Source: Escherichia coli (lineage in GTDB: Bacteria > Pseudomonadota > Gammaproteobacteria > Enterobacterales > Enterobacteriaceae). From it: a stretch of DNA of 64,000 nt. Below are positions 1 through 64,000 of the stretch, piece after piece. The translations under genes and the position numbers were made by a program. The stretch lies in the NCBI RefSeq assembly GCF_044647545.1, contig NZ_CP172818.1, one strand, 5' to 3'. The notes beneath the pieces were generated by a model that was not told the DNA's origin, ran no database searches, and worked only from the letters and a program-made list of their open reading frames with translations. Each line of letters opens with the position of its first letter. The stretch's first letter is position 1.

Positions 1-11554: not shown

Positions 11555-12747
11555 CAGATTTCCCCTCGTGCTTTCAAAATATCGTGAACGGTGAAGATGT
11601 CTTTATCGCCGCGACCGGAAAGGTTAACCACCAGTAGCTGCTCTTTTTCCGGATTTTCGCGCATCATTTTCAGCGCATGGGCCAGGGCGTGGGAGGATTC
11701 CAGCGCCGGGATGATCCCTTCATGCAGGCAAAGCGTTTTGAAGGCTTCCAGTGCTTCATCATCGGTAATTGACACGTAATCAGCGCGTCCAGTGCTGTTA
11801 AGATACGCGTGTTGCGGGCCGACAGACGGGAAATCCAGTCCGGCAGAAATGGAGTAAGATTCTTCAATCTGCCCGTCTTCGGTTTGCATCATCGGCGCTT
11901 TCATACCGAAATAGATGCCCACGCGACCATGTTTTAACGGTGCGCCGTGCTCGCCGGTTTCGATACCGTGACCGCCAGGCTCCACACCAATCAGGCCGAC
12001 GTTGGTTTCGTTGATGAAATCTGCAAACATGCCGATGGCATTCGAACCGCCGCCAACACAGGCGATAACCGCATCCGGCAGGCGACCTTCTCTTTCCAGA
12101 ATCTGTGCTTTGGTTTCTTCGCCAATCACTCGCTGAAACTCACGGACAATGGTCGGATAAGGATGTGGGCCAGCTGCGGTGCCCAGCATATAGTGCGCGG
12201 TTTCATAACTGCCGGACCAGTCGCGCAGCGCCTCGTTACAGGCATCTTTCAGCGTCGCGGAACCGCTATGTACCGGGATCACTTCCGCACCCATTAAGCG
12301 CATACGAAAAACGTTTGGCGACTGGCGTTCAACGTCTTTGGCACCCATATAAATACGGCATTTCAGGCCGAGCAGGGCGCTGGCAAGGGCCGACGCCACG
12401 CCATGCTGACCGGCTCCGGTTTCGGCGATGATTTCCGTTTTACCCATCCGCTTCGCCAGCAACGCCTGTCCCAGCACCTGGTTAGTTTTATGCGCGCCGC
12501 CGTGCAGCAAATCTTCGCGCTTCAGATACAGCGTGGTGTTCGTCCCGGCTGTAATGTTCTGGCATTTGGTCAGCGCGGTTGGACGCCCGGCATAGTTTTT
12601 CAGCAGGTCGTTGAACTGAGCCTGAAATTCAGGATCTTTTTGCGCACTGACAAAAGCTTCTTCCAGCTGGCGCAGAGCAGGCATCAGGATTTGTGGCACG
12701 TACATGCCGCCAAACTCACCAAAATAGGGGTTAAGTAATGTTGTCAT
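11554..12747 (-). CDS. trpB: Tryptophan synthase beta subunit
   Basis: 397-aa [22 protein letters not shown]..., PLP-dependent fold. Confidence 0.97.
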
Positions 12748-12758
12748 TGTTCCTTTCC

Positions 12759-14117
12759 TTAATATGCGCGCAGCGTCTGGAAAACCGAGGCCAAAAGACG
12801 TGCGTCTTTGATGCCCGGTTGCGACTCTACAGCAGAATTAAAATCAAGTCCGGCGCAGCCGGTTTGTGCCGCTTCCACGCAGTTATCTGCGCCTAAGCCC
12901 CCCGCCAGCAGAACGTTGCCAAGCGATTGACCGTTTAACAGTGACCAGTCGAAACGTTGTCCGCTCCCGCCCTGACCGTTGTCGAATACATATTTATCGA
13001 TGTGCTGAAAATCGCGCGCGGGAAGAGTTTCACCGACACTTAAAGCCTTCCAGATGGCGACGTGTGCTGGCAGAGCCTCACGCAGAGTGTCGATATACAG
13101 CTGATCTTCATTACCATGCAGTTGCACTGCCGCCAGCGATAACACCTTAGCTTTGTCCACCACATCGGCAATATCGTGATTGCGGAACACGCCAACATAC
13201 TGCAACGGTGCCGCAGCCATCACTTCCTGCGCCTGTTCAACGTTGACGCAACGCGGTGATGTCGCAACAAAAATCAACCCACCGTAAATCGCGCCCGCGT
13301 CATAAGCTGCTTTAGCATCTTGCCCACGCGTCAGGCCACACACTTTATTCTCACCCAGCAACACCCGGCGCACGGCGGCGTTCAAATCGTCATGGGCCAT
13401 CAACGCCGAACCAATCAGAAAACCGTTAGCGAAGTGGCTTAACTCGCGCACCTGGGCGTAAGTATTGATGCCGGATTCGCTGATTACCGTCACGTTGTGC
13501 CCAAGCTTCGGCGCAAGCTCGCGGGTACGGTTGAGATCAATCGACAAATCACGCAGATCGCGGTTGTTGATGCCAACGACCTTTGCCCCCAATGCAATGG
13601 CGCGCTCCAGTTCCTCTTCATTACTGACTTCAGTCAGCACACCCATCTCCAGACTGTGGGCGACAGCAGCAAGCTGGCGATATTGTTCGTCATCCAGTAC
13701 TGAAAGCATTAATAAACAGGCATCAGCCTGGTAATAGCGCGCCAGATAGATCTGGTAAGGATCGATAATGAAGTCTTTACATAAAATCGGCTGCGGGGCG
13801 ATTTGGCTGACGATAGGGAGGAAATCAAAGCTCCCCTGAAAATATTTCTCATCAGTCAGCACTGAAATTGCCGAAGCGTAATGTTTATAAATGGCAGCAA
13901 TGCGTGCCGGATCGAAATCATCACGGATCACGCCTTTTGACGGCGACGCTTTTTTGCACTCCAGAATAAACGCCGTGCGTGCACCCTGTAGCGCATCATA
14001 AAAATGTCGCGTGCTCGGCTGAATCTCATTCTGAAAACTGGCCAGCGGTTGCTGCTGTTTGCGGGCTTCTACCCAAATCGCCTTGTCTGCGACGATTTTC
14101 GCTAAAACGGTTTGCAT
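12759..14117 (-). CDS. trpC: Bifunctional indole-3-glycerol-phosphate synthase / phosphoribosylanthranilate isomerase
   Basis: 452-aa ORF (start may be one Met further upstream) matching TrpC. Confidence 0.95.
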
Positions 14118-14120
14118 TAT

Positions 14121-15716
14121 TTACCCTCGTGCCGCCAGTGCGGTGACTCTGTCGTAAGCGGAACCACTGCGCAGTACCTCAAGAACGGTTTGCGCATTGG
14201 CTTGCAGATCTTCATGGCCATGCAGGCGCATTAACATGGCGACATTCGCCGCGACGGCTGCTTCGTGAGCGGCGTCGCCTTTACCTTGTAACAAGCGTGT
14301 TAAAATGTCACGGTTTTCTTCCGGTGTTCCGCCTGCCAGTTGCTCCTGGTGGTAGGGTGTCAGGCCAAAATCTTCAGCGGTCAATTGATAGCTCTTAATT
14401 TCGCCGTCATGCAGTTCGGCAACGATTGTCGGCGCGTGTAATGAAACTTCATCCATCCCGCCGCTGTGCACCACCGCCGCGCGTTGATACCCCAGCACGC
14501 GCAAGGTTTCGGCAATCGGCAGCACCAGTTCCGGACTATAAACACCAATTAGCGCCAGCGGCGGATGCGCCGGGTTAATCAATGGCCCCAGCACATTGAA
14601 CAGAGTGCGGGTTTTCAGTTGCTGGCGAACCGGCATCGCATGGCGGAATCCGGTGTGATATTTCGGCGCAAAGAGGAAACAGACGCCTAACTCATCCAGC
14701 GCCTGGCGCGATTTATCGGCGTTCATATCAAGATTAATACCGAACGCCGCCAGCAGATCCGACGAGCCGGATTTACTGGAGACGCTACGGTTGCCGTGTT
14801 TCGCCACTTTCAGCCCACAGGCCGCGGCGACAAACGCACTGGCGGTAGAAATATTGATGCTGTTACTGCCGTCACCGCCGGTGCCGACGATATCGGCAAA
14901 CAGATAATCAGGGCGTGGGAACGGCGCGGCGTTTTCCAGTAGCGCGGTTGCTGCCCCGGCGATCTCGTTCGGGTGCTCACCGCGAATTTTCATGCTCACC
15001 AGCGCCGCCGCCAGTTGTTCCGGCTTCAGCTCGCCACGTACCACCGCTGAAAACAGCTGGTGGCTTTCTTGTTGGCTAAGCGTCTGTGCCTGATACAGTT
15101 TTTCCAGAATCGGTTGCAGCGTGTTGGTTGGCTCTAGTTTCTGCTGCGCCCAGGCCAGCGTTTGTTCCAGCAGGCGAGCGCCCTGGGTAGTAAGAATGGA
15201 TTCCGGATGGAACTGGAATCCACAAACGCGATCCGCATCATGACGCACCGCCATCACCATGCCATTAAAATGGGCGTTGATGGTTAAACCGGCCGGAATA
15301 TTACTGCCAACCAGCGAGTGATAACGCGCCACTGGCAGCGGGTTTGTTAATCCGGCAAACATCGCCTGACCGTCATGTTCAATGCTCGACGCTTTACCGT
15401 GAAGAATTTCGCCCGCCTGACCGACATAGCCCCCGTAAGCTTCGACAATCGCCTGATGACCGAGGCAAATGCCAATAATTGGCAGCTTGCCGCGCAGGCG
15501 GGTGAGGAGTTCCGGCATACAACCGGCTTCGCTCGGCACACCGGGGCCAGGAGAGAGCATCAGCACCGGATTGCTCATCGTCGCCAGGCGTTCAATTAAG
15601 GTCTGCGCCGGAATATGGTTGCGGTAAATCACCACGTTATGCCCATTGCTGCGCAACTGATCTGCCAGGTTGTAAGTAAAAGAATCGATATTATCGAGTA
15701 GCAGAATGTCAGCCAT
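14121..15716 (-). CDS. trpD: Anthranilate synthase component II / anthranilate phosphoribosyltransferase (bifunctional)
   Basis: 531-aa ORF: N-terminal glutamine amidotransferase domain, C-terminal PRT domain. Confidence 0.97.
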
Positions 15717-17278
15717 CAGAAAGTCTCCTGTGCATGATGCGCGGTGGCAATAGCGCGCAGTACAGCGCGGGCTTTATTACGGGTTTCGTCGGCTTCCGAC
15801 TGCGGAACAGAATCAAGGACTACGCCAGCACCGGCTTGCACGGTGGCGATACCGTTTTCCACGAGCGCCGAGCGGATCACAATGCAGGTGTCGAGATCGC
15901 CATTTGCGGTGAAATAACCTACCGCGCCGCCGTAGCTGCCGCGGCGACGACCTTCTGCTTCGGCAATTAACTGCATAGCGCGTACTTTCGGCGCACCGCT
16001 TAACGTCCCCATATTCATACAGGCGCGGTAAGCGTGCAGGGCGTCGAGATCGTGGCGCAGCTCACCGACAACGCGGGAGACCAGGTGCATCACGTAAGAG
16101 TAACGGTCTACTTTGGTGAGATCGGCGACGTAGCGGCTGCCGGGTGTGCAAATGCGTGCCAGGTCATTACGGGCGAGATCCACCAGCATCAGATGTTCAG
16201 AAAGCTCTTTATGATCGGTACGCATCTCCAGTTCGATGCGGCTGTCGAGGTCTCTGTCCAGTGAACCATCGGCACGACGACCGCGTGGACGTGTTCCGGC
16301 AATCGGGTAAATCTCAATCTGGCGGCTGGTGGCGTCATACTTGAGCGAACTTTCCGGCGACGCGCCAAACAGGGTGAAATCATTATCCTGCATAAAAAAC
16401 ATGTACGGGCTGGGATTACTCTTTTTCAGCACGTAATAGGCCGCCAGCGGTGACGGGCAGGGCAGAGAGAAACGGCGAGATGGCACCACCTGGAAAATTT
16501 CTCCGGCGCGAATCGCTTTTTGCAACGAACGCACTACGCCACCGAACTCTTCATCGCTCTGATTACATTCACAAAGCATATGCGGCACGGAAACTACCGG
16601 CAGCGGTGGCGCGGTTTCGGTCAGTTGCTGGCGAAGTTCGTTCAGGCGAGCAGTGAGACGTTGTTTTTCTTCTTCATTTGGAGTAAACAGGCTGGCCTGA
16701 ATGCGGGTGCTTTTCTTCTGATGGTCAATCACCATCAGCGTTTCAGCGAGATAAAAACAGAAATCAGGGCAGTTATTTTCCGCTGACAATTGCGGTAAAT
16801 CTTCAAATCCCGCCACAATGTCATAAGAGAACAGGCCGCCGAAGAACATTGCTTCTCGTTCTTCCTTCGGTACATTCAACAGATTCTGCAATATGCGGAA
16901 AGCGTCAAAAACCGAAAGGGAGCATAAGCGGGCGTCTTCATCCAGCAATGGACTGACAGGGGGGAAGCGCAGCACGCGGCAGTTTGGTGATTGTTCATTT
17001 TCCACACCCGCAGGCAGGGCGTTATCCAGTAATGCCAGCAGAGCTTCGCCATTGCCGGAAAGTGCCTGAATAGTGACAGTGTCACCTAATGCTGTAATGC
17101 GCAGCGCACTGTCCACTAGCAATAGACTTTTTAAATCATCTTTGCTGTCGATATCTGCGGATTCCAGCAGCAGCGTTGCCGGACGATCCCCACACAACTG
17201 GTGAAAAAGCGCAGTCGGGTTGTCGCGATAAGCGCCTTTGCAAGTTAGCAGTTCGAGAGTCGGTTTTTGTGTTTGCAT
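15716..17278 (-). CDS. trpE: Anthranilate synthase component I
   Basis: 520-aa [16 protein letters not shown]...; stop overlaps trpD start. Confidence 0.97.
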
Positions 17279-17289
17279 TGTTATTCTCT

Positions 17290-17318
17290 AATTTTGTTCA
17301 AAAAAAAGCCCGCTCATT
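17290..17318 (-). terminator. trp attenuator (3:4 terminator hairpin)
   Basis: Minus-strand AGCCCGCCTAATGAGCGGGCT followed by T8, between trpL and trpE. Confidence 0.9.
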
Positions 17319-17369
17319 AGGCGGGCTGGGTATCTGATTGCTTTACGCATGGTGAATACACTGCCCGTT

Positions 17370-17414
17370 TCAGGAAGTGCGCCACCAACCTTTCAGTACG
17401 AAAATTGCTTTCAT
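17370..17414 (-). CDS. trpL: trp operon leader peptide
   Basis: ATG AAA GCA ATT TTC GTA CTG AAA GGT TGG TGG CGC ACT TCC TGA = [14 protein letters not shown] with the tandem Trp codons. Confidence 0.9.
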
Positions 17415-17439
17415 TGTCGATACCCTTTTTACGTGAACT

Positions 17440-17480
17440 TGCGTACTAGTTAACTAGTTCGGTGATTAATTGTCAACAGC
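17440..17480 (-). promoter_or_regulatory. trp promoter with TrpR operator
   Basis: Minus-strand TTGACA (17471-17476), 17-nt spacer, TTAACT (17448-17453); operator palindrome GTACTAGTTAACTAGTAC overlaps the -10. Confidence 0.85.
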
Positions 17481-17551
17481 TCATTTCAGAATATTTGCCA
17501 GAACCGTTATGATGTCGGCGCAAAAAACATTATCCAGAACGGGAGTGCGCC

Positions 17552-18433
17552 TTGAGCGACACGAATTACGCAGTGATTTACGACCTGCACAGCCATACCA
17601 CAGCTTCCGATGGCTGCCTGACGCCAGAAGCATTGGTGCACCGTGCAGTCGAGATGCGCGTCGGCACCCTGGCGATCACCGACCATGACACCACAGCTGC
17701 AATTGCACCAGCAAGAGAGGAAATTTCACGTTCGGGACTGGCGCTGAATCTTATTCCTGGTGTGGAAATTTCCACGGTCTGGGAAAATCATGAAATTCAT
17801 ATTGTCGGGCTGAATATTGATATTACTCATCCGCTAATGTGTGAGTTCCTCGCGCAGCAGACAGAACGGCGCAATCAGCGGGCGCAGCTGATTGCCGAAA
17901 GACTTGAAAAAGCGCAAATACCTGGGGCACTGGAAGGCGCGCAACGACTGGCGCAGGGCGGTGCGGTGACGCGCGGTCATTTTGCTCGTTTCCTTGTGGA
18001 GTGCGGAAAAGCCAGTTCAATGGCGGATGTCTTTAAAAAGTATCTGGCGCGCGGGAAAACCGGATACGTTCCGCCACAGTGGTGTACAATAGAACAAGCT
18101 ATTGATGTCATTCATCATTCTGGCGGTAAGGCGGTGCTAGCTCATCCTGGGCGGTACAATCTTAGTGCTAAATGGCTGAAAAGATTGGTTGCGCATTTTG
18201 CCGAACACCACGGCGACGCGATGGAAGTCGCGCAGTGCCAGCAATCGCCCAATGAACGCACCCAGCTGGCGACACTTGCGCGTCAGCATCATTTATGGGC
18301 ATCACAAGGATCTGATTTTCATCAGCCATGCCCGTGGATCGAACTGGGTCGTAAACTCTGGCTGCCCGCAGGCGTTGAAGGCGTCTGGCAGCTATGGGAA
18401 CAGCCGCAGAACACCACAGAGAGGGAATTATGA
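17552..18433 (+). CDS. yciV: PHP-domain 5'-3' exoribonuclease (TrpH/YciV, RNase AM)
   Basis: 293-aa ORF with PHP motif HSHTTASDG...ITDHD. Confidence 0.9.
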   Translation: MSDTNYAVIYDLHSHTTASDGCLTPEALVHRAVEMRVGTLAITDHDTTAAIAPAREEISRSGLALNLIPGVEISTVWENHEIHIVGLNIDITHPLMCEFLAQQTERRNQRAQLIAERLEKAQIPGALEGAQRLAQGGAVTRGHFARFLVECGKASSMADVFKKYLARGKTGYVPPQWCTIEQAIDVIHHSGGKAVLAHPGRYNLSAKWLKRLVAHFAEHHGDAMEVAQCQQSPNERTQLATLARQHHLWASQGSDFHQPCPWIELGRKLWLPAGVEGVWQLWEQPQNTTEREL

Positions 18434-19050
18434 GCCAGTTTTTTTATATTCATCCTGATAACCCGCAGCAACGTCTGATCAACCAGGCGGTGGAGATCGT
18501 GCGTAAAGGCGGGGTGATTGTTTATCCAACTGATTCCGGCTATGCGCTCGGCTGTAAAATTGAAGATAAAAACGCGATGGAGCGTATTTGTCGTATTCGC
18601 CAGCTGCCGGACGGTCACAACTTTACCCTGATGTGTCGCGATCTTTCTGAACTCTCGACCTATTCATTTGTCGATAACGTTGCGTTTCGTTTAATGAAAA
18701 ACAACACGCCGGGCAACTATACCTTCATCCTGAAGGGGACGAAGGAAGTGCCACGCCGTCTGTTGCAGGAAAAACGCAAAACCATCGGTATGCGTGTGCC
18801 GTCTAACCCGATTGCGCAGGCGTTGCTTGAAGCACTGGGCGAACCGATGCTTTCCACTTCGCTAATGCTGCCAGGCAGCGAATTTACCGAATCCGATCCC
18901 GAAGAAATTAAAGACCGTCTGGAAAAACAGGTAGATTTGATTATTCACGGCGGCTATCTCGGGCAGAAACCAACAACGGTTATTGATCTTACTGATGATA
19001 CGCCGGTCGTGGTGCGTGAAGGCGTAGGTGATGTGAAGCCTTTCTTATAA
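18430..19050 (+). CDS. yciO: YrdC/Sua5-domain protein YciO
   Basis: Start MSQFFYIHPDNPQ (206 aa); ATG overlaps the yciV TGA (ATGA coupling). Confidence 0.9.
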   Translation: MSQFFYIHPDNPQQRLINQAVEIVRKGGVIVYPTDSGYALGCKIEDKNAMERICRIRQLPDGHNFTLMCRDLSELSTYSFVDNVAFRLMKNNTPGNYTFILKGTKEVPRRLLQEKRKTIGMRVPSNPIAQALLEALGEPMLSTSLMLPGSEFTESDPEEIKDRLEKQVDLIIHGGYLGQKPTTVIDLTDDTPVVVREGVGDVKPFL

Positions 19051-19077
19051 CAAATTGCGTTCCACGGATGGAAGACT

Positions 19078-20967
19078 ATGGCAGGGAAGTTTCGCTGCAT
19101 TTTGCTGTTGATAGCAGGGCTTTTTTTCTCTTCGTTGAGTTATGCGAAAAACACGGAGATCCCTTCTTATGAAGAAGGGATCTCGCTCTTTGATGTTGAA
19201 GCCACTCTGCAACCGGATGGGGTGCTCGACATCAAAGAAAATATTCATTTTCAGGCGCGAAATCAGCAGATTAAGCACGGATTTTATCGTGATTTACCAC
19301 GACTCTGGATGCAGCCTGATGGGGACGCTGCACTGCTGAACTATCATATTGTTGGCGTCACCCGTGATGGTATTCCTGAACCCTGGCATCTTGACTGGCA
19401 TATCGGGTTAATGAGTATTGTCGTGGGCGATAAACAACGTTTCTTGCCTCAAGGCGACTATCATTATCAAATTCATTATCAGGTTAAAAATGCTTTCCTG
19501 CGTGAAGGGGATTCTGATCTGCTAATCTGGAACGTGACCGGTAACCACTGGCCGTTTGAAATTTATAAAACCCTATTTTCACTCAAGTTGCCTGATATTG
19601 CGGGTAATCCATTTAGCGAAATCGATCTCTTTACTGGAGAAGAGGGCGACACATATCGAAATGGCCGCATCCTTGAGGACGGAAGAATTGAATCCCGCGA
19701 TCCGTTTTATCGTGAAGATTTCACGGTACTCTACCGCTGGCCTCACGCTTTACTTAGCAATGCCCCGGCTCCACAAACGACGAATATTTTCAGCCATCTT
19801 CTTTTACCCTCCACGTCATCGTTGTTAATTTGGTTTCCTTGTCTATTCCTGGTTTGTGGATGGTTATATCTCTGGAAGCGCAGGCCGCAATTTACGCCGG
19901 TAGATGTGATTGAAACCGATGTCATTCCGCAAGATTACACACCCGGCATGTTACGTCTCGATGCGAAGCTGGTTTACGACGATAAAGGTTTTTGTGCCGA
20001 TATCGTAAATCTGATTGTGAAAGGAAAAATTCATCTGGAAGATCAGTATGATAAGAACCAGCAAATCCTGATTCGTGTTAATGAAGGCGCGACCAGAAAT
20101 AATGCGGTATTACTGCCCGCAGAGCAGTTATTACTGGAAGCGTTATTTCGTAAAGGCGATAAGGTCGTTCTTACGGGTAGACGCAACAGCGTCTTACGCA
20201 AGGCATTTTTACGGATGCAGAAATTTTATCTGCCGCGTAAAAAGTCTTCGTTTTACCGACCTGATGCGTTTTTGCAATGGGGCGGAATGGCAATATTGGC
20301 GGTCATTCTCTACGGTAACCTGAGTCCCGTAGGCTGGGCAGGAATGAGTCTGGTTGGCGATATGTTTATTATGATCTGCTGGCTTCTTCCTTTCTTATTT
20401 TGTTCCCTTGAGCTTTTGTTTGCCCGCGATGATGACAAGCCTTGCGTTAATCGTGTAATCATCACTTTGTTTTTACCGCTGATTTGTTCAGGCGTGGCCT
20501 TTTACTCTCTCTATATCAATGTCGGAGATGTATTCTTTTACTGGTATATGCCAGCGGGTTATTTTAGCGCTGTTTTCCTGACCGGCTATCTCACTGGCAT
20601 GGGGTATATTTTTCTGCCAAAGTTTACCCAAACTGGGCAGCAAAGTTATGCCCACGGTGAAGCTATCGTTAACTATCTTGCGCGTAAAGAGGCAGCAACA
20701 CACAGTGGGCGTCGGCGGAAAGGGGAAACACGGAAACTGGATTACGCGTTGCTAGGTTGGGCAGTCTCGGCAAACCTTGGCAGAGAATGGGCAGCACGTA
20801 TCACGCCGTCACTCACAGCGGCTGTTCGCGCCCCGGAAATTGCCCGTAGTGGCGTTTTATTCTCATTACAGACGCACCTGAGTTGCGGGGCCTATACCAG
20901 TTTGTTGGGGCGGAGCTATTCCGGTGGTGGTTCTGGCGCTGGTGGCGGAGGCGGTAGTGGCTGGTAA
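19078..20967 (+). CDS. yciQ: DUF2207 family inner membrane protein YciQ
   Basis: 629-aa ORF with signal/TM segments and Gly-rich C-terminus GGGSGAGGGGGSGW. Confidence 0.9.
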   Translation: MAGKFRCILLLIAGLFFSSLSYAKNTEIPSYEEGISLFDVEATLQPDGVLDIKENIHFQARNQQIKHGFYRDLPRLWMQPDGDAALLNYHIVGVTRDGIPEPWHLDWHIGLMSIVVGDKQRFLPQGDYHYQIHYQVKNAFLREGDSDLLIWNVTGNHWPFEIYKTLFSLKLPDIAGNPFSEIDLFTGEEGDTYRNGRILEDGRIESRDPFYREDFTVLYRWPHALLSNAPAPQTTNIFSHLLLPSTSSLLIWFPCLFLVCGWLYLWKRRPQFTPVDVIETDVIPQDYTPGMLRLDAKLVYDDKGFCADIVNLIVKGKIHLEDQYDKNQQILIRVNEGATRNNAVLLPAEQLLLEALFRKGDKVVLTGRRNSVLRKAFLRMQKFYLPRKKSSFYRPDAFLQWGGMAILAVILYGNLSPVGWAGMSLVGDMFIMICWLLPFLFCSLELLFARDDDKPCVNRVIITLFLPLICSGVAFYSLYINVGDVFFYWYMPAGYFSAVFLTGYLTGMGYIFLPKFTQTGQQSYAHGEAIVNYLARKEAATHSGRRRKGETRKLDYALLGWAVSANLGREWAARITPSLTAAVRAPEIARSGVLFSLQTHLSCGAYTSLLGRSYSGGGSGAGGGGGSGW

Positions 20968-21177
20968 TCAAGCTGATATTAATCGAAACAAGCTTTAACC
21001 ATAAAGATAGTGTAGTATGTTGCGCCTCAAAGCCAGGCCGATAAACGTCGAGTCGTTTACTTAAGGCCTGAAGAGTTCAAACAGACTTTACTATCAGTGA
21101 GTCAGATGTAAGTTCTGACTCACTGTTGCACAAAAGCATATCAGACGCCTGGGAAGGCGACACCAAAAGGAAGCTCT

Positions 21178-22053
21178 ATGAGCGAAAAGCTACAGAAAGT
21201 GCTGGCGCGTGCCGGCCACGGCTCTCGCCGTGAAATCGAATCTATTATTGAAGCCGGTCGTGTGAGTGTTGATGGCAAAATTGCTAAACTCGGCGATCGC
21301 GTTGAAGTTACCCCTGGATTGAAAATCCGTATCGATGGTCACCTGATTTCGGTACGTGAGTCCGCTGAACAAATTTGTCGCGTTCTGGCCTATTACAAAC
21401 CGGAAGGTGAGTTGTGTACCCGTAACGATCCGGAAGGACGTCCAACGGTGTTTGACCGTCTGCCAAAACTGCGTGGCGCACGCTGGATTGCCGTGGGTCG
21501 CCTGGACGTTAACACCTGTGGTCTGCTGCTGTTCACCACCGATGGTGAACTGGCAAACCGTTTAATGCACCCAAGCCGTGAAGTTGAACGTGAATATGCC
21601 GTGCGTGTATTTGGTCAGGTTGACGACGCGAAACTGCGTGATTTGAGTCGTGGCGTGCAGTTGGAAGATGGTCCGGCAGCCTTTAAAACCATCAAGTTCA
21701 GCGGCGGCGAAGGGATCAACCAGTGGTACAACGTTACTCTGACCGAAGGCCGTAACCGTGAAGTTCGTCGTCTTTGGGAAGCGGTTGGTGTGCAGGTGAG
21801 CCGCCTGATCCGTGTTCGTTACGGTGATATCCCACTGCCAAAAGGTCTGCCACGCGGTGGCTGGACGGAGCTGGACCTCGCCCAGACTAACTATCTGCGC
21901 GAACTGGTGGAGCTACCGCCAGAAACCAGCTCTAAAGTCGCTGTAGAAAAAGACCGTCGTCGCATGAAGGCGAATCAGATTCGTCGTGCGGTGAAACGTC
22001 ACAGTCAGGTGAGCGGCGGTCGTCGTTCTGGCGGACGTAATAATAACGGTTAA
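21178..22053 (+). CDS. rluB: 23S rRNA pseudouridine(2605) synthase
   Basis: 291-aa ORF with S4 domain and RsuA-family catalytic region, basic C-terminal tail. Confidence 0.93.
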
Positions 22054-22466
<413 letters not shown>

Positions 22467-22508
22467 TGCGGATAATGACATGGAATATCCGGCATTATAT
22501 TTACAGCA

Positions 22509-23099
22509 TTAATAATCAATCCCTATTTGCGCCTTAACACCGGCATCAAACGCATGTTTGATGGGGCGCAGCTCACTTACCGTATCCGCCAGTTCGAGTA
22601 TATCCCGATGACAACCACGACCCGTGATAATCACCGTTTGTTGATGTGGACGTTCATTTAACGCCTGCACCACTTCTTCCAGTGGCAAATAGTCATACGC
22701 CACCATATAAGTCAGCTCATCGAGCAAAACCATATCCAGTGAAGGATCGGCCAGCATTCGTTTGGCATGTTGCCAGACTTCACGGCAGGCCGCAGTATCA
22801 GATTCGCGATTTTGTGTATCCCAGGTAAAGCCCGTTGCCATCACCTGAAACTCAACGCCATGTGGCTCCAGTAGATTGCGCTCGCCATTAGGCCAGGTGC
22901 CTTTAATAAACTGCACGACGCCCACTTTTTTGCCATGGCCTACTGCACGAGTTGCCGTACCAAATGCCGCGGTGGTTTTGCCTTTTCCATTGCCGGTAAA
23001 GACGATGATAATACCGCGTTCATCCTGGGCCTGGGCCACACGAGCATCGACTTTTTCTTTCACTCGCTGCTGACGCTGTTGGTAGCGTTCATCACTCAT
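22509..23099 (-). CDS. btuR: Cob(I)yrinic acid a,c-diamide adenosyltransferase
   Basis: 196-aa ORF with P-loop GNGKGKTTAAFG; matches BtuR/CobO. Confidence 0.93.
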   Translation of the reverse strand: MSDERYQQRQQRVKEKVDARVAQAQDERGIIIVFTGNGKGKTTAAFGTATRAVGHGKKVGVVQFIKGTWPNGERNLLEPHGVEFQVMATGFTWDTQNRESDTAACREVWQHAKRMLADPSLDMVLLDELTYMVAYDYLPLEEVVQALNERPHQQTVIITGRGCHRDILELADTVSELRPIKHAFDAGVKAQIGIDY

Positions 23100-23854
23100 T
23101 GGGAAATTCCTGGTTTACGGCCCGGTTGGGCGTCAAAGGTCATGCCGGTTTTACGGCGGCTGTCATCGCCCATCAGCCAGAGGTAGAGCGGCATGATATC
23201 AGCGGGTGTTTTAAGTTTCTGTGGATCTTCGGTCGGGAAGGCGCTGGCACGCATTGCGGTGCGCGTACCGCCTGGGTTAATGCAGTTGACGCGCAGGCGC
23301 TGCTGATATTCATCGGCCAGTACCTGCATCATCCCTTCGGTGGCAAATTTCGACGCTGCATATGCGCCCCAGTTGGCTCGTCCCTGACGTCCAACGCTTG
23401 ATGAAGTAAAGACCAGTGAACCGGCGTCCGATTTGAGTAATAAAGGAAGCAGTGCCTGGGTGAGCATAAAGGTGGCATTAACGTTGACCTGCATGACGTC
23501 CTGCCAGACCTGCGGATTTTGTTCGCTCATTGGGCAAACATCGCCGAGCAATCCGGCATTATGCAAAACACCATCCAGACGCGGATAATTAACGGCAATG
23601 CGCTGTGCCAGTTGTTGGCAATCTTCGGACGTGCAGGTCAGCAAATCGAGAATAAACCACTGTGGCTGACGCCCAGTTTCTTCGTTTATGTGGCTGGCTA
23701 CCTGACGTAATTTTTCTTCATTACGGCCCAACAGAATCACTGTCGCACCATAGCGTGCATACGTCATCGCGGCTTCACGACCAATACCATCACTGGCTCC
23801 CGTCACCAGGATAATGCGATCATTGAGTAAATCTTGTTTTGGCTGGTAATGCAT
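23096..23854 (-). CDS. yciK: Short-chain dehydrogenase/reductase YciK
   Basis: 252-aa ORF with Rossmann motif TGASDGIG; stop overlaps btuR start. Confidence 0.9.
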   Translation of the reverse strand: MHYQPKQDLLNDRIILVTGASDGIGREAAMTYARYGATVILLGRNEEKLRQVASHINEETGRQPQWFILDLLTCTSEDCQQLAQRIAVNYPRLDGVLHNAGLLGDVCPMSEQNPQVWQDVMQVNVNATFMLTQALLPLLLKSDAGSLVFTSSSVGRQGRANWGAYAASKFATEGMMQVLADEYQQRLRVNCINPGGTRTAMRASAFPTEDPQKLKTPADIMPLYLWLMGDDSRRKTGMTFDAQPGRKPGISQ

Positions 23855-24073
23855 GGCTACTCCTCAACGACGTTGTCTGTCGCGCTGCCAGTGTTCTTTA
23901 TGACTTTGGGGCTTTATGCCTGAAACAGAAGGGCATTTCAATCAGCCTGGGGCGATAACACCGCAAAATGGATACTTTGTCATACTTTCGCTGCAATAAC
24001 ATCTCTGCGAGACGGCTTAACATGCCTGTTGTAAACTGTGAGCCAAAGCGTTGTTTAACCAAGGTGGGGACTC

Positions 24074-25123
24074 GTGGAATTGTTGTCTGAATATGGTTTG
24101 TTTTTGGCGAAAATCGTTACCGTTGTGCTAGCGATTGCGGCGATTGCCGCCATTATTGTCAATGTTGCTCAACGTAATAAACGCCAGCGTGGCGAGTTAC
24201 GGGTCAACAATCTCAGCGAACAGTATAAGGAGATGAAAGAAGAACTGGCCGCGGCGCTGATGGACACTCATCAGCAAAAACAGTGGCACAAAGCGCAGAA
24301 GAAAAAGCACAAGCAAGAAGCGAAAGCAGCAAAAGCGAAAGCTAAACTGGGCGAGGTGGCAACTGACAGTAAACCTCGCGTCTGGGTGCTGGATTTTAAA
24401 GGCAGCATGGACGCCCATGAAGTGAACTCGCTACGTGAAGAGATAACGGCGGTACTCGCAGCATTCAAACCGCAGGATCAGGTTGTGCTCCGTCTGGAAA
24501 GCCCTGGTGGCATGGTGCATGGTTACGGGTTGGCGGCTTCGCAGCTGCAGCGTCTGCGTGATAAAAACATTCCTTTAACTGTTACGGTAGACAAAGTCGC
24601 TGCCAGCGGCGGTTACATGATGGCCTGTGTGGCGGACAAAATTGTTTCCGCACCGTTTGCTATTGTGGGTTCCATTGGCGTGGTGGCACAAATGCCCAAC
24701 TTTAACCGCTTCCTGAAAAGCAAAGATATTGATATCGAACTGCACACCGCCGGGCAGTATAAGCGCACGCTGACCTTGCTGGGTGAAAACACCGAAGAAG
24801 GGCGGGAGAAATTCCGCGAAGAGCTGAACGAAACGCATCAGTTATTTAAAGATTTTGTGAAGCGTATGCGTCCGTCTCTGGATATTGAACAGGTGGCAAC
24901 GGGTGAACACTGGTACGGACAACAGGCGGTAGAGAAAGGCCTGGTTGATGAAATCAACACCAGTGATGAAGTTATTCTTAGCCTGATGGAAGGCCGTGAA
25001 GTGGTCAATGTACGCTATATGCAGCGTAAACGACTCATTGACCGATTCACCGGCAGCGCGGCAGAGAGCGCCGATCGATTGTTGCTACGCTGGTGGCAGC
25101 GGGGTCAAAAGCCATTGATGTAA
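24074..25123 (+). CDS. sohB: S49-family periplasmic protease SohB
   Basis: 349-aa ORF with N-terminal TM and peptidase S49 domain. Confidence 0.92.
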   Translation: MELLSEYGLFLAKIVTVVLAIAAIAAIIVNVAQRNKRQRGELRVNNLSEQYKEMKEELAAALMDTHQQKQWHKAQKKKHKQEAKAAKAKAKLGEVATDSKPRVWVLDFKGSMDAHEVNSLREEITAVLAAFKPQDQVVLRLESPGGMVHGYGLAASQLQRLRDKNIPLTVTVDKVAASGGYMMACVADKIVSAPFAIVGSIGVVAQMPNFNRFLKSKDIDIELHTAGQYKRTLTLLGENTEEGREKFREELNETHQLFKDFVKRMRPSLDIEQVATGEHWYGQQAVEKGLVDEINTSDEVILSLMEGREVVNVRYMQRKRLIDRFTGSAAESADRLLLRWWQRGQKPLM

Positions 25124-25158
25124 AAGACAAACGCGAGGGTAAGACCTCGCGTTTTGCT

Positions 25159-25410
25159 TTAATCAACCAGGTGATATTTTTCTGAAAGCACATGGGCCAG
25201 GTGTTTGAACATATTAAACACCGCGGTGCTTTTGGCTGTTGGCAATCCTTGTTCATCTAAAAAGTAGTCGCCGGTAAATACCAGCACGCCATTACGCTGC
25301 GTGACGCCGGTGGCTTCAATCCCTGCGAGCGTATCCTCATGCTCACGAATGATTTTGTTGGCCTCTTTCAACAGCGTCTCGCGGTCGATGGGTTGTGTCT
25401 CTTTGTTCAT
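25159..25410 (-). CDS. yciN: Protein YciN
   Basis: 83-aa ORF matching YciN. Confidence 0.85.
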
Positions 25411-25789
25411 TATTTACTCCTTAAACAAGGACATTAGTCTACGCCAGGCATGGCTTGCAGACAAATATACCACGCTGGTGGCAAGAGCGCCTTACTGGCA
25501 ACTTTGGATTTTGCATGCTAATAAAGTTGCGTATCGGATTTTATCAGGTACAGTGTGACGCTTTCGTCAATCTGGCAATAGATTTGCTTGACATTCGACC
25601 AAAATTCCGTCGTGCTATAGCGCCTGTAGGCCAAGACCTGTTAACTCAGTCACCTGAATTTTCGTGAACAGAGTCACGACAAGGGGTTGATATCCGCAGA
25701 GAGCGAGTCCATATCGGTAACTCGTTGCCAGTGGAAGGTTTATCAACGTGCGACGCATTCCTGGAAGAATCAAATTAGGTAAGGTGAAT

Positions 25790-28387
25790 ATGGGTAAAGC
25801 TCTTGTCATCGTTGAGTCCCCGGCAAAAGCCAAAACGATCAACAAGTATCTGGGTAGTGACTACGTGGTGAAATCCAGCGTCGGTCACATCCGCGATTTG
25901 CCGACCAGTGGCTCAGCTGCCAAAAAGAGTGCCGACTCTACCTCCACCAAGACGGCTAAAAAGCCTAAAAAGGATGAACGTGGCGCTCTCGTCAACCGTA
26001 TGGGGGTTGACCCGTGGCACAATTGGGAGGCGCACTATGAAGTGTTGCCTGGTAAAGAGAAGGTCGTCTCTGAACTGAAACAACTGGCTGAAAAAGCCGA
26101 CCACATCTATCTCGCAACCGACCTTGACCGCGAAGGGGAAGCCATTGCATGGCACCTGCGGGAAGTGATTGGTGGTGATGATGCGCGCTATAGCCGAGTG
26201 GTGTTTAACGAAATTACTAAAAACGCGATCCGCCAGGCATTTAACAAACCGGGTGAGCTGAATATTGATCGTGTTAATGCCCAGCAGGCGCGTCGCTTTA
26301 TGGACCGCGTGGTAGGGTATATGGTTTCGCCGCTGCTGTGGAAAAAGATCGCTCGTGGTCTGTCTGCCGGTCGTGTGCAGTCGGTGGCGGTTCGCCTGGT
26401 GGTCGAGCGTGAGCGTGAAATTAAAGCGTTCGTGCCGGAAGAGTTCTGGGAAGTCGATGCCAGCACGACCACGCCATCTGGTGAAGCGTTGGCGTTACAG
26501 GTGACTCATCAGAACGACAAACCGTTCCGTCCGGTCAACAAAGAACAAACTCAGGCTGCGGTAAGTCTGCTGGAAAAAGCGCGCTACAGCGTGCTGGAAC
26601 GTGAAGACAAACCGACAACCAGTAAACCTGGCGCTCCTTTTATTACCTCTACGCTGCAACAAGCTGCCAGCACCCGTCTTGGATTTGGCGTGAAAAAAAC
26701 CATGATGATGGCGCAGCGTTTGTATGAAGCAGGCTATATCACTTACATGCGTACCGACTCCACTAACCTGAGTCAGGACGCGGTAAATATGGTTCGCGGT
26801 TATATCAGCGATAATTTTGGTAAGAAATATCTGCCGGAAAGTCCGAATCAGTACGCCAGCAAAGAAAACTCACAGGAAGCGCACGAAGCGATTCGTCCTT
26901 CTGACGTCAATGTGATGGCGGAATCGCTGAAGGATATGGAAGCAGATGCGCAAAAACTGTACCAGTTAATCTGGCGTCAGTTCGTTGCCTGCCAGATGAC
27001 CCCAGCGAAATATGACTCCACGACGCTGACCGTTGGTGCGGGCGATTTCCGCCTGAAAGCACGCGGTCGTATTTTGCGCTTTGATGGCTGGACAAAAGTG
27101 ATGCCTGCACTGCGTAAAGGCGATGAAGATCGTATCTTACCGGCAGTCGATAAAGGCGATGCTCTGACGCTCGTTGAACTGACACCAGCCCAGCACTTTA
27201 CCAAGCCTCCAGCCCGTTTCAGTGAAGCATCGCTGGTCAAAGAGCTGGAAAAACGCGGTATCGGTCGTCCTTCTACCTATGCGTCGATCATTTCGACCAT
27301 TCAGGATCGTGGCTATGTGCGAGTAGAAAATCGTCGTTTCTATGCGGAAAAAATGGGCGAAATCGTCACCGATCGCCTGGAAGAGAATTTCCGCGAGTTA
27401 ATGAACTACGACTTTACTGCGCAGATGGAAAACAGCCTCGACCAGGTGGCCAATCACGAAGCAGAGTGGAAAGCTGTACTGGATCACTTCTTCTCGGATT
27501 TCACTCAGCAGTTAGATAAAGCTGAAAAAGATCCGGAAGAGGGTGGTATGCGCCCGAACCAGATGGTTCTGACCAGCATTGACTGCCCGACTTGTGGTCG
27601 CAAAATGGGGATTCGCACAGCGAGCACCGGGGTATTCCTTGGCTGTTCTGGTTATGCGCTGCCGCCGAAAGAGCGTTGCAAAACCACCATTAACCTGGTG
27701 CCGGAAAACGAAGTGCTGAACGTGCTGGAAGGCGAAGACGCTGAAACCAACGCGCTGCGCGCAAAACGTCGTTGCCCGAAATGCGGCACGGCGATGGACA
27801 GCTATCTCATCGATCCGAAACGTAAGTTGCATGTCTGTGGTAATAACCCAACCTGCGACGGTTACGAGATCGAAGAGGGCGAATTCCGCATTAAAGGTTA
27901 TGACGGCCCGATCGTTGAGTGTGAAAAATGTGGCTCTGAAATGCACCTGAAAATGGGCCGTTTCGGTAAATACATGGCCTGCACCAACGAAGAGTGTAAA
28001 AACACACGTAAGATTTTACGTAACGGCGAAGTGGCACCACCGAAAGAAGATCCGGTGCCATTACCTGAGCTGCCGTGCGAAAAATCAGATGCTTATTTCG
28101 TGCTGCGTGACGGTGCTGCCGGTGTGTTCCTGGCGGCCAATACCTTCCCGAAATCGCGTGAAACACGTGCGCCACTGGTGGAAGAGCTTTATCGCTTCCG
28201 CGACCGTCTGCCGGAAAAACTGCGTTATCTGGCCGATGCGCCACAGCAGGATCCGGAAGGTAATAAGACCATGGTTCGCTTTAGCCGTAAAACCAAACAG
28301 CAATATGTCTCTTCGGAAAAAGACGGAAAGGCGACTGGCTGGTCAGCATTTTATGTTGATGGCAAATGGGTTGAAGGGAAAAAATAA
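25790..28387 (+). CDS. topA: DNA topoisomerase I
   Basis: Start [22 protein letters not shown] (865 aa); Toprim and type IA core, three C-terminal Cys4 zinc ribbons; ORF-track entry starts 42 nt too far upstream. Confidence 0.97.
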
Positions 28388-28416
28388 CCTTTAATTTTGT
28401 CAGGTTTTTATAAACA

Positions 28417-28446
28417 AAGGGTCGCGAAAGCGGCCCTTTTTTATTG
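28417..28446 (+). terminator. topA rho-independent terminator
   Basis: Hairpin gggtcgcg-aaa-gcggccc followed by T6. Confidence 0.75.
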
Positions 28447-28572
28447 CATATTATTTTTTCTTCACACCTATACACTAAGGCTATAAATGATATAGTGGTT
28501 ATAGTTAGCCCCTTTTTTATTATTAAATCGTATTAGTCACCCGCCTGGCGTGACGAAAAAACGATGTTCTGA

Positions 28573-29571
<999 letters not shown>

Positions 29572-29901
29572 TTTCTTGCGTTATTTTCGGCACCTTTTAT
29601 GTAGCGAAGGTGCCGGAATATGTTCTCTTTTGTTACTTATTTCTATACCGTGCACAATATTTTTACCCCTCATATTTATAGGGTAAATTACCTGTAAAGT
29701 AGTGTCTAATTACCCGCCTAGCAAATTCCCGTTTTCAAATATCTATTTCAGGTCAAAAGATTGAATTATTCACTGGCGACGATTCGTAAATTCGCTGGAT
29801 TTTTGACTAAAGTTTCTTTAGGATTTGTCTCATCGTATGATTAATTACACCAATCGTTCAACGTCTTGCTGATAAGTGATGGCGATTATATGAGGTTAGC
29901 A

Positions 29902-30030
29902 ATGCCTTCTGGAAATCAGGAACCCCGCCGCGATCCTGAATTAAAACGTAAAGCCTGGCTGGCGGTTTTTCTTGGTTCTGCACTTTTCTGGGTGGTTATC
30001 GCACTGCTGATTTGGAAAGTGTGGGGATAA
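29902..30030 (+). CDS. ymiA: Small membrane protein YmiA
   Basis: Hand translation MPSGNQEPRRDPELKRKAWLAVFLGSALFWVVIALLIWKVWG* (42 aa, one TM segment); not in ORF track (<60 aa). Confidence 0.7.
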   Translation: MPSGNQEPRRDPELKRKAWLAVFLGSALFWVVIALLIWKVWG

Positions 30031-30032
30031 CT

Positions 30033-30200
30033 ATGGTCGGTCAGGAGCAACTGGAGTCGTCACCATTATGTCAGCATAGTGATAATGAACCAGAAACGAA
30101 ACGGGAATGTTCCGTCGTTATTCCAGACGACTGGCAACTAACATCGCAGCAGCAAGCCTTTATAGAACTGTTTGCTGAAGATGATCAGCCGAAACAATAA
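30033..30200 (+). CDS. yciX: Small protein YciX
   Basis: MVGQEQLESSPLCQHSDNEPETKRECSVVIPDDWQLTSQQQAFIELFAEDDQPKQ (55 aa), ATG 2 nt after the ymiA stop. Confidence 0.7.
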   Translation: MVGQEQLESSPLCQHSDNEPETKRECSVVIPDDWQLTSQQQAFIELFAEDDQPKQ

Positions 30201-30313
30201 TTATCATCATTCTTATTACCCATTTTTAATGAATTACAGGGCTTTTAATACACCGCAGCAATAACAGGTTGAGTTATCTCAACACAAAGTAATAACCGTT
30301 AAGGGTGTAGCCT

Positions 30314-30409
30314 ATGATCAACACAAATATGAAATATTGGTCCTGGATGGGCGCGTTTTCTCTGTCGATGCTCTTCTGGGCTGAACTCCTCTGGATCATT
30401 ACTCACTAA
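30314..30409 (+). CDS. Candidate 31-aa hydrophobic small protein upstream of acnA
   Basis: MINTNMKYWSWMGAFSLSMLFWAELLWIITH*, AAGGG SD-like motif 8 nt upstream, followed directly by a terminator hairpin. Confidence 0.5.
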   Translation: MINTNMKYWSWMGAFSLSMLFWAELLWIITH

Positions 30410-30413
30410 TCCC

Positions 30414-30438
30414 TGACCCCGCTGCGGCGGGGGTTTTC
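30414..30438 (+). terminator. Rho-independent terminator after the small-ORF cluster
   Basis: ccccgc-tgcg-gcgggg stem followed by gttttc. Confidence 0.6.
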
Positions 30439-30573
30439 ATTTGCTTTGCCACAAGGTTTCTCCTCTTTTATCAATTTGGGTTGTTATCAAATCGTTACGC
30501 GATGTTTGTGTTATCTTTAATATTCACCCTGAAGAGAATCAGGGCGTCGCAACCCTGTCATTAAGGAGGAGCT

Positions 30574-33249
30574 ATGTCGTCAACCCTACGAGAAGCCAGT
30601 AAGGACACGTTACAGGCCAAAGATAAAACTTACCACTACTACAGCCTGCCGCTTGCTGCCAAATCACTGGGCGATATCACCCGTCTGCCCAAGTCACTCA
30701 AAGTTTTGCTCGAAAACCTGCTGCGCTGGCAGGATGGTAACTCGGTTACCGAAGAGGATATCTACGCGCTGGCGGGATGGCTGAAAAATGCCCATGCTGA
30801 CCGTGAAATTGCCTACCGCCCGGCAAGGGTGCTGATGCAGGACTTTACCGGCGTACCTGCCGTTGTTGATCTGGCGGCAATGCGCGAAGCGGTTAAACGC
30901 CTCGGCGGCGATACTGCAAAGGTTAACCCGCTCTCACCGGTCGACCTGGTCATTGACCACTCGGTGACCGTCGATCGTTTTGGTGATGATGAGGCATTTG
31001 AAGAAAACGTGCGCCTGGAAATGGAGCGCAACCACGAACGTTATGTGTTCCTGAAATGGGGAAAGCAGGCGTTCAGTCGTTTTAGCGTCGTGCCGCCAGG
31101 CACAGGCATTTGCCATCAGGTTAACCTCGAATATCTCGGCAAAGCAGTGTGGAGCGAATTGCAGGACGGTGAATGGATTGCTTATCCGGATACACTCGTT
31201 GGTACTGACTCGCACACCACCATGATCAACGGCCTTGGCGTGCTGGGGTGGGGCGTTGGTGGGATCGAAGCCGAAGCCGCAATGTTAGGCCAGCCGGTTT
31301 CCATGCTTATCCCGGACGTAGTAGGCTTTAAACTTACCGGAAAATTACGTGAAGGTATTACCGCCACAGACCTGGTTCTCACCGTTACCCAAATGCTGCG
31401 CAAACATGGCGTGGTGGGGAAATTCGTCGAATTTTATGGTGATGGGCTGGATTCACTACCGCTGGCGGATCGCGCCACCATTGCCAATATGTCGCCAGAA
31501 TATGGTGCGACCTGTGGCTTCTTCCCAATCGATGCTGTCACCCTCGATTACATGCGTTTAAGCGGGCGCAGCGAAGATCAGGTCGAGTTGGTCGAAAAAT
31601 ATGCCAAAGCGCAGGGCATGTGGCGTAACCCGGGCGATGAACCGATTTTTACCAGTACGTTAGAACTGGATATGAATGACGTTGAAGCGAGCCTGGCAGG
31701 GCCAAAACGCCCACAGGATCGCGTTGCACTGCCCGATGTACCAAAAGCATTTGCCGCCAGTAACGAACTGGAAGTAAATGCCACGCATAAAGATCGCCAG
31801 CCGGTCGATTATGTTATGAACGGACATCAGTATCAGTTACCTGATGGCGCGGTGGTCATTGCTGCGATAACCTCGTGCACCAACACCTCTAACCCAAGTG
31901 TGCTGATGGCCGCAGGTTTGCTGGCGAAAAAAGCTGTAACACTGGGCCTCAAGCGGCAACCGTGGGTCAAAGCGTCGCTGGCACCGGGTTCGAAAGTCGT
32001 TTCTGATTATCTGGCAAAAGCGAAATTGACACCGTATCTCGATGAACTGGGGTTTAACCTTGTGGGATACGGTTGTACCACCTGTATTGGTAACTCTGGT
32101 CCATTGCCCGATCCTATCGAAACGGCAATCAAAAAAGGCGATTTAACCGTCGGTGCGGTGCTGTCCGGCAACCGTAACTTTGAAGGCCGTATCCATCCGC
32201 TGGTTAAAACTAACTGGCTGGCCTCGCCGCCGCTGGTGGTTGCCTATGCGCTGGCGGGAAATATGAATATTAACCTCGCATCTGAGCCTATCGGCCATGA
32301 TCGCAAAGGCGATCCGGTATATCTGAAAGATATCTGGCCATCGGCACAAGAAATTGCCCGTGCGGTAGAACAAGTCTCCACAGAAATGTTCCGTAAAGAG
32401 TACGCAGAAGTTTTTGAAGGCACAGCAGAGTGGAAGGAAATTAACGTCGCACGATCCGATACCTACGGTTGGCAGGAGGATTCAACCTATATTCGCTTAT
32501 CGCCTTTCTTTGATGAAATGCAGGCAACACCAGCACCTGTGGAAGATATTCACGGTGCGCGGATCCTCGCAATGCTGGGGGATTCAGTCACCACTGACCA
32601 TATCTCTCCGGCGGGCAGTATTAAGCCCGACAGCCCAGCGGGGCGATATCTACAAGGTCGGGGTGTTGAGCGCAAAGACTTTAACTCCTACGGTTCGCGG
32701 CGTGGTAACCATGAAGTGATGATGCGCGGCACCTTCGCCAATATTCGCATCCGTAATGAAATGGTGCCTGGCGTTGAAGGGGGGATGACGCGGCATTTAC
32801 CTGACAGCGACGTAGTCTCTATTTATGATGCTGCGATGCGCTATAAGCAGGAACAAACGCCGCTGGCGGTGATTGCCGGGAAAGAGTATGGATCAGGCTC
32901 CAGCCGTGACTGGGCGGCAAAAGGTCCTCGTCTGCTTGGAATTCGTGTGGTGATTGCCGAATCGTTTGAACGAATTCACCGTTCGAATTTAATTGGCATG
33001 GGCATCCTGCCGCTGGAATTTCCGCAAGGCGTAACGCGTAAAACGTTAGGGCTAACCGGGGAAGAGAAGATTGATATTGGCGATCTGCAAAATTTACAGC
33101 CCGGTGCGACGGTTCCGGTGACGCTTACGCGCGCGGATGGTAGCCAGGAAGTCGTACCCTGCCGTTGTCGTATCGACACCGCGACGGAGTTGACCTACTA
33201 CCAGAACGACGGCATTTTGCATTATGTCATTCGTAATATGTTGAAGTAA
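30574..33249 (+). CDS. acnA: Aconitate hydratase A
   Basis: 891-aa ORF with aconitase Fe-S cluster ligand region and swivel domain. Confidence 0.97.
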
Positions 33250-33255
33250 CGAGTA

Positions 33256-33290
33256 TTTGCTTGCCGGTTATTTTGCTTCCGGCAAGCAAA
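33256..33290. terminator. Bidirectional terminator between convergent acnA and ribA
   Basis: Inverted repeat ttgcttgccgg ... ccggcaagcaa with T-rich flanks. Confidence 0.65.
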
Positions 33291-33312
33291 TTAATTACAC
33301 AATGCAAGAGGG

Positions 33313-33903
33313 TTATTTGTTCAGCAAATGACCCATTTTCTCGGCTTTGGTATCGAGATAATGTTCGTTATTGGGGTTACGACCTACAATCAACGGTACG
33401 CGTTCAACAATATTAATCCCTGCTTCGGTCAGAATTTCGACTTTTTTCGGGTTGTTGGTTAACAAGCGGACTTCATTGACGCCAAGGAGTTTGAACATAT
33501 CAGCGCAAAGAGTGAAGTCGCGCTCATCAGCGGCGAAGCCTAACTGGTGGTTAGCCTCTACAGTATCGTAACCTTGATCCTGCAGTGCATAAGCGCGGAT
33601 TTTATTCAGCAGACCAATGTTACGACCTTCCTGACGGTGATACAGCAAAATACCACGGCCTTCTTCGGCAATTTGCGTCAGTGCCGCTTCGAGCTGGAAG
33701 CCACAATCGCAGCGCAAGCTGAACAGGGCGTCACCGGTCAGACATTCGGAATGGACGCGCGCAAGTACCGGGGTATGCCCGGAAATATCGCCATAGACTA
33801 GCGCGACATGATCGTGTCCGGTTGCCAGTTCTTCAAATCCCACCATCAGGAAATCGCCCCATGGGGTTGGCAGTTTGGCTTCTGCCACACGTTTAAGCTG
33901 CAT
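33313..33903 (-). CDS. ribA: GTP cyclohydrolase II
   Basis: Start trimmed to [18 protein letters not shown] (196 aa); Zn-binding CxCxxC-type motif (SLRCDCG). Confidence 0.95.
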
Positions 33904-34072
33904 GAAATTCTCCAGATAATGCTGGTTCTGTATTGGCTTATTTTGCCATAACGAGAAGGGGTTCACCTAATCACGACGCGTCGATCGTTCACGGAATGGC
34001 ACAAATCTGTCAATTTTTCCTGGAACTGGCATTTTCAGTTATGATTGTGGGACTTATCAAAAAGGAGAGGCC

Positions 34073-34837
34073 ATGCGTTCGATTGCCAGACGTACCGCAG
34101 TGGGAACTGCACTATTGCTTGTTATGCCAGTAGCCGTATGGATTTCTGGCTGGCGTTGGCAACCTGGAGAACAAAGTTGGTTACTAAAAGCGGCTTTTTG
34201 GGTTACTGAAACTGTCACCCAGCCCTGGGGCGTCATTACACATTTGATTTTATTCGGCTGGTTTCTCTGGTGTCTGCGTTTTCGCATTAAGGCTGCCATT
34301 ATGTTATTTGCCATTCTGGCGGCGGCAATTCTTGTGGGACAAGGCGTTAAATCCTGGATCAAAGACAAAGTCCAGGAACCACGACCTTTTGTTATCTGGC
34401 TGGAAAAAACACATCATATTCCGGTTGATGAGTTCTACACTTTAAAGCGAGCAGAACGCGGAAATCTGGTGAAAGAACAGTTGGCTGAAGAGAAAAATAT
34501 CCCACAATATTTGCGTTCACACTGGCAGAAAGAGACGGGGTTTGCTTTTCCTTCCGGTCACACGATGTTTGCTGCCAGTTGGGCACTGCTGGCCGTTGGT
34601 TTGCTGTGGCCGCGTCGGCGAACGTTAACCATTGCTATCTTGTTGGTCTGGGCAACGGGAGTCATGGGAAGCCGCCTGCTGCTCGGGATGCATTGGCCAC
34701 GCGATCTGGTGGTAGCTACGTTGATTTCGTGGGCGCTGGTGGCGGTGGCAACGTGGCTTGCGCAACGAATTTGTGGGCCATTAACACCACCTGCGGAAGA
34801 AAATCGCGAAATTGCACAACGAGAACAAGAAAGTTAA
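34073..34837 (+). CDS. pgpB: Phosphatidylglycerophosphatase B (PAP2 family)
   Basis: 254-aa polytopic membrane protein with PAP2 motifs (PSGH, ...HW). Confidence 0.93.
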   Translation: MRSIARRTAVGTALLLVMPVAVWISGWRWQPGEQSWLLKAAFWVTETVTQPWGVITHLILFGWFLWCLRFRIKAAIMLFAILAAAILVGQGVKSWIKDKVQEPRPFVIWLEKTHHIPVDEFYTLKRAERGNLVKEQLAEEKNIPQYLRSHWQKETGFAFPSGHTMFAASWALLAVGLLWPRRRTLTIAILLVWATGVMGSRLLLGMHWPRDLVVATLISWALVAVATWLAQRICGPLTPPAEENREIAQREQES

Positions 34838-34985
34838 CGCTGGTTGATTTTCCGAATTTAGCCCTTAAATCATCAACAATACGCGTGGATGCCATTTCGC
34901 AGACGGCGCGAAAATGGTACTTTAAAGGGCTATTGCGGTAAGTTGACCATAATTTATTCGCTCTAACCACATAACGGGAAGTAAT

Positions 34986-35294
34986 GTGAAATATTTACTC
35001 ATTTTCTTACTGGTGTTAGCGATCTTCGTGATTTCGGTTACGTTAGGTGCGCAGAACGATCAACAGGTGACGTTTAATTATCTGTTAGCGCAAGGGGAGT
35101 ACCGTATTTCCACATTGCTGGCGGTATTGTTTGCTGCGGGGTTTGCTATCGGTTGGCTGATTTGCGGCCTTTTCTGGCTGCGAGTTCGTGTTTCCCTGGC
35201 GCGCGCTGAACGTAAAATAAAGCGACTGGAAAACCAGCTTTCACCCGCGACTGACGTGGCTGTAGCGCCGCACTCGTCTGCGTCGAAGGAATAA
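34986..35294 (+). CDS. lapA: Lipopolysaccharide assembly protein A
   Basis: 102-aa two-TM protein directly upstream of lapB. Confidence 0.9.
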   Translation: MKYLLIFLLVLAIFVISVTLGAQNDQQVTFNYLLAQGEYRISTLLAVLFAAGFAIGWLICGLFWLRVRVSLARAERKIKRLENQLSPATDVAVAPHSSASKE

Positions 35295-35300
35295 CTTTCT

Positions 35301-36470
35301 ATGCTGGAGTTGTTGTTTCTGCTTTTGCCTGTAGCCGCTGCCTATGGCTGGTATATGGGCCGCAGAAGTGCGCAACAAAACAAGCAAGATGAAGCCAACC
35401 GCTTGTCGCGTGATTACGTAGCGGGGGTTAACTTCCTGCTTAGTAATCAACAGGATAAAGCGGTAGACCTGTTTCTCGATATGCTTAAAGAGGATACAGG
35501 TACCGTTGAAGCCCACCTTACGCTCGGAAACCTGTTCCGTTCGCGTGGCGAAGTTGATCGCGCTATTCGCATCCATCAGACCCTAATGGAAAGCGCCTCG
35601 CTGACCTATGAACAGCGGCTTTTGGCGATTCAACAACTGGGGCGTGATTACATGGCTGCCGGGTTATACGACCGCGCGGAAGACATGTTCAATCAGCTGA
35701 CAGATGAAACTGACTTCCGCATTGGCGCGCTGCAACAGTTGCTACAAATCTACCAGGCTACCAGCGAGTGGCAGAAAGCAATTGATGTTGCCGAACGCCT
35801 GGTGAAGCTGGGTAAAGATAAACAGCGCGTCGAAATTGCCCATTTCTACTGTGAGTTAGCTCTGCAGCATATGGCCAGCGACGATCTCGATCGTGCCATG
35901 ACTTTGCTAAAAAAAGGTGCGGCGGCAGATAAAAACAGCGCCCGCGTATCCATCATGATGGGACGCGTGTTTATGGCGAAAGGAGAATACGCCAAAGCCG
36001 TCGAAAGTTTGCAACGTGTCATATCCCAGGACAGAGAACTGGTCAGCGAAACGCTGGAAATGCTGCAAACCTGCTACCAGCAGTTGGGTAAAACTGCCGA
36101 ATGGGCAGAGTTCCTGCAGCGCGCGGTGGAAGAGAACACCGGTGCCGATGCTGAACTGATGCTTGCGGACATCATCGAAGCGCGCGACGGTAGTGAGGCC
36201 GCACAGGTCTATATTACGCGCCAGCTTCAGCGTCATCCGACCATGCGTGTGTTCCATAAGTTAATGGATTACCACTTAAATGAAGCAGAAGAAGGGCGTG
36301 CCAAAGAGAGTCTGATGGTGCTGCGTGACATGGTTGGCGAGAAGGTGCGTAGTAAGCCTCGTTATCGCTGCCAGAAATGTGGTTTTACCGCATACACTCT
36401 CTACTGGCATTGTCCGTCTTGTCGGGCCTGGTCAACCATTAAACCGATTCGCGGTCTTGATGGCCTGTAA
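35301..36470 (+). CDS. lapB: Lipopolysaccharide assembly protein B (TPR + rubredoxin-like)
   Basis: 389-aa ORF with TPR repeats and C-terminal CxxC...CxxC metal site. Confidence 0.93.
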   Translation: MLELLFLLLPVAAAYGWYMGRRSAQQNKQDEANRLSRDYVAGVNFLLSNQQDKAVDLFLDMLKEDTGTVEAHLTLGNLFRSRGEVDRAIRIHQTLMESASLTYEQRLLAIQQLGRDYMAAGLYDRAEDMFNQLTDETDFRIGALQQLLQIYQATSEWQKAIDVAERLVKLGKDKQRVEIAHFYCELALQHMASDDLDRAMTLLKKGAAADKNSARVSIMMGRVFMAKGEYAKAVESLQRVISQDRELVSETLEMLQTCYQQLGKTAEWAEFLQRAVEENTGADAELMLADIIEARDGSEAAQVYITRQLQRHPTMRVFHKLMDYHLNEAEEGRAKESLMVLRDMVGEKVRSKPRYRCQKCGFTAYTLYWHCPSCRAWSTIKPIRGLDGL

Positions 36471-36661
36471 TTTTTAAAAAAATCCGACTTTAGTTACAAC
36501 ATACTAATTATTGATGTTCTATTGTGCTCCGGCACCGACGGCGCGGAAAAGCCTGCCAGAGGAGAAATCGCAACTGTTAATTTTTTATTTCCACGGGTAG
36601 AATGCTCGCCGTTTACCTGTTTCGCGCCACTTCCGGTGCCCATCATCAAGAAGGTCTGGTC

Positions 36662-37399
36662 ATGACGTTAACTGCTTCATCTTCTTCCCGCGCTGTTACG
36701 AATTCTCCTGTGGTTGTTGCCCTTGATTATCATAATCGTGATGCCGCGCTGGCCTTTGTCGACAAGATCGACCCACGCGATTGTCGTCTGAAAGTCGGCA
36801 AAGAGATGTTTACGCTGTTTGGACCTCAATTTGTACGCGAACTTCAACAGCGTGGTTTTGATATCTTCCTCGACCTGAAATTTCACGATATTCCCAACAC
36901 TGCAGCGCACGCTGTCGCTGCTGCAGCTGACTTAGGCGTGTGGATGGTGAATGTTCACGCCTCCGGTGGGGCGCGTATGATGACCGCAGCGCGTGAGGCA
37001 CTGGTTCCGTTTGGCAAAGATGCACCGCTTTTGATTGCTGTGACAGTATTGACCAGCATGGAAGCCAGCGACCTGGCCGATCTTGGCGTGACACTGTCAC
37101 CTGCAGATTATGCAGAACGTCTGGCGGCACTGACGCAAAAATGTGGCCTTGATGGTGTGGTGTGTTCTGCTCAGGAAGCTGTGCGCTTTAAACAGGTATT
37201 CGGTCAGGCGTTCAAACTGGTTACACCGGGCATTCGTCCGCAGGGGAGTGAAGCAGGTGACCAGCGCCGCATTATGACGCCAGAACAGGCGTTGGCGGCT
37301 GGTGTTGATTATATGGTGATTGGTCGCCCGGTAACGCAATCGGTAGATCCAGCGCAGACGCTGAAAGCGATCAACGCCTCTTTACAGCGGAGTGCATGA
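36662..37399 (+). CDS. pyrF: Orotidine-5'-phosphate decarboxylase
   Basis: Start [23 protein letters not shown] (245 aa); ORF-track entry over-extended by 20 codons. Confidence 0.95.
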
Positions 37400-37725
37400 T
37401 GAGTGATTCCAACAGCCGTCTGGTCTACTCAACGGAAACCGGACGTATTGATGAGCCAAAAGCGGCCCCTGTACGCCCTAAAGGCGACGGTGTGGTGCGT
37501 ATTCAGCGTCAGACCAGTGGACGTAAAGGTAAGGGCGTTTGCCTGATTACCGGTGTCGATCTCGATGATGCCGAACTGACGAAACTGGCAGCGGAACTGA
37601 AGAAAAAATGCGGCTGCGGCGGAGCAGTTAAAGATGGAATTATTGAAATCCAGGGCGATAAGCGTGATTTATTAAAATCACTGCTTGAAGCGAAAGGGAT
37701 GAAGGTAAAACTCGCAGGCGGCTAA
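37399..37725 (+). CDS. yciH: SUI1/eIF1-like translation initiation factor YciH
   Basis: 108-aa ORF; start ATG overlaps pyrF stop. Confidence 0.9.
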   Translation: MSDSNSRLVYSTETGRIDEPKAAPVRPKGDGVVRIQRQTSGRKGKGVCLITGVDLDDAELTKLAAELKKKCGCGGAVKDGIIEIQGDKRDLLKSLLEAKGMKVKLAGG

Positions 37726-37730
37726 CATAA

Positions 37731-37756
37731 AAAGCCACGGATATATCCGTGGCTTT
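37731..37756. terminator. Bidirectional terminator between yciH and osmB
   Basis: Hairpin aaagccacgga-tata-tccgtggcttt. Confidence 0.8.
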
Positions 37757-37850
37757 CGAATATTTTACTGTGTGTATTATTCAGTTATTTCGTACTGAAC
37801 AGAATCAAGCGTATTATAATTGCGAGTCGATAATCGACATTTATTTACGA

Positions 37851-38069
37851 TTATTTACCGACCTGGTGACCAATAACACCACCGATGGCTGCACCACCTA
37901 ATGTACCCAACGTACTGCCATCGGTCAGTACTGCACCGCCTAATGCACCTGCGCCCGCGCCAATTGCGGTGTTACGGTCTCGTTTAGACCAGTTAGAACA
38001 GGCACTCAGAGACATTGCCAGGGTAATTGCCAGAACAGCCGCGGTCATTTTTTTGCTCGTTACAAACAT
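37851..38069 (-). CDS. osmB: Osmotically inducible lipoprotein B
   Basis: 72-aa ORF with lipoprotein signal peptide (lipobox LSAC) and Gly-rich mature part. Confidence 0.93.
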   Translation of the reverse strand: MFVTSKKMTAAVLAITLAMSLSACSNWSKRDRNTAIGAGAGALGGAVLTDGSTLGTLGGAAIGGVIGHQVGK

Positions 38070-38337
38070 AATACTCTCTCCTGAATTTATGATTCACGGA
38101 AGTAAGCTCTCTATAACTATAATAGCTAAGAATAAGCCTGGTGAAATTATTCCGTGAAATCCGCTCGCGCGCAGGGTTATATCACGCAGGTGATAATGAC
38201 TTCCTGTTATATCGCTGATAATAATTTTATATCTTGAGAGTGTTAATAACAGGTAAATAGTCTTAATTATCAACCAGGAATCATCTTAGAGCGGATGATT
38301 TGCCAAACTGCAAATCATCCGTAGAGAAGGGAAATGG

Positions 38338-39087
38338 TTAAATGTCAACGACGTGAACGGTGAGTTTACTGTGCTCAAGATGCATCAGATCGCTGGCGCG
38401 TATTTTCGAATCGGTAATCACGCGATTGAATCGCTCAACGGGGCCGATGGAGTATGAATGTACAGCACCAAATTTCGAGCTGTCAGTCAGGACTATCGCC
38501 TCGCACTCTTTTTCCAGCACGGCATTGACCACATCGGTACGCATCATATCGCGACCGGTAAACCCAGTTTCAGGTTGCCAGCCATCAATACCAATAAATG
38601 CTTTGCTGAAATGCACCTGTTGGATGCACTGGCGTGTCAATGGACCAACCATACTTTCGCTTTTTTTCTGGTACACGCCACCGAGCAAAATAACTTCACA
38701 AGGCGCGTCTTTCAGCAAATGCGCGATGTAGCTGCTGACCGTGATGATCGTGACATTTTTCTTCTGCTCGCCCAGAGTCCGGGCGAGCAGGGCATTGCTG
38801 CTGCCATTTTCGATAAAGATGGTTTCGCCCGGTTGAACCAGTGACGCGGCAAACTCGGCGAGTTCACGCTTCAGCGTATAGTTGCTCATCATACGAGTTT
38901 CGACGTCATCACTATCAAGCGATACTGCAAAGCCATGTGCACGGCGGAGGTAACTCAGTTTTTCGAGGGTGTTGAGATCCTGGCGAATGGTAACTTCAGA
39001 AACTCCAGTGGCTTTTGCCAGATCGGTTACGCTAACCTGACCCTGGTCAATGACCATCTGTAGAATAGTTTGTTGTCGGGAATTCAT
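38338..39087 (-). CDS. yciT: DeoR-family transcriptional regulator YciT
   Basis: 249-aa ORF with N-terminal HTH and DeoR C-terminal sensor domain. Confidence 0.9.
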
Positions 39088-39176
39088 CGCTGTAATTCTT
39101 ATAACGTTATAATACTAAATAAAAAAATACTGACGCGCCGGGCATCCTCAAATAGGAAAACCTGAAGGCACGATTG

Positions 39177-39350
39177 TTAAATCTCCCACGGTGCCTTCGG
39201 GATGTCTGGCGTAGATTCAGCAACCTGGCGCAAGAGTTCTGCTTTAAGTATCTCGAGATTATGGACCGCAGAGTGGTAATCGCCTGCCACAAGGATATCT
39301 AACACAATATCAATACGTTCGGCAACGCGCTGGGCATCAAATTCAGACAT
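39177..39350 (-). CDS. yciZ: UPF0509 protein YciZ
   Basis: Start trimmed to [17 protein letters not shown] (57 aa). Confidence 0.8.
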
Positions 39351-39496
39351 CAAGGACATCCTTATAGCAAAAGTGGAAAAGGAATAATGCAAAAATTGCC
39401 GCTAAAAGAGAAGTGTTTAACAGCAACGGCTAATTATCATCCAGTAATACGATATATAATGACGGAATATATCGCTAAGTATATATATTCATCTAC

Positions 39497-41482
39497 TTAT
39501 GCGCGCTTCAGATAGCGTTTATACCAGCGTTCGAAGGCGACGGCGGGCATCGGTTTGGCAAACAAAAATCCTTGCCGCTCATTGATCCCGTTCTTGGTTA
39601 AAAAAGCATCTTCCTTTTTACTCTCCACACCTTCAGCGATCACCTGAAGATTCAATGCCTGTGCCACAGCAACGATCGCCCGGACCAGTGACTGCGAGAC
39701 AGGCTGTTTGTGAATATCCCGAACAAAAACCTGGTCAAGTTTGATGGCATCGATCGGAAAGCGCGCCAGTTGCGAAAGTGAAGAGTAGCCGGTACCAAAA
39801 TCGTCCAGATGCACTTGCGCACCTAGTTGGCTAAATTGTTGAATAACAGACAGTGCAAGTTCATCATTCTCAATCAGGCAGCTCTCCGTCAGTTCAACAT
39901 CAATAGGGCAGTATTCAAAATTGAGTTCCTGGAGAACCTGTTTCAGGGCGGTGAAAATGGTTTGATCGGCGAGCTGACGTGCAGAAATGTTTACCGCCAC
40001 TCGCAGGTTAATACCTTTATCCCGCCACTTTGCCACCTGGCGTACGACATCGAGAATCACCCAACGGCCTAAAGGCACAATTAGCCCTGACTCTTCGGCG
40101 TAGGAAATGAAGTCCAACGGTGGAATCAACCCACGTTCAGGTGACTGCCAACGTACTAGTGCTTCCAGACTGCGCACTTCGCCACGCCAGGTGATTTTCG
40201 GTTGATAGTGAATAACCAACTGATCGTTTTCCAGTGCTTTACGCAAGTTGGTATCCAGCCAGAGATATTCAAATACCCGCTGATTCATTTCTGGAGTAAA
40301 AACGCAAAATTGTCCTCGTCCGCCTTCCTTCGCTGTGTACATTGCTGTGTCGGCGTGACGAATAATAGCCGCGCTGTCCGAACCATGTTCGGGAGAGAGT
40401 GAAATACCCACTGAACAGCTGGTATAAACTTCAATTAAACCAATGCGGAAGGGGAGTCGTAAGCGGGTCAAAATTCGTGATGCCATTGCTTCCAGCGCGC
40501 TTTGTGAGGTATTGGATGCCAGTACCAGAAACTCATCGCCACCTGGACGCGCCAACACCTGATCATGTTCGAGACAGCTTAAAATGGCCAATGACACGTC
40601 GCGTAATAACTGGTCACCAAATAAATGCCCATAGGCGTCGTTGACCTTTTTAAAATTATCCAAATCAAGATACACAACCCCAACTTTATTGTTATCTGCC
40701 TGATTAATAGCGTGATCGATTAACTCCTGCATTGCGTTACGATTCGGCAGTCCGGTGATACTGTCGGTATTTGCCAGAATACGCAGTCGCTCCTGAGCGC
40801 GGCGCTCTTCGGTAATGTCGGTGCCGGAACAGATTAAAAAAATCTCGTTCTTGCCACTGCCGCTGTGGACAAATTTATTGCGAAACAGAAACAGCCGCTG
40901 GCCTTTACGTGTTGGTATCCACAGTTCGACTTCATATGCATTGCCGCTTCGAAAAAATACACGGTTATTGCGCCTGGATGCCGCAGCTTCACGACGGCTC
41001 ATAAACAGTTTAAACACGCTTTGGCCAATGACGTCGTGTTCTTTCAACCCAGTGTAATCTTCACATAACCGATTGAAGCGTTGGATATTCCCCCGGCTGT
41101 CGAGAATCACTATTGCGGAATGTGCTTCAGAAACTACCTGCTCAGCAAAGGAAAGCCCGTGTGATAAATCACGAGCAACTGCCGGTGTGTCATGCCATGC
41201 AGACGCGTTGCCAGCCCATTCCCGTTTATTGATTTTTCGTCCTACCAGATGCACAGAAAGATCGCTTTCATCGACGGTCAGACTCATCATCAGGCTGGAG
41301 GTGATGACCGTCATTTCCCTGATGCGAGCAGCCTGTTCGGCAGATAACTGCAAAGTACGATCAGGTTCTGTGGTTTCGGTGGTAGAAAAGCGCAAAACAT
41401 CGCTGCTTTCCGTTAACCGCCAGTATGGATTGTGCGATCCGAGAAAGTTGTACAACGTTGTGGACTCCCTAACGGTTTTCAT
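39497..41482 (-). CDS. pdeR: Cyclic di-GMP phosphodiesterase PdeR (PAS-GGDEF-EAL)
   Basis: 661-aa ORF with PAS, degenerate GGDEF and EAL domains. Confidence 0.95.
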   Translation of the reverse strand: MKTVRESTTLYNFLGSHNPYWRLTESSDVLRFSTTETTEPDRTLQLSAEQAARIREMTVITSSLMMSLTVDESDLSVHLVGRKINKREWAGNASAWHDTPAVARDLSHGLSFAEQVVSEAHSAIVILDSRGNIQRFNRLCEDYTGLKEHDVIGQSVFKLFMSRREAAASRRNNRVFFRSGNAYEVELWIPTRKGQRLFLFRNKFVHSGSGKNEIFLICSGTDITEERRAQERLRILANTDSITGLPNRNAMQELIDHAINQADNNKVGVVYLDLDNFKKVNDAYGHLFGDQLLRDVSLAILSCLEHDQVLARPGGDEFLVLASNTSQSALEAMASRILTRLRLPFRIGLIEVYTSCSVGISLSPEHGSDSAAIIRHADTAMYTAKEGGRGQFCVFTPEMNQRVFEYLWLDTNLRKALENDQLVIHYQPKITWRGEVRSLEALVRWQSPERGLIPPLDFISYAEESGLIVPLGRWVILDVVRQVAKWRDKGINLRVAVNISARQLADQTIFTALKQVLQELNFEYCPIDVELTESCLIENDELALSVIQQFSQLGAQVHLDDFGTGYSSLSQLARFPIDAIKLDQVFVRDIHKQPVSQSLVRAIVAVAQALNLQVIAEGVESKKEDAFLTKNGINERQGFLFAKPMPAVAFERWYKRYLKRA

Positions 41483-41717
41483 GATGCATATCCTCCGGTT
41501 AACAGCGGAGTCCGCGGTTAAATAAAAGGAACAACATGACTTACATGAAATTAACGGCGGCTAAACGCATTGTTTTTTTTATATATTTATTTGTAATCCA
41601 GTTTTGGAAAAACGCCAGTTTTCAAACGAAAGTCAGTTAAAAAATCTGCCGGGATATGACGAAGGTGGAGCGGGGAAATAAACGGCCCATTCATGAGGAA
41701 TGGGCCGTGAAAGGAGA

Positions 41718-43652
41718 TTACGCGACCGGGCGCGCAATAATGCTGCGGGTTTCCATGCGGACTTCGGCAATGGTGACGTCAATAACGTCAGTCACTTTGT
41801 AAGCCGTTTCACCTTTAATTTGTACAGTGCCGTTTTCCTGGCTGCAAACCAGTTCATCGCGCACAGCGTGTAAGAAAGGTGCCGGAATAAAGGCGATAGC
41901 GCCGTTATCAACCAAACGAACACGCATGCCGCCACGGCTGATATCGACAATTTCCGCCGCGAAACGGGTGTCGGTCCCGGCTTTGTCTTTCAGGAAGCGT
42001 GCGTATAACCAGTCGCCAACATCACGTTCTGCCATTCGGTTGAGACGGCGACGCTCGGCCATTTGGACAGTGATTTCATCCTGCGGACGCGTCGCAGTTT
42101 CGCCTTTGATAACCGCTTTCAGCAGACGGTGGTTGATCATGTCGCCATATTTACGGATCGGCGAAGTCCAGGTGGCGTATGCCTCCAGACCGAGGCCAAA
42201 GTGAGGACCGGGTTCAGTGCTAATTTCAGCAAATGACTGGAAGCGACGAATGCGGCTGTCGAGGAAACCAGTTGGTTGCGCATCCAGTTCACGACGCAGT
42301 TTGCAGAAACCGTCCAGCGTGAGCACTTCTTCGGCATCGACATGCAGACCGTGGGTTTTCAGCAACGCTGCCAGCGCGTCGGCATTCGCCGGATCAAAGC
42401 CCATATGCACGTTATAGATGCCAAAACCGAGCTTATCGCGCAGTACGCGGGCCGCACAAATGTTAGCGGCAATCATCGCTTCTTCGACGATACGGTTGGC
42501 AATGCGACGAGGCTCGGCGACGATATCCAGCACTTCACCTTTTTCACCGAGAATAAAGCGGTAATCCGGGCGATCTTTAAACACCAGTGCGTGGTTATGA
42601 CGCCACTCGCCGCGGCGTTGGCAAATTTGCGCTAGCAAACGGACTTGTTCGGCAATTGCTTCGCTTTCAGGCTGCCAGTCACCGGTATTTTCCAGCCAGT
42701 CAGAAACCTGGTCATACACCAGCTTCGCTTTGGATTCGATGGTGGCGGCAAAGAATTCGATATTATCTTCAATGGTGCCATCAGCGGAGAGCGTCATGCG
42801 GCATGCCAGTACCGGGCGGACTTCATTGGCGCGCAGTGAGCAGAGATCGTCAGAAAGCTCGCGAGGCAGCATAGGGATGTTGAAGCCAGGCAGATAGTTG
42901 GTGAATGCGCGAATTTTCGCGGCTTTGTCCAGCTTGCTGCCTTCAGCAATCCACGCGGTTGGATCGGCAATCGCCACAATCAGCTGAAGTTTGTCATCCG
43001 GCAACGCCTTAGCGAAAAGGGCGTCATCCATATCTTCTGTGCTGGCACTGTCGATGGTGACAAAATCCAGCGCAGTCAGATCTTCACGAACCAGACCTTC
43101 ATCGAGCATTTCGGTAGCGACGCCGTCTGGTGCTTCTTTTTCCAGATTATGGCGCGCAAGGGTAACCCACCACGGTACAAAGTGATCGTCACCAAAAGTG
43201 ATGTATTGTGTCAGTTCAGCATAGAAAGAACGATCGCCTTTCAGCGGATGACGGCGCATTTCGGCAACCGCCCAGTCGCCTTCTTTAAACTCGTGGTTCA
43301 GGCCACGGGCTGCGCGGCAAGGAATGGCGTCTTTTAAGAGTGGATGATCAGGAACGATGGCCAGACGGTCATTTTTGCCCTGAACTTTACCCACGAAACG
43401 AGTCAGGAACGGTTCAACCAGTTCTTCTGGCTCTGCGGATTCACGTTCTTTTTCACTGTGGATCACCGCGATAATTCGGTCGCCATGCATGACTTTTTTC
43501 ATCTGCGGCGGCGGAATGAAATAACTTTTTTGCGCGTCGACTTCCAGGAAGCCAAAGCCTTTTTCTGTGGCTTTTACCACCCCTTCAGCGCGTGGCGTCT
43601 GGGAATGCAGTTGCTGTTTAAGCTGCGCTAGCAGCGGGTTGTCCTGAAACAT
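41718..43652 (-). CDS. rnb: Exoribonuclease II
   Basis: 644-aa [30 protein letters not shown]... with RNB catalytic domain and S1 domain. Confidence 0.97.
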
Positions 43653-43719
43653 AATTGTCTATTTTGGTGGCCATTAGAGCGGCTGACAGTTTTACGCGAA
43701 TCTGTCTGACGCGGCAAGG

Positions 43720-44835
43720 TTAATATGTCTCACCCAACGCGATTTTTAAGCGATTTATCCAGCCACACAGCCCGCTCCATACCAGCAGATTAATAATCTG
43801 CGTTGATGATTTTTCGTGTTCGAGTAATGGGCTGAACTGGGCGGCGCTAAAGCGATCGGGTGCTCGGGTCAGCCATTGTATCGCCTGAACGGTAGCGCGC
43901 TCAACAGAATGACGGTCAGCCCATTGGTTAATTTCATTTTCGCCCGCGCTGATTTTTTTATATTCATTTGATGAATCCATACAGGTGGCAAAACAAGCAG
44001 GACTGCCATTTATCCGCGCGCATAACAACGCCGCAAGCTGATTATCCGGCTGTGTATTGACCCGTGTGCTGTTTAGCAACTTTTCGAGAAGGGAAAGTGA
44101 AATAGGGTGGAGAGAGAGTGTTTCGGCCAGTTGGCAAAGTTCTGCAGTTGAACTTTTTGTGTGCTCTTCAGGGAGTTTTTCCACCTCATAGCTGCTTCGC
44201 CAGCGTATTGATTCATCAGCAAACAGTGACGCGTCGGCATAGTTTTGTATCTCCAGACCGGGTAACCAGCGTACCGGATGCCCGAGATAAGCCTGAAATG
44301 TCGCAATTGACCGCGCCTGAAAGCCAATAAAACCAATGATTTGGTTAATGATTACACAGTCCCAGGCAGTTAGGCCGACGTCATTCAGATGCTGGCGCGA
44401 TCGGTTGTCGATAATAGAAGGCGAGCTAGCCAGTTGGCGGGCATATTGCGTGATTTGTGCTAACCGATGATTACTTTCCCTGGAGGAATCAGGCCCGGGG
44501 AGCGGCGTAAGTCGCGCCGAATAGTAGTTACATAACCGTTGGACGCCGCAAACCTGAGCAACCGTCAGGGCCGTCGACAAGCGTTCATAAGCGGTGAAGG
44601 TCTGTGAACGGGTCACGGTAAGCTGGTCAGGGAACAACTCTACTGCAAGAACGCGCGCAGGGACCAGCCATGAAAGGAAGGGTGCCAGCGTTTCTTCATC
44701 AAGGATCACGTCGAGCAGAAAGGGATCGCTGACCTTTGCGGCTTCCGGGACCAGAGGTAGAACGTCATACTCCGCAGTACTGGATTGCGTTTCATGATAC
44801 CAGTGGCTTTTGCCGGTGATGTGGCGTTGTTCCAT
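43720..44835 (-). CDS. yciW: Putative oxidoreductase YciW (AhpD-like/CMD)
   Basis: ORF-track frame 43720..44913; preferred start [15 protein letters not shown] preceded by GGAG; start uncertain. Confidence 0.8.
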
Positions 44836-44978
44836 GGGCGCTCCTTGGTCGTAAAGGAAATCGTTATCCTGACGCAAGGCGGGAAGGGGAGAAAGACGGA
44901 TCGGCGATAACAAATATCAGAAAGGTATAACAGAGATAACGGGCGGCAGAACGCCGCCCATCTTTACCAACAGAACGA

Positions 44979-45767
44979 TTATTTCAGTTCGAGTTCGTTC
45001 ATTGCAGCGATGCTGAAACCGCCGTCAACGTGGACCACTTCACCGGAGATACCGGCAGAGAGATCGGAGCACAGGAATGCCGCGGAGTTACCCACATCTT
45101 CAATAGTAACGGTACGGCGAATCGGGGTAACGGCTTCGCAATGAGCCAGCATTTTGCGGAAGTCTTTGATACCGGAAGCCGCCAGAGTACGGATCGGACC
45201 CGCAGAGATGGCGTTAACACGCACACCTTCCGGACCCATCGCGTTCGCCATATAGCGCACGTTCGCTTCCAGAGACGCTTTTGCCAGACCCATAACGTTG
45301 TAGTTCGGGATAGCGCGCTCAGCGCCAAGGTAGGAAAGGGTCAGCAGGGCAGAACCCGGATTCAGCATGGAGCGGCAAGCTTTTGCCATTGCAACGAAGC
45401 TGTAGGAGCTGATGTCGTGGGCAATTTTGAAGCCTTCACGGGTAACGGCGTTAACATAGTCACCATCCAGCTGATCGCCAGGTGCAAAACCAATAGAGTG
45501 TACGAAACCATCAAATTTCGGCCAAACTTTCCCCAGTTCAGCGAACATGGTGTCGATGCTGGCATCTTCGGCAACATCGCACTGCAGAACGATGTCAGAA
45601 CCCAATTGAGCGGCAAATTCTTCTACGCGGCCTTTCAGTTTGTCGTTCTGGTAGGTGAATGCCAGTTCAGCTCCTTCGCGGTGCATCGCCTGAGCGATAC
45701 CGTAGGCGATGGACAGTTTGCTGGCAACACCGGTTACCAGAATGCGCTTACCGGAAAGAAAACCCAT
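44979..45767 (-). CDS. fabI: Enoyl-[acyl-carrier-protein] reductase (NADH)
   Basis: 262-aa [55 protein letters not shown]... Confidence 0.97.
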
Positions 45768-45924
45768 AGCTTTAATCCTTATTGTTGATGCTTGTTGTGC
45801 CTGAAAATCAGGCGATTCGTCGTTTTAGTAAACAGTACGAACAGATAAACGGTTATTATAATCAACCTGGCTGTGGGTGGCTATAGTTGCCAGGTCCGAC
45901 CGGAGCAGGCTGCGGCAGGGGGGG

Positions 45925-46150
45925 CGCTTTTCCCCTCACCCTAACCCTCTCCCCAGAGGGGCGAGGGGACCGTATTGTGCAAATATTGTTACCCCAGCAA
46001 CAAACAGGCTCATACAGCCCCTAACCCTTTCATGGCGATGGCTGGGACGGTTCAGACCTTGCCGAATATTCTCCAGCACCGTCTCCATGTTTTCACCACA
46101 ACAGCTATTCGGCTCGGTCTGCCCCCTCGCTCTTTCAGGGAGAGGGTGAC
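45925..46150. repeat. GC-rich imperfect-palindrome intergenic repeats (box C-like) plus a ~40-bp imperfect direct repeat of the ycjD 3' end
   Basis: ttcccctcaccctaaccctctccccagaggggcgaggggacc (about 45929-45971) and gccccctcgctctttcagggagagggtgacc (about 46121-46151); cggttcag..gaatattctccagcaccgtctcc occurs at about 46048-46087 and again at 46154-46192. Confidence 0.55.
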
Positions 46151-46488
46151 CGGCGGTTCAGTTCCTGCAGAATATTCTCCAGCACCGTCTCCTCATTACA
46201 ATCAATCTCGTTATTCCAGAAACGCAGCACGGTCCAGCCCTGCGACTCAAGCCAGCTAGTGCGCCTGGAATCATAGGCAACTGCTAAATCATGCTGCCCA
46301 CCATCCAGCTCAACGACTACACGCGCCGAGCAGCAAGCAAAATCGAGAATGTAGCTCCCCACTGGATGTTGACGGCGAAATTTGAAATCACTAAAACGTC
46401 GGCTGCGAAGATATCGCCAGAGCTTTCGTTCCTGCAAAGTGAGATTGCGTCTTAAATCACGCGCATTTGATTTAATTTTATCTATCAC
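46135..46488 (-). CDS. ycjD: DUF559 (Vsr/endonuclease-like) protein YcjD
   Basis: 117-aa ORF, apparent GTG start. Confidence 0.85.
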   Translation of the reverse strand: MIDKIKSNARDLRRNLTLQERKLWRYLRSRRFSDFKFRRQHPVGSYILDFACCSARVVVELDGGQHDLAVAYDSRRTSWLESQGWTVLRFWNNEIDCNEETVLENILQELNRRSPSP

Positions 46489-46555
46489 CTCATTCTGACA
46501 AGATTTAATCTTTTGTCAGAATGAGGTGAATAATCTGGAAGGAGGATTCAGAAGA

Positions 46556-47362
46556 TTAACGGTCCTTACGCCACGCATCCGCCGTCAATGCCTCGCCAAA
46601 ATGACCGGCGATCAGCCGTTTGGTGAGTTCATGCAGCGGCGATGCCAGCACATCCGCGGTGCTGCCTCGCTCGACAACCTCGCCCTGATGCATCACCAGC
46701 ACCTGGTCGCTAATGTGCTTCATCATTCCGATATGCTGGGTAACATAAATATACGAAATGCCCTGTTTTTCCTGTAACTCCAGCATCAGGTTAATCAACT
46801 GCGAACGCATCGACATATCCAGTGAGGCGAGGGCTTCATCGGCAATAATGACTTTTGGGCGCAATATCAGCGCGCGCGCCAGACCCAGACGCTGTTTTTG
46901 CCCGGGTGCCAACATATGCGGATAGTAACTGACGTGATCCGGTAGCAGCCCAACCATACGCATCGTTTCAATAATCTGTTTGCGACGCTGTTCCGGTTCC
47001 AGATCGGTGTTCAGACGCAGTGGAAAATCCAGAATTTGCGAGATACGTTGACGGGGATTCAACGAGGTCGAAGGATCCTGAAAAATCATGCGAATACGCT
47101 GACTGCGGAAGGAATAATCGCCAAAATGCAGCGGATGATCGTCAATCAATAACTCGCCGCTGGTAGGTTCTATCATTCCCGCCAGCATTTTTGCCAGCGT
47201 GGATTTACCCGAACCATTCTCGCCAATAATCGCCAGTGTCTGGCCTTCACGTAGCGTAAAGCTCAAGGGTTTTACCGCTTCTACGGTCTGACGACGAAAC
47301 CAGCCGGTCCGGTAGCGGAACGTTTTACTTAAATTACGCACTTCAAGTAGCGTTTCGATCAT
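46556..47362 (-). CDS. sapF: Peptide/putrescine ABC transporter ATP-binding protein SapF
   Basis: 268-aa ORF with Walker A GENGSGKST. Confidence 0.95.
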   Translation of the reverse strand: MIETLLEVRNLSKTFRYRTGWFRRQTVEAVKPLSFTLREGQTLAIIGENGSGKSTLAKMLAGMIEPTSGELLIDDHPLHFGDYSFRSQRIRMIFQDPSTSLNPRQRISQILDFPLRLNTDLEPEQRRKQIIETMRMVGLLPDHVSYYPHMLAPGQKQRLGLARALILRPKVIIADEALASLDMSMRSQLINLMLELQEKQGISYIYVTQHIGMMKHISDQVLVMHQGEVVERGSTADVLASPLHELTKRLIAGHFGEALTADAWRKDR

Positions 47363-47363
47363 C

Positions 47364-48356
47364 TCACTCTTTCTCCATGTTCAGCGGGAAATGACAGGCA
47401 TAGAGATGATTTTTCGCCCCCGTCAAACGTGGCGTCACAATGCATTCTCGTTGTGCATACGGGCAACGCGGCCCCAGACGACACCCAATCGGTAACTGTT
47501 CCAGCAGTGGGATAGCGCCGGGCAGCGTATTGAGGCGACTTTTATGCGGCATCGCGCTGCCGAAGTCTGGTATCGCGCGGATCAGCGCCTGGGTATAAGG
47601 ATGATGTGGCATTGTCACCAACTCCTTACTTGGCGCGGTTTCCACCGTTTGACCGCAGTAAAGCACGTTAATTTTATCCGCCCATTGGCTAAGCATTTGT
47701 AAGTCATGGCTGATAAGCAAAATAGTGGTATTGCTGTTTTGGTTGAGACGCGTCAGCAGGCGAAAGATTTGCGCCTGGGTTGTTGGCTCCATTGAGTTTG
47801 TCGGTTCGTCAGCAATCAGCAGACGCGGTTGATTCGCCAGTGCAATGGCTATCATCACTTTCTGACATTCACCTTCGGTCAACTCATAGGGAAAACTGCG
47901 CATCGCATCTTTGTGATCTTTAATCCCCACGCGGTGCAGCAGTTCAATGGCACGGCGTTTGCGCCAGCCAAAACGCTGCCACCAACGGCCTTTATAGGTC
48001 CAGGCTGGGATGTTTTGCATCAACTGGCGACCCACACGTTCTGAAGGGTCAAGACACGACTGCGGTTCCTGGAAAATCATCGACACGTTGTGACCAACCA
48101 GCTTGCGCCGTTCGCGTGCGGAGAGACGCAGCAAATCGATATCATCAAAACGCATACGATCAGCTGTGACACGCCAGTTATCTTTATTCACCCCACAAAT
48201 CGCTTTCGCAATCAAACTTTTGCCGGAACCTGATTCGCCAACAAGACCGCGGATTTCACCTTCGGTTAAGGTCATACTTACGCGGTCGACGGCTTTAACC
48301 CACTCATCACCGGTTTTAAATTCAATGGTCAGGTTACGAATATCGAGTAATGGCAT
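47364..48356 (-). CDS. sapD: Peptide ABC transporter ATP-binding protein SapD
   Basis: 330-aa ORF with Walker A GESGSGKS. Confidence 0.95.
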
Positions 48357-49246
48357 TATTCCACCCCCGCAATAATTGCACGACGGACACCGTCGCCAAG
48401 GAGGTTAACCAACAGCACGCTAATCATAATTGCCGCACCTGGCAGCATGACAGTCCACGGGGCGACATAAATCAGTTCCAGCGCATCACCGAGCATCGCT
48501 CCCCATTCAGGCGAGGGGAGTTGTGCGCCGAGATCGAGAAAGCCCAGCGCGGCGATATCGAGAATTGCCATCGACAGTGCGCGGGTGATCTCGGTGACCA
48601 GCCCGGCGGTGATGTTTGGCATCACAGCAAACCAGAGAATATTCAGCGTTGATGCGCCATCCAGACGGGCGGCGATAACGTACTCTTTTTCCAGTTCGTC
48701 ATGCACCATGCTGTAAATCGAACGTACCATACGCGGCAGCAGCGCCAGCCAGACGGCAAACATGGCGTGAGACAAACTCGGTCCGGCAAACGCTACAACG
48801 ATAATTGCCAGCAGTAGGGAAGGGATCGCCAGTAAGGTATCCAGAATATGGTTAAGCACCGCTGAGCGGAGGCCGTGGGTCGCCCCGGCGAAGGTGCCCA
48901 GAACCAGGCCACAGATCGTCGCGGCAAGCGTCACCACAAATGCGCCACCTACGGTTGGCGCAGCTCCGCTCAGTAAACGGCTTAAAACATCGCGTCCGAG
49001 GTCGTCAGTCCCCAGGAAGAAAGAAACTTCGCCATAGCGCGACCATGACGGCGGCAATAATTGGTAACCGAGAAATTGCTGGTCGATGCCGTAAGGCGCA
49101 AACCAGCCGCCAAAAATACACAGTACAGCCAGCCCCGCGCAGCCGTACAGGCCGACCATCGCAGAGGCGTCACTATAAAATTTGCGCCAGGCGGTACGCA
49201 GCGTGCCCGGCGGGCGCTTTTCGCTGTATACGCTATCGTAAGGCAT
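48356..49246 (-). CDS. sapC: Peptide ABC transporter permease SapC
   Basis: 296-aa polytopic permease (OppC/DppC family). Confidence 0.95.
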
Positions 49247-50198
49247 ACCATTCCTTATGTTTCAGAGGGTTAGCCATGGCACCCAAAATATCAGAAATCA
49301 CGTTAACAATAATGACCAATGAGCCACACACCATCACTCCGGCGGAAATGGCTGCGTAATCCTGCTGGCGGATGGCGTTAATTAACCAGCGCCCTAAACC
49401 CGGCCAGCTAAAAACCATTTCGGTGATCATCGCCAGCGTCAGCATGGTAGAAAACTGTAAGCCCAGGCGAGGAATAACCGGAGGTAACGCGTTATGCAGA
49501 ACGTGGCGACGCAAAATAGTAAAGCGCGACAAACCGCGGGTCGCCGCTGCTTTAACATAGTTCTGGTCATACACTTCGATAGTGCTGATACGCATTAGTC
49601 GGATCACTTCAGTTGTTGGCGCAACCGACAGGGTGATCACGGGTAATATCATATGGCGGATTGCGCTCATGACCATTTCATCCCGCCACGGTGAGTCCGA
49701 AAGCCAGGCATCAATCAACGCAAAACCGGTAATCGGTTTCACTTCGTAGAGCAAATCGAAACGCCCAGAAACGGGCAACCAACCTAGCGTGAGTGAACAA
49801 AACAGCGTCAACAGAAGCGCCAGCCAGAACACCGGGATTGAAAAGCCCAGTAAGGCGATGGCGTTGATCAAGTTATCCTGCCACTTATGGCGCGTAATCC
49901 CGGCAATCATCCCCACGGGGATGCCAACAATCAGCGCAAAACCGAAGGCGAGGATGCACAGTTCCATCGTCGCCGGGAAGACCTCTTTTAACTGTTCGGC
50001 AATCGGTTGGCCGTTAATGCTGGAAACACCAAAATCCCAGTGGATCAGGCCATTAAACCAGAACACCCAGGCATTCCACAGTGACGCGCCTTGTAACGGC
50101 GCATGTGGGGTGAAATAGCTCAAGCTGAAGCCAACGAAGGTCAGCAGGAACAAGGTGACAATCAATAACAAAATACGGCGTAAGGTGAAGATAATCAT
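49233..50198 (-). CDS. sapB: Peptide ABC transporter permease SapB
   Basis: 321-aa polytopic permease (OppB/DppB family). Confidence 0.95.
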
Positions 50199-51838
50199 GG
50201 CTTTTTCACCTCATCCTGTTTCTCGCGATACACCCCAGCAAAGGAGGCGTTACCAAACGGGCTAAGTACCAGACCTTTGATATCGTACCGATAGGCCTGC
50301 AAACGCAATGACGACGCCAGCGGCAGAATAGGTAATTCCTGCGCCAGAATACTTTGCGCTTCGTCATAGGCTTCAATACGCGCCGCCAGCTGCTGCGAGG
50401 AGAGCGCCTTACGCAACACGCTGTCGAATTTCGGATCGCACCAGTGGGCGAGGTTGGTCTGTGAATGAATTGCCGCGCAGCTCAGTAACGGACGGAAGAA
50501 ACTGTCCGGGTCGTTACTGTCCGTCGCCCAACCGGATAACGTCAGATCATGGCTCATATCCATCAACCGCGCCTCCTGAAAACGACCTTCTACCGGCACA
50601 ATCACCACTTTTACGCCAACCTGTGCCATATCCGCCTGAATCAGTTCGGCGGTTTTCAGTGGACTGGGGTTCCACGCCTGCGAACGTGTGGGCACCCACA
50701 GTTTCAGCGTTAAGTTTTCCAGCCCCAACGCCTTCAACTGTTCGCGCGATTTTGCCGGATTGTATTCAGTAATTTTAGCCTCGTTGTCATAGGCCCACGA
50801 GGCGCGCGGTAAAATAGAGGCCGCCGTTTCAGCCGTACCATAATAGATGGATTGCATCAGGCGCTGGTTATTAATCGCCAGTGCCAGTGCATGGCGGACC
50901 GCCGGATTATTTAGCGGCGGTTTAGCGGTGTTAAACGCCAGATAGGCGACGTTCATCCCCGGGCGCAGCGTTAAACGCAAGCGCGGGTCGTCACGCAAAA
51001 TGGATAGCTGACTGGCGGCAGGCCAGGCCAGAACGTCGCATTCCCCGGTCAGGAGTTTCGACAGACGTCCGGTACCGCCGGAGCCTAAATCCACCACCAC
51101 CTGCGGCATTAACGGTTTGCCGCGCCAGAAGTCATCATGACGTTGTAGGCGAATAAATTGCCCGGCGCGGTATTCCGACAACTGATACGGTCCAGTGCCG
51201 ACCGGTTGACGGTCGAGTTGCTCCTGGCGATCTTCTTTCTCTAACTTCCCTGCATATTCTGCCGACATGACCGAAGCATAATGGGTCGCGAGGTGCCACA
51301 AAAAAGAAGCATCCGGCTGAGCCAGACGGAACTCAACGGTATGATTATCCAGTTTGCGGACGCTTTTCACGTTATCGGCAAATTGCAGGCTGTCGAAATA
51401 GGGGAAGTTGCTGCCATTAACGTTATGCCACGGGTTGTTGCGGTCAAAAATTCGCTGGAAGGTAAACACCACATCGTCGGCATTCATTTTACGAGTGGGA
51501 GTAAACCAGTCGGTTTTTTGAAACGGAACATCGCGACGCAGGTGGAAGCGATAGGTCGCGCCGTTGTCGAGTACTTCCCAGCTTTCGGCAAGTTCCGGCA
51601 TCAGGCGATAGGTATAGGGATCGACATCCAGCAGTCGATCATAAAACTGGGCGGCAAGGGTATCGACAATTAACCCACTGCTCGCTTTGGATGGGTTAAA
51701 GGTGTTGACTTGCCCGCTGACGCAATAGACAAAACCGCTGTCGCGGATATCAGCATGCGGGGGGGATTCAGGCGCGGCGATTGCCTGACCACTCACAAGT
51801 CCAGCAATCACCAAAAGAGACGATAATACCTGGCGCAT
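50195..51838 (-). CDS. sapA: Periplasmic peptide-binding protein SapA
   Basis: 547-aa ORF with signal peptide, SBP family 5. Confidence 0.95.
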
Positions 51839-52086
51839 AATATTAATGGATTTTATGTAAAGAGGCTATCTTACTAATATTTAATGACATTTGCCATTAC
51901 CGTTTGTGTTCAGGGGTCGTAATGAGGGCCGTGTGGTTGGTCGTTGAACAGGTGGCGTCGCCATCTGTTCAACATTCGTACCCGTGATTTCTCTATAACT
52001 ATAACTCACAGAACAACTTAGCGAGGAGCAGAGCGGTACGATCGTGAGAAACCCATTGAGGCACACTGCAGTGCGTGTCATTGTTA

Positions 52087-52120
52087 GCCGGATGCGGCGT
52101 GAACGCTTTATCCGGACAAC
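52087..52120. repeat. REP (repetitive extragenic palindrome) element
   Basis: gccggatgcggcgtgaacgctttatccggacaac matches the REP consensus GCCGGATGCGGCGTGAACGCCTTATCCGG. Confidence 0.8.
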
Positions 52121-52150
52121 GATACTGACCCATCGTCTGCAATGAAATAA

Positions 52151-52396
52151 TTACTCATTACCCCATTGATTCAAAAACTCTGCGATCTCATCAATGCGTA
52201 CGGGATTAATCCCCGCTTCAGCAGCCATTTCATGTTGGGCTTCTTCACTGATCTCTTCATTGTTCATCAAACGGGTGAGCAGTAACTGGAAGTAGTGGGC
52301 CAGCGGTGTGCGTTCAGCGTCTGCGACAGGCTCTGCGCATTCGGTCGCGTACTCATCGGCAATATCAAAATATTTTAGCGGGATATCGTGGTTCAT
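52151..52396 (-). CDS. ymjA: DUF2543 protein YmjA
   Basis: 81-aa ORF matching YmjA. Confidence 0.85.
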
Positions 52397-52529
52397 TATT
52401 TGCCCCTGGGGTTAATGCGCTAAGCATAAGGGCGGATGATAGCACTCGTGATCCGGGTCATACATCTTTTTATAGTTAATGGCGCGGTGCATTACCCTCA
52501 GCCAGGATAATGCGCCGCGCATCCGACTA

Positions 52530-53915
52530 TTACGTTTCGCTCACCGGCGTTCTGTCACCATCATACAACGGCACTTTGCGATAGCGGCGGATCAGATACC
52601 ACAAATATGCGCCGCCTAACGAAGCCCATACCAGACCGAGTGTCAGTGACGTTGACTCGAGGTTAACCCACAGCACACCCACCGTCAGCGCGCCAACCAG
52701 CGGCATCAGCAAATAGTGGAAGTGATCCTTCCAGCTTTTATTCATTCCTTTACGCCGCCAGAAATGATTAAACACCGACAGATTTACGAAGGTAAATGCC
52801 ACCAGAGCACCGAAGTTAATCAATGCTGTGGCGGTAACTAAATCGAAGAACAGCGCCGACAACGCGACAATCCCGACCATAATGACGTTCAGTGCCGGAG
52901 TCCGCCATTTTGGGTGCACATAGCCAAACACGCGCTCCGGAAACACATTGTCACGCCCCATCACATACAGCAGACGCGACACGCTGGCGTGCGACGCCAG
53001 GCCAGACGCTAACGTGTTCACAAACGTGGTACAGAGGAAAATCGACTGGAAGAGCTTGCCGCCGACGTACAGCGCAATCTCAGGTAGTGCGGCGTCCGGG
53101 TCTTTAAAGCGGCTGATATCAGGAAAGAACAGCTGCATAAAGAACGACGCAGCGATAAAGATAACGCCACCGTAGACCGCCGTCAGGAAGATGGCTTTCG
53201 GGATCACGCGTGCGGCGTCCGGCGTCTCTTCCGAAAGCGTGGTCACCGCATCGAAACCGAGGAAGGAAAAACAGACAATCGTCGCCCCGGTAATAATCGG
53301 GATCAGGTGCGCGTTCTCGCTGATAAACGGCTGAAGTGACCAGACGGTGCCAACGCCTTCTCCTTTATGCAGTCCCTGAACCACCAGGAAGATAAACACC
53401 ACCATGATGGAGATTTGCACCAACACAAACAGGGTATTGAAGTTAGCAACCAGGTTGACGCTCTTCAGATTCGCGGCGGTTAAAATGGCGACGAAGGTTA
53501 CCACCCACACCCACGGCGGCACTTCCGGGAAGAGGGCGGAGAGATAGATTTTCGCCAACAAGACGTTGATCATCGGCAAAAAGAGATAATCCAGCAGCGA
53601 TGACCAGCCGACCATAAATCCGACGTGCGGGTTAATCGACTTTTGCGCGTAGGTATAGGCCGAACCGGCTTCCGGAAACTGGCGAACCAGTTTGCCGTAG
53701 CTGATAGCGGTAAACAGCACGCCCGCCAGCGCCAGCAAATAGGACGCCGGAACGTGACCGTCGCTAATGCCGGAGACAATACCAAAAGTATCAAATACGG
53801 TCATCGGCGTGAGATAGGCCAGACCCATCATCACCACCTGCCACAATTTCAGTGATTTTCGCAGACGGGTTTTGCCAGATTGCGCAGCAATAGTCAGTGG
53901 TGAATTAATAGCCAT
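52530..53915 (-). CDS. puuP: Putrescine importer (APC family)
   Basis: Start trimmed to [15 protein letters not shown] (461 aa); 12-TM amino acid/polyamine permease. Confidence 0.93.
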
Positions 53916-54217
53916 AGTTGCTGCCTCCCCTGCGTAATAAGGTTTGCGGTCGTGTCGACCTGAAATCAAACCTGTTTAGCAAGGGAAGCAAAGGGGGCGG
54001 AGTCCAGTCAGTCGCAGGAGGGGCGCATACGCAGCCTCCCTCGCCATGCGGGGATTTAATCATCGGCATCATCTCATTTCCTCGTCACAGTCTTAATCGT
54101 TAACGGAAGCCCGTTGCCGCCTGCGCTCCATAACGCGACATCCGGGAAATGTCTGGATTACCAGCAAATGTCAGGCCTGGCTCCGCTCAGGCCGATGAAA
54201 CAACCCCGCAAGGGGTA

Positions 54218-55636
54218 TTACGCGTTTTTCAACATCCACTCAATTTCTGTTTCTGTGATGAGGCGCTCAAACTGCAACAGCTCATCATTTTTACAGGCGT
54301 GATAGACATGGCAGAAGCGTTCGCCTAAATAGCGGCGCAGGTGATCATTCTCGATAAACTCACCCAGGGCATCGCTCTGGCGAATCGGGAAGGGTAAGCC
54401 TTCCTGTTCCAGCCCGTTACCTTCGACTTCTTCCTGTAATGGCAGTTCGTTATCAAGGCCATGCAAAATACCGGCAAAAATCGCCGCCATCACCAGATAC
54501 GGGTTGGCATCGGCACCCGCCACGCGATATTCCACGCGGTGATTATGGCGATCGCCGCAGGGAATACGCAGGGCGACGGTGCGGTTGTTATGGCCCCACG
54601 ACGCCTGCGTCGGTACATACATACCTGGCTGGAAGCGGCGATACGAGTTCACGTTTGGTGCCAGCAACGCCATTGATGACGGCATCAGGTCAATCATCCC
54701 GGCAAGCATCTTTTTCAGCAGCGGCGAATCTTCGCCTTCCGCGTCAGAAAGCACGTTCTCGCCACGGTTATTTTGCATACTGATATGGATATGCATCCCG
54801 CTGCCCGCGTGCTCTTCATACGGCTTCGCCATAAAAGTGGCGTGCATCTTATGCTTTTCTGCCATCAGACGCACCAGGCGTTTTAGTGCCAGCGCATCAT
54901 CGCAAGCTTCCAGCACGTTATCGGTATGGTAAAGATTGATTTCAAACTGACCCGGCGAGGCCTCAGCGACCGCGCCATCAGCCGGAATCAGCTGTAACTG
55001 CGCCAGTTCATCAATATCATTGAGCACGTCGGCGAAGTGGTTGAGATTATCAACGGAGTAAACCTGGCTTTGTGTATTGCGGTCATCGGTGCCGGGCGCG
55101 CAGGGCGGTTGCAGATACCCTTCAGCGTCGCGCTGGCGATCCAGTAAATAGAACTCCAGCTCTACCGCTACGACCGGGAACAATCCGCGCTGGCGCAGCT
55201 GCTGCCACAGGCGGTTAAGAACGTTCCGCGGCTCAACGTCAAAGGGAGCGCCATCTTCATCGACCATGGTCAGGAGCATCTGACCGATAAACTCTGGATC
55301 GGCGGCAGAAGGGGTTAAGGAACCGAGAACAGGAACACAGGTACGATCCGGCTCGCCCATTTCCTGACCCAGGCCCGCTTCTTCTACTACGTTGCCCAGA
55401 ATATCCATTGCAAACACCGAGGCCGGGAAATAACACCCTTTCTCGAGCTTCTTCAGGCTTGAAACAGGAATACGTTTTCCACGGAAGCAACCATTCAAAT
55501 CGGTAAGTAAAACATCAACATATTGCGTATTCGGGTAGCGCTCCAGGTAGCGTTTCACTTCCTGCGTAAAGGCGCTACCCCGCCTCTCTTCTGACTGCTG
55601 AACAAAGTTCTCTACTTCAACGATATTGGTTTCCAT
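54218..55636 (-). CDS. puuA: Gamma-glutamylputrescine synthetase (glutamine synthetase family)
   Basis: Start trimmed to METNIVEVENFVQQ (472 aa). Confidence 0.93.
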   Translation of the reverse strand: METNIVEVENFVQQSEERRGSAFTQEVKRYLERYPNTQYVDVLLTDLNGCFRGKRIPVSSLKKLEKGCYFPASVFAMDILGNVVEEAGLGQEMGEPDRTCVPVLGSLTPSAADPEFIGQMLLTMVDEDGAPFDVEPRNVLNRLWQQLRQRGLFPVVAVELEFYLLDRQRDAEGYLQPPCAPGTDDRNTQSQVYSVDNLNHFADVLNDIDELAQLQLIPADGAVAEASPGQFEINLYHTDNVLEACDDALALKRLVRLMAEKHKMHATFMAKPYEEHAGSGMHIHISMQNNRGENVLSDAEGEDSPLLKKMLAGMIDLMPSSMALLAPNVNSYRRFQPGMYVPTQASWGHNNRTVALRIPCGDRHNHRVEYRVAGADANPYLVMAAIFAGILHGLDNELPLQEEVEGNGLEQEGLPFPIRQSDALGEFIENDHLRRYLGERFCHVYHACKNDELLQFERLITETEIEWMLKNA

Positions 55637-55679
55637 GATTCTTCGCCTTTGGTTTGTTTTCCGCTCGTTATCAAAGCGT

Positions 55680-55694
55680 AAAATATAATGACCA
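55680..55694. promoter_or_regulatory. PuuR-box-like operator in the divergent puuA/puuD control region
   Basis: aaaatataatgacca resembles the PuuR recognition motif as I recall it (AAAATATAATGAACA); further AT-rich repeats (aaatgtttg, aaaatattgaacat) lie nearby. Confidence 0.4.
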
Positions 55695-55847
55695 CTATTC
55701 GAATCTGTATGCAAACTAAATGTTTGTCAAATGTTAAATTGAGTTTGCAAAAATGAAAACCCGCTGCTAGATTGAAAAAATATTGAACATAAAGGTCATT
55801 TAAAGCGCAGTAATGGCGATAATTTAGTCCACTTTGTGAGATTGAGC

Positions 55848-56612
55848 ATGGAAAATATAATGAACAATCCGGTTATCGGTGTCGTAATGTGCAGGAACAG
55901 GCTTAAGGGTCATGCGACCCAGACTCTGCAAGAAAAGTACCTGAATGCCATCATCCACGCAGGCGGCTTGCCAATTGCGCTGCCACATGCGCTGGCGGAA
56001 CCGTCATTACTTGAACAACTTTTGCCGAAACTCGATGGTATTTATCTTCCTGGTAGTCCCAGCAATGTGCAGCCGCACCTATATGGTGAAAACGGCGATG
56101 AGCCTGACGCCGATCCCGGGCGTGATCTTCTGAGCATGGCGTTAATTAATGCCGCACTCGAAAGGCGCATCCCCATTTTCGCCATCTGCCGGGGTTTACA
56201 GGAACTGGTGGTGGCAACCGGTGGTTCGTTGCATCGCAAGCTGTGCGAACAGCCTGAATTGCTGGAACATCGGGAAGATCCCGAACTGCCGGTGGAGCAG
56301 CAATATGCGCCGTCGCATGAAGTTCTGGTTGAAGAGGGGGGATTACTGTCTGCGTTGTTACCTGAATGTAGCAACTTTTGGGTAAACTCTCTGCATGGAC
56401 AAGGGGCGAAGGTCGTTAGCCCACGGTTGCGTGTTGAAGCTCGCTCGCCGGATGGCTTAGTTGAGGCGGTTAGCGTCATCAATCATCCTTTTGCGCTGGG
56501 CGTACAGTGGCACCCGGAATGGAACAGTAGCGAGTACGCGCTTTCGCGTATATTGTTCGAGGGCTTTATCACCGCTTGTCAGCACCATATCGCTGAAAAA
56601 AAGCGACTCTGA
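55848..56612 (+). CDS. puuD: Gamma-glutamyl-gamma-aminobutyrate hydrolase
   Basis: Start MENIMNNPVIGVVM (254 aa); class I glutamine amidotransferase-like with catalytic Cys in ICRG. Confidence 0.93.
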   Translation: MENIMNNPVIGVVMCRNRLKGHATQTLQEKYLNAIIHAGGLPIALPHALAEPSLLEQLLPKLDGIYLPGSPSNVQPHLYGENGDEPDADPGRDLLSMALINAALERRIPIFAICRGLQELVVATGGSLHRKLCEQPELLEHREDPELPVEQQYAPSHEVLVEEGGLLSALLPECSNFWVNSLHGQGAKVVSPRLRVEARSPDGLVEAVSVINHPFALGVQWHPEWNSSEYALSRILFEGFITACQHHIAEKKRL

Positions 56613-56638
56613 CCACTACAGTTTAAGGAAATGCAAAT

Positions 56639-57196
56639 ATGAGTGATGAGGGACTGGCGCCAGGAAAACGCTTGTCGGAAATCCGCCAGCAGCAGGGGCT
56701 TTCACAACGTCGTGCCGCCGAACTCTCCGGGCTGACTCACAGTGCTATCAGTACGATAGAACAAGATAAAGTCAGCCCTGCCATCAGTACGCTGCAAAAG
56801 CTGCTGAAGGTGTATGGTCTGTCACTCTCGGAATTCTTTTCCGAGCCGGAAAAACCTGATGAGCCGCAGGTCGTCATTAATCAGGACGACTTAATTGAGA
56901 TGGGCAGTCAGGGTGTGTCAATGAAGCTGGTTCATAACGGTAACCCGAATCGCACGCTGGCGATGATCTTTGAAACTTACCAGCCGGGCACAACCACTGG
57001 GGAAAGAATTAAGCATCAGGGTGAGGAAATAGGCACTGTACTGGAAGGTGAAATTGTTCTGACCATTAATGGTCAGGATTATCATCTCGTCGCGGGGCAA
57101 AGTTATGCCATTAATACCGGCATCCCGCACAGTTTCAGTAATACGTCGGCAGGTATTTGCCGAATTATCAGCGCCCATACGCCCACCACGTTTTAA
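56639..57196 (+). CDS. puuR: HTH-XRE/cupin repressor of the puu divergon
   Basis: 185-aa ORF with N-terminal XRE HTH and C-terminal cupin domain. Confidence 0.93.
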   Translation: MSDEGLAPGKRLSEIRQQQGLSQRRAAELSGLTHSAISTIEQDKVSPAISTLQKLLKVYGLSLSEFFSEPEKPDEPQVVINQDDLIEMGSQGVSMKLVHNGNPNRTLAMIFETYQPGTTTGERIKHQGEEIGTVLEGEIVLTINGQDYHLVAGQSYAINTGIPHSFSNTSAGICRIISAHTPTTF

Positions 57197-57344
57197 TCTT
57201 TTTGTTCTGTAAGCCGGGTAAGCGCAATGCGCCCGGCAATCATAAAGAATGTCGCCAGAAATAAACGGGCATACGGCCCGGGGATCTCTGCGCCCTGACG
57301 TTCACAAACTGCATATATCTGATAGACGTGAAACAGGAGTCATA

Positions 57345-58832
57345 ATGAATTTTTATCATCTGGCTTACTGGCAGGATAAAGCGTTAAGTCTCGCCATTGA
57401 AACCCGCTTATTTATTAACGGTGAATATACTGCTGCGGAGGAAAATGAAACTTTTGAAACCGTTGATCCGGTCACCCAGGCACCGCTGGCGAAAATTGCC
57501 CGCGGCAAGAGCGTCGATATCGACCGTGCGGTGAGCGCAGCACGCGGCGTATTTGAACGCGGCGACTGGTCACTCTCTTCTCCGGCTAAACGTAAAGCGG
57601 TACTGAATAAACTCGCCGATTTAATGGAAGCCAACGCCGAAGAGCTGGCACTGCTGGAAACGCTCGACACCGGCAAACCGATTCGTCACAGCCTGCGTGA
57701 TGATATTCCCGGCGCGGCGCGCGCCATTCGCTGGTACGCCGAAGCGATCGACAAAGTGTATGGCGAAGTGGCGACCACCAGTAGCCATGAGCTGGCGATG
57801 ATCGTGCGTGAACCGGTCGGCGTGATTGCCGCCATCGTGCCGTGGAACTTCCCGCTGCTGCTGACTTGCTGGAAACTCGGCCCGGCGCTGGCGGCGGGAA
57901 ACAGCGTGATTCTAAAACCGTCTGAAAAATCACCGCTCAGTGCGATTCGTCTCGCGGGGCTGGCGAAAGAAGCGGGGCTGCCGGATGGTGTGTTGAACGT
58001 GGTGACGGGTTTTGGTCATGAAGCCGGGCAGGCGCTTTCGCGCCATAACGATATCGATGCCATTGCCTTTACTGGCTCAACCCGCACCGGGAAACAGCTG
58101 CTGAAGGACGCGGGCGACAGCAACATGAAACGCGTCTGGCTGGAGGCGGGCGGCAAAAGCGCCAACATCGTTTTCGCCGACTGCCCGAATTTGCAACAGG
58201 CGGCAAGCGCCACCGCCGCAGGCATTTTCTACAACCAGGGCCAGGTGTGCATCGCCGGAACGCGTTTGTTGCTGGAAGAGAGCATTGCCGATGAATTCTT
58301 AGCCCTGTTAAAACAGCAGGCGCAAAACTGGCAGCCGGGCCATCCACTTGATCCCGCAACCACCATGGGCACCTTAATCGACTGCGCCCACGCCGACTCG
58401 GTCCATAGCTTTATTCGGGAAGGCGAAAGCAAAGGGCAACTGCTGCTGGATGGCCGTAACGCCGAGCTGGCTGCCGCCATCGGCCCGACCATCTTTGTGG
58501 AGGTAGACCCGAATGCGTCCTTAAGCCGCGAAGAGATTTTCGGTCCGGTGCTGGTGGTCACGCGTTTCACATCAGAAGAACAGGCGCTACAGCTTGCCAA
58601 CGACAGCCAGTACGGACTTGGCGCGGCGGTATGGACGCGCGACCTCTCCCGCGCGCACCGCATGAGTCGCCGCCTGAAAGCCGGCTCCGTCTTCGTCAAT
58701 AACTACAACGACGGCGATATGACCGTGCCGTTTGGCGGCTATAAGCAGAGCGGCAACGGGCGCGACAAATCCCTGCATGCCCTTGAAAAATTCACCGAAC
58801 TGAAAACCATCTGGATAAGCCTGGAGGCCTGA
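57345..58832 (+). CDS. puuC: Gamma-glutamyl-gamma-aminobutyraldehyde dehydrogenase
   Basis: Start MNFYHLAYWQDKAL (495 aa); aldehyde dehydrogenase with catalytic Cys in QGQVCIAG. Confidence 0.93.
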   Translation: MNFYHLAYWQDKALSLAIETRLFINGEYTAAEENETFETVDPVTQAPLAKIARGKSVDIDRAVSAARGVFERGDWSLSSPAKRKAVLNKLADLMEANAEELALLETLDTGKPIRHSLRDDIPGAARAIRWYAEAIDKVYGEVATTSSHELAMIVREPVGVIAAIVPWNFPLLLTCWKLGPALAAGNSVILKPSEKSPLSAIRLAGLAKEAGLPDGVLNVVTGFGHEAGQALSRHNDIDAIAFTGSTRTGKQLLKDAGDSNMKRVWLEAGGKSANIVFADCPNLQQAASATAAGIFYNQGQVCIAGTRLLLEESIADEFLALLKQQAQNWQPGHPLDPATTMGTLIDCAHADSVHSFIREGESKGQLLLDGRNAELAAAIGPTIFVEVDPNASLSREEIFGPVLVVTRFTSEEQALQLANDSQYGLGAAVWTRDLSRAHRMSRRLKAGSVFVNNYNDGDMTVPFGGYKQSGNGRDKSLHALEKFTELKTIWISLEA

Positions 58833-58833
58833 A

Positions 58834-60114
58834 ATGACCGAACATACCAGCAGTTACTACGCCGCCAGTGCGAATAAATACGCGCCATTCGACACGCTGA
58901 ATGAGTCGATTTCCTGCGACGTTTGCGTGGTCGGTGGCGGCTATACCGGGCTTTCCTCCGCGCTGCATCTGGCGGAAGCGGGCTTTGATGTAGTGGTTCT
59001 CGAAGCCTCACGCATCGGCTTCGGCGCAAGCGGACGCAATGGCGGGCAGCTTGTGAACTCCTACAGCCGCGACATCGACGTGATCGAAAAAAGCTACGGC
59101 ATGGACACCGCCCGTATGCTCGGCAGCATGATGTTTGAAGGCGGAGAGATCATCCGCGAACGTATCAAACGTTATCAGATTGACTGCGACTACCGCCCCG
59201 GCGGCCTGTTTGTGGCGATGAATGATAAACAGCTCGCCACACTCGAAGAGCAGAAAGAGAACTGGGAACGCTACGGCAATAAACAGCTGGAGCTGCTGGA
59301 TGCCAACGCCATTCGCCGTGAAGTAGCCAGCGATCGCTACACTGGTGCGCTGCTGGATCACAGCGGTGGGCATATTCACCCGCTAAACCTCGCCATTGGT
59401 GAAGCCGATGCCATCCGCCTGAACGGAGGGCGCGTGTATGAGCTTTCCGCCGTGACGCAGATCCAGCACACCACGCCAGCCGTGGTGCGGACTGCCAATG
59501 GTCAGGTGACGGCGAAGTATGTGATTGTCGCCGGGAATGCGTATCTGGGCGATAAAGTAGAGCCGGAACTAGCGAAACGCAGCATGCCGTGCGGCACGCA
59601 GGTGATCACCACTGAACGGCTGTCGGAAGATTTAGCCCGTTCGCTGATTCCGAAAAACTACTGTGTGGAAGACTGTAACTATCTGCTTGATTACTACCGT
59701 CTTACCGCCGATAACCGCCTGCTGTACGGCGGCGGCGTGGTCTACGGCGCGCGCGACCCGGATGACGTTGAGCGCCTTGTGGTGCCGAAACTGCTGAAAA
59801 CCTTCCCGCAGCTGAAGGGCGTGAAAATTGATTACCGCTGGACGGGCAACTTCCTGCTGACCCTGTCACGCATGCCGCAGTTTGGTCGCCTCGATACCAA
59901 CATCTACTACATGCAGGGCTACAGCGGCCACGGCGTCACCTGTACCCATCTTGCCGGGCGTTTGATTGCTGAACTGCTGCGCGGTGACGCCGAACGCTTC
60001 GACGCCTTCGCCAATCTGCCGCATTACCCGTTCCCCGGCGGGCGCACGCTGCGCGTTCCGTTTACCGCGATGGGCGCGGCTTATTACAGCCTGCGCGATC
60101 GTCTGGGCGTTTAA
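58834..60114 (+). CDS. puuB: Gamma-glutamylputrescine oxidoreductase (FAD-dependent)
   Basis: 426-aa ORF with FAD-binding GxGxxG (VVGGGYTG). Confidence 0.93.
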   Translation: MTEHTSSYYAASANKYAPFDTLNESISCDVCVVGGGYTGLSSALHLAEAGFDVVVLEASRIGFGASGRNGGQLVNSYSRDIDVIEKSYGMDTARMLGSMMFEGGEIIRERIKRYQIDCDYRPGGLFVAMNDKQLATLEEQKENWERYGNKQLELLDANAIRREVASDRYTGALLDHSGGHIHPLNLAIGEADAIRLNGGRVYELSAVTQIQHTTPAVVRTANGQVTAKYVIVAGNAYLGDKVEPELAKRSMPCGTQVITTERLSEDLARSLIPKNYCVEDCNYLLDYYRLTADNRLLYGGGVVYGARDPDDVERLVVPKLLKTFPQLKGVKIDYRWTGNFLLTLSRMPQFGRLDTNIYYMQGYSGHGVTCTHLAGRLIAELLRGDAERFDAFANLPHYPFPGGRTLRVPFTAMGAAYYSLRDRLGV

Positions 60115-60151
60115 TTTCCGATTAACAGTGAAGAGTCAAAAGGTGTGAAAC

Positions 60152-61417
60152 ATGAGCAACAATGAATTCCATCAGCGTCGTCTTTCTGCTACCCCTCGCG
60201 GGGTTGGCGTGATGTGTAACTTCTTCGCCCAGTCGGCAGAAAACGCCATGCTGAAGGACGTAGAGGGCAACGAATACATCGATTTCGCCGCAGGCATTGC
60301 GGTGCTGAATATCGGGCATCGCCACCCTGATCTGGTCGCGGCGGTGGAGCAGCAATTGCAACAGTTTACCCACACGGCGTATCAGATTGTGCCGTACGAA
60401 AGCTACGTCACCCTGGCGGAGAAAATCAACGCCCTTGCCCCGGTGAGCGGGCAGGCTAAAACTGCGTTCTTCACCACCGGTGCGGAAGCGGTGGAGAACG
60501 CGGTGAAAATCGCCCGCGCCCATACCGGACGCCCTGGCGTGATTGCGTTTAGCGGCGGCTTCCACGGTCGTACATATATGACCATGGCGCTGACCGGAAA
60601 GGTCGCGCCGTACAAAATCGGCTTCGGCCCGTTCCCCGGTTCGGTATATCACGTACCTTATCCGACAGATTTACATGGCGTTTCAACGCAGGACTCTCTC
60701 GACGCCATCGAACGCTTGTTTAAATCGGACATTGAAGCGAAGCAGGTGGCGGCGATTATTTTCGAACCGGTGCAGGGCGAAGGCGGTTTCAACGTTGCAC
60801 CAAAAGAGCTGGTTGCCGCCATTCGCCGCCTGTGCGACGAGCACGGCATTGTGATGATTGCCGATGAAGTGCAAAGCGGCTTTGCGCGTACCGGTAAACT
60901 GTTTGCCATGGATCACTACGCCGATAAGCCGGACTTAATGACGATGGCGAAAAGCCTCGCGGGCGGCATGCCGCTTTCGGGCGTGGTCGGTAACGCGAAT
61001 ATTATGGACGCGCCCGCGCCGGGCGGGTTGGGTGGTACTTACGCCGGGAACCCGCTGGCGGTGGCTGCCGCGCACGCTGTGCTCAACATTATCGACAAAG
61101 AATCACTCTGTGAACGCGCGAATCAACTGGGCCAGCGCCTGACAAACACGTTGATTGATGCCAAAGAAAGCGTTCCGGCCATCGCGGCGGTACGCGGTCT
61201 GGGGTCTATGATTGCGGCAGAGTTTAACGATCCGCAAACGGGCGAGCCGTCAGCGGCGATTGCACAGAAAATCCAGCAACGCGCGCTGGCGCAGGGGCTG
61301 CTCCTGCTGACCTGTGGCGCATACGGCAACGTGATTCGTTTCCTGTATCCGCTGACCATCCCGGATGCGCAATTCGATGCGGCAATGAAAATTTTGCAGG
61401 ATGCGCTGAAAGATTAA
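60152..61417 (+). CDS. puuE: 4-aminobutyrate aminotransferase
   Basis: 421-aa class III PLP aminotransferase. Confidence 0.93.
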   Translation: MSNNEFHQRRLSATPRGVGVMCNFFAQSAENAMLKDVEGNEYIDFAAGIAVLNIGHRHPDLVAAVEQQLQQFTHTAYQIVPYESYVTLAEKINALAPVSGQAKTAFFTTGAEAVENAVKIARAHTGRPGVIAFSGGFHGRTYMTMALTGKVAPYKIGFGPFPGSVYHVPYPTDLHGVSTQDSLDAIERLFKSDIEAKQVAAIIFEPVQGEGGFNVAPKELVAAIRRLCDEHGIVMIADEVQSGFARTGKLFAMDHYADKPDLMTMAKSLAGGMPLSGVVGNANIMDAPAPGGLGGTYAGNPLAVAAAHAVLNIIDKESLCERANQLGQRLTNTLIDAKESVPAIAAVRGLGSMIAAEFNDPQTGEPSAAIAQKIQQRALAQGLLLLTCGAYGNVIRFLYPLTIPDAQFDAAMKILQDALKD

Positions 61418-61439
61418 TAGCCCAACGCAATAATGTCTA

Positions 61440-61520
61440 ATGCGCTGCGCTTATCAGGCCTGCAAACGACGTATTGATTATGTATGCCGGATAAAGCATT
61501 CACGCCGCATCCGGCAAGTT
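61440..61520. repeat. REP/BIME elements between puuE and pspF
   Basis: gcgctgcgcttatcaggcctgcaaac and inverted tgccggataaagcattcacgccgcatccggcaag. Confidence 0.75.
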
Positions 61521-61536
61521 GTATTGCCCAACTTCG

Positions 61537-62514
61537 CTAAATCTGGTGCTTTTTCAACAACGCGCGGAACTGATGATAGGTTAACCCCAGCAATTCAGCT
61601 GCGCGCTTCTGGTTATATTTCCCTTGTTGCAAACTGAGTTGCAGCAACTCTTTTTCCTGCTGCATCTGAAACTCACGTAAATCCAGCGGCAGTGTTGGAA
61701 GCGAGGTGATTTCTGAAACGGCGATAGCGTCTTCAGGCGGACGCCGTTTAAAGGGATCAATAATGATGTCATCAAGCGGATAATCGCTGGTGCCGTGGCG
61801 ATACACTGAACGTTCCACCACGTTTTTCAATTCACGAATATTTCCCGGCCAGCGATAATTCAGCAATGTTTCTCTGGCGCGCTCCGTAAAACCCGGGAAC
61901 AGAGGCAGCTTGATTTCCCGACACATCTGAATGGCAAAGTGTTCTGCCATCAGCATAATGTCGCTTTCGCGCTCGCGCAGGGGCGGCAGTTGCACTACAT
62001 CGAAAGCCAGCCGGTCGAGCAGGTCAGCGCGAAAAGTACCTTCATTGACCATCGCCGGGAGATCGGCATTCGTCGCGCATACCAACCGCACATTCACCTG
62101 CAATGGCTGGCTACCGCCAACGCGCTCCAGTTCACCGTACTCAATCACACGCAATAATTTTTCCTGCACCATCATCGGTGCCGTAGCGAGTTCATCAAGA
62201 AATAGCGTACCGCCATCGGCACGTTCAAATCTCCCAGGATGACGTTTTTGCGCACCGGTAAACGCCCCCGCTTCGTGACCAAACAGTTCGGAATCCAGCA
62301 GATTTTCATTTAACGCCGCGCAGTTAAGGGAAATAAACGGCCCTTGCCAACGGGAGGAGAGATAATGCAGACGGCTGGCAATCAGCTCTTTACCTGTGCC
62401 GCGCTCGCCGATGATGAGCACCGGTTTGTCCAGCGGTGCGAGATGCGAAACCTGTTCCAGCACTTCGAGAAAGCTGTTCGCCTCACCGAGTAAATTATCT
62501 TTGTATTCTGCCAT
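61537..62514 (-). CDS. pspF: Sigma54-dependent activator of the psp operon (AAA+ enhancer-binding protein)
   Basis: Start MAEYKDNLLGEANSFLEV (325 aa); Walker A GERGTGKE, GAFTGA motif, C-terminal HTH. Confidence 0.95.
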   Translation of the reverse strand: MAEYKDNLLGEANSFLEVLEQVSHLAPLDKPVLIIGERGTGKELIASRLHYLSSRWQGPFISLNCAALNENLLDSELFGHEAGAFTGAQKRHPGRFERADGGTLFLDELATAPMMVQEKLLRVIEYGELERVGGSQPLQVNVRLVCATNADLPAMVNEGTFRADLLDRLAFDVVQLPPLRERESDIMLMAEHFAIQMCREIKLPLFPGFTERARETLLNYRWPGNIRELKNVVERSVYRHGTSDYPLDDIIIDPFKRRPPEDAIAVSEITSLPTLPLDLREFQMQQEKELLQLSLQQGKYNQKRAAELLGLTYHQFRALLKKHQI

Positions 62515-62608
62515 GATGAAATTCGCCACTTGTTAGTGTAATTCGCTAATTCATCCTGGCATGTTGCTGTTGATTCTTCAATCAGATCTTTATAAATCAA
62601 AAAGATAA

Positions 62609-63349
<741 letters not shown>

Positions 63350-63402
63350 TAACATCCAGGCGGCGTCCGAACGCGCCGCCGCTCATCGTCTAAGGAGTCC
63401 TT

Positions 63403-63627
63403 ATGAGCGCGCTATTTCTGGCTATTCCGTTAACCATTTTTGTGCTGTTTGTTTTACCGATCTGGTTATGGCTGCATTACAGCAATCGTTCTGGTCGCAG
63501 TGAATTGTCGCAAAGTGAGCAGCAGCGATTAGCGCAACTGGCTGATGAAGCAAAACGGATGCGCGAACGTATTCAGGCGCTGGAATCCATTCTTGATGCA
63601 GAACATCCGAACTGGAGGGATCGCTAA
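63403..63627 (+). CDS. pspB: Phage shock protein B
   Basis: 74-aa single-TM protein. Confidence 0.95.
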   Translation: MSALFLAIPLTIFVLFVLPIWLWLHYSNRSGRSELSQSEQQRLAQLADEAKRMRERIQALESILDAEHPNWRDR

Positions 63628-63986
63628 TGGCGGGCATTAATCTCAATAAAAAATTATGGCGTATTCCACAGCAGGGCATGGTCCGTGGCGTCTGCGCCGG
63701 GATTGCCAACTATTTTGATGTACCAGTAAAACTGGTGCGTATCCTGGTGGTGCTGTCGATTTTCTTCGGTCTGGCGCTGTTTACCCTGGTTGCTTACATC
63801 ATTTTGTCATTTGCGCTTGATCCAATGCCGGACAACATGGCCTTTGGTGAGCAGCTACCTTCCAGCAGTGAATTGCTGGATGAAGTCGACCGTGAACTGG
63901 CGGCAAGTGAAACGCGTTTACGCGAGATGGAACGTTATGTCACTTCCGATACTTTCACGTTACGTAGCCGTTTCCGTCAACTGTGA
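63627..63986 (+). CDS. pspC: Phage shock protein C
   Basis: 119-aa ORF; start overlaps pspB stop. Confidence 0.95.
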   Translation: MAGINLNKKLWRIPQQGMVRGVCAGIANYFDVPVKLVRILVVLSIFFGLALFTLVAYIILSFALDPMPDNMAFGEQLPSSSELLDEVDRELAASETRLREMERYVTSDTFTLRSRFRQL

Positions 63987-63994
63987 GGAAAGTT

Positions 63995-64000
63995 ATGAAT
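63995..64000 (+). CDS. pspD: Phage shock protein D, first two codons only (partial at window end)
   Basis: ATG AAT with GAGGA SD 6 nt upstream, directly after the pspC stop. Confidence 0.5.

Follow-up and report, generated by a model that had tools for sequence, protein, structure and literature searches.

Organisation of the trp control region

The window analysed here is a stretch of 64,000 nucleotides from Escherichia coli (NCBI RefSeq assembly GCF_044647545.1, contig NZ_CP172818.1). On its minus strand lies a complete trp control region in which all the elements are present, followed by trpE, which encodes component I of anthranilate synthase (Table 1). The features that characterise a control region of the E. 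coli type, namely a sigma-70 promoter, an operator dyad, a leader open reading frame and a leader RNA matching the Rfam model RF00513, were all found. The original prediction, which had been made from the letters alone, described the promoter, the operator, trpL with its tandem Trp codons and the attenuator as present, and this description was confirmed by direct reading of the sequence, by alignment to MG1655 and by the RF00513 match of 93.1 bits.

Table 1. Coordinates of the trp control region, of the two sites discussed in the text and of the neighbouring anomalies in the window
Feature	Position	Strand	Remarks
trp promoter -35 hexamer, TTGACA	17476-17471	-	Read directly; same as MG1655; invariant in all sampled Escherichia
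Promoter spacer, 17 bp, ATTAATCACCGAACTAG	17470-17454	-	Length as in K-12; downstream part overlaps the operator
Sole control-region difference from MG1655	17462 (position -22)	-	T>C on the trp strand, G on the plus strand
Operator dyad, CGAACTAGTTAACTAGTACG	17461-17442 (-21 to -2)	-	Same as MG1655; overlaps the -10 region
trp promoter -10 hexamer, TTAACT	17453-17448	-	Read directly; same as MG1655
Transcription start (+1)	17440	-	Gives the trpL AUG at +27 and the trpE AUG at +163 (computed offsets)
trpL leader peptide gene, with tandem Trp codons	17414-17370	-	0/45 nt differences from MG1655
Trp leader RNA (attenuator structures), RF00513 Trp_leader	17393-17300	-	93.1 bits, E=1.4e-20
Attenuator terminator	17327-17299	-	7-bp G+C-rich hairpin followed by a T8 run; terminator scan; same as MG1655
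trpE (anthranilate synthase component I)	15716-17278	-	ATG at 17278; allele WP_022645613.1
TrpE codon 14	17239-17237	-	AAA (Lys); GAA (Glu) in MG1655
yciE pseudogene	9041-9546	-	E26* nonsense mutation (GAA>TAA, codon 26) and 1-bp deletion at nt 155
Poly(A) block	22064-22508		445 bp, 76% A, A runs up to 48; between the stop codons of rluB and cobO/btuR

From this layout, control of the operon would involve a sigma-70 promoter and, overlapping it, the TrpR operator, then the trpL leader peptide and, after it, a transcription attenuator. The dyad is assigned on established knowledge, and we take it to be the TrpR operator; the transcription start is likewise presumed to be correctly placed, as it agrees with the classical 162-nt trp leader. 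The leader gene is annotated as WP_001700591.1, with matching coordinates, in the E. coli genome Ecol_881. The match to RF00513, for which the gathering score is 41, covers the full length of the model, and the stem of the terminator identified by the terminator scan occupies 17327-17307 and contains 6 G-C pairs.

A generic promoter scan missed the real trp promoter, as its -10 hexamer, TTAACT, coincides with TATAAT at only 3 of 6 positions. This omission is a limit of the generic scan and not of the promoter, the identity of which therefore rests on its exact identity to that of K-12. The same scan flagged, on the plus strand, the arrangement TTCAGA-17-TATGAT at 17485-17513, just upstream of rnm (trpH, start 17552), which is a candidate divergent rnm promoter placed back-to-back with the trp promoter.

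Differences from the K-12 sequence

The K-12 reference was MG1655 (NC_000913.3), in which the trp region lies at about 1,322,947-1,323,219. A second record labelled E. coli K-12, NZ_CP047127.1, is not wild-type here: a Tn3-like ISEc63 transposase and other foreign genes are found in kch, and the annotation of trpCF is shortened. It was dropped as a modified derivative and is unsuitable as a stand-in for MG1655.

The original prediction had also stated that the promoter spacer and TrpE codon 14 depart from the K-12 sequence, and the alignment to MG1655 proved it right at both sites. The spacer reads AATCACCGAAC in the window and AATCATCGAAC in K-12 (both in MG1655 and in a K-12 derivative), a difference of one base, while Lys replaces Glu at TrpE codon 14. 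The range of 17280-17480 that had been given for these differences does include the promoter substitution; codon 14 falls about 40 bp outside it.

The substitution at -22 is the only difference from MG1655 in the 273 bp of the rnm–trpE intergenic region. Within the spacer it belongs to the upstream half, directly adjoining the operator dyad on its upstream side, and the two sequences are identical from -21 through +162, sharing hexamers, spacing, operator, leader peptide and terminator. Apart from this T>C change, the window departs from MG1655 in the trpE gene downstream, in which 72 of 1,563 nucleotides differ (4.6%), giving rise to nine amino acid substitutions (E14K, S94N, L129I, L154I, A199T, A222T, R235L, L251S and H459N). 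The corresponding nucleotide differences in trpD, trpB and trpA are 3.2%, 2.8% and 5.5%. Thus, with a single difference in 273 bp against 2.8-5.5% in the trp genes, the regulatory region is far better conserved than the genes that it controls.

Variation of the promoter spacer

The frequency of each allele among complete E. coli genomes was estimated with 55-mers carrying the variant base at their centre, so that the 28-base exact seed of megablast must span the site. Counts obtained in this way are approximate owing to the seed requirement, about 20-40 genomes being caught by neither allele query; with this margin, -22C was found in about 97 of 5,426 genomes (84 of them with the exact 55-mer) and -22T in 5,283. 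The exact K-12 55-mer was present in only 4,038 genomes, and therefore about a quarter of E. coli differ from K-12 somewhere within this 55-bp promoter segment.

Genomes sampled from each allele class revealed that the spacer from -28 to -22 is a polymorphic patch. Lineages vary at -28, -25, -24, -23, -22, -21, -19 and -1, although the changes at -21, -19 and -1 appear in single genomes, and no change was observed in the hexamers or in the central operator of any Escherichia genome sampled. With respect to MG1655, IHE3034 carries -24 C>T, E2348/69 -23 A>G, E. albertii -25 T>C and Escherichia sp. E1V33 -28 T>C.

Among the sampled genomes, -22C is found on at least seven local E. coli haplotypes: the ST648-like type to which the window belongs; the same type with -1 C>A (GF131); a K-12-like background, also with -1 C>A (602354); and haplotypes in which -22C is accompanied by -28C (90-3040), by -25C and a trpE of the B2 type (AREA_492), by -21T (AF39) or by -19G (MFDS1022581). 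The presence of the pair -22C/-1A on two unrelated backgrounds, those of GF131 and 602354, hints at short-tract recombination of the promoter segment.

The variation extends beyond the species. A scan with the pattern TTGACA-N10-GAACTAGTTAACTAGTAC, using one genome per species, located the GAACTAGTTAACTAGTAC core next to TTGACA in the genomes of 59 enterobacterial species, of which 37 have T at the position equivalent to -22, 12 have A, and G and C are found in 5 each. In Escherichia whittamii (NZ_JACSQI010000004.1), C at -22 is native and the spacer ATTAATCACC is that of the window; the -35 hexamer, spacer and operator, TTGACAATTAATCACCGAACTAGTTAACTAGTAC, coincide exactly, although this is another species, which shows 16 differences from MG1655 over the 430 bp compared. 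In Salmonella enterica subsp. arizonae, the sequence ...CACC, with C at -22, adjoins an unchanged operator. The native occurrence of -22C in these two organisms indicates that it is compatible with a native, presumably functional, trp promoter/operator.

Escherichia lineages differ freely in this patch of the spacer, and the T>C substitution is therefore most likely to be neutral or nearly so. Neither hexamer nor the dyad is affected by it and the spacer keeps its 17 bp, so that it does not have the sequence characteristics of a promoter-down or an operator-constitutive mutation.

As an alternative, -22C could be a functional regulatory variant: it would change the strength of the promoter, or affect how a second TrpR dimer binds in tandem upstream, and ST648-like strains would then regulate trp expression differently. 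Two TrpR dimers can occupy the trp operator in tandem. In such a complex, base -22 would presumably belong to the outer half-site of the dimer lying upstream, and the substitution might slightly affect the cooperativity of repression. The site abuts the operator dyad, it stands out as the single change in an intergenic region that is otherwise strongly conserved (1 in 273 bp, against 4.6% in trpE), and its recurrence on at least seven haplotypes could reflect repeated selection. However, the neighbouring positions -28 to -23 vary too among healthy lineages, all four bases are found at the position across the 59 species, E. whittamii and S. enterica subsp. arizonae naturally have C next to an unchanged operator, the hexamers and the length of the spacer are unaltered, and short-tract recombination or an ordinary transition would explain the recurrence equally well. 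Taken together, these observations make a functional role for the base improbable.

A more specific proposal would be that -22C recurs in E. whittamii and on at least seven haplotypes of E. coli because selection has repeatedly favoured a slight change in the trp promoter or in the response to TrpR, perhaps through weaker binding of the upstream tandem TrpR dimer. If this were true, extraintestinal lineages such as ST648 could have other set-points for tryptophan biosynthesis, for instance under tryptophan limitation in the host. This proposal is considered highly improbable.

Residue 14 of TrpE

The second difference, E14K, is a reversal of charge, and it corresponds to a common allele. Glu14 (G allele) is present in 4,881 genomes and Lys14 (A allele) in about 518, the two queries together accounting for 5,399 of 5,421 genomes with the region. 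Strain A20 and two B2 reference strains, IHE3034 and E2348/69, are among those with Lys14. A synthetic 55-mer that combines Lys14 with flanks of the K-12 type had no exact match; its 345 partial matches are probably, for the most part, B2-type genomes already counted, and strain E23 appears both in this list and in that obtained with the 55-mer of the window allele.

Residue 14 is Glu in E. whittamii and in Escherichia sp. E1V33. Comparison with the closest homologues of solved structure, the full-length proteins of Salmonella Typhimurium (PDB 1I1Q, E=0) and Serratia marcescens (1I7Q/1I7S, E=1.7e-244) places Asp at this position in Salmonella 1I1Q and Gln in Serratia 1I7Q, where the window has Lys and K-12 has Glu. 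Glu, or an acidic residue, looks to be ancestral, with Lys derived in a subset of E. coli, and position 14 is evidently free to vary rather than conserved. Because the allele is common and enterobacterial anthranilate synthases differ at this position, E14K is most likely neutral.

Lineage of the window

Identity to MG1655 is 97.35% over 1-22054, 98.22% over 22485-57244 and 96.92% over 57242-64000, which falls short of the near-100% identity of a K-12 strain, and the window is not from K-12. By contrast with these values of 96.9-98.2%, it is identical to Ecol_881 (NZ_CP019029) over 1-22063 and 22509-45890, and 99.99% identical over 46557-60116. The non-K-12 origin that had been deduced from the two differences is thus upheld by the alignment, the match to Ecol_881 and its relatives being of 100% outside two structural differences.

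Eight genomes tie as the top match to positions 1-25000, with IMT16316 within a few bits of them; IMT16316 and its relatives show 100.0% identity over 98% of this segment, and 85 complete genomes are at least 99% identical over the first 25 kb. IMT16316 belongs to ST648 (PMC6003029), and ST648 is included in phylogroup F (PMC12736214). These neighbours point to an ST648-like lineage of phylogroup F as the source of the window, an assignment made by nearest-neighbour identity, since none of the MLST loci (adk, fumC, gyrB, icd, mdh, purA and recA) or of the Clermont markers is contained in the 64-kb window.

The ST648-like genomes Ecol_881, ECONIH1 (NZ_CP009859), IMT16316 (NZ_CP023815) and FDAARGOS_497 (NZ_CP033850) are 100% identical to the window across the trp region, and they share with it -22C, the TrpE allele WP_022645613.1 and the yciE pseudogene. 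One of the structural differences is that they carry a two-gene islet of 1,556 bp where the window has the A-rich block. The other lies at 45890-46557, between fabI and sapF, where Ecol_881 has a 7.9-kb TetR/RND efflux cluster and the window a K-12-like ycjD segment; this segment is 99.07% identical to MG1655. No complete genome matches positions 40000-64000 in one piece at about 100%.

It might be argued that the trp haplotype was imported by recombination and is discordant with the rest of the chromosome, in which case the two substitutions would say little about the background of the strain. The divergence from MG1655 is indeed uneven along the three segments of the window, Lys14 is common to B2 strains and -22C is not, and the pairing of -22C with -1A on two backgrounds indicates that some recombination has taken place in the region. 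Nevertheless, ST648-like genomes match about 59 kb, the window minus its two structural differences, at 99.99-100% identity; in this clade the trp haplotype therefore travels with its flanking sequence, and an import of this kind is extremely improbable. That the two substitutions are sequencing or assembly errors of the source record, as the artefactual and unique appearance of the poly(A)-rich block in the same window might lead one to suspect, was rejected as having a probability close to nil, because the identical 55-mer is found in 84 independently sequenced complete genomes and the 22,063 bp around the trp region are base for base those of Ecol_881.

The yciE pseudogene and the poly(A) block

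The original prediction had linked the lineage of the window to whether two neighbouring anomalies, the lesions in yciE and the poly(A) block, are specific to the strain, and the answer differs between them: the yciE lesions are not, whereas the block was found in no other genome searched. Ecol_881 has both yciE lesions in identical form, its gene being annotated as "frameshifted; internal stop", and the haplotype is present at 99% identity or more in about 116 of 5,426 complete genomes. These lesions are a clade trait shared by the lineage.

At the site of the poly(A) block, the closest genomes have the 1.56-kb islet mentioned above, with two hypothetical genes encoding proteins of 340 and 102 amino acids, neither of which gave a match in a Pfam scan; in MG1655 the site spans just 39 bp. 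At its left edge, the block resembles the start of the islet with the G's missing, and at the right edge 26 bases internal to the islet are fused to a K-12-like hairpin remnant. The block is present in no close relative and in no complete genome searched. Its right junction is covered by no complete E. coli genome, and an exact-match scan of metagenome contigs did not find it. Unique to the window, the block is probably an artefact of sequencing, of assembly or of the record; confined to this record, it should be treated as a probable artefact and not as biology.

Interpretation and significance

Taking all these data together, the locus is very probably a standard E. coli trp control region with two ordinary, lineage-marking polymorphisms that would be neutral or nearly so. 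The hexamers, the 17-bp spacing, the operator dyad, the Trp codons of trpL, the alternative leader hairpins and the terminator are base for base those of K-12, and because these known regulatory elements are identical, repression by TrpR and attenuation should work as in K-12, the latter by stalling of the ribosome at the Trp codons.

A natural trp promoter-down variant is said to occur in Shigella dysenteriae 16, for which a lower trp expression was reportedly demonstrated experimentally in work ascribed to Miozzari and Yanofsky in 1978. This variant and -22C are alike in being natural base changes in the trp promoter region within the E. coli/Shigella lineage. Unlike the former, -22C bears no sign of a promoter-down phenotype in the sequence comparison. 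The 1978 paper of these authors (PNAS 75:5580) is cited in PMC4615214.

Nothing in the region is new, as dozens of complete genomes in public databases already contain its exact sequence and both alleles are common. The biological weight of the two differences is small, and their practical value is that of a lineage marker that distinguishes an ST648-like (phylogroup F) background from K-12. The lineage assignment also serves to sort the neighbouring oddities, separating a clade trait, the yciE pseudogene, from a probable artefact, the poly(A) block. In more general terms, the trp hexamers and the central operator are invariant in the Escherichia genomes sampled, while the upstream part of the spacer, from -28 to -22, drifts freely.

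Follow-up and report, generated by a model that had tools for sequence, protein, structure and literature searches.

A hairpin in the rluB 5' untranslated region of Escherichia coli as a probable member of a conserved, covarying enterobacterial stem-loop

A perfect 12-bp hairpin in the 5' untranslated region (UTR) of the Escherichia coli rluB gene very probably represents, in Escherichia, a stem-loop that is conserved and covaries among enterobacterial rluB leaders. The hairpin spans positions 21095-21125 on the + strand of the window, the 64,000-nt stretch of E. coli DNA analyzed in this study, and lies in the trp-proximal region with the gene order rnm(yciV)-yciO-yciQ-rluB-cobO(btuR)-yciK-sohB. 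The features of the locus that are referred to below are as follows:

19078..20967, + strand: yciQ (DUF2207), the upstream gene, within a presence/absence segment
21013..21018, + strand: candidate -10 hexamer TAGTAT, followed by the GC-rich GTTGCGCC, 8 nt upstream of the transcription start site (TSS)
21026, + strand: primary TSS of the monocistronic rluB mRNA (NC_000913.3 position 1326700, PMC6131387)
21026..21177, + strand: rluB 5' UTR of 152 nt, with the hairpin at +70 to +100 and the AUG at +153
21095..21106, + strand: left (5') arm of the hairpin, CAGTGAGTCAGA, in columns 29-40 of alignment A4, with its partners in columns 52-63
21107..21113, + strand: hairpin loop TGTAAGT, 7 nt, which varies within Escherichia and is unconserved in other genera
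21114..21125, + strand: right (3') arm of the hairpin, TCTGACTCACTG, complementary to the left arm
21130..21132, + strand: ACA, the reported MazF processing site, 4 nt 3' of the stem and inferred from coverage (PMC5001579)
21144..21164, + strand: invariant leader core GACGCCTGGGAAGGCGACACC, containing the small hairpin CGCCU/AGGCG, upstream of the Shine-Dalgarno sequence
21178..22053, + strand: rluB coding sequence, 23S rRNA pseudouridine-2605 synthase of 291 aa, from the open reading frame and the RefSeq annotation of identical loci

The perfect 12-bp stem described in an initial annotation of this DNA was recovered exactly, with 12-nt arms that are 100% complementary (six of the 12 pairs being G-C) and a 7-nt loop. 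The end of the stem lies 52 nt from the rluB ATG (21178), close to the figure of about 55 nt given in that annotation. The bases directly 3' of the stem (TTGCACAAAAGC) include no T-tract, the stem tail TTGCACAA has two T in eight positions, and the flanks extend the stem by at most one mismatch and two weak pairs. Such a hairpin is far beyond chance: the window contains six distinct perfect hairpins of at least 12 bp with a loop of 3-12 nt, compared with a mean of 0.07 in dinucleotide shuffles, and the pattern of this hairpin, with up to three mismatches allowed, occurred once in the window and in none of 100 shuffles. The predicted fold of a 45-nt piece carrying the hairpin had an energy of -20.1 kcal/mol (z = -4.0).

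The position of the hairpin within a transcript was taken from published maps of the K-12 strain MG1655. SMRT-Cappable-seq, which reads entire primary transcripts starting at their capped triphosphate 5' ends, recorded a class of molecules that runs from a TSS at 1326700 to a 3' end at 1327761 and contains rluB (b1269) only (Yan et al., 2018; PMC6131387). The same study placed a second rluB TSS at 1326297, within yciQ, and found that the yciV-yciO transcripts end earlier than the annotated yciVOQ operon. Coordinates were transferred through a K-12-type genome (L001), where the rluB ATG at 1326852 corresponds to window position 21178 and the hairpin occupies locus positions 1702-1732. Since the K-12 coordinates match, and K-12 and the window do not differ in sequence between the promoter region and the ATG, the TSS at 1326700 corresponds to window position 21026, which is 69 nt upstream of the hairpin. 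The assignment of the hairpin to the rluB 5' leader in the initial annotation is thus borne out, with the mapped start upstream of the hairpin. The TSS tables of two other studies (PMC3415461 and PMC4782308) had no entry for the rluB leader region. A consensus promoter scan made no call at TAGTAT (21013-21018) because of its poor -35 region, and the -10 element was conserved as TAnnAT (TAGTAT, TACCAT, TAATAT, and TACTAT), followed by G..CG[C/G]CC, in all class-A leaders.

The predicted fold of the entire 152-nt UTR had an energy of -58.1 kcal/mol and was considerably more structured than its shuffles (z = -4.95), compared with z = -0.5 for the leader of a typical relative. The 12-bp hairpin was predicted to form autonomously in both the minimum free energy and the centroid structure of the whole leader.

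The occurrence of the hairpin varied among E. coli strains. The 71 nt around it were found at a single place per genome (median of 1) in 3976 of 5426 complete E. coli genomes, where 2634 copies were identical to the window and 1343 had one to three base differences. In about 940 further E. coli genomes, the similarity to the window starts only at about position 21144, and these genomes appear to lack the hairpin. Both the hairpin and yciQ are carried by a presence/absence segment that spans approximately 19051-21143. In the two yciQ-less strains examined (L002 and L004), yciO is followed by rluB after 100 nt, and the short spacer lacks the long-leader hairpin and has its own hairpin, AATGGCGC-tatac-GGCGCCATT. 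Because about 940 genomes appear to be without the hairpin and the two examined have the short leader, the hairpin is likely dispensable for rluB expression. Its travel with the yciQ segment in E. coli first suggested that it belonged to yciQ and not to rluB. This assignment was rejected, as the long leader also occurs in other genera without yciQ and begins at the mapped rluB TSS.

Homologous leaders were found in a range of other enterobacteria. YciQ homologues of 51-58% identity, in Klebsiella and other enterobacterial contigs, are also located between yciO and rluB, and the yciQ-rluB spacers of these relatives align with that of E. coli. The exact E. coli hairpin sequence is absent from Klebsiella; by alignment, a long hairpin of different sequence occupies the homologous position. 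A YciQ scan of genome contigs returned only two Escherichia loci, and the deeper leader comparison was drawn from contigs of protein homologues together with a DNA-pattern scan of metagenomes. Directly ahead of the Shine-Dalgarno sequence, an invariant block, GACGCCTG(G/T)GAAGGCGACACC, is common to all leaders, including those of the yciQ-less E. coli, and the core at 21144-21164 was identical, save for one loop G/T, in every aligned rluB leader, including those of Klebsiella and the metagenome loci. A metagenome scan with this block, from which the E. coli variant was excluded, yielded 120 loci. Three types of leader were distinguished among all of the loci collected:

Long leader type, 85 loci: a -10 element TAnnAT with a GC-rich discriminator, at about 150-170 nt from the AUG; the E. 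coli yciQ+ allele belongs here
Short leader type, 27 loci: immediately downstream of yciO; the E. coli yciQ- allele belongs here
Other leader type, 20 loci: different upstream sequence

The long leader was also found where yciO is the immediate neighbor and yciQ is absent, which makes it a property of rluB and not of yciQ. The initial annotation had not mentioned that the leader is common across the Enterobacteriaceae, nor that a U-run follows the stem in the relatives.

A sequence-only MAFFT alignment was constructed from 44 distinct long-leader hairpin regions, of which 40 were from outside Escherichia and four from Escherichia. The E. coli arms share their columns with those of the other leaders, with a consensus of CAGUGAGUUA...UAACUCGUUG, while the loop in other genera is 9-14 nt long and unconserved. 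Pairs were counted across the 44 leaders in the E. coli stem and in two further pairs flanking it. A standard pair was formed in 84.4% of the cells, compared with 29-44% when the partners were slid by one to three columns. Both sides had changed in 46 cells, compared with 17 ± 3.5 in shuffles, and none of 500 shuffles reached 46. Similarly, the covariation score was 0.366, compared with no more than 0.117 for the slid partners, and eight pairs included changes on both sides. For example, columns 32-60 pair as U-A (15), U·G (14), G-C (9), or C-G (6), and columns 34-58 as A-U (30), C-G (5), U·G (5), or G-C (1), while columns 37-55 pair as U-A (25) or U·G (12), with C-G in the four Escherichia rows.

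Structure prediction from 21 whole leaders by RNAalifold, with no structure supplied, returned exactly two helices. One of them was the stem of the hairpin, with nine pairs, five of which included a compensatory change, and the other was the invariant CGCCU/AGGCG hairpin. A covariance model of the 40 non-Escherichia hairpins (R1) placed window positions 21087-21130 second-best in the 64 kb, at 12.6 bits (E ~3), the hairpin being too short for significance; with a score of only 12.6 bits, the homology of the window hairpin rests on its position in the aligned leaders and not on the hairpin model. Rfam gave only chance-level matches (E >2) for window positions 20000-23000 and, likewise, no credible match for the leader of a typical relative. 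No publication on an rluB leader emerged from a literature search.

Substitutions within Escherichia also retained the pairing. A C-to-T change at 21123 in the right arm, present in ST131 and O150:H6 and in approximately one third of the E. coli carrier genomes, turns the pair into G·U. Another position of the right arm carries a C-to-T change in Escherichia sp. MOD1, and in E. whittamii an A-to-G change was observed in the left arm. All three independent stem substitutions convert a Watson-Crick pair to G·U on the + strand and to an A·C mismatch on the - strand. The rough estimated chance of three pairing-compatible substitutions out of three is about 0.04 given transition bias, which is suggestive and alone not decisive. 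The two non-coli Escherichia species also have altered loops (TGTAAAT and TGTACGT), and the Escherichia variant hairpins keep the full 12-pair stem at -17.5 to -19.2 kcal/mol. The initial annotation had proposed co-conservation of the stem arms as a check, and the compensatory and G·U changes among the 44 leaders and the Escherichia variants indicate such co-conservation. The abundance of strand-specific G·U pairs, together with a sequence that drifts while pairing stays, argues for an RNA helix on the + strand.

The initial annotation had also described the hairpin as not being a typical terminator, and the transcript data agree with this description. Term-seq mapped the 3' end of the rluB terminator to 1327761 and a Rho-dependent 3' end to 1325258 inside yciQ, and its tables list no 3' end at 13266xx-13268xx, the region of the hairpin (Adams et al., 2021; PMC7815308). 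Full-length molecules from the TSS to the terminator are recorded in K-12, hence the hairpin is read through (PMC6131387). Given the TSS at 21026, these full-length molecules, and the lack of a mapped 3' end, the hairpin lies within the rluB 5' UTR and causes no detectable termination. A terminator scan of positions 20700-21400 found no sites. The d'Aubenton-Carafa-type score of the E. coli hairpin was -25, a value that is due to its tail, as the stem by itself would pass. An intrinsic terminator was rejected on the basis of the empty scan, the lack of a mapped 3' end, and the negative classical score.

Among the relatives, at least three U immediately follow the stem in 37 of the 40 non-Escherichia leaders (for example, UUUUUGAAAG, UUUUAGAAAG, UUUCAUAAAG, and UUUUUCGAAG). 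The four Escherichia sequences have UUGCAC in place of this run, and the run was also lost in two other lineages (L019 and L112). With a hairpin and U-run between promoter and gene, the leaders of the relatives have the look of a leader attenuator. Their stems are G·U-rich and typically have energies of -6 to -14 kcal/mol, within a range of -6 to -19 kcal/mol for long leaders, and their hairpins had a median d'Aubenton-Carafa-type score of -30 and a maximum of +4, and were not called by the scan tool. In the short leader type, a canonical GC-rich hairpin followed by U5 occupies the same relative place, and one such locus (L020) scored +8.7. RNAalifold on the 21 leaders found no conserved competing (antiterminator) helix, and inspection of the leader sequences found no conserved leader peptide, the small open reading frames being unconserved. 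Ancestry as an attenuator is plausible, not established, and is uncertain because the hairpins of the relatives score poorly and have loops of more than 8 nt. In Escherichia, the stem is two pairs longer and wobble pairs have been replaced by Watson-Crick pairs, so that no other member of the family has a stronger stem in the 12-bp frame (-19.4 kcal/mol). Since Escherichia lost the U-run yet strengthened the stem, continued selection on the stem for a role other than termination is suggested.

The explanation that we favor, tentatively, is that the hairpin descends from one of the attenuator type and now acts in cis as a structural module of the rluB leader, with an effect on mRNA processing or stability and not on termination. 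We infer both the ancestral role as an attenuator and the present role in stability or processing. Termination would have been lost in Escherichia as UUGCAC replaced the U-run and the stem was upgraded to 12 Watson-Crick pairs. The hairpin would then divide the 5' UTR as a stable, independently folded domain and may impede RNase E, whether the enzyme enters in a 5'-end-dependent manner or scans, on its way to the ribosome-binding region. The A-rich segment UUGCACAAAAGCAUAU just 3' of it would be left single-stranded, where endonucleases such as MazF could cut. The expected effect would be on the lifetime and processing of rluB mRNA rather than on transcription termination. An RNA processing or stability element was among the possibilities named in the initial annotation, and such a role is plausible. 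In this segment, rluB is listed among the MazF-processed mRNAs with a cleaved ACA 49 nt upstream of the AUG, a site that was inferred from coverage profiles under mazF overexpression, with no primer extension for rluB (Sauert et al., 2016; PMC5001579, Table 1). Like the ompA-type 5' stabilizers and RNase E obstacles, the rluB leader would combine a stable autonomous hairpin with a downstream A/U-rich single-stranded stretch and ribosome-binding site. Classical stabilizer hairpins sit at the extreme 5' end of the mRNA. In contrast, the rluB hairpin, known here from its predicted fold, begins 69 nt after the TSS (+70) and not within a few nucleotides of the 5' terminus, to which only a cleavage upstream of it could bring it close.

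Two alternatives start from the same possible ancestry, a hairpin with a U-run. A residual transcription attenuator or pause hairpin, at which a part of the transcripts initiated at the rluB promoter or reading through from yciQ would still end early or pause, so that rluB transcription would be tuned and insulated as it may be in the U-run-bearing relatives, is somewhat unlikely. It would account for the location of a strong stem (about -20 kcal/mol) between promoter and gene, for the U-run after the homologous hairpin in 37 of 40 relatives, and for the canonical hairpins with U5 in short leaders, with a d-score of +8.7 in L020. The leader attenuators and terminators of trp, pyrBI, and pheS share the placement of a stem-loop between promoter and start codon. 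In contrast to these systems, the E. coli tail is merely UU followed by GCAC, no 3' end is mapped at the hairpin, and full-length read-through molecules are recorded; the rluB leaders in general have negative d-scores (-25 in E. coli, with a median of -30 in relatives), weak stems, and loops of 7-14 nt, and they include neither a conserved antiterminator nor a conserved leader peptide. That the hairpin is instead a functionless relic, a decayed terminator that stayed in the leader after loss of its U-tract, is improbable. Loss of the run in Escherichia as well as in L019 and L112 is consistent with such decay, as is the dispensability of the hairpin in yciQ-less strains. Against it, the stem has improved, to 12 perfect pairs at -19.4 kcal/mol versus the typical -6 to -14 kcal/mol of the relatives, and the three Escherichia substitutions all keep pairing, at the rough chance of about 0.04 noted above.

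The remaining alternatives assign the hairpin to a protein partner or to the DNA itself. An RNA operator bound by RluB through its S4-like RNA-binding domain, or by another ribosome-biogenesis or ribosomal protein, would provide feedback control of the kind known from the leaders of ribosomal-protein genes, perhaps acting jointly with the invariant hairpin 20 nt further 3', and is unlikely. An S4 Pfam match was found on RluB orthologues, a covarying conserved structure precedes a gene of the translation apparatus, and the invariant small hairpin stands beside the Shine-Dalgarno sequence in all leaders, features reminiscent of the autoregulatory leaders of S4 (alpha operon) and S15. RluB binds the isolated helix-93 stem-loop of 23S rRNA. 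The left arm (GUGAGUCAG) matches helix 93 (GUGAGACAG) at eight of nine positions, but 14 windows of the 23S rRNA match the hairpin equally well, with the best near 1944-1956 and not at helix 93. Mimicry of this RluB substrate (GAACGUCGUGAGACAGUUC) was rejected, as the resemblance is no better than chance, and, unlike the known autoregulatory leaders, the rluB leader has neither significant helix 93 mimicry nor an Rfam match. Additionally, the invariant core hairpin has no match at the RluB site, the loop is unconserved in sequence and length, and the hairpin is missing from the short leader allele. Very unlikely is an RNase III processing site, at which the perfect duplex would be cut and decay of rluB mRNA controlled, as in the rnc and pnp leaders. 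As in these leaders and in R1.1 of phage T7, a perfect RNA duplex stands in the leader of an RNA-metabolism gene, and a list of positions enriched in a Δrnc strain includes one in the yciQ-rluB spacer, 1326710, with 15 reads versus 0 in the wild type (Gordon et al., 2017; PMC5371410). This entry ranks among the last in the table, and its window position, 21036, is 10 nt downstream of the TSS, with 60 nt still separating it from the hairpin. The stem spans just 12 bp, extendable by one mismatch and two weak pairs, and the stems of the relatives are G·U-rich and weaker. RNase III substrates typically include about two helical turns, or roughly 20 bp, of double-stranded RNA. With a 12-bp stem and a weak signal 60 nt away, cleavage at the hairpin was considered unsupported. 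The least probable reading, to which we give hardly any credence, is a palindrome acting as DNA, either the operator of a dimeric regulator, a recombination or cruciform site, or a member of a repeated-element family. A perfect 12-bp inverted repeat with a 7-bp spacer, intergenic and beside a presence/absence segment, has the appearance of such an element, and the initial annotation had considered a protein-binding palindrome. At the DNA level this is disfavored because pairing is kept in the relatives while the sequence drifts, and because the G·U pairs are found on the + strand only: G·U and U·G correspond to A·C on the other strand and are asymmetric in duplex DNA. Moreover, the hairpin lies 69-99 nt downstream of the TSS and not at the promoter. 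Although REP/BIME and ERIC/IRU elements are likewise intergenic palindromes of E. coli, the rluB hairpin bears no sequence resemblance to them, sits inside a defined 5' UTR, and is single-copy; a repeat element (REP, ERIC, or MITE) was rejected on the basis of one match with up to three mismatches in the window and a median of one place in 3976 genomes.

A broader reading, in which enterobacterial rluB has an undescribed cis-regulatory leader RNA, either an attenuator or a feedback operator, made up of the hairpin and the invariant GACGCCUG(G/U)GAAGGCGAC by the Shine-Dalgarno sequence, is rather doubtful. If true, feedback sensed by RluB or another ribosome-assembly factor, or attenuation, would couple the synthesis of a 23S pseudouridine synthase to ribosome production. 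To our knowledge, almost nothing is known about the regulation of rRNA-modification enzymes, and a regulatory leader would represent a small new case of post-initiation control of a ribosome-biogenesis gene. If the hairpin is merely UTR structure, the finding would be an ordinary one, of an element that is still transcribed and conserved and is neither a terminator nor a DNA operator. The hairpin is the only covariation-supported helix of this leader, which is found upstream of rluB in many enterobacteria and also includes the conserved -10 element with its GC-rich discriminator and the invariant hairpin. The E. coli strains with long or short leaders, as well as the U-run lost in Escherichia and retained in relatives, provide a natural experiment. 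As a minor observation, the last base of the left arm and the loop together spell ATG-TAA in E. coli (21106-21111), with a Shine-Dalgarno-like GAG that is buried in the stem.

The rluB 5' leader of the window carries, downstream of the 12-bp perfect hairpin, a second and smaller stem-loop:

Window 21144-21164: the GACGCCTGGGAAGGCGACACC block, a small hairpin (CGCCU/AGGCG) located approximately 5 nt upstream of the Shine-Dalgarno sequence.

This block was found in all rluB leaders seen, comprising more than 100 loci from several genera, and was unchanged among them save for one loop base. It is common to both the long and the short types of rluB leader, and its conservation exceeds that of the rest of the yciQ-rluB spacer. 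The GACGCCTGGGAAGGCGACACC block is a better candidate regulatory site than the 12-bp hairpin at 21095-21125 that had been highlighted in the initial annotation.

The region from 19051 to 21143, which includes yciQ and most of the yciQ-rluB spacer, was observed to be a presence/absence polymorphism in E. coli. The yciQ segment was present in approximately 73% of complete E. coli genomes, while in approximately 17% the match started at window position 21144. In the two examined representatives of the latter class (L002 and L004, positions 2935-3000), yciO is joined to rluB by a different spacer of 100 nt. Gene content at the yciO-rluB junction also varied among enterobacteria. For example, according to Table S5 of PMC3415461, the K. 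pneumoniae junction includes five genes. In two Klebsiella loci (L007 and L009), the junction has an additional ORF of 87 amino acids and approximately 1 kb.

The rluB promoter (window 21013-21026) included a conserved -10 element (TAnnAT), a poor -35 element, and a GC-rich discriminator, which is GTTGCGCC in the window and GTGCGCCC in relatives. By sequence, it would resemble the stringently controlled promoters of rRNA and ribosomal-protein genes. In several lineages of relatives (e.g., L024, L063, and L019), an inverted repeat of 7-9 bp, approximately 150-175 nt ahead of the core block, flanks the start site of the rluB promoter together with its -10 hexamer. Its arms covary, taking forms such as ATTCGTG...CACGAAT, ATTCATG...CATGAAT, and, in L019, TTCAAATGT...ACATTTGAA; a bracketing inverted repeat of 7-9 bp was absent from the E. 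coli rluB promoter. The repeat in these relatives could be an operator positioned around the rluB promoter; alternatively, it could form a helix in the RNA of read-through transcripts. Literature maps of K-12 show two features within yciQ: a second rluB transcription start site at 1326297 (window 20623), in the coding region, and, at 1325258, a Rho-dependent 3' end. The yciV-yciO promoter of K-12 appears to provide little read-through across yciQ.

In E. whittamii (L006, 5946-6983), the loop TAA was replaced by TAC, which removes the sole in-frame stop upstream of rluB, and the mechanically called ORF therefore extends 54 codons further upstream to 345 amino acids. The extension is a trap of the ORF caller and does not speak for a longer RluB protein. 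A metagenome contig of 1323 nt with a coverage of approximately 1.5 (L028) combined an E. coli-type leader with an rluB start and Shine-Dalgarno region of the Klebsiella type; it is probably a chimeric assembly and was left out of the analyses.

Between the rluB stop and cobO, window 22100-22466 consists of approximately 370 nt of low-complexity DNA that is nearly all poly(A), where TRF reported a period of 1 with 288 copies at 22179-22466. The corresponding interval is a 39-nt spacer carrying the rluB terminator in K-12, and includes two hypothetical genes in ST131/FDAARGOS_497. None of the 5426 complete E. coli genomes covered the poly(A) block, the best matches being to its flanks alone. 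The block represents an artefact of assembly or else a highly unusual insertion.

Other perfect hairpins were also present in the window:

6140-6167: a stem of at least 12 bp, AAAAGCCTCC...GGAGGCTTTT, which looks like an ordinary terminator.
19156-19184: a 13-bp palindrome, GAGATCCCTTCTT-atg-AAGAAGGGATCTC, within the 5'-terminal part of yciQ, 79 nt past the ATG in its coding sequence.
33255-33291: a 13-bp stem.
38292-38321: a 12-bp stem.
46485-46529: a 17-bp stem, TCACCTCATTCTGACAA...

Follow-up and report, generated by a model that had tools for sequence, protein, structure and literature searches.

The three tiny ORFs in the cysB-acnA intergenic region of Escherichia coli are the already annotated genes ymiA, yciX and ymiC, and it is highly probable that they form a single PhoQP-dependent transcription unit whose small membrane peptides are likely to modulate a larger membrane protein. 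The small-protein operon as such is already known: its genes are annotated, its translation has been validated and its regulation has been published. The original prediction of a small-protein operon upstream of acnA is borne out by the published ymiA-yciX-ymiC operon, which has a PhoQ-dependent promoter upstream of ymiA (PMC11429745). In addition, all of the features that had been described for the three ORFs are present at their stated positions in the sequence and the ORF listing.

Identity and conservation of ymiA, yciX and ymiC

Positions are those of the window, the whole 64,000-nt stretch of E. coli DNA that was analysed. Based on the sequence and the ORF listing, 29572-30573 is the cysB-acnA intergenic region (the cysB stop codon is at 29569-29571). 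This region shows 100% DNA identity to many E. coli chromosomes and was found in 5,421 of 5,426 complete genomes. The RefSeq names at the locus are "YmiA family putative membrane protein" (ymiA), "protein YciX" (yciX) and "small membrane protein YmiC" (ymiC). All three genes are annotated in every record listed among the 5,421 matching genomes, with the exception of one locus disrupted by IS1. The coding features are as follows.

29870-29895, + strand: conserved ymiA leader, TGATAAG (29870-29876) ... CGATT ... GAGG (29892-29895)
29902-30030, + strand: ymiA coding sequence, 42 aa from the conserved ATG (RefSeq model 29890-30030, 46 aa)
30033-30200, + strand: yciX coding sequence, ATG at 30033, stop codon at 30198-30200, 55 aa, acidic, predicted soluble
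30301-30308, + strand: ymiC ribosome-binding region, AAGGGTGT, GGTGT conserved across genera
30314-30409, + strand: ymiC coding sequence, 31 aa, MINTNMKYWSWMGAFSLSMLFWAELLWIITH, predicted single-TM small inner-membrane protein

The minus strand opposite ymiC contains antisense ORFs of 41 aa and 35 aa, which are without support.

A degenerate DNA pattern of the YmiC core was scanned over one genome per species and identified 95 loci, approximately 89 of which are from Enterobacteriaceae. The genera with the locus are Escherichia, Citrobacter, Salmonella (S. enterica subsp. arizonae), Enterobacter, Leclercia, Lelliottia, Kosakonia, Phytobacter, Cedecea, Buttiauxella, Atlantibacter, Trabulsiella, Yokenella, Pluralibacter, Superficieibacter and others. 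Five matches in Bacteroidota were rejected as chance (they have neither a conserved ORF nor the flanking genes), and one 454-nt 'Terrisporobacter' contig was dropped as E. coli contamination. The order cysB-ymiA-(yciX)-ymiC-acnA is found in every Enterobacteriaceae locus with enough flank, with the acnA start usually ~235-310 nt after the YmiC K7 codon. The ymiA, yciX and ymiC frames are all under purifying selection. The three ORFs are more than chance ORFs: they are annotated, ymiA and ymiC match curated models, and selection acts in frame across 75-82 distinct orthologous sequences.

YmiA matches both NCBIfam NF000536 (96.4 bits, cut-off 30) and Pfam PF22868 (124.7 bits, cut-off 27). Its pN/pS is 0.22 in frame versus 1.32 and 1.71 in the shifted frames. 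The peptide has a single-pass hydrophobic profile by hydropathy, with a KRK cluster N-terminal to the TM helix, and the gene ends with TAA at 30028-30030. The 42-aa ymiA with a predicted TM helix that was first described is found as such; it differs from the RefSeq model and fits the comparative data better. An ATG equivalent to that at 29902 is kept in 78 of 78 loci, in all of which it is preceded by an invariant GAGG with a 6-nt spacer. This GAGG is the Shine-Dalgarno sequence of the 29902 ATG. Only 56 of the 78 loci have an ATG at the RefSeq start (29890); another 20 have ACG, AAG or GCG there, codons incapable of starting translation. Because of this difference in ATG conservation, and because NF000536 is a 42-position model (aligning to residues 5-46 of RefSeq YmiA), the 42-aa form from 29902 is better supported than the 46-aa form from 29890. 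This comparative evidence for the YmiA start is a by-product of the analysis for annotation. The TGATAAG of the leader is also nearly invariant across the aligned loci. In published data, the main initiation signal for "yciX (ymiA)" was at a site unlike both annotated starts (Nakahigashi et al. 2016, PMC4909307).

The description of yciX as an acidic 55-aa ORF located 2 nt after ymiA is accurate: the encoded peptide has a net charge of -9, and its ATG is exactly 2 nt past the ymiA stop codon in the window. In 73 of 75 loci the two genes are separated by 1-2 nt, suggesting that ymiA and yciX are probably translationally coupled. YciX matched no model in NCBIfam or Pfam. Its pN/pS is 0.49 in frame versus 1.06 and 1.14 in the shifted frames. 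The N-terminal half is variable and the C-terminal motif VPxSWxLTxQQxAFIxxF is conserved. The residues of this motif are invariant or nearly so while the third codon positions vary (entropy 1.97 at the Pro codon), and so it is the protein that is constrained, not a DNA element embedded in the gene. A second by-product is thus evidence that YciX is a genuine protein whose C-terminal motif is conserved. Loci without yciX occur in S. enterica subsp. arizonae, Superficieibacter and a few more, and so a three-cistron unit is not universal.

The 31-aa ORF had been suspected to be an annotated small protein that could not be named with confidence. This protein is YmiC (RefSeq WP_001310756.1), with matches to NCBIfam NF041484 (66.3 bits, cut-off 42) and Pfam PF23694 (87.5 bits, cut-off 27, full length 1-31). 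The window peptide exactly matches the sequence published for K-12 YmiC, which is listed at the same place, between yciX and acnA (VanOrsdel et al. 2018, PMC6001520). The ORF was predicted to lie about 110 bp downstream of yciX with an SD-like AAGGG. It begins 113 nt after yciX, and the AAGGG is present at 30301-30305, 8 nt upstream of the ymiC ATG. YmiC is ~30 aa with one hydrophobic helix by hydropathy. An exhaustive search of representative proteins recovered only 10 YmiC-related clusters, all of which are YmiC-like. These have a variable N-terminus and a shared core of K7, Y8, W9, S10 ... S18, L20, F21, W22, E24 and L25, in which position 24 is either E or Q (KYWSW...S...LFWx(E/Q)L).

An ORF of this kind could, in principle, be a chance intergenic ORF and not a gene. 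It is very short, the 1.4 kb surrounding ymiC contains 32 ORFs of 20 aa or more, and the terminator that follows it, when folded alone, is not exceptional compared to shuffles (z = -1.1). These points are outweighed by several lines of evidence. The curated family models match. Chromosomal SPA-tagged YmiC was detected, and YmiC was also positive in tetracycline-inhibited ribosome profiling (TetRP) (PMC6001520). In a second study, a GFP fusion has been localized and ribosome profiling in low Mg2+ lends further support (PMC11429745). Epitope tagging, initiation-site profiling and conservation of the reading frame across Enterobacteriaceae had all been proposed as checks, and each supports the gene; with respect to the last, ymiC is kept in ~89 loci and is under purifying selection. 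Of the 87 loci whose downstream flank is long enough, 86 have the same distance of 78 nt between the K7 codon and the ymiC stop codon. With codon statistics restricted to the codons left free by the search pattern, ymiC has a pN/pS of 0.55 in frame versus 1.03 and 1.65 in the shifted frames. The nucleotide entropy at codon positions 1/2/3 is 1.19/0.63/1.59, the pattern expected of a hydrophobic helix, and S18 is invariant with its own third position varying freely. The tagging, the models and the conservation exclude the chance-ORF reading, to which we assign a negligible probability.

Boundaries and regulation of the transcription unit

Four features bear on the limits and the control of the unit.

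29585-29618, + strand: terminator-like hairpin after cysB, 13-bp stem followed by a T-rich tail, directly 3' of the cysB stop codon
29811-29827, + strand: PhoP-box-like direct repeat, AGTTTC-TTTAG-GATTTG (second half GATTTA in most other genera)
30417-30442, + strand: predicted intrinsic terminator ending the operon, stem CCCCGC/GCGGGG (30417-30432), loop TGCG, U-tract GTTTTCATTT
30574-33249, + strand: acnA (aconitate hydratase A), downstream neighbour, outside the small-protein unit

The hairpin after cysB bounds the small-protein transcription unit on its upstream side. Between this hairpin and the ymiC terminator, no further terminator-like site was found on the + strand.

YmiA and YmiC are among 17 small proteins induced by Mg2+ starvation (Vellappan et al., PMC11429745). 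In that study, low Mg2+ induced a reporter with the ymiA upstream region in a PhoQ-dependent manner, and RNA-seq was also used to show the PhoQ/PhoP-dependent induction. The segment immediately 5' of ymiC showed negligible promoter activity, and the authors conclude that ymiA-yciX-ymiC is an operon (PMC11429745). When the 200 nt upstream of ymiA were aligned for 75 loci, several conserved blocks were found, including the block TTTAGGATTtaTCtCA, which contains the PhoP-box-like repeat. The repeat is a weak match to (T/G)GTTTA-N5-(T/G)GTTTA (~8/12 in the window), and overlapping 3-mismatch matches are located at 29804-29820 and 29815-29831; such matches number 197 in the window versus ~139 expected, and a scan at three mismatches is therefore too loose to be informative. 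The 29811-29827 repeat is a candidate for the element behind the published PhoQP dependence, with which it agrees but of which it is no proof.

At the downstream end, the terminator hairpin that had been described directly after the ymiC stop codon is present, starting 7 nt past the stop (-14.5 kcal/mol). Termination after ymiC is predicted and conserved. A strict terminator (hairpin plus T-run) is found after ymiC in 70 of 87 loci, with the stem mostly 3-9 nt past the stop codon (mode 5). Several of the loci that fail the strict test have the element in a bulged form, a REP-like insert occupies the terminator position in some Citrobacter loci, and Buttiauxella and some relatives have kept the hairpin and lost the U-tract. 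The stems vary by genus (CCTCGC/GCGAGG, CCCGGC/GCCGGG, CCCGAC/GTCGGG and GCCCGG/CCGGGC), and all four RNAalifold consensus pairs show double, compensatory changes. From a MAFFT alignment, RNAalifold recovered the terminator core only; the spacer hairpins discussed below were out of register in this alignment and so were folded per sequence. Between the ymiC terminator and acnA there is a -10-like TAATAT (30518-30523), which could serve acnA as part of a promoter-like sequence of its own. A few substitutions and a 1-nt indel in the ymiC-acnA spacer set this strain apart from K-12.

The proximity of ymiC to acnA allows for a different reading, in which ymiC is mainly a regulatory uORF (leader peptide) for acnA and read-through into acnA depends on ymiC translation. 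Transcripts from the PhoP-dependent ymiA promoter or the distal acnA promoter P1 would carry ymiC in the acnA leader, and a ribosome finishing ymiC, 5-7 nt from the terminator stem, would hinder formation of the hairpin. A distal acnA promoter was reportedly described by Cunningham et al. in 1997, and P1 is presumably ~407 nt upstream of acnA and thus inside yciX. The gene arrangement is compatible with such a role, as acnA comes directly after ymiC in all loci with a long enough flank (~165 nt between the ymiC stop and the acnA start). The stop-to-stem distance is also short and fairly constant, but short distances of this type are common at operon ends, and the linkage of ymiC to ymiA is no less constant than that to acnA. 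Read-through is plausible in Buttiauxella and the related loci in which the hairpin is without a U-tract. In contrast, the Rfam consensus and RNAalifold both show an independent terminator stem with no conserved alternative (antiterminator) pairing, and no conserved antiterminator helix competing with the terminator and overlapping ymiC was found in either. Pure leader peptides are not usually conserved, accumulating and membrane-reaching, whereas in the ymiC peptide purifying selection maintains a hydrophobic helix and its invariant residues. The protein both accumulates and reaches the membrane (PMC6001520, PMC11429745).

Published 3' end data also bear on this question. The ymiC-acnA pair is among the candidate uORF-dependent regulators of Adams et al. 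2021. However, the 3' end that they report is at K-12 position 1335835, which is 4 nt into acnA and away from the ymiC terminator, and they scored it as independent of Rho. In the accessible parts of the published Term-seq tables, no 3' end is listed at the ymiC terminator (K-12 13354xx-13357xx). Similar to uORF attenuators such as mdtU-mdtJI (PMC7815308), ymiC is a short same-strand ORF located upstream of a larger gene and followed by a 3' end or terminator. Unlike leader-peptide attenuators, it has no conserved alternative structure, and its peptide is a conserved, stable membrane protein. A primary role of ymiC as a leader for acnA is, on balance, unlikely. The same low probability is given to a combined version, in which ymiC would also encode a membrane peptide and, together with the close terminator, would act as a translation-sensitive gate that lets a share of the PhoP-driven or acnA P1 transcripts reach acnA. 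If true, this gate would link aconitase A expression to the Mg2+ status or the translation capacity of the cell.

The yciX-ymiC spacer and Rfam STnc180

The 3' part of the operon mRNA, consisting of the yciX-ymiC spacer, ymiC and the terminator, corresponds to an Rfam family.

30241-30444, + strand: match to Rfam RF02079 'STnc180' (204.9 bits, gathering score 50, model positions 1-208 of 208)
30249-30264, + strand: conserved block in the yciX-ymiC spacer, TACACCGCAGCAATAA
30268-30283, + strand: small spacer hairpin, GTTGAG-TTAT-CTCAAC, without a U-tract

Within the spacer block, T18, C20-C22, C25, A26 and A29 are at least 90% conserved (alignment A2), and the block is also among the conserved positions of STnc180. 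The spacer hairpin is found at the same place in most of the 73 distinct spacers (median z = -1.27), with a stem sequence that differs between genera, and it belongs to the STnc180 consensus structure. This conserved non-coding block and hairpin are a further by-product of the analysis. The Rfam consensus also includes a pairing of ACACC with the ymiC SD region (GGGUGU). This pairing is unsupported: both sides are nearly invariant, and Cedecea/Buttiauxella (AGAGT) and Kosakonia (GGTAAT) alter one side without compensation.

Although Rfam lists RF02079 as an sRNA gene, most of the region that it matches is ymiC coding sequence plus the terminator. In the original Salmonella study, STnc180 comprised a group of Hfq-associated cDNAs that could not be validated as a small RNA on Northern blots (Sittka 2008, PMC2515195). 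On agarose gels it gave signals of 500-2000 nt, which the authors read as a likely processed mRNA (PMC2515195). Signals of this size fit an operon mRNA of ~560-600 nt or longer. When the STnc180 region was assessed as a discrete non-coding small RNA, it failed: it encodes YmiC, which is under purifying selection, and the Northern signals are those of long species. The STnc180 "sRNA" family is essentially the protein-coding ymiC segment plus the terminator.

The 30241-30444 RNA could alternatively be an Hfq-binding regulator, either non-coding or dual-function, that is processed from the 3' part of the operon mRNA. The conserved TACAC..CAGCAATA block would then serve as a site of pairing or processing. 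The strength of the RF02079 match is in keeping with such an RNA, as are the conserved non-coding block, the positionally conserved hairpin and the Rho-independent terminator with its U-tract. Block, hairpin and U-tract terminator are features typical of 3'-derived Hfq sRNAs. The recovery of cDNAs from this region with Hfq in Salmonella points in the same direction, but Sittka et al. saw only the 500-2000 nt species and no discrete small RNA (PMC2515195), and there is negligible promoter activity immediately upstream of ymiC (PMC11429745). Furthermore, most of the match is ymiC coding sequence in which the third positions are the most variable, as in a protein, and no target or phenotype is on record. 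An Hfq-bound regulator is unlikely; like the leader for acnA, it falls well behind the small-protein operon as an explanation of the locus.

Proposed function of the membrane peptides

The proposed model for the ymiA-yciX-ymiC operon is as follows. Transcription would start from a promoter upstream of ymiA, which is PhoQ/PhoP-dependent and induced by low Mg2+, and would end at the intrinsic terminator a few nt past the ymiC stop codon, which would separate the unit from acnA. YmiC would be translated separately from ymiA and yciX, using the weak GG-rich ribosome-binding site beyond yciX. YmiA and YmiC are predicted to be single-pass inner-membrane peptides with a cytoplasmic N-terminus, and YciX to be a soluble acidic peptide carrying the conserved C-terminal motif. 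By analogy with other small proteins of this type, YmiA and YmiC would most likely bind a larger membrane protein and adjust its activity or stability under Mg2+ limitation. For YmiC, the contact surface may be formed by the conserved polar residue E/Q24, which is located within the helix, and the helix face S10-A14-S18-W22.

The small proteins on which this analogy is based are MgrB, MgtS and PmrR. The partners of these proteins are PhoQ for MgrB, MgtA/PitA for MgtS and LpxT for PmrR, whereas none is on record for YmiA or YmiC. Like YmiA and YmiC, all three are smaller than 50 aa, have a single TM helix, are found in the inner membrane and are induced by low Mg2+ via PhoQP (PMC11429745). YmiA and YmiC have no sequence similarity to MgrB, MgtS or PmrR, and YmiC differs from them in having no deletion or overexpression phenotype (PMC11429745). 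The role of YmiA, YciX and YmiC is a modest question in small-protein biology under Mg2+ stress.

The published experiments agree with a membrane location, as both GFP-YmiA and GFP-YmiC are found at the cell periphery (PMC11429745). Deletion of ymiA or of ymiC had no effect, and overexpression of YmiC had no effect in low Mg2+; overexpression of YmiA led to a longer lag phase and longer cells (PMC11429745).

Start codon and upstream region of ymiA

The ATG at 29902, which is preceded 6 nt upstream by an invariant GAGG, is conserved in all 78 orthologous loci compared. In 20 of these 78, the position of the RefSeq start of ymiA (ATG 29890, giving a 46-aa product) is occupied by ACG, AAG or GCG, none of which can start translation. 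Judged from start codon conservation, the actual YmiA protein is probably 42 aa in length. In tetracycline-inhibited ribosome profiling (TetRP), the main signal for ymiA had already been placed at a site that matches neither annotated start (PMC4909307). The region 5' of ymiA carries several non-coding blocks with strong conservation (29741-29762 and 29795-29860), one of which contains a candidate PhoP-box-like repeat:

Conserved elements upstream of ymiA
29741-29762 and 29795-29860: conserved blocks ATCTATTTCAGGTCAAAAGATT; CTGG-TTTT; TTTAGGATTTGTCTCA; GATTA..CCAATCGTT
29811-29827: candidate PhoP-box-like repeat, inside the conserved block TTTAGGATTTGTCTCA

The yciX-ymiC spacer, STnc180 and the acnA leader

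The Rfam family STnc180 (RF02079) covers positions 30241-30444, that is, the ymiC 5' spacer, coding sequence and terminator. Rfam files this family under enterobacterial sRNA genes; it is in effect a segment of a protein-coding mRNA. Within the spacer between yciX and ymiC, positions 30249-30283 comprise the near-invariant block TACACCGCAGCAATAA and, after it, a small hairpin (GTTGAG-TTAT-CTCAAC) that is conserved in position, with a stem sequence that varies from genus to genus. Covariation was sought for the pairing between ACACC and the ymiC Shine-Dalgarno region that is proposed by Rfam, and none was seen.

A further hairpin, CAGGGCGTCGCAACCCTG, is located at 30540-30557, just 5' of the acnA Shine-Dalgarno sequence. 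In K-12, Term-seq places a Rho-independent RNA 3' end at position 1335835, 4 nt into acnA and shortly downstream of this hairpin. The hairpin and 3' end may represent a processing or pause site within the acnA leader.

Lineage variants of the operon and terminator

Five loci from the one-genome-per-species scan lack yciX: L003, L030, L090 (Superficieibacter), L034 (Salmonella enterica subsp. arizonae) and L035. As ymiC is directly downstream of ymiA in these loci (approximately 130 nt between them), the operon also occurs in a two-gene form. In Buttiauxella (L031, L036, L039, L066, L078, L079 and L088), a hairpin is retained 3' of ymiC and has no U-tract. In some Citrobacter loci (L047, L077 and L092), a REP-like palindromic insert separates ymiC from the terminator and acnA is more distant (up to +409 nt).

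Anomalous records

One scan locus, L013, lies on a 454-nt contig (NZ_JAHZMP010000227.1; coverage 1.3) from a Firmicute assembly, 'Terrisporobacter mayombei'. Its yciX-ymiC sequence is identical to that of E. coli, and the contig almost certainly entered this assembly as contaminating E. coli DNA.

The gap between the convergent genes rluB and cobO contains a low-complexity A-rich block of approximately 390 bp (22080-22467), in which long A runs are interspersed with scattered T, G and C. The rluB and cobO flanks are contiguous in other complete E. coli genomes, spanning approximately 530 bp compared to 947 bp in the window, and a query spanning the block reached at least 80% coverage in none of 5,422 genomes. 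The probable explanation for the block is an artefact of sequencing or assembly confined to this record.

What the first reader, a model, noticed from the sequence alone, without database searches (positions are those of the whole stretch)
45880..46200. GC-rich palindromic repeats and a duplicated ycjD 3' end in the fabI-ycjD spacer
The spacer carries two related GC-rich imperfect palindromes (about 45929-45971 and 46121-46151) resembling E. coli box C-type repeats. A roughly 40-bp segment that forms the 3' end of ycjD (cggttcag..gaatattctccagcaccgtctcc, about 46154-46192) is repeated imperfectly 106 bp upstream in the intergenic region (about 46048-46087). This suggests the ycjD terminus lies inside a repeat and that the locus has undergone repeat-mediated duplication or rearrangement. 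ORF-track entries 45877..46149 and 45975..46259 are probably artefacts of these repeats.
Basis: seen in the sequence. Interest (0 to 1): 0.3.

Follow-up and report, generated by a model that had tools for sequence, protein, structure and literature searches.

The report
BoxC repeats partnered with YcjD nuclease
The GC-rich palindromes between fabI and ycjD are the long-known but unexplained E. coli "BoxC" repeats, and comparison across bacteria shows that the small nuclease gene ycjD is almost always embedded in such repeats, which gives this 30-year-old orphan repeat family a candidate partner enzyme.

Summary
That third copy follows a 39-nt copy (35/39 identical) of the ycjD 3' end. The duplicated unit is therefore "ycjD 3' end + BoxC". 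BoxC (also called PIT, TMECO or HPGQ) is already known, and this locus is listed in published catalogues.

What I could not find in the literature is a link to the gene. In 56 of the 80 closest ycjD relatives from many phyla, a BoxC-type motif sits at the end of the DUF559 ORF, about 325-fold denser than in the far flanks. Outside enterobacteria a second, usually inverted copy often lies upstream. In some bacteria the BoxC-DUF559-BoxC module is inserted in frame inside PriA, IleRS, TrpC, CobT and EarP. E. coli genomes with ycjD carry a median of 18 BoxC places; genomes without it carry 4.

Best reading: an old nuclease-plus-repeat module, with YcjD acting on BoxC. That last step is inferred, not shown.

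The parts
45855..45883 (-). Sigma-70-like promoter hexamers (TAGCCA-17-TATAAT) upstream of fabI. They lie in the part of the spacer shared with strains that lack ycjD.
   Evidence: 10/12 match. Bases up to 45890 are identical in O157-type strains that carry eefRABCD instead of ycjD.
45932..45968 (-). BoxC-1: an intact three-block BoxC/PIT/TMECO/HPGQ element, type A (TTA second loop), with one stem mismatch. It is the outer end of the ycjD cassette.
   Evidence: Its reverse complement equals TMECO no. 9 in Holder 2015 Table 1. It is HPGQ no. 22 in PMC5100583. DNA hairpin -12.4 kcal/mol, z=-2.6. Sequence shared with O157 ends at 45890, with weak similarity continuing a further ~30 nt towards BoxC-1 (my reading of the sequences printed).
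45969..46018 (-). Spacer s1. Its box-proximal part (CTGTATGAGCCTGTTTGTTGCTG in ycjD sense) also follows the gene-proximal BoxC in the Escherichia sp. genome that lacks the duplication.
   Evidence: window vs L007, L008.
46019..46047 (+). BoxC-mid: a decayed BoxC in the same orientation as BoxC-2. It has lost its third block here and is nearly intact in other strains.
   Evidence: TUM10828 carries 13 more bases; L008: CCCTCACCCCAGCCCTCTCCCTGAAAGGACTAGGG. It no longer folds, z=+0.6.
46048..46088 (-). Pseudo-3' end of ycjD. It would encode (M)ETVLENIRQGLNR, compared with EETVLENILQELNR in YcjD.
   Evidence: D1 repeat, 35/39 identical. The 50-aa ORF 45936-46088 has no Pfam hit. Identity drops to about 37% upstream of GGAGACGG, which is not above chance.
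46089..46120 (.). Spacer s2. It contains an inverted partial copy of the pseudo-3' end (46106-46128 vs 46046-46068) and the motif GCAGACCG...GTGGTGAAAA, which also follows BoxC units in another genus.
   Evidence: I2 inverted repeat, 23 nt, 78%. The L021 59-nt tandem unit carries GGCAGACCGGTGGTGTGAATA.
46121..46149 (+). BoxC-2: a type-B-like BoxC truncated to a plain hairpin (12 nt, GAGGGTTGGGGT, missing relative to other strains). It supplies ycjD codons S-P-S-P and the stop codon at 46135-46137.
   Evidence: Pugh 2026 notes that the ORF is 12 nt longer at its 3' end in ST69/ST182. The complete form occurs in L003, L007, L008 and in all Enterobacter-group loci.
46135..46488 (-). ycjD, a 117-aa DUF559 protein with a Vsr-like PD-(D/E)XK nuclease fold. 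The repeated 3' segment is 46154-46192.
   Evidence: Pfam PF04480 E=1.4e-49. NCBIfam NF007294 equivalog. PDB 3HRL E=1.1e-27. D49, E60, D62 and H66 are conserved in at least 99% of 75 aligned sequences (YcjD plus 74 relatives).
46485..46529 (-). Perfect 17-bp inverted repeat downstream of sapF that overlaps the ycjD start codon. It marks the inner boundary of the ycjD cassette.
   Evidence: I3. A related hairpin is present downstream of sapF in the O157 strain that has eefRABCD instead of ycjD.

Best explanation
Shown: the spacer consists of BoxC (PIT/TMECO/HPGQ) elements plus a decayed second copy of the junction 'ycjD 3' end + BoxC'. In ycjD sense the order is: ycjD, BoxC-2 (gene-proximal, type B-like, holds the stop codon), 32 nt, pseudo-3' end, BoxC-mid, 50 nt, inverted BoxC-1 (type A). 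This roughly 600-bp cassette fills the fabI-sapF slot in 62% of E. coli genomes. In the rest, the slot holds eefRABCD.

Also shown: this is one instance of a conserved module. In YcjD-family genes from many phyla, the ORF ends inside a BoxC-type three-block palindrome. Outside Enterobacteriaceae a second, usually inverted copy often lies just upstream, giving a 400-520-bp unit bounded by terminal-inverted-repeat-like boxes. The motif sequence varies together with the lineage of the gene. The module can sit in frame inside unrelated host genes.

Inferred mechanism: YcjD is a small Vsr-fold nuclease whose conserved acidic and histidine motif residues are retained. I propose that it recognises BoxC DNA, probably in an extruded hairpin or other non-B form, and nicks or cuts it. 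Repair of those breaks by copying from other BoxC-bearing DNA (gene conversion, template switching, slippage) would then do four things:
- spread and homogenise solo BoxC units and about 100-bp BoxC pairs;
- copy the gene into BoxC sites, in a homing-like way;
- create tandem BoxC arrays;
- leave local scars such as the pseudo-3'-end/BoxC-mid unit and the loss of the third block in BoxC-2.

The E. coli copy has only its 3' boxes and is single-copy, so it is probably a resident, possibly domesticated, copy.

Sub-confidences: identity of the repeats and the duplication 0.95; ycjD-BoxC module association 0.85; YcjD acts on BoxC and drives its dynamics 0.35-0.4.
For: Identity: exact match to TMECO no. 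9; the same locus is listed as an HPGQ.

Duplication unit.

Association:
- 56/80 loci have a box at the end of the homology, 49 of them in the same orientation. Density is 8.2/kb there against 0.025/kb in 318 kb of far flanks, with none inside the gene.
- The reading frame through the box gives PSPxPSP* or PLPxGEG tails. The same tails, plus N-side GEG peptides, appear in an independent set of 150 representatives out of 25,064 family clusters.
- 22/80 loci also have an upstream box. 13 of 16 two-sided loci are inverted, spanning about 400-520 nt. The clean case is L075: 45-nt arms, 93% complementary.
- The loci fall into at least 10 multi-locus genomic contexts plus 27-30 singletons, including three different slots within Enterobacteriaceae.
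- Variant motifs flank the N. gonorrhoeae, Synechocystis and PCC 7002 copies.

In-frame insertions: PriA and IleRS; EarP, CobT, TrpC, HsdS and methyltransferases.

Copy number: ycjD+ genomes have 10-27 BoxC places (median 18, n=37) and ycjD- genomes 1-17 (median 4, n=23). Holder Table S7 gives 13-30 for strains that I assign from memory to phylogroups A/B1/C and 0-2 for those I assign to B2. Pugh 2026 places ycjD in A/B1/C.

BoxC pairs behave as discrete units: a ~104-nt filled/empty polymorphism at hrpB-mrcB, and a conserved 27-nt spacer in three K-12 pairs.

Recurrent tandem arrays at DUF559 3' ends: 5.8 copies of a 59-nt unit in L021; L032, L036, L024. Partial DUF559 remnants lie next to intact genes in L074 and L076.

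Against: - No biochemical or genetic evidence links YcjD to BoxC.
- The E. coli and other enterobacterial copies have no upstream box (1/32). ycjD is strictly single-copy and is never found elsewhere in 5,426 genomes, so there is no sign of recent gene mobility in E. coli.
- No target-site duplication is visible at the filled/empty site.
- The copy-number contrast follows phylogroups, so it amounts to only a few independent events. ycjD-negative O157-type genomes still keep about 12 boxes.
- Many of the 80 loci are not independent: 21 share one locus.
- 24/80 loci have no box by my regex, although several of these have box-like protein tails.
- According to Holder's summary of the follow-up PIT study by the Maher group (its ref. 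41), PIT elements showed no promoter, terminator, polymerase-blocking (in vivo) or conjugation effects. DMS footprinting found no triplex in vivo.
- YcjD-like genes are rare on plasmids (34 records, many of them chromids or mislabelled chromosomes) and in phages (2 records).
Confidence: 0.6

Rival explanations
1. Structure-driven instability only. BoxC elements are non-B-DNA (hairpin, triplex or G-quadruplex) sequences that stall replication and provoke slippage, deletion and duplication by themselves. The pseudo-3' end is a simple tandem duplication by slippage between BoxC copies, and ycjD is an innocent neighbour.
For: Holder 2015 shows that TMECO loci are far more rearranged than control intergenic sites and describes collapse of paired boxes into simple hairpins. 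The same collapse is seen here at hrpB-mrcB and in BoxC-2. In strain MFDS1019527 the structure reads as a clean tandem duplication of about 125 nt. Each strain's pseudo-copy resembles its own ycjD allele.
Against: It does not explain why the DUF559 ORF ends in a BoxC in the same orientation and frame in unrelated genomic contexts across phyla. It also does not explain why boxes bracket the gene as inverted repeats, or why the motif variant changes along with the gene. It can be true for the local duplication step while the module association also holds.
Confidence: 0.25
2. Expression element. The BoxC copies are the 3' UTR structure, terminator or mRNA stabiliser of ycjD and insulate the fabI promoter. 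The association with DUF559 genes reflects a regulatory requirement.
For: The 300-nt ycjD 3' region folds well as RNA: -127 kcal/mol, z=-3.3, with BoxC-2 pairing with BoxC-1. The boxes lie between a stop codon and the next promoter.
Against: No T-run follows the boxes, and the terminator scan finds none there. PIT elements were reported to lack promoter and terminator activity (cited). Upstream boxes, in-frame insertions inside host ORFs and about 20 solo copies per genome are not explained.
Confidence: 0.07
3. YcjD is a solitary Vsr-type mismatch-repair endonuclease, like Caulobacter VsrA. BoxC merely accumulates at its 3' end because BoxC-type elements prefer some feature of these genes.
For: DUF559 proteins have the Vsr fold. 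VsrA is functionally tied to a cytosine methyltransferase.
Against: No methyltransferase gene adjoins ycjD in the window. A target preference of an unrelated repeat for one small gene family across phyla, with motif and gene co-varying, is less parsimonious than a partnership. It gives no reason for in-frame whole-module insertions.
Confidence: 0.08

Closest known systems
BoxC / PIT / TMECO / HPGQ repeats of E. coli (Bergler 1992; Hoyne 2000; Holder 2015, PMC4666352; Kaplan 2016, PMC5100583)
   Same: BoxC-1 is one of the catalogued copies, identical in sequence. The three-block consensus, the A/B types, the inverted A+B pairs, the intergenic location and the local hypervariability all match.
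   Different: None of the papers I could read mentions ycjD as a partner, DUF559 or any associated protein. Holder 2015 states that the motif is not associated with mobile elements. The duplicated ycjD 3' end, the stop codon inside a box and the cross-phylum gene linkage are not described there.
REP/REPIN sequences and their RAYT transposases
   Same: A short GC-rich palindromic repeat is dispersed in tens of copies, often as inverted doublets. A single-copy chromosomal gene for a nucleic-acid enzyme is itself flanked by the repeats. Repeat sequence and enzyme lineage co-vary.
   Different: RAYTs are HUH/Y1 (IS200/IS605-like) transposases (from my own knowledge). YcjD is a Vsr-fold PD-(D/E)XK nuclease of 117 aa. 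Activity of YcjD on its repeats is untested. BoxC has three blocks rather than a simple hairpin.
Homing endonuclease genes, in particular the Vsr-fold enzyme I-Bth0305I (PDB 3R3P, grouped with VSR/DUF559 in PMC3424549)
   Same: A small nuclease of the same fold superfamily. Relatives of ycjD sit as in-frame insertions in conserved essential genes (priA, ileS).
   Different: No intron or intein surrounds the gene. The insertions are bounded by BoxC repeats and would be translated as part of the host protein. Most copies, including E. coli ycjD, are free-standing and intergenic.
Rickettsia palindromic elements and other MITEs that insert in frame into ORFs
   Same: A palindromic repeat-bounded unit is tolerated inside coding regions because it carries no stop codon in the host frame. 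One host lineage (L055) is a Rickettsiales MAG.
   Different: RPEs are non-coding (from my own knowledge). Here the unit carries a complete nuclease domain. I made no sequence comparison with RPEs.

Membership tests
BoxC / TMECO | Consensus 5'-CCCTCNCCC N3-6 GGGNGAGGG N3 GGGNGAGGG-3' (Holder 2015 Methods) | tested here: met
   BoxC-1 (45932-45968, minus strand) equals TMECO no. 9 exactly. BoxC-2 meets the consensus in other strains but lacks the third block in the window. BoxC-mid is degenerate.
BoxC / TMECO | Multiple dispersed intergenic copies per genome | tested here: met
   23 copies in MG1655. Median of 16 places per genome across 5,425 E. coli genomes. The window itself holds only this cluster.
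BoxC / TMECO | Formation of an intrastrand triplex or G-quadruplex | not testable with these tools
   Only hairpin folding could be computed. Published in vitro data exist, but the in vivo footprint was negative.
DUF559 / Vsr-like PD-(D/E)XK nuclease (ycjD) | Match to PF04480 above the gathering score | tested here: met
   167 bits against a cutoff of 20.6. NCBIfam NF007294 at 267.8 bits against a cutoff of 218.
DUF559 / Vsr-like PD-(D/E)XK nuclease (ycjD) | Conserved acidic and histidine motif residues (D...ExDGxxH) | tested here: met
   D49, E60, D62 and H66 are conserved in at least 99% of 75 aligned sequences and are present in the window protein.
DUF559 / Vsr-like PD-(D/E)XK nuclease (ycjD) | Endonuclease activity | not testable with these tools
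   Indirect only: the solved relative 3HRL is named 'endonuclease-like protein', and Caulobacter VsrA is responsible for an SOS/DNA-damage response in methylase-deficient cells.
REP-RAYT-type repeat/enzyme partnership | The enzyme gene is flanked by copies of the dispersed repeat | tested here: met
   56/80 loci at the 3' end and 22/80 upstream. In E. coli the boxes are on the 3' side only.
REP-RAYT-type repeat/enzyme partnership | The enzyme is an HUH/Y1 transposase | tested here: not met
   YcjD matches only DUF559 and REase_MTES_1575. It therefore resembles the system in layout but is not a member.
IS / MITE (autonomous element plus non-autonomous derivatives) | Terminal inverted repeats bounding the coding element | tested here: met
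   13 of 16 two-sided loci are inverted. L075 has 45-nt arms, 93% complementary. Not met for the E. coli copy.
IS / MITE (autonomous element plus non-autonomous derivatives) | Target-site duplication and multiple identical gene copies | tested here: not met
   No duplication is visible at the hrpB-mrcB filled/empty site. ycjD is single-copy in every E. coli genome that has it.
Homing endonuclease gene | Insertion inside a conserved host gene, with empty alleles in relatives | tested here: inconclusive
   In-frame insertions in PriA, IleRS, EarP, CobT and TrpC split the host Pfam domains. I did not retrieve the corresponding empty alleles from close relatives. No intron or intein context was seen.
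Intrinsic terminator | GC-rich hairpin followed by a T-run | tested here: not met
   The scan finds no terminator at any BoxC copy.

The most novel reading that the evidence does not exclude
BoxC/PIT/TMECO repeats are the cis-elements of a previously unrecognised class of selfish element. Its only protein is a ~115-aa Vsr-fold PD-(D/E)XK nuclease of the YcjD family. Solo boxes and ~100-bp box pairs are its non-autonomous derivatives. The gene-bearing form spreads by break-and-copy (homing-like) into box sites and can live as an in-frame insertion inside essential genes such as priA and ileS.
Probability: 0.35. Interest if true: 0.85.

Novelty: new variant of a known kind. Interest (0 to 1): 0.6.

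Why it matters
BoxC has been catalogued four times under four names since 1992. It has been studied biophysically as a triplex and as a G-quadruplex, and it has been tied to genome instability, but no protein partner or origin has been proposed. If YcjD-family nucleases are its partner, several things follow.
- The instability of BoxC loci, their very uneven copy number among E. coli lineages, and the function of one of the remaining uncharacterised K-12 genes all become directly testable with simple biochemistry and genetics.
- It would add a nuclease-based counterpart to the REP/RAYT system.
- It would explain why DUF559 genes stand out in screens for inverted-repeat-flanked genes (14-fold enrichment among predicted programmed inversions).
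- It would explain why many annotated proteins carry odd PSPxPLPxGEG tails or an internal DUF559 domain.

If the link is only structural hitch-hiking, the finding reduces to a known repeat plus a trivial local duplication.

Tried and rejected
- **Wrong consensus:** my first guess from memory (CCCTCTCCCNNNGGGGAGAGGG) found nothing in the window. The literal motif found only the local copy.
- **Rfam:** a scan of 44800-46700 at E<=1 gave only sub-threshold chance hits, mostly on the sapF hairpin. No known RNA family is present.
- **Dispersed gene end:** I tested whether the ycjD 3' end is part of a dispersed repeat. It is not; there are at most 2 places per genome.
- **Length of the pseudo-copy:** identity falls to 11/30 upstream of GGAGACGG, so the homology is about 41 nt plus the box.
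- **Other gene remnants:** self-tblastn of each of the 80 loci was mostly noise. Only L058 (a second gene), L074 and L076 were convincing.
- **K-12 BoxC pairs:** I looked for DUF559 remnants next to them and found none. Three pairs share a conserved 27-nt spacer instead.
- **Empty-site comparison at ygfF-gcvP:** this failed because B2-type strains lack ygfF altogether. hrpB-mrcB worked.
- **Defence-system reading:** no PADLOC match.
- **Plasmid or phage cargo:** rare.
- **Literature:** searches for DUF559, ycjD, COG2852/PF04480, TMECO/BoxC/PIT and the motif sequence itself found no paper linking the gene family to the repeat. The library is open-access only, and I could not read Bergler 1992 or Hoyne 2000 directly.
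Full report
**1. Observation**

The region lies between fabI (44979-45767, minus) and ycjD (46135-48488 is wrong; correct span 46135-46488, minus), with sapF at 46556-47362. Over fabI-ycjD the window differs from E. coli K-12 MG1655 by 11 substitutions in 1.58 kb and no indels.

Its 23-nt core occurs exactly twice in the window, against 0.00 expected. Both palindromes are present, at 45932-45968 and 46121-46149, and they are mutually complementary (I1).

**2. Anatomy, read in ycjD sense (minus strand)**

The order is as follows.
- The ycjD coding end: ...EETVLENILQELNRR-SPSP-stop.
- BoxC-2, whose hairpin loop contains the stop codon (46135-46137).
- 32 nt (s2).
- A pseudo-copy of the last ~41 nt of ycjD, which would read (M)ETVLENIRQGLNR.
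- A decayed BoxC ('mid', 46019-46047).
- 50 nt (s1).
- BoxC-1 in the inverted orientation.
- The fabI promoter-like hexamers at 45855-45883.

The duplicated unit is therefore the junction 'ycjD 3' end + BoxC'. Homology does not extend convincingly further into the gene: 11/30 identities upstream of the repeat.

Other strains show the boxes better. TUM10828 and strain E69 carry 12 more bases in BoxC-2 (a complete three-block element, so the ORF is 4 codons longer) and 13 more in BoxC-mid. MFDS1019527 has a cleaner ~125-nt tandem duplication in which the spacer is also repeated.

**3. What the palindromes are**

The reverse complement of 45932-45968 is identical to TMECO no. 9 (type A with one stem mismatch, MG1655 1,351,204-1,351,239) in Table 1 of Holder et al. 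2015. That paper states that TMECO is the motif first called BoxC (its ref. 46, Bergler 1992, the envM/fabI sequence paper) and later PIT. Kaplan et al. 2016 list the same copy as a hairpin-G-quadruplex motif between fabI and 'yjcD'.

K-12 has 23 copies, five of them as inverted A+B pairs. As a repeat family this is already known, and this locus is one of the catalogued loci.

**4. Variation at the locus**

- 3,327 of 5,426 complete E. coli genomes have at least 80% of the 433-nt spacer query, and 3,377 have ycjD. About 2,000 share only the first 123 nt next to fabI.
- In an O157 genome the segment from 45891 to the hairpin downstream of sapF is replaced by a TetR + RND + MFS island of about 7.5 kb. 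Pugh et al. 2026 name this island eefRABCD. They report it in phylogroups B2, D, E, F and G, with ycjD in A, B1 and C plus ST69 and ST182, and they note the 12-nt length difference at the ycjD 3' end.
- Since outgroups carry the complete box, I read the K-12 form as a deletion of the third BoxC block.
- Escherichia sp. E1V33 (L007) has ycjD between sapF and fabI with BoxC(B), 102 nt, then BoxC(A), and no pseudo-unit. The sequence that follows its proximal box (GCTGTACGTGCCTG) matches what follows BoxC-mid in E. coli. BoxC-mid and the pseudo-3' end may therefore be the older copy and the present gene end the newer one. A tandem duplication followed by decay is equally possible.
- The ycjD 3' end is not dispersed: at most two places per genome, both at this locus.

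**5. The wider pattern**

I fetched the 80 best YcjD relatives from one genome per species and scanned them for the three-block motif, allowing up to 3 substitutions.
- 56 loci have a box starting within -45 to +60 nt of the end of the homology, 49 of them in the same orientation as in E. coli.
- Density there is 8.2 per kb, against 0.025 per kb in 318 kb of far flanks. There are no hits inside the genes.
- The ORFs read into the box and end ...PSPRPSP*...PSPQPSP*...PNPLPxGEG and similar.
- 22 loci (21 of the 48 non-enterobacterial ones) also have a box within 170 nt upstream. Of 16 two-sided loci, 13 have the gene-proximal boxes inverted relative to each other, spanning about 400-520 nt.
- Gallionella L075 is the simplest case: 45-nt arms, 93% complementary, around a 124-aa ORF. 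L038 and L079 have a palindromic box pair on each side.
- The loci fall into many unrelated genomic contexts, including three different conserved slots within Enterobacteriaceae: Escherichia sapF-fabI, an Enterobacter-group slot and a Kluyvera-group slot.
- The motif differs between lineages (CCCTCACCCC..., CTCTCCCCCAACCCCTCTCCC..., CCCCCACCCTAACCCTCCCCC...). Copies from Neisseria gonorrhoeae (close to PDB 3HRL), Synechocystis and Picosynechococcus are flanked by their own variants.
- An independent protein-level sample shows the same box-encoded peptides on the C side and often the N side of the domain: the best 150 of 25,064 family representatives in a 1.84-billion-protein library.

**6. In-frame insertions**

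In three alphaproteobacterial MAGs the box-DUF559-box unit lies in frame inside PriA, between the 3'-DNA-binding and helicase domains. In three others, one of them a Rickettsiales MAG, it lies inside the catalytic domain of IleRS.

Among the representatives, an internal DUF559 domain splits EarP, CobT (DBI_PRT), TrpC (IGPS) and HsdS domains and follows DNA methyltransferase domains. This is how a mobile insertion behaves, not an ordinary gene.

**7. Copy number**

I used a composite query (ycjD body + BoxC) and took 60 genomes at even steps down the ranking.
- ycjD-positive genomes have 10-27 places (median 18, n=37).
- ycjD-negative genomes have 1-17 places (median 4, n=23).
- Mann-Whitney p = 1.6e-9.

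Holder's Table S7 gives per-strain TMECO counts. The phylogroup assignments of those strains are mine, from memory: 13-30 for A/B1/C strains, 0-2 for B2, 10-11 for O157/O55, 6-7 for group F strains. The contrast is strong but follows phylogroups, so it represents few independent events.

**8. BoxC pairs as units**

Three K-12 pairs share a conserved 27-nt spacer (AACAGGCCRGCAYYGGYGCGAA...), so the pair is a composite element of about 100 bp.

At hrpB-mrcB the pair is a clean ~104-nt presence/absence polymorphism. An intermediate allele has collapsed to a simple hairpin, and no target-site duplication is visible.

Tandem amplification of box units at DUF559 3' ends is recurrent: 5.8 copies of a 59-nt unit in L021, three copies in L032, and arrays in L024 and L036. 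The L021 unit shares the motif GCAGACCG...GTGGTG with the E. coli s2 spacer.

**9. The protein**

YcjD matches DUF559 end to end and the NCBIfam equivalog, and aligns to the solved 'endonuclease-like protein' 3HRL at E = 1e-27. It keeps the conserved D49, E60, D62 and H66.

DUF559 is grouped with Vsr and with a group I intron homing endonuclease (PDB 3R3P) in the PD-(D/E)XK survey. A Caulobacter DUF559 protein is responsible for an SOS/DNA-damage response when its cognate methylation is missing.

YcjD has no match to defence-system models. Relatives are rare on plasmids and in phages.

**10. Mechanism and rivals**

Shown:
- the identity of the repeats;
- the duplicated junction;
- the strain variation;
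- the cross-phylum linkage of gene and repeat;
- the inverted-repeat architecture;
- the in-frame insertions;
- the copy-number contrast.

Inferred: YcjD recognises and cuts BoxC, and repair of those breaks spreads boxes, homogenises them, copies the gene into box sites and leaves scars such as the pseudo-3' end.

The main rival is that BoxC instability is purely structural (Holder's view) and the nuclease is irrelevant to it. That could well account for the local duplication step, but it does not explain the gene linkage.

A terminator or UTR role is weakly supported by RNA folding (z = -3.3). It is contradicted by the missing T-run, the published negative assays and the upstream and in-ORF copies.

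**11. Comparison and novelty**

The layout resembles REP/REPIN-RAYT (a dispersed palindromic repeat with a single enzyme gene flanked by it), but the enzyme class is different, so it is not a member. It resembles a homing endonuclease gene in fold and in its insertions into essential genes, but there is no intron or intein. It resembles IS/MITE pairs in having terminal inverted repeats, but there is no target duplication and no multicopy gene.

I found no paper in the searchable library that connects DUF559/ycjD with BoxC/PIT/TMECO/HPGQ. The 14-fold enrichment of DUF559 genes among predicted programmed-inversion targets is probably a side effect of these inverted boxes.

**12. Caveats**

- The 80 loci are the closest relatives of one query, and many share ancestry.
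- The motif was defined by my own regular expression.
- The E. coli copy is one-sided and immobile.
- The literature search covers open-access papers only.
- Nothing here demonstrates enzymatic activity on BoxC.

Noticed in passing
window 45891-46500; L001/L005 (O157 strain Al Ain): The whole ycjD + BoxC cassette (~600 bp) and the ~7.5-kb eefRABCD efflux island are alternative occupants of the same fabI-sapF slot. The fabI promoter side is identical up to 45890. A related hairpin downstream of sapF is kept in both forms, and in K-12-type strains the ycjD start codon lies in one arm of it.
   Followed up: yes
L038:1883-4735, L041:1301-5008 (also L045, L051, L055, L061); proteins P0046, P0063, P0071, P0124: The BoxC-DUF559-BoxC module is inserted in frame inside PriA, IleRS, EarP, CobT, TrpC and HsdS in various bacteria and splits the host Pfam domains. 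I did not look for empty alleles in close relatives.
   Followed up: partly
L087 (MG1655 164300-164900) vs L095, L096, L097: The hrpB-mrcB BoxC A+B pair is a clean ~104-nt presence/absence polymorphism among E. coli strains. One strain has an intermediate allele in which the pair has collapsed into a single plain hairpin. No target-site duplication is visible.
   Followed up: yes
L088, L089, L090 (MG1655 fepB-entC, ygfF-gcvP, alx-sstT): Three K-12 BoxC pairs share a conserved 27-nt spacer (AACAGGCCRGCAYYGGYGCGAAnAnTTA) between the A and B boxes, so the pair is a ~100-bp composite repeat. Type B solo copies share a different flank (GTGCGCGCTGATG).
   Followed up: partly
L021:2838-3182; L032:2830-3020; L036, L024 downstream of the DUF559 gene: Tandem arrays of BoxC-containing units (59-nt period x 5.8 in Pseudenterobacter; 55-nt x 3 in Lelliottia) lie directly 3' of YcjD homologues. 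The Pseudenterobacter unit shares the motif GCAGACCG...GTGGTG with the E. coli spacer at window 46089-46120.
   Followed up: partly
L047, L064, L067, L070, L080: YcjD-like modules in Dyella, Stenotrophomonas, a Pseudomonas MAG and Paraburkholderia share homologous flanking genes on both sides. The upstream gene looks to me like an aconitase-family gene (unverified). This could reflect site preference, transfer of the whole region or old synteny.
   Followed up: no
window 45932-45968 and the 'mm' types in Holder Table 1: Most type A BoxC copies carry the same single mismatch in the hairpin stem (CCCTCGCCC against GGGAGAGGG, i.e. G·A on one strand and T·C on the other). A conserved mismatch is notable next to a gene of the mismatch-nicking Vsr fold. 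This is pure speculation and was not tested.
   Followed up: no
window 46106-46128 vs 46046-46068: A 23-nt inverted repeat (78%) places an inverted partial copy of the pseudo-3' end next to BoxC-2. This suggests template switching during formation of the duplication.
   Followed up: no
L058:2501-2833 and 3566-3883: A Gastranaerophilales MAG has two DUF559 genes (53% identical) about 1 kb apart, and the second has its own flanking boxes. L074 and L076 have partial DUF559 remnants next to the intact gene.
   Followed up: partly
window 44979-46560: The window is K-12-like but not identical to MG1655: 11 substitutions in 1.58 kb, seven of them within fabI, and no indels.
   Followed up: no

Follow-up and report, generated by a model that had tools for sequence, protein, structure and literature searches.

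The closest described system is the puuA-puuD region of Escherichia coli K-12 with its PuuR operators (Nemoto et al. 2012, J Bacteriol 194:3437). Papers which cite that study state that PuuR represses puuA and puuD and that putrescine releases the repressor, and a secondary source citing the same study places four PuuR DNA-binding motifs in the spacer between the two genes. The operons are given in a review as puuAP and puuDRCBE. The region is also a target of ArcA, for which Park et al. (2013, PLoS Genet 9:e1003839) reported ChIP-seq and ChIP-chip peaks in K-12 at 1359011 and 1359020, an 18-nt ArcA box, atgtttgtcaaatgttaa, scoring 14 bits, and a four-repeat site at 1359005-1359047. In an arcA mutant puuA was derepressed 15.3-fold and puuDR 10.6-fold (Park et al. 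2013). In the present study the corresponding region of another E. coli strain was analysed in its wider context, and positions given below refer to the window, i.e. the whole stretch of 64,000 nucleotides that was analysed. The region very probably represents the bidirectional PuuR/ArcA control region of the E. coli Puu cluster, in which three boxes, numbered 1 to 3, serve as PuuR sites. This assignment draws on the boxes themselves, their non-random recurrence, their conservation across genera in sequence and spacing, and the identity of the region to K-12, all of which are presented here; ArcA binding and derepression, the puuD start, PuuR repression and release by putrescine are taken from the literature.

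Gene content and identity of the locus

The interval 55637-55847 constitutes the 211-bp spacer between the divergent genes puuA and puuD, as evident from the open reading frames and from RefSeq annotation, and it is flanked by their start codons, the puuA ATG at 55636 on the minus strand and the puuD ATG at 55848 on the plus strand. With a G+C content of 34.1% as compared to 50.4% for the 64-kb window, and with exactly these ends, the spacer is as AT-rich and as long as the original prediction had described it. A 611-bp query comprising the spacer and its flanks was 100% identical to several complete E. coli RefSeq genomes, which confirmed the identity of the region as the divergent puuA / puuDRCBE control region, and the RefSeq gene order at one of these identical loci is sapCBA-ymjA-puuP-ymjE-puuA followed, in divergent orientation, by puuD-puuR-puuC-puuB-puuE-pspF. 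Comparison with K-12 MG1655 over 271 bp spanning the spacer yielded two differences, at 55696 and 55763 only (269 of 271 bases identical), both of which lie outside the 15-nt boxes, the conserved block 4 discussed below, the ArcA site and the promoter hexamers.

Full-length open reading frames were present for all seven puu genes (puuP, A, D, R, C, B and E), in the order known from K-12. On the minus strand these are puuA (54218-55636; glutamate-putrescine ligase, 472 aa) and puuP (52530-53915; putrescine/H+ symporter), both assigned from the reading frame and RefSeq annotation. On the plus strand are puuD (55848-56612; gamma-glutamyl-GABA hydrolase, 254 aa; NF008471, 570.8 bits over residues 1-254 of 254), puuR (56639-57196; the repressor; NF007408, 385.5 bits over the full length) and puuC, puuB and puuE (57345-61417; reading frames, RefSeq annotation and NCBIfam). 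The NCBIfam equivalog cut-offs were passed from first to last residue by PuuD, PuuR, PuuC and PuuE; no NCBIfam equivalog above cut-off was obtained for PuuP, PuuA and PuuB, whose names are those of the RefSeq annotation. The seven reading frames, the annotation of the 100%-identical locus and the equivalogs for PuuD, PuuR, PuuC and PuuE together bear out the claim that the putrescine utilisation cluster is intact. PuuR combines an XRE-type helix-turn-helix (Pfam HTH_3, residues 13-66) with a cupin domain (Cupin_2, residues 111-178), and a search for solved DNA complexes of PuuR or of its close relatives returned matches to the HTH domain only, with E values of 6e-6 or weaker.

Two further observations concern the gene content of the locus. 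A small open reading frame annotated by RefSeq as ymjE (54 codons) overlaps the start of puuP in the puuA-puuP gap, and was placed at 53905-54069 of the window by homology to positions 4969-5133 of locus L001. In addition, about one fifth of complete E. coli genomes are devoid of the whole puuP-puuE cluster (corresponding to 52397-61536 of the window): the spacer query matched 4371 of 5426 complete genomes, and a query covering the puuE end and pspF matched 5421 genomes. In 1146 of these no matching place spanned 80% or more of that query, and the genomes sampled among them aligned only from query base 356 or beyond. The O4:H5 strain CU532-9 (L083:5767-6194) provides an example, in which a short pseudogene, a remnant of puuP, stands between ymjA and pspF.

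PuuR boxes and their conservation

A de novo search for repeats identified one three-copy family of 15-nt direct repeats, designated D1, on the plus strand at 55680, 55775 and 55852. The third copy is identical to the 15-nt PuuR consensus AAAATATAATGAACA, which we take to be that of Nemoto et al. 2012 and which was presumably derived from the puuA-puuD locus itself. As the consensus thus came from the same locus, the family was also assessed without it, by shuffling, and none of 1000 dinucleotide-preserving shuffles of 55637-55870 produced a reference 15-mer with two further non-overlapping copies at three or fewer summed mismatches, from which it follows that the boxes are real and not a by-product of AT-richness. 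Across both strands of the 64 kb, sites with two or fewer mismatches to the consensus were confined to these three. Box 1, AAAATATAATGACCA (55680-55694, within a 20-nt conserved footprint at 55676-55695), carries one mismatch; box 2, AAAAAATATTGAACA (55775-55789, footprint 55771-55790), carries two; and box 3, AAAATATAATGAACA (55852-55866, footprint 55848-55867), carries none and sits in codons 2-7 of puuD, outside the spacer at 55637-55847. When position weight matrix and dyad models trained on boxes 1-3 only were scanned across the 64 kb, boxes 3, 2 and 1 occupied ranks 1, 2 and 3 of 127,962 in the matrix scan.

No box was found in the puuP-puuA, puuR-puuC, puuB-puuE and ymjA-puuP gaps, where the best scores were below 0 bits as compared to a 99.9th percentile of 2.0, and PuuR control of the cluster would therefore pass through the spacer region alone. 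Beyond the puu spacer the best matrix matches, at 49300-49319 and 3966-3997 (15.9 and 16.4 bits), sit inside coding reading frames, one of them in a 423-codon frame and the other in sapB, whose annotation is that of a putrescine exporter permease, and were set aside as probably due to chance.

To place these sites in an evolutionary context, one genome per species was scanned with PuuR, giving 80 loci ranging from Escherichia to Serratia, Erwinia, Pantoea, Hafnia and Rahnella. Of these PuuR-linked loci, all from other species, 58 kept the divergent arrangement of puuA and puuD, with spacers of approximately 205-240 bp. An alignment of 59 distinct sequences was summarised over 24 genus-level representatives of the Enterobacterales, among which boxes 1-3 are conserved in position. 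The conserved blocks comprise, from left to right, the ribosome-binding and start region of puuA, box 1 (55678-55694), the nearly invariant ArcA core (55718-55735), AGTTTGCAA representing the puuD -35 element, CTGCTAGATT (55764-55773) representing the puuD -10 element, box 2 (55777-55788), ATAATTTAGTCCA at 55819-55831, the puuD Shine-Dalgarno sequence and ATG, and box 3 (55855-55866). Spacing is equally constrained: boxes 1 and 2 are 95 bp apart in 53 of the 59 sequences, the ArcA core and box 2 are 48 bp apart throughout the 59, and the distances from box 2 to block 4 and from block 4 to box 3 are 41-42 bp and 34-35 bp, respectively. A second PuuR paralogue, 82-85% identical, was encountered in many Serratia genomes, where it does not lie beside a divergent puuA-puuD pair (loci L059, L062, L064-L068 and L070-L075, from Serratia and relatives).

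Box 3 is, to judge from this alignment, conserved at the nucleotide level though it is coding. Codon 4 of puuD is the rare isoleucine codon ATA in 59 of 59 sequences, as compared to 6 of 197 isoleucine codons in nine surrounding genes, and codon 3 is AAT or GAT in all 59; codons 8-10 vary synonymously. An in-frame operator thus appears to constrain the N-terminus of PuuD (codons 1-10, window 55848-55877). Primers of published 'full' promoter constructs reach 55872-55885, so that box 3 is included, and it was these full-length constructs that gave the larger dynamic range.

That the boxes might be no more than promoter-like, AT-rich sequence recurring by composition was considered, given that boxes 1 and 3 each hold a perfect TATAAT hexamer and that the sole promoter-like match of a consensus scan uses the TATAAT of box 3. 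Such an explanation is scarcely credible, however, as composition-preserving shuffles failed in every instance to reproduce the family, as conservation extends over 15-20 nt and includes GnCCAC and TGAAC beyond the hexamer, and as box 3 constrains a rare codon; in addition, constructs carrying these sequences have been described in the literature as subject to PuuR-dependent regulation. Equally, the reading of all AT-rich repeats of the spacer as PuuR operators, which was that of the original prediction, is very improbable. Of the repeats that it had named, aaaatataatgacca (55680-55694) and aaaatattgaacat (55777-55790) both belong to family D1, and to that extent the claim stood, but the third, aaatgtttgtcaaatgtt (55718-55735), did not survive. 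The latter is AT-rich, extremely conserved and situated between two true boxes; nevertheless it differs from the PuuR box at 5 or more of 15 positions in every register on either strand, it received no high score from the box matrix, and its TGTTT and TGTTA repeats, 11 bp apart, are those of the published ArcA box, on which a ChIP-seq peak is centred. Multiple PuuR operators had likewise been proposed for the spacer, and several PuuR-type boxes were indeed found; one of the motifs cited is, however, the core of the ArcA site, the box with the exact consensus lies outside the interval, and the block at 55813-55832 had been overlooked.

A 21-nt direct repeat, TGTTAAATTGAGTTTGCAAAA at 55732-55752 and TGTGAGATTGAGCATGGAAAA at 55835-55855, is 76% identical between its copies and hints at a common origin of the ArcA/-35 region and the sequence before box 3. 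The box-like AAAAATGAAAA that comes after the first copy lacks 4 nt and is not conserved in other genera. A decayed box at 55748, suggested by repeat D2 and entailing a 4-bp deletion, was rejected for lack of conservation across genera.

Promoters, the ArcA operator and the oxygen response

The 43-nt four-repeat site published by Park et al. (2013; Tables S1, S3, S4 and S6) is present verbatim at 55709-55751 on the plus strand, which fixes the offset between the window and K-12 coordinates (U00096.2) at 1303296; for NC_000913.3 the offset is 1305272. It consists of four direct repeats 11 bp apart with atgtttgtcaaatgttaa as its core; TGTTT at 55721 and TGTTA at 55732, 11 bp apart centre to centre and flanked by weaker repeats, represent the direct-repeat architecture of ArcA sites, and aaatgtttgtcaaatgtt lies within the site as its core. 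Owing to the identity with the published ChIP-seq site and to these 11-bp repeats, aaatgtttgtcaaatgtt is assigned as the core of an ArcA operator and not as a PuuR box. A 12-nt inverted repeat, TGCAAACTAAAT at 55710-55721 and ATTGAGTTTGCA at 55738-55749, brackets the ArcA core with 92% complementarity; the puuD -35 element is contained in its right arm, and conservation across genera is lower in the left.

Relative to the mapped start of puuD, the ArcA site has been located between -70 and -28 (Park et al. 2013, Table S6), and this position and the offset place the puuD transcription start at 55779 on the plus strand. The start is fitted by a conserved -35 hexamer, TTGCAA (55745-55750), located 17 bp upstream of the -10 hexamer TAGATT (55768-55773), which is part of the conserved block CTGCTAGATT and ends 5 nt before the start. 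This promoter agrees with the consensus at 8 of 12 positions and thus falls below the threshold of the consensus promoter scan, which missed both it and the puuA promoter and returned only the match that employs the TATAAT of box 3. For puuA, which is listed as 'no TSS' (Park et al. 2013, Table S6), a promoter is proposed on the minus strand, comprising a perfect -35 hexamer TTGACA (55725-55730) and, after a 17-bp spacer, a weak -10 hexamer CAGATT (55702-55707; 3 of 6 consensus matches), from which transcription would start near 55695. The -35 hexamer is invariant in the alignment. In divergent genera A2 and T6 of the -10 hexamer are retained, with the spacer still 17 bp long, and its remaining positions diverge (CACAGT, CATTGT, TATGTT). 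The two promoters would stand back to back in the middle of the spacer, and the ArcA site covers the -35 hexamers of both. Relative to these starts, box 1 extends from about +2 to +16 of the proposed puuA start, box 2 from -4 to +11 of puuD, on the mapped start itself, and box 3 from +74 to +88 of puuD; for boxes 1 and 2 this placement is the classical one for a block of initiation.

Independent data on polymerase occupancy are in agreement with the puuD promoter. Next to its start, at 1359070 (55774 of the window), lies a sigma70 ChIP-seq peak with a value of 251 under aerobic as compared to 30 under anaerobic conditions, i.e. approximately 8-fold higher with oxygen (Myers et al. 2013). An RpoS-holoenzyme SELEX peak has been published at 1359040 (window 55744), and puuA and puuD have been described in the literature as rpoS-dependent. 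A second oxygen-dependent sigma70 peak was recorded 'within puuD' at 1359665, or approximately 56369 of the window (Myers 2013, Table S2), which suggests that a promoter inside the gene could serve puuR without involvement of the puuD promoter.

With regard to other oxygen-responsive regulators, a review citing Partridge 2006 assigns both FNR and ArcA sites to the spacer. In the work of Myers et al. 2013 puuA and puuD appear in the sigma70 table only and are absent from the tables of FNR ChIP-seq peaks and predicted FNR sites, and our scan with the FNR consensus (TTGAT-N4-ATCAA) gave 337 matches at three or fewer mismatches, which is too permissive to be informative. No convincing FNR site in the spacer emerged from the consensus scan or from those tables, and on the evidence considered ArcA suffices to explain the oxygen response.

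The candidate fourth operator and the control scheme

Block 4, ATGGCGATAATTTAGTCCAC (55813-55832 on the plus strand, +35 to +54 of puuD), of which 55819-55831 is conserved across genera, is the sole conserved block that is explained neither by a promoter element nor by ArcA, and it is probably a fourth PuuR operator. The evidence for this is of several kinds. In the models trained on boxes 1-3 only it ranked 13th of 63,981 in the dyad version and 74th of 127,962 in the directional version, the chance of a top-13 site landing in the spacer being approximately 0.04, which is of moderate significance. In the majority sequences of other genera, block 4 reads as a composite of TGGnCAATA, the left half of box 3, and GTCCAC, the right half of box 1. 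It also shares the helical phase of boxes 1 and 2, the separations of box 1, box 2 and block 4 being 95 and 42 bp, which correspond to 9.05 and 4.0 turns of the helix; box 3 does not share this phase. Finally, three clear boxes and this one candidate were counted here as compared to the four motifs of the literature.

The alternative is that block 4 serves the puuD leader as a conserved element of another kind, be it a second promoter with GATAAT as its -10-like sequence, the site of a different regulator or a translational element. We regard this as possible but rather doubtful. It gains from the poor match of block 4 to the 15-nt consensus (more than 5 of 15 mismatches), from the presence of GATAAT within the block, from the reported rpoS dependence of puuA and puuD, which makes additional promoters possible, and from model ranks no better than 13 and 74. 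It is countered by the composite of two box halves in other genera, by the helical phase and by the count of four motifs, and also by the consensus scan, which gave no promoter at this place, and by the lack of any conserved RNA structure: an RNA element in the puuD leader was rejected, as the consensus energy was near zero and neither covariation nor compensatory pairs were seen. A sigma54 promoter at block 4 was likewise rejected, the sequence being GG-N9-GT and not GG-N10-GC; a sigma54 promoter has been claimed for the cluster by a review, and the paper cited there makes no mention of puu. Assignment of block 4 to PuuR thus remains the preferred reading, with the proviso that its description as a dyad is uncertain, since one paper reports the PuuR site as non-palindromic and dimerisation as unproven.

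Taken together, these data would fit the following scheme. PuuR would bind boxes of the AAAATATAATGAACA type, all in the same orientation. Boxes 1 and 2 would coincide with the starts of puuA and puuD, respectively, box 3 falls within the opening codons of puuD, and block 4, in the leader, is probably a further site. Bound at boxes 1 and 2 it would block initiation, and the downstream sites would probably reinforce repression. Putrescine, bound to the cupin domain, would cause release of PuuR. As puuR lies within the puuD operon, this would amount to negative autoregulation. ArcA, by covering both -35 hexamers at 55709-55751, would shut both promoters when the quinone pool is reduced, i.e. under anaerobiosis. 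Three parts of this scheme are our inference, namely the promoter of puuA, the function assigned to block 4, and binding of PuuR in a cooperative or looped fashion, which is possible in view of the helical phasing.

A more far-reaching model can be put forward tentatively, in which the PuuR operator is not the asymmetric 15-bp site but a unit of approximately 20 bp with partial dyad character, and four such units, block 4 included, hold fixed positions across the Enterobacterales, boxes 1 and 2 sharing one helical face with block 4 and box 3 being part of the N-terminal codons of PuuD. Were this rather doubtful arrangement to apply, a cooperative and possibly looped PuuR complex would span both promoters and the ArcA site, and the N-terminal residues of PuuD, together with one of its rare codons, would be dictated by the operator. 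The results also have practical bearings. The sequence at 55718-55735 should be labelled ArcA and not PuuR in annotation; cloning of the 'intergenic region' as a putrescine biosensor promoter forfeits box 3, the strongest PuuR box being inside the puuD coding sequence; and an operator model built on the cross-genus footprint is cleaner than one drawn from nothing but the four sites of E. coli.

As compared to the K-12 puuA-puuD region with its PuuR operators (Nemoto et al. 2012), the locus described here is the same in 269 of 271 bases and in its genes, with the same repressor by NCBIfam equivalog. The two strains have identical 15-nt boxes, an identical block 4 and an identical ArcA site, and only 55696 and 55763 differ. 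An exact copy of what we take to be the published 15-bp consensus is also present. The control region is thus already known, experimentally characterised and of textbook level, with little discovery value, in agreement with the original prediction, which had noted it as established biology. Nor is there any difference from the multi-repeat ArcA operators of Park et al. (2013), this being the same site in another strain. More distant relatives are PauR and PsdR, XRE-cupin repressors of Pseudomonas (PMC7901475), which share with PuuR the architecture of a helix-turn-helix and a cupin domain and, like PuuR, are local repressors of an adjacent catabolic operon released by a metabolite of the pathway, but which belong to another genus and act on other operators.
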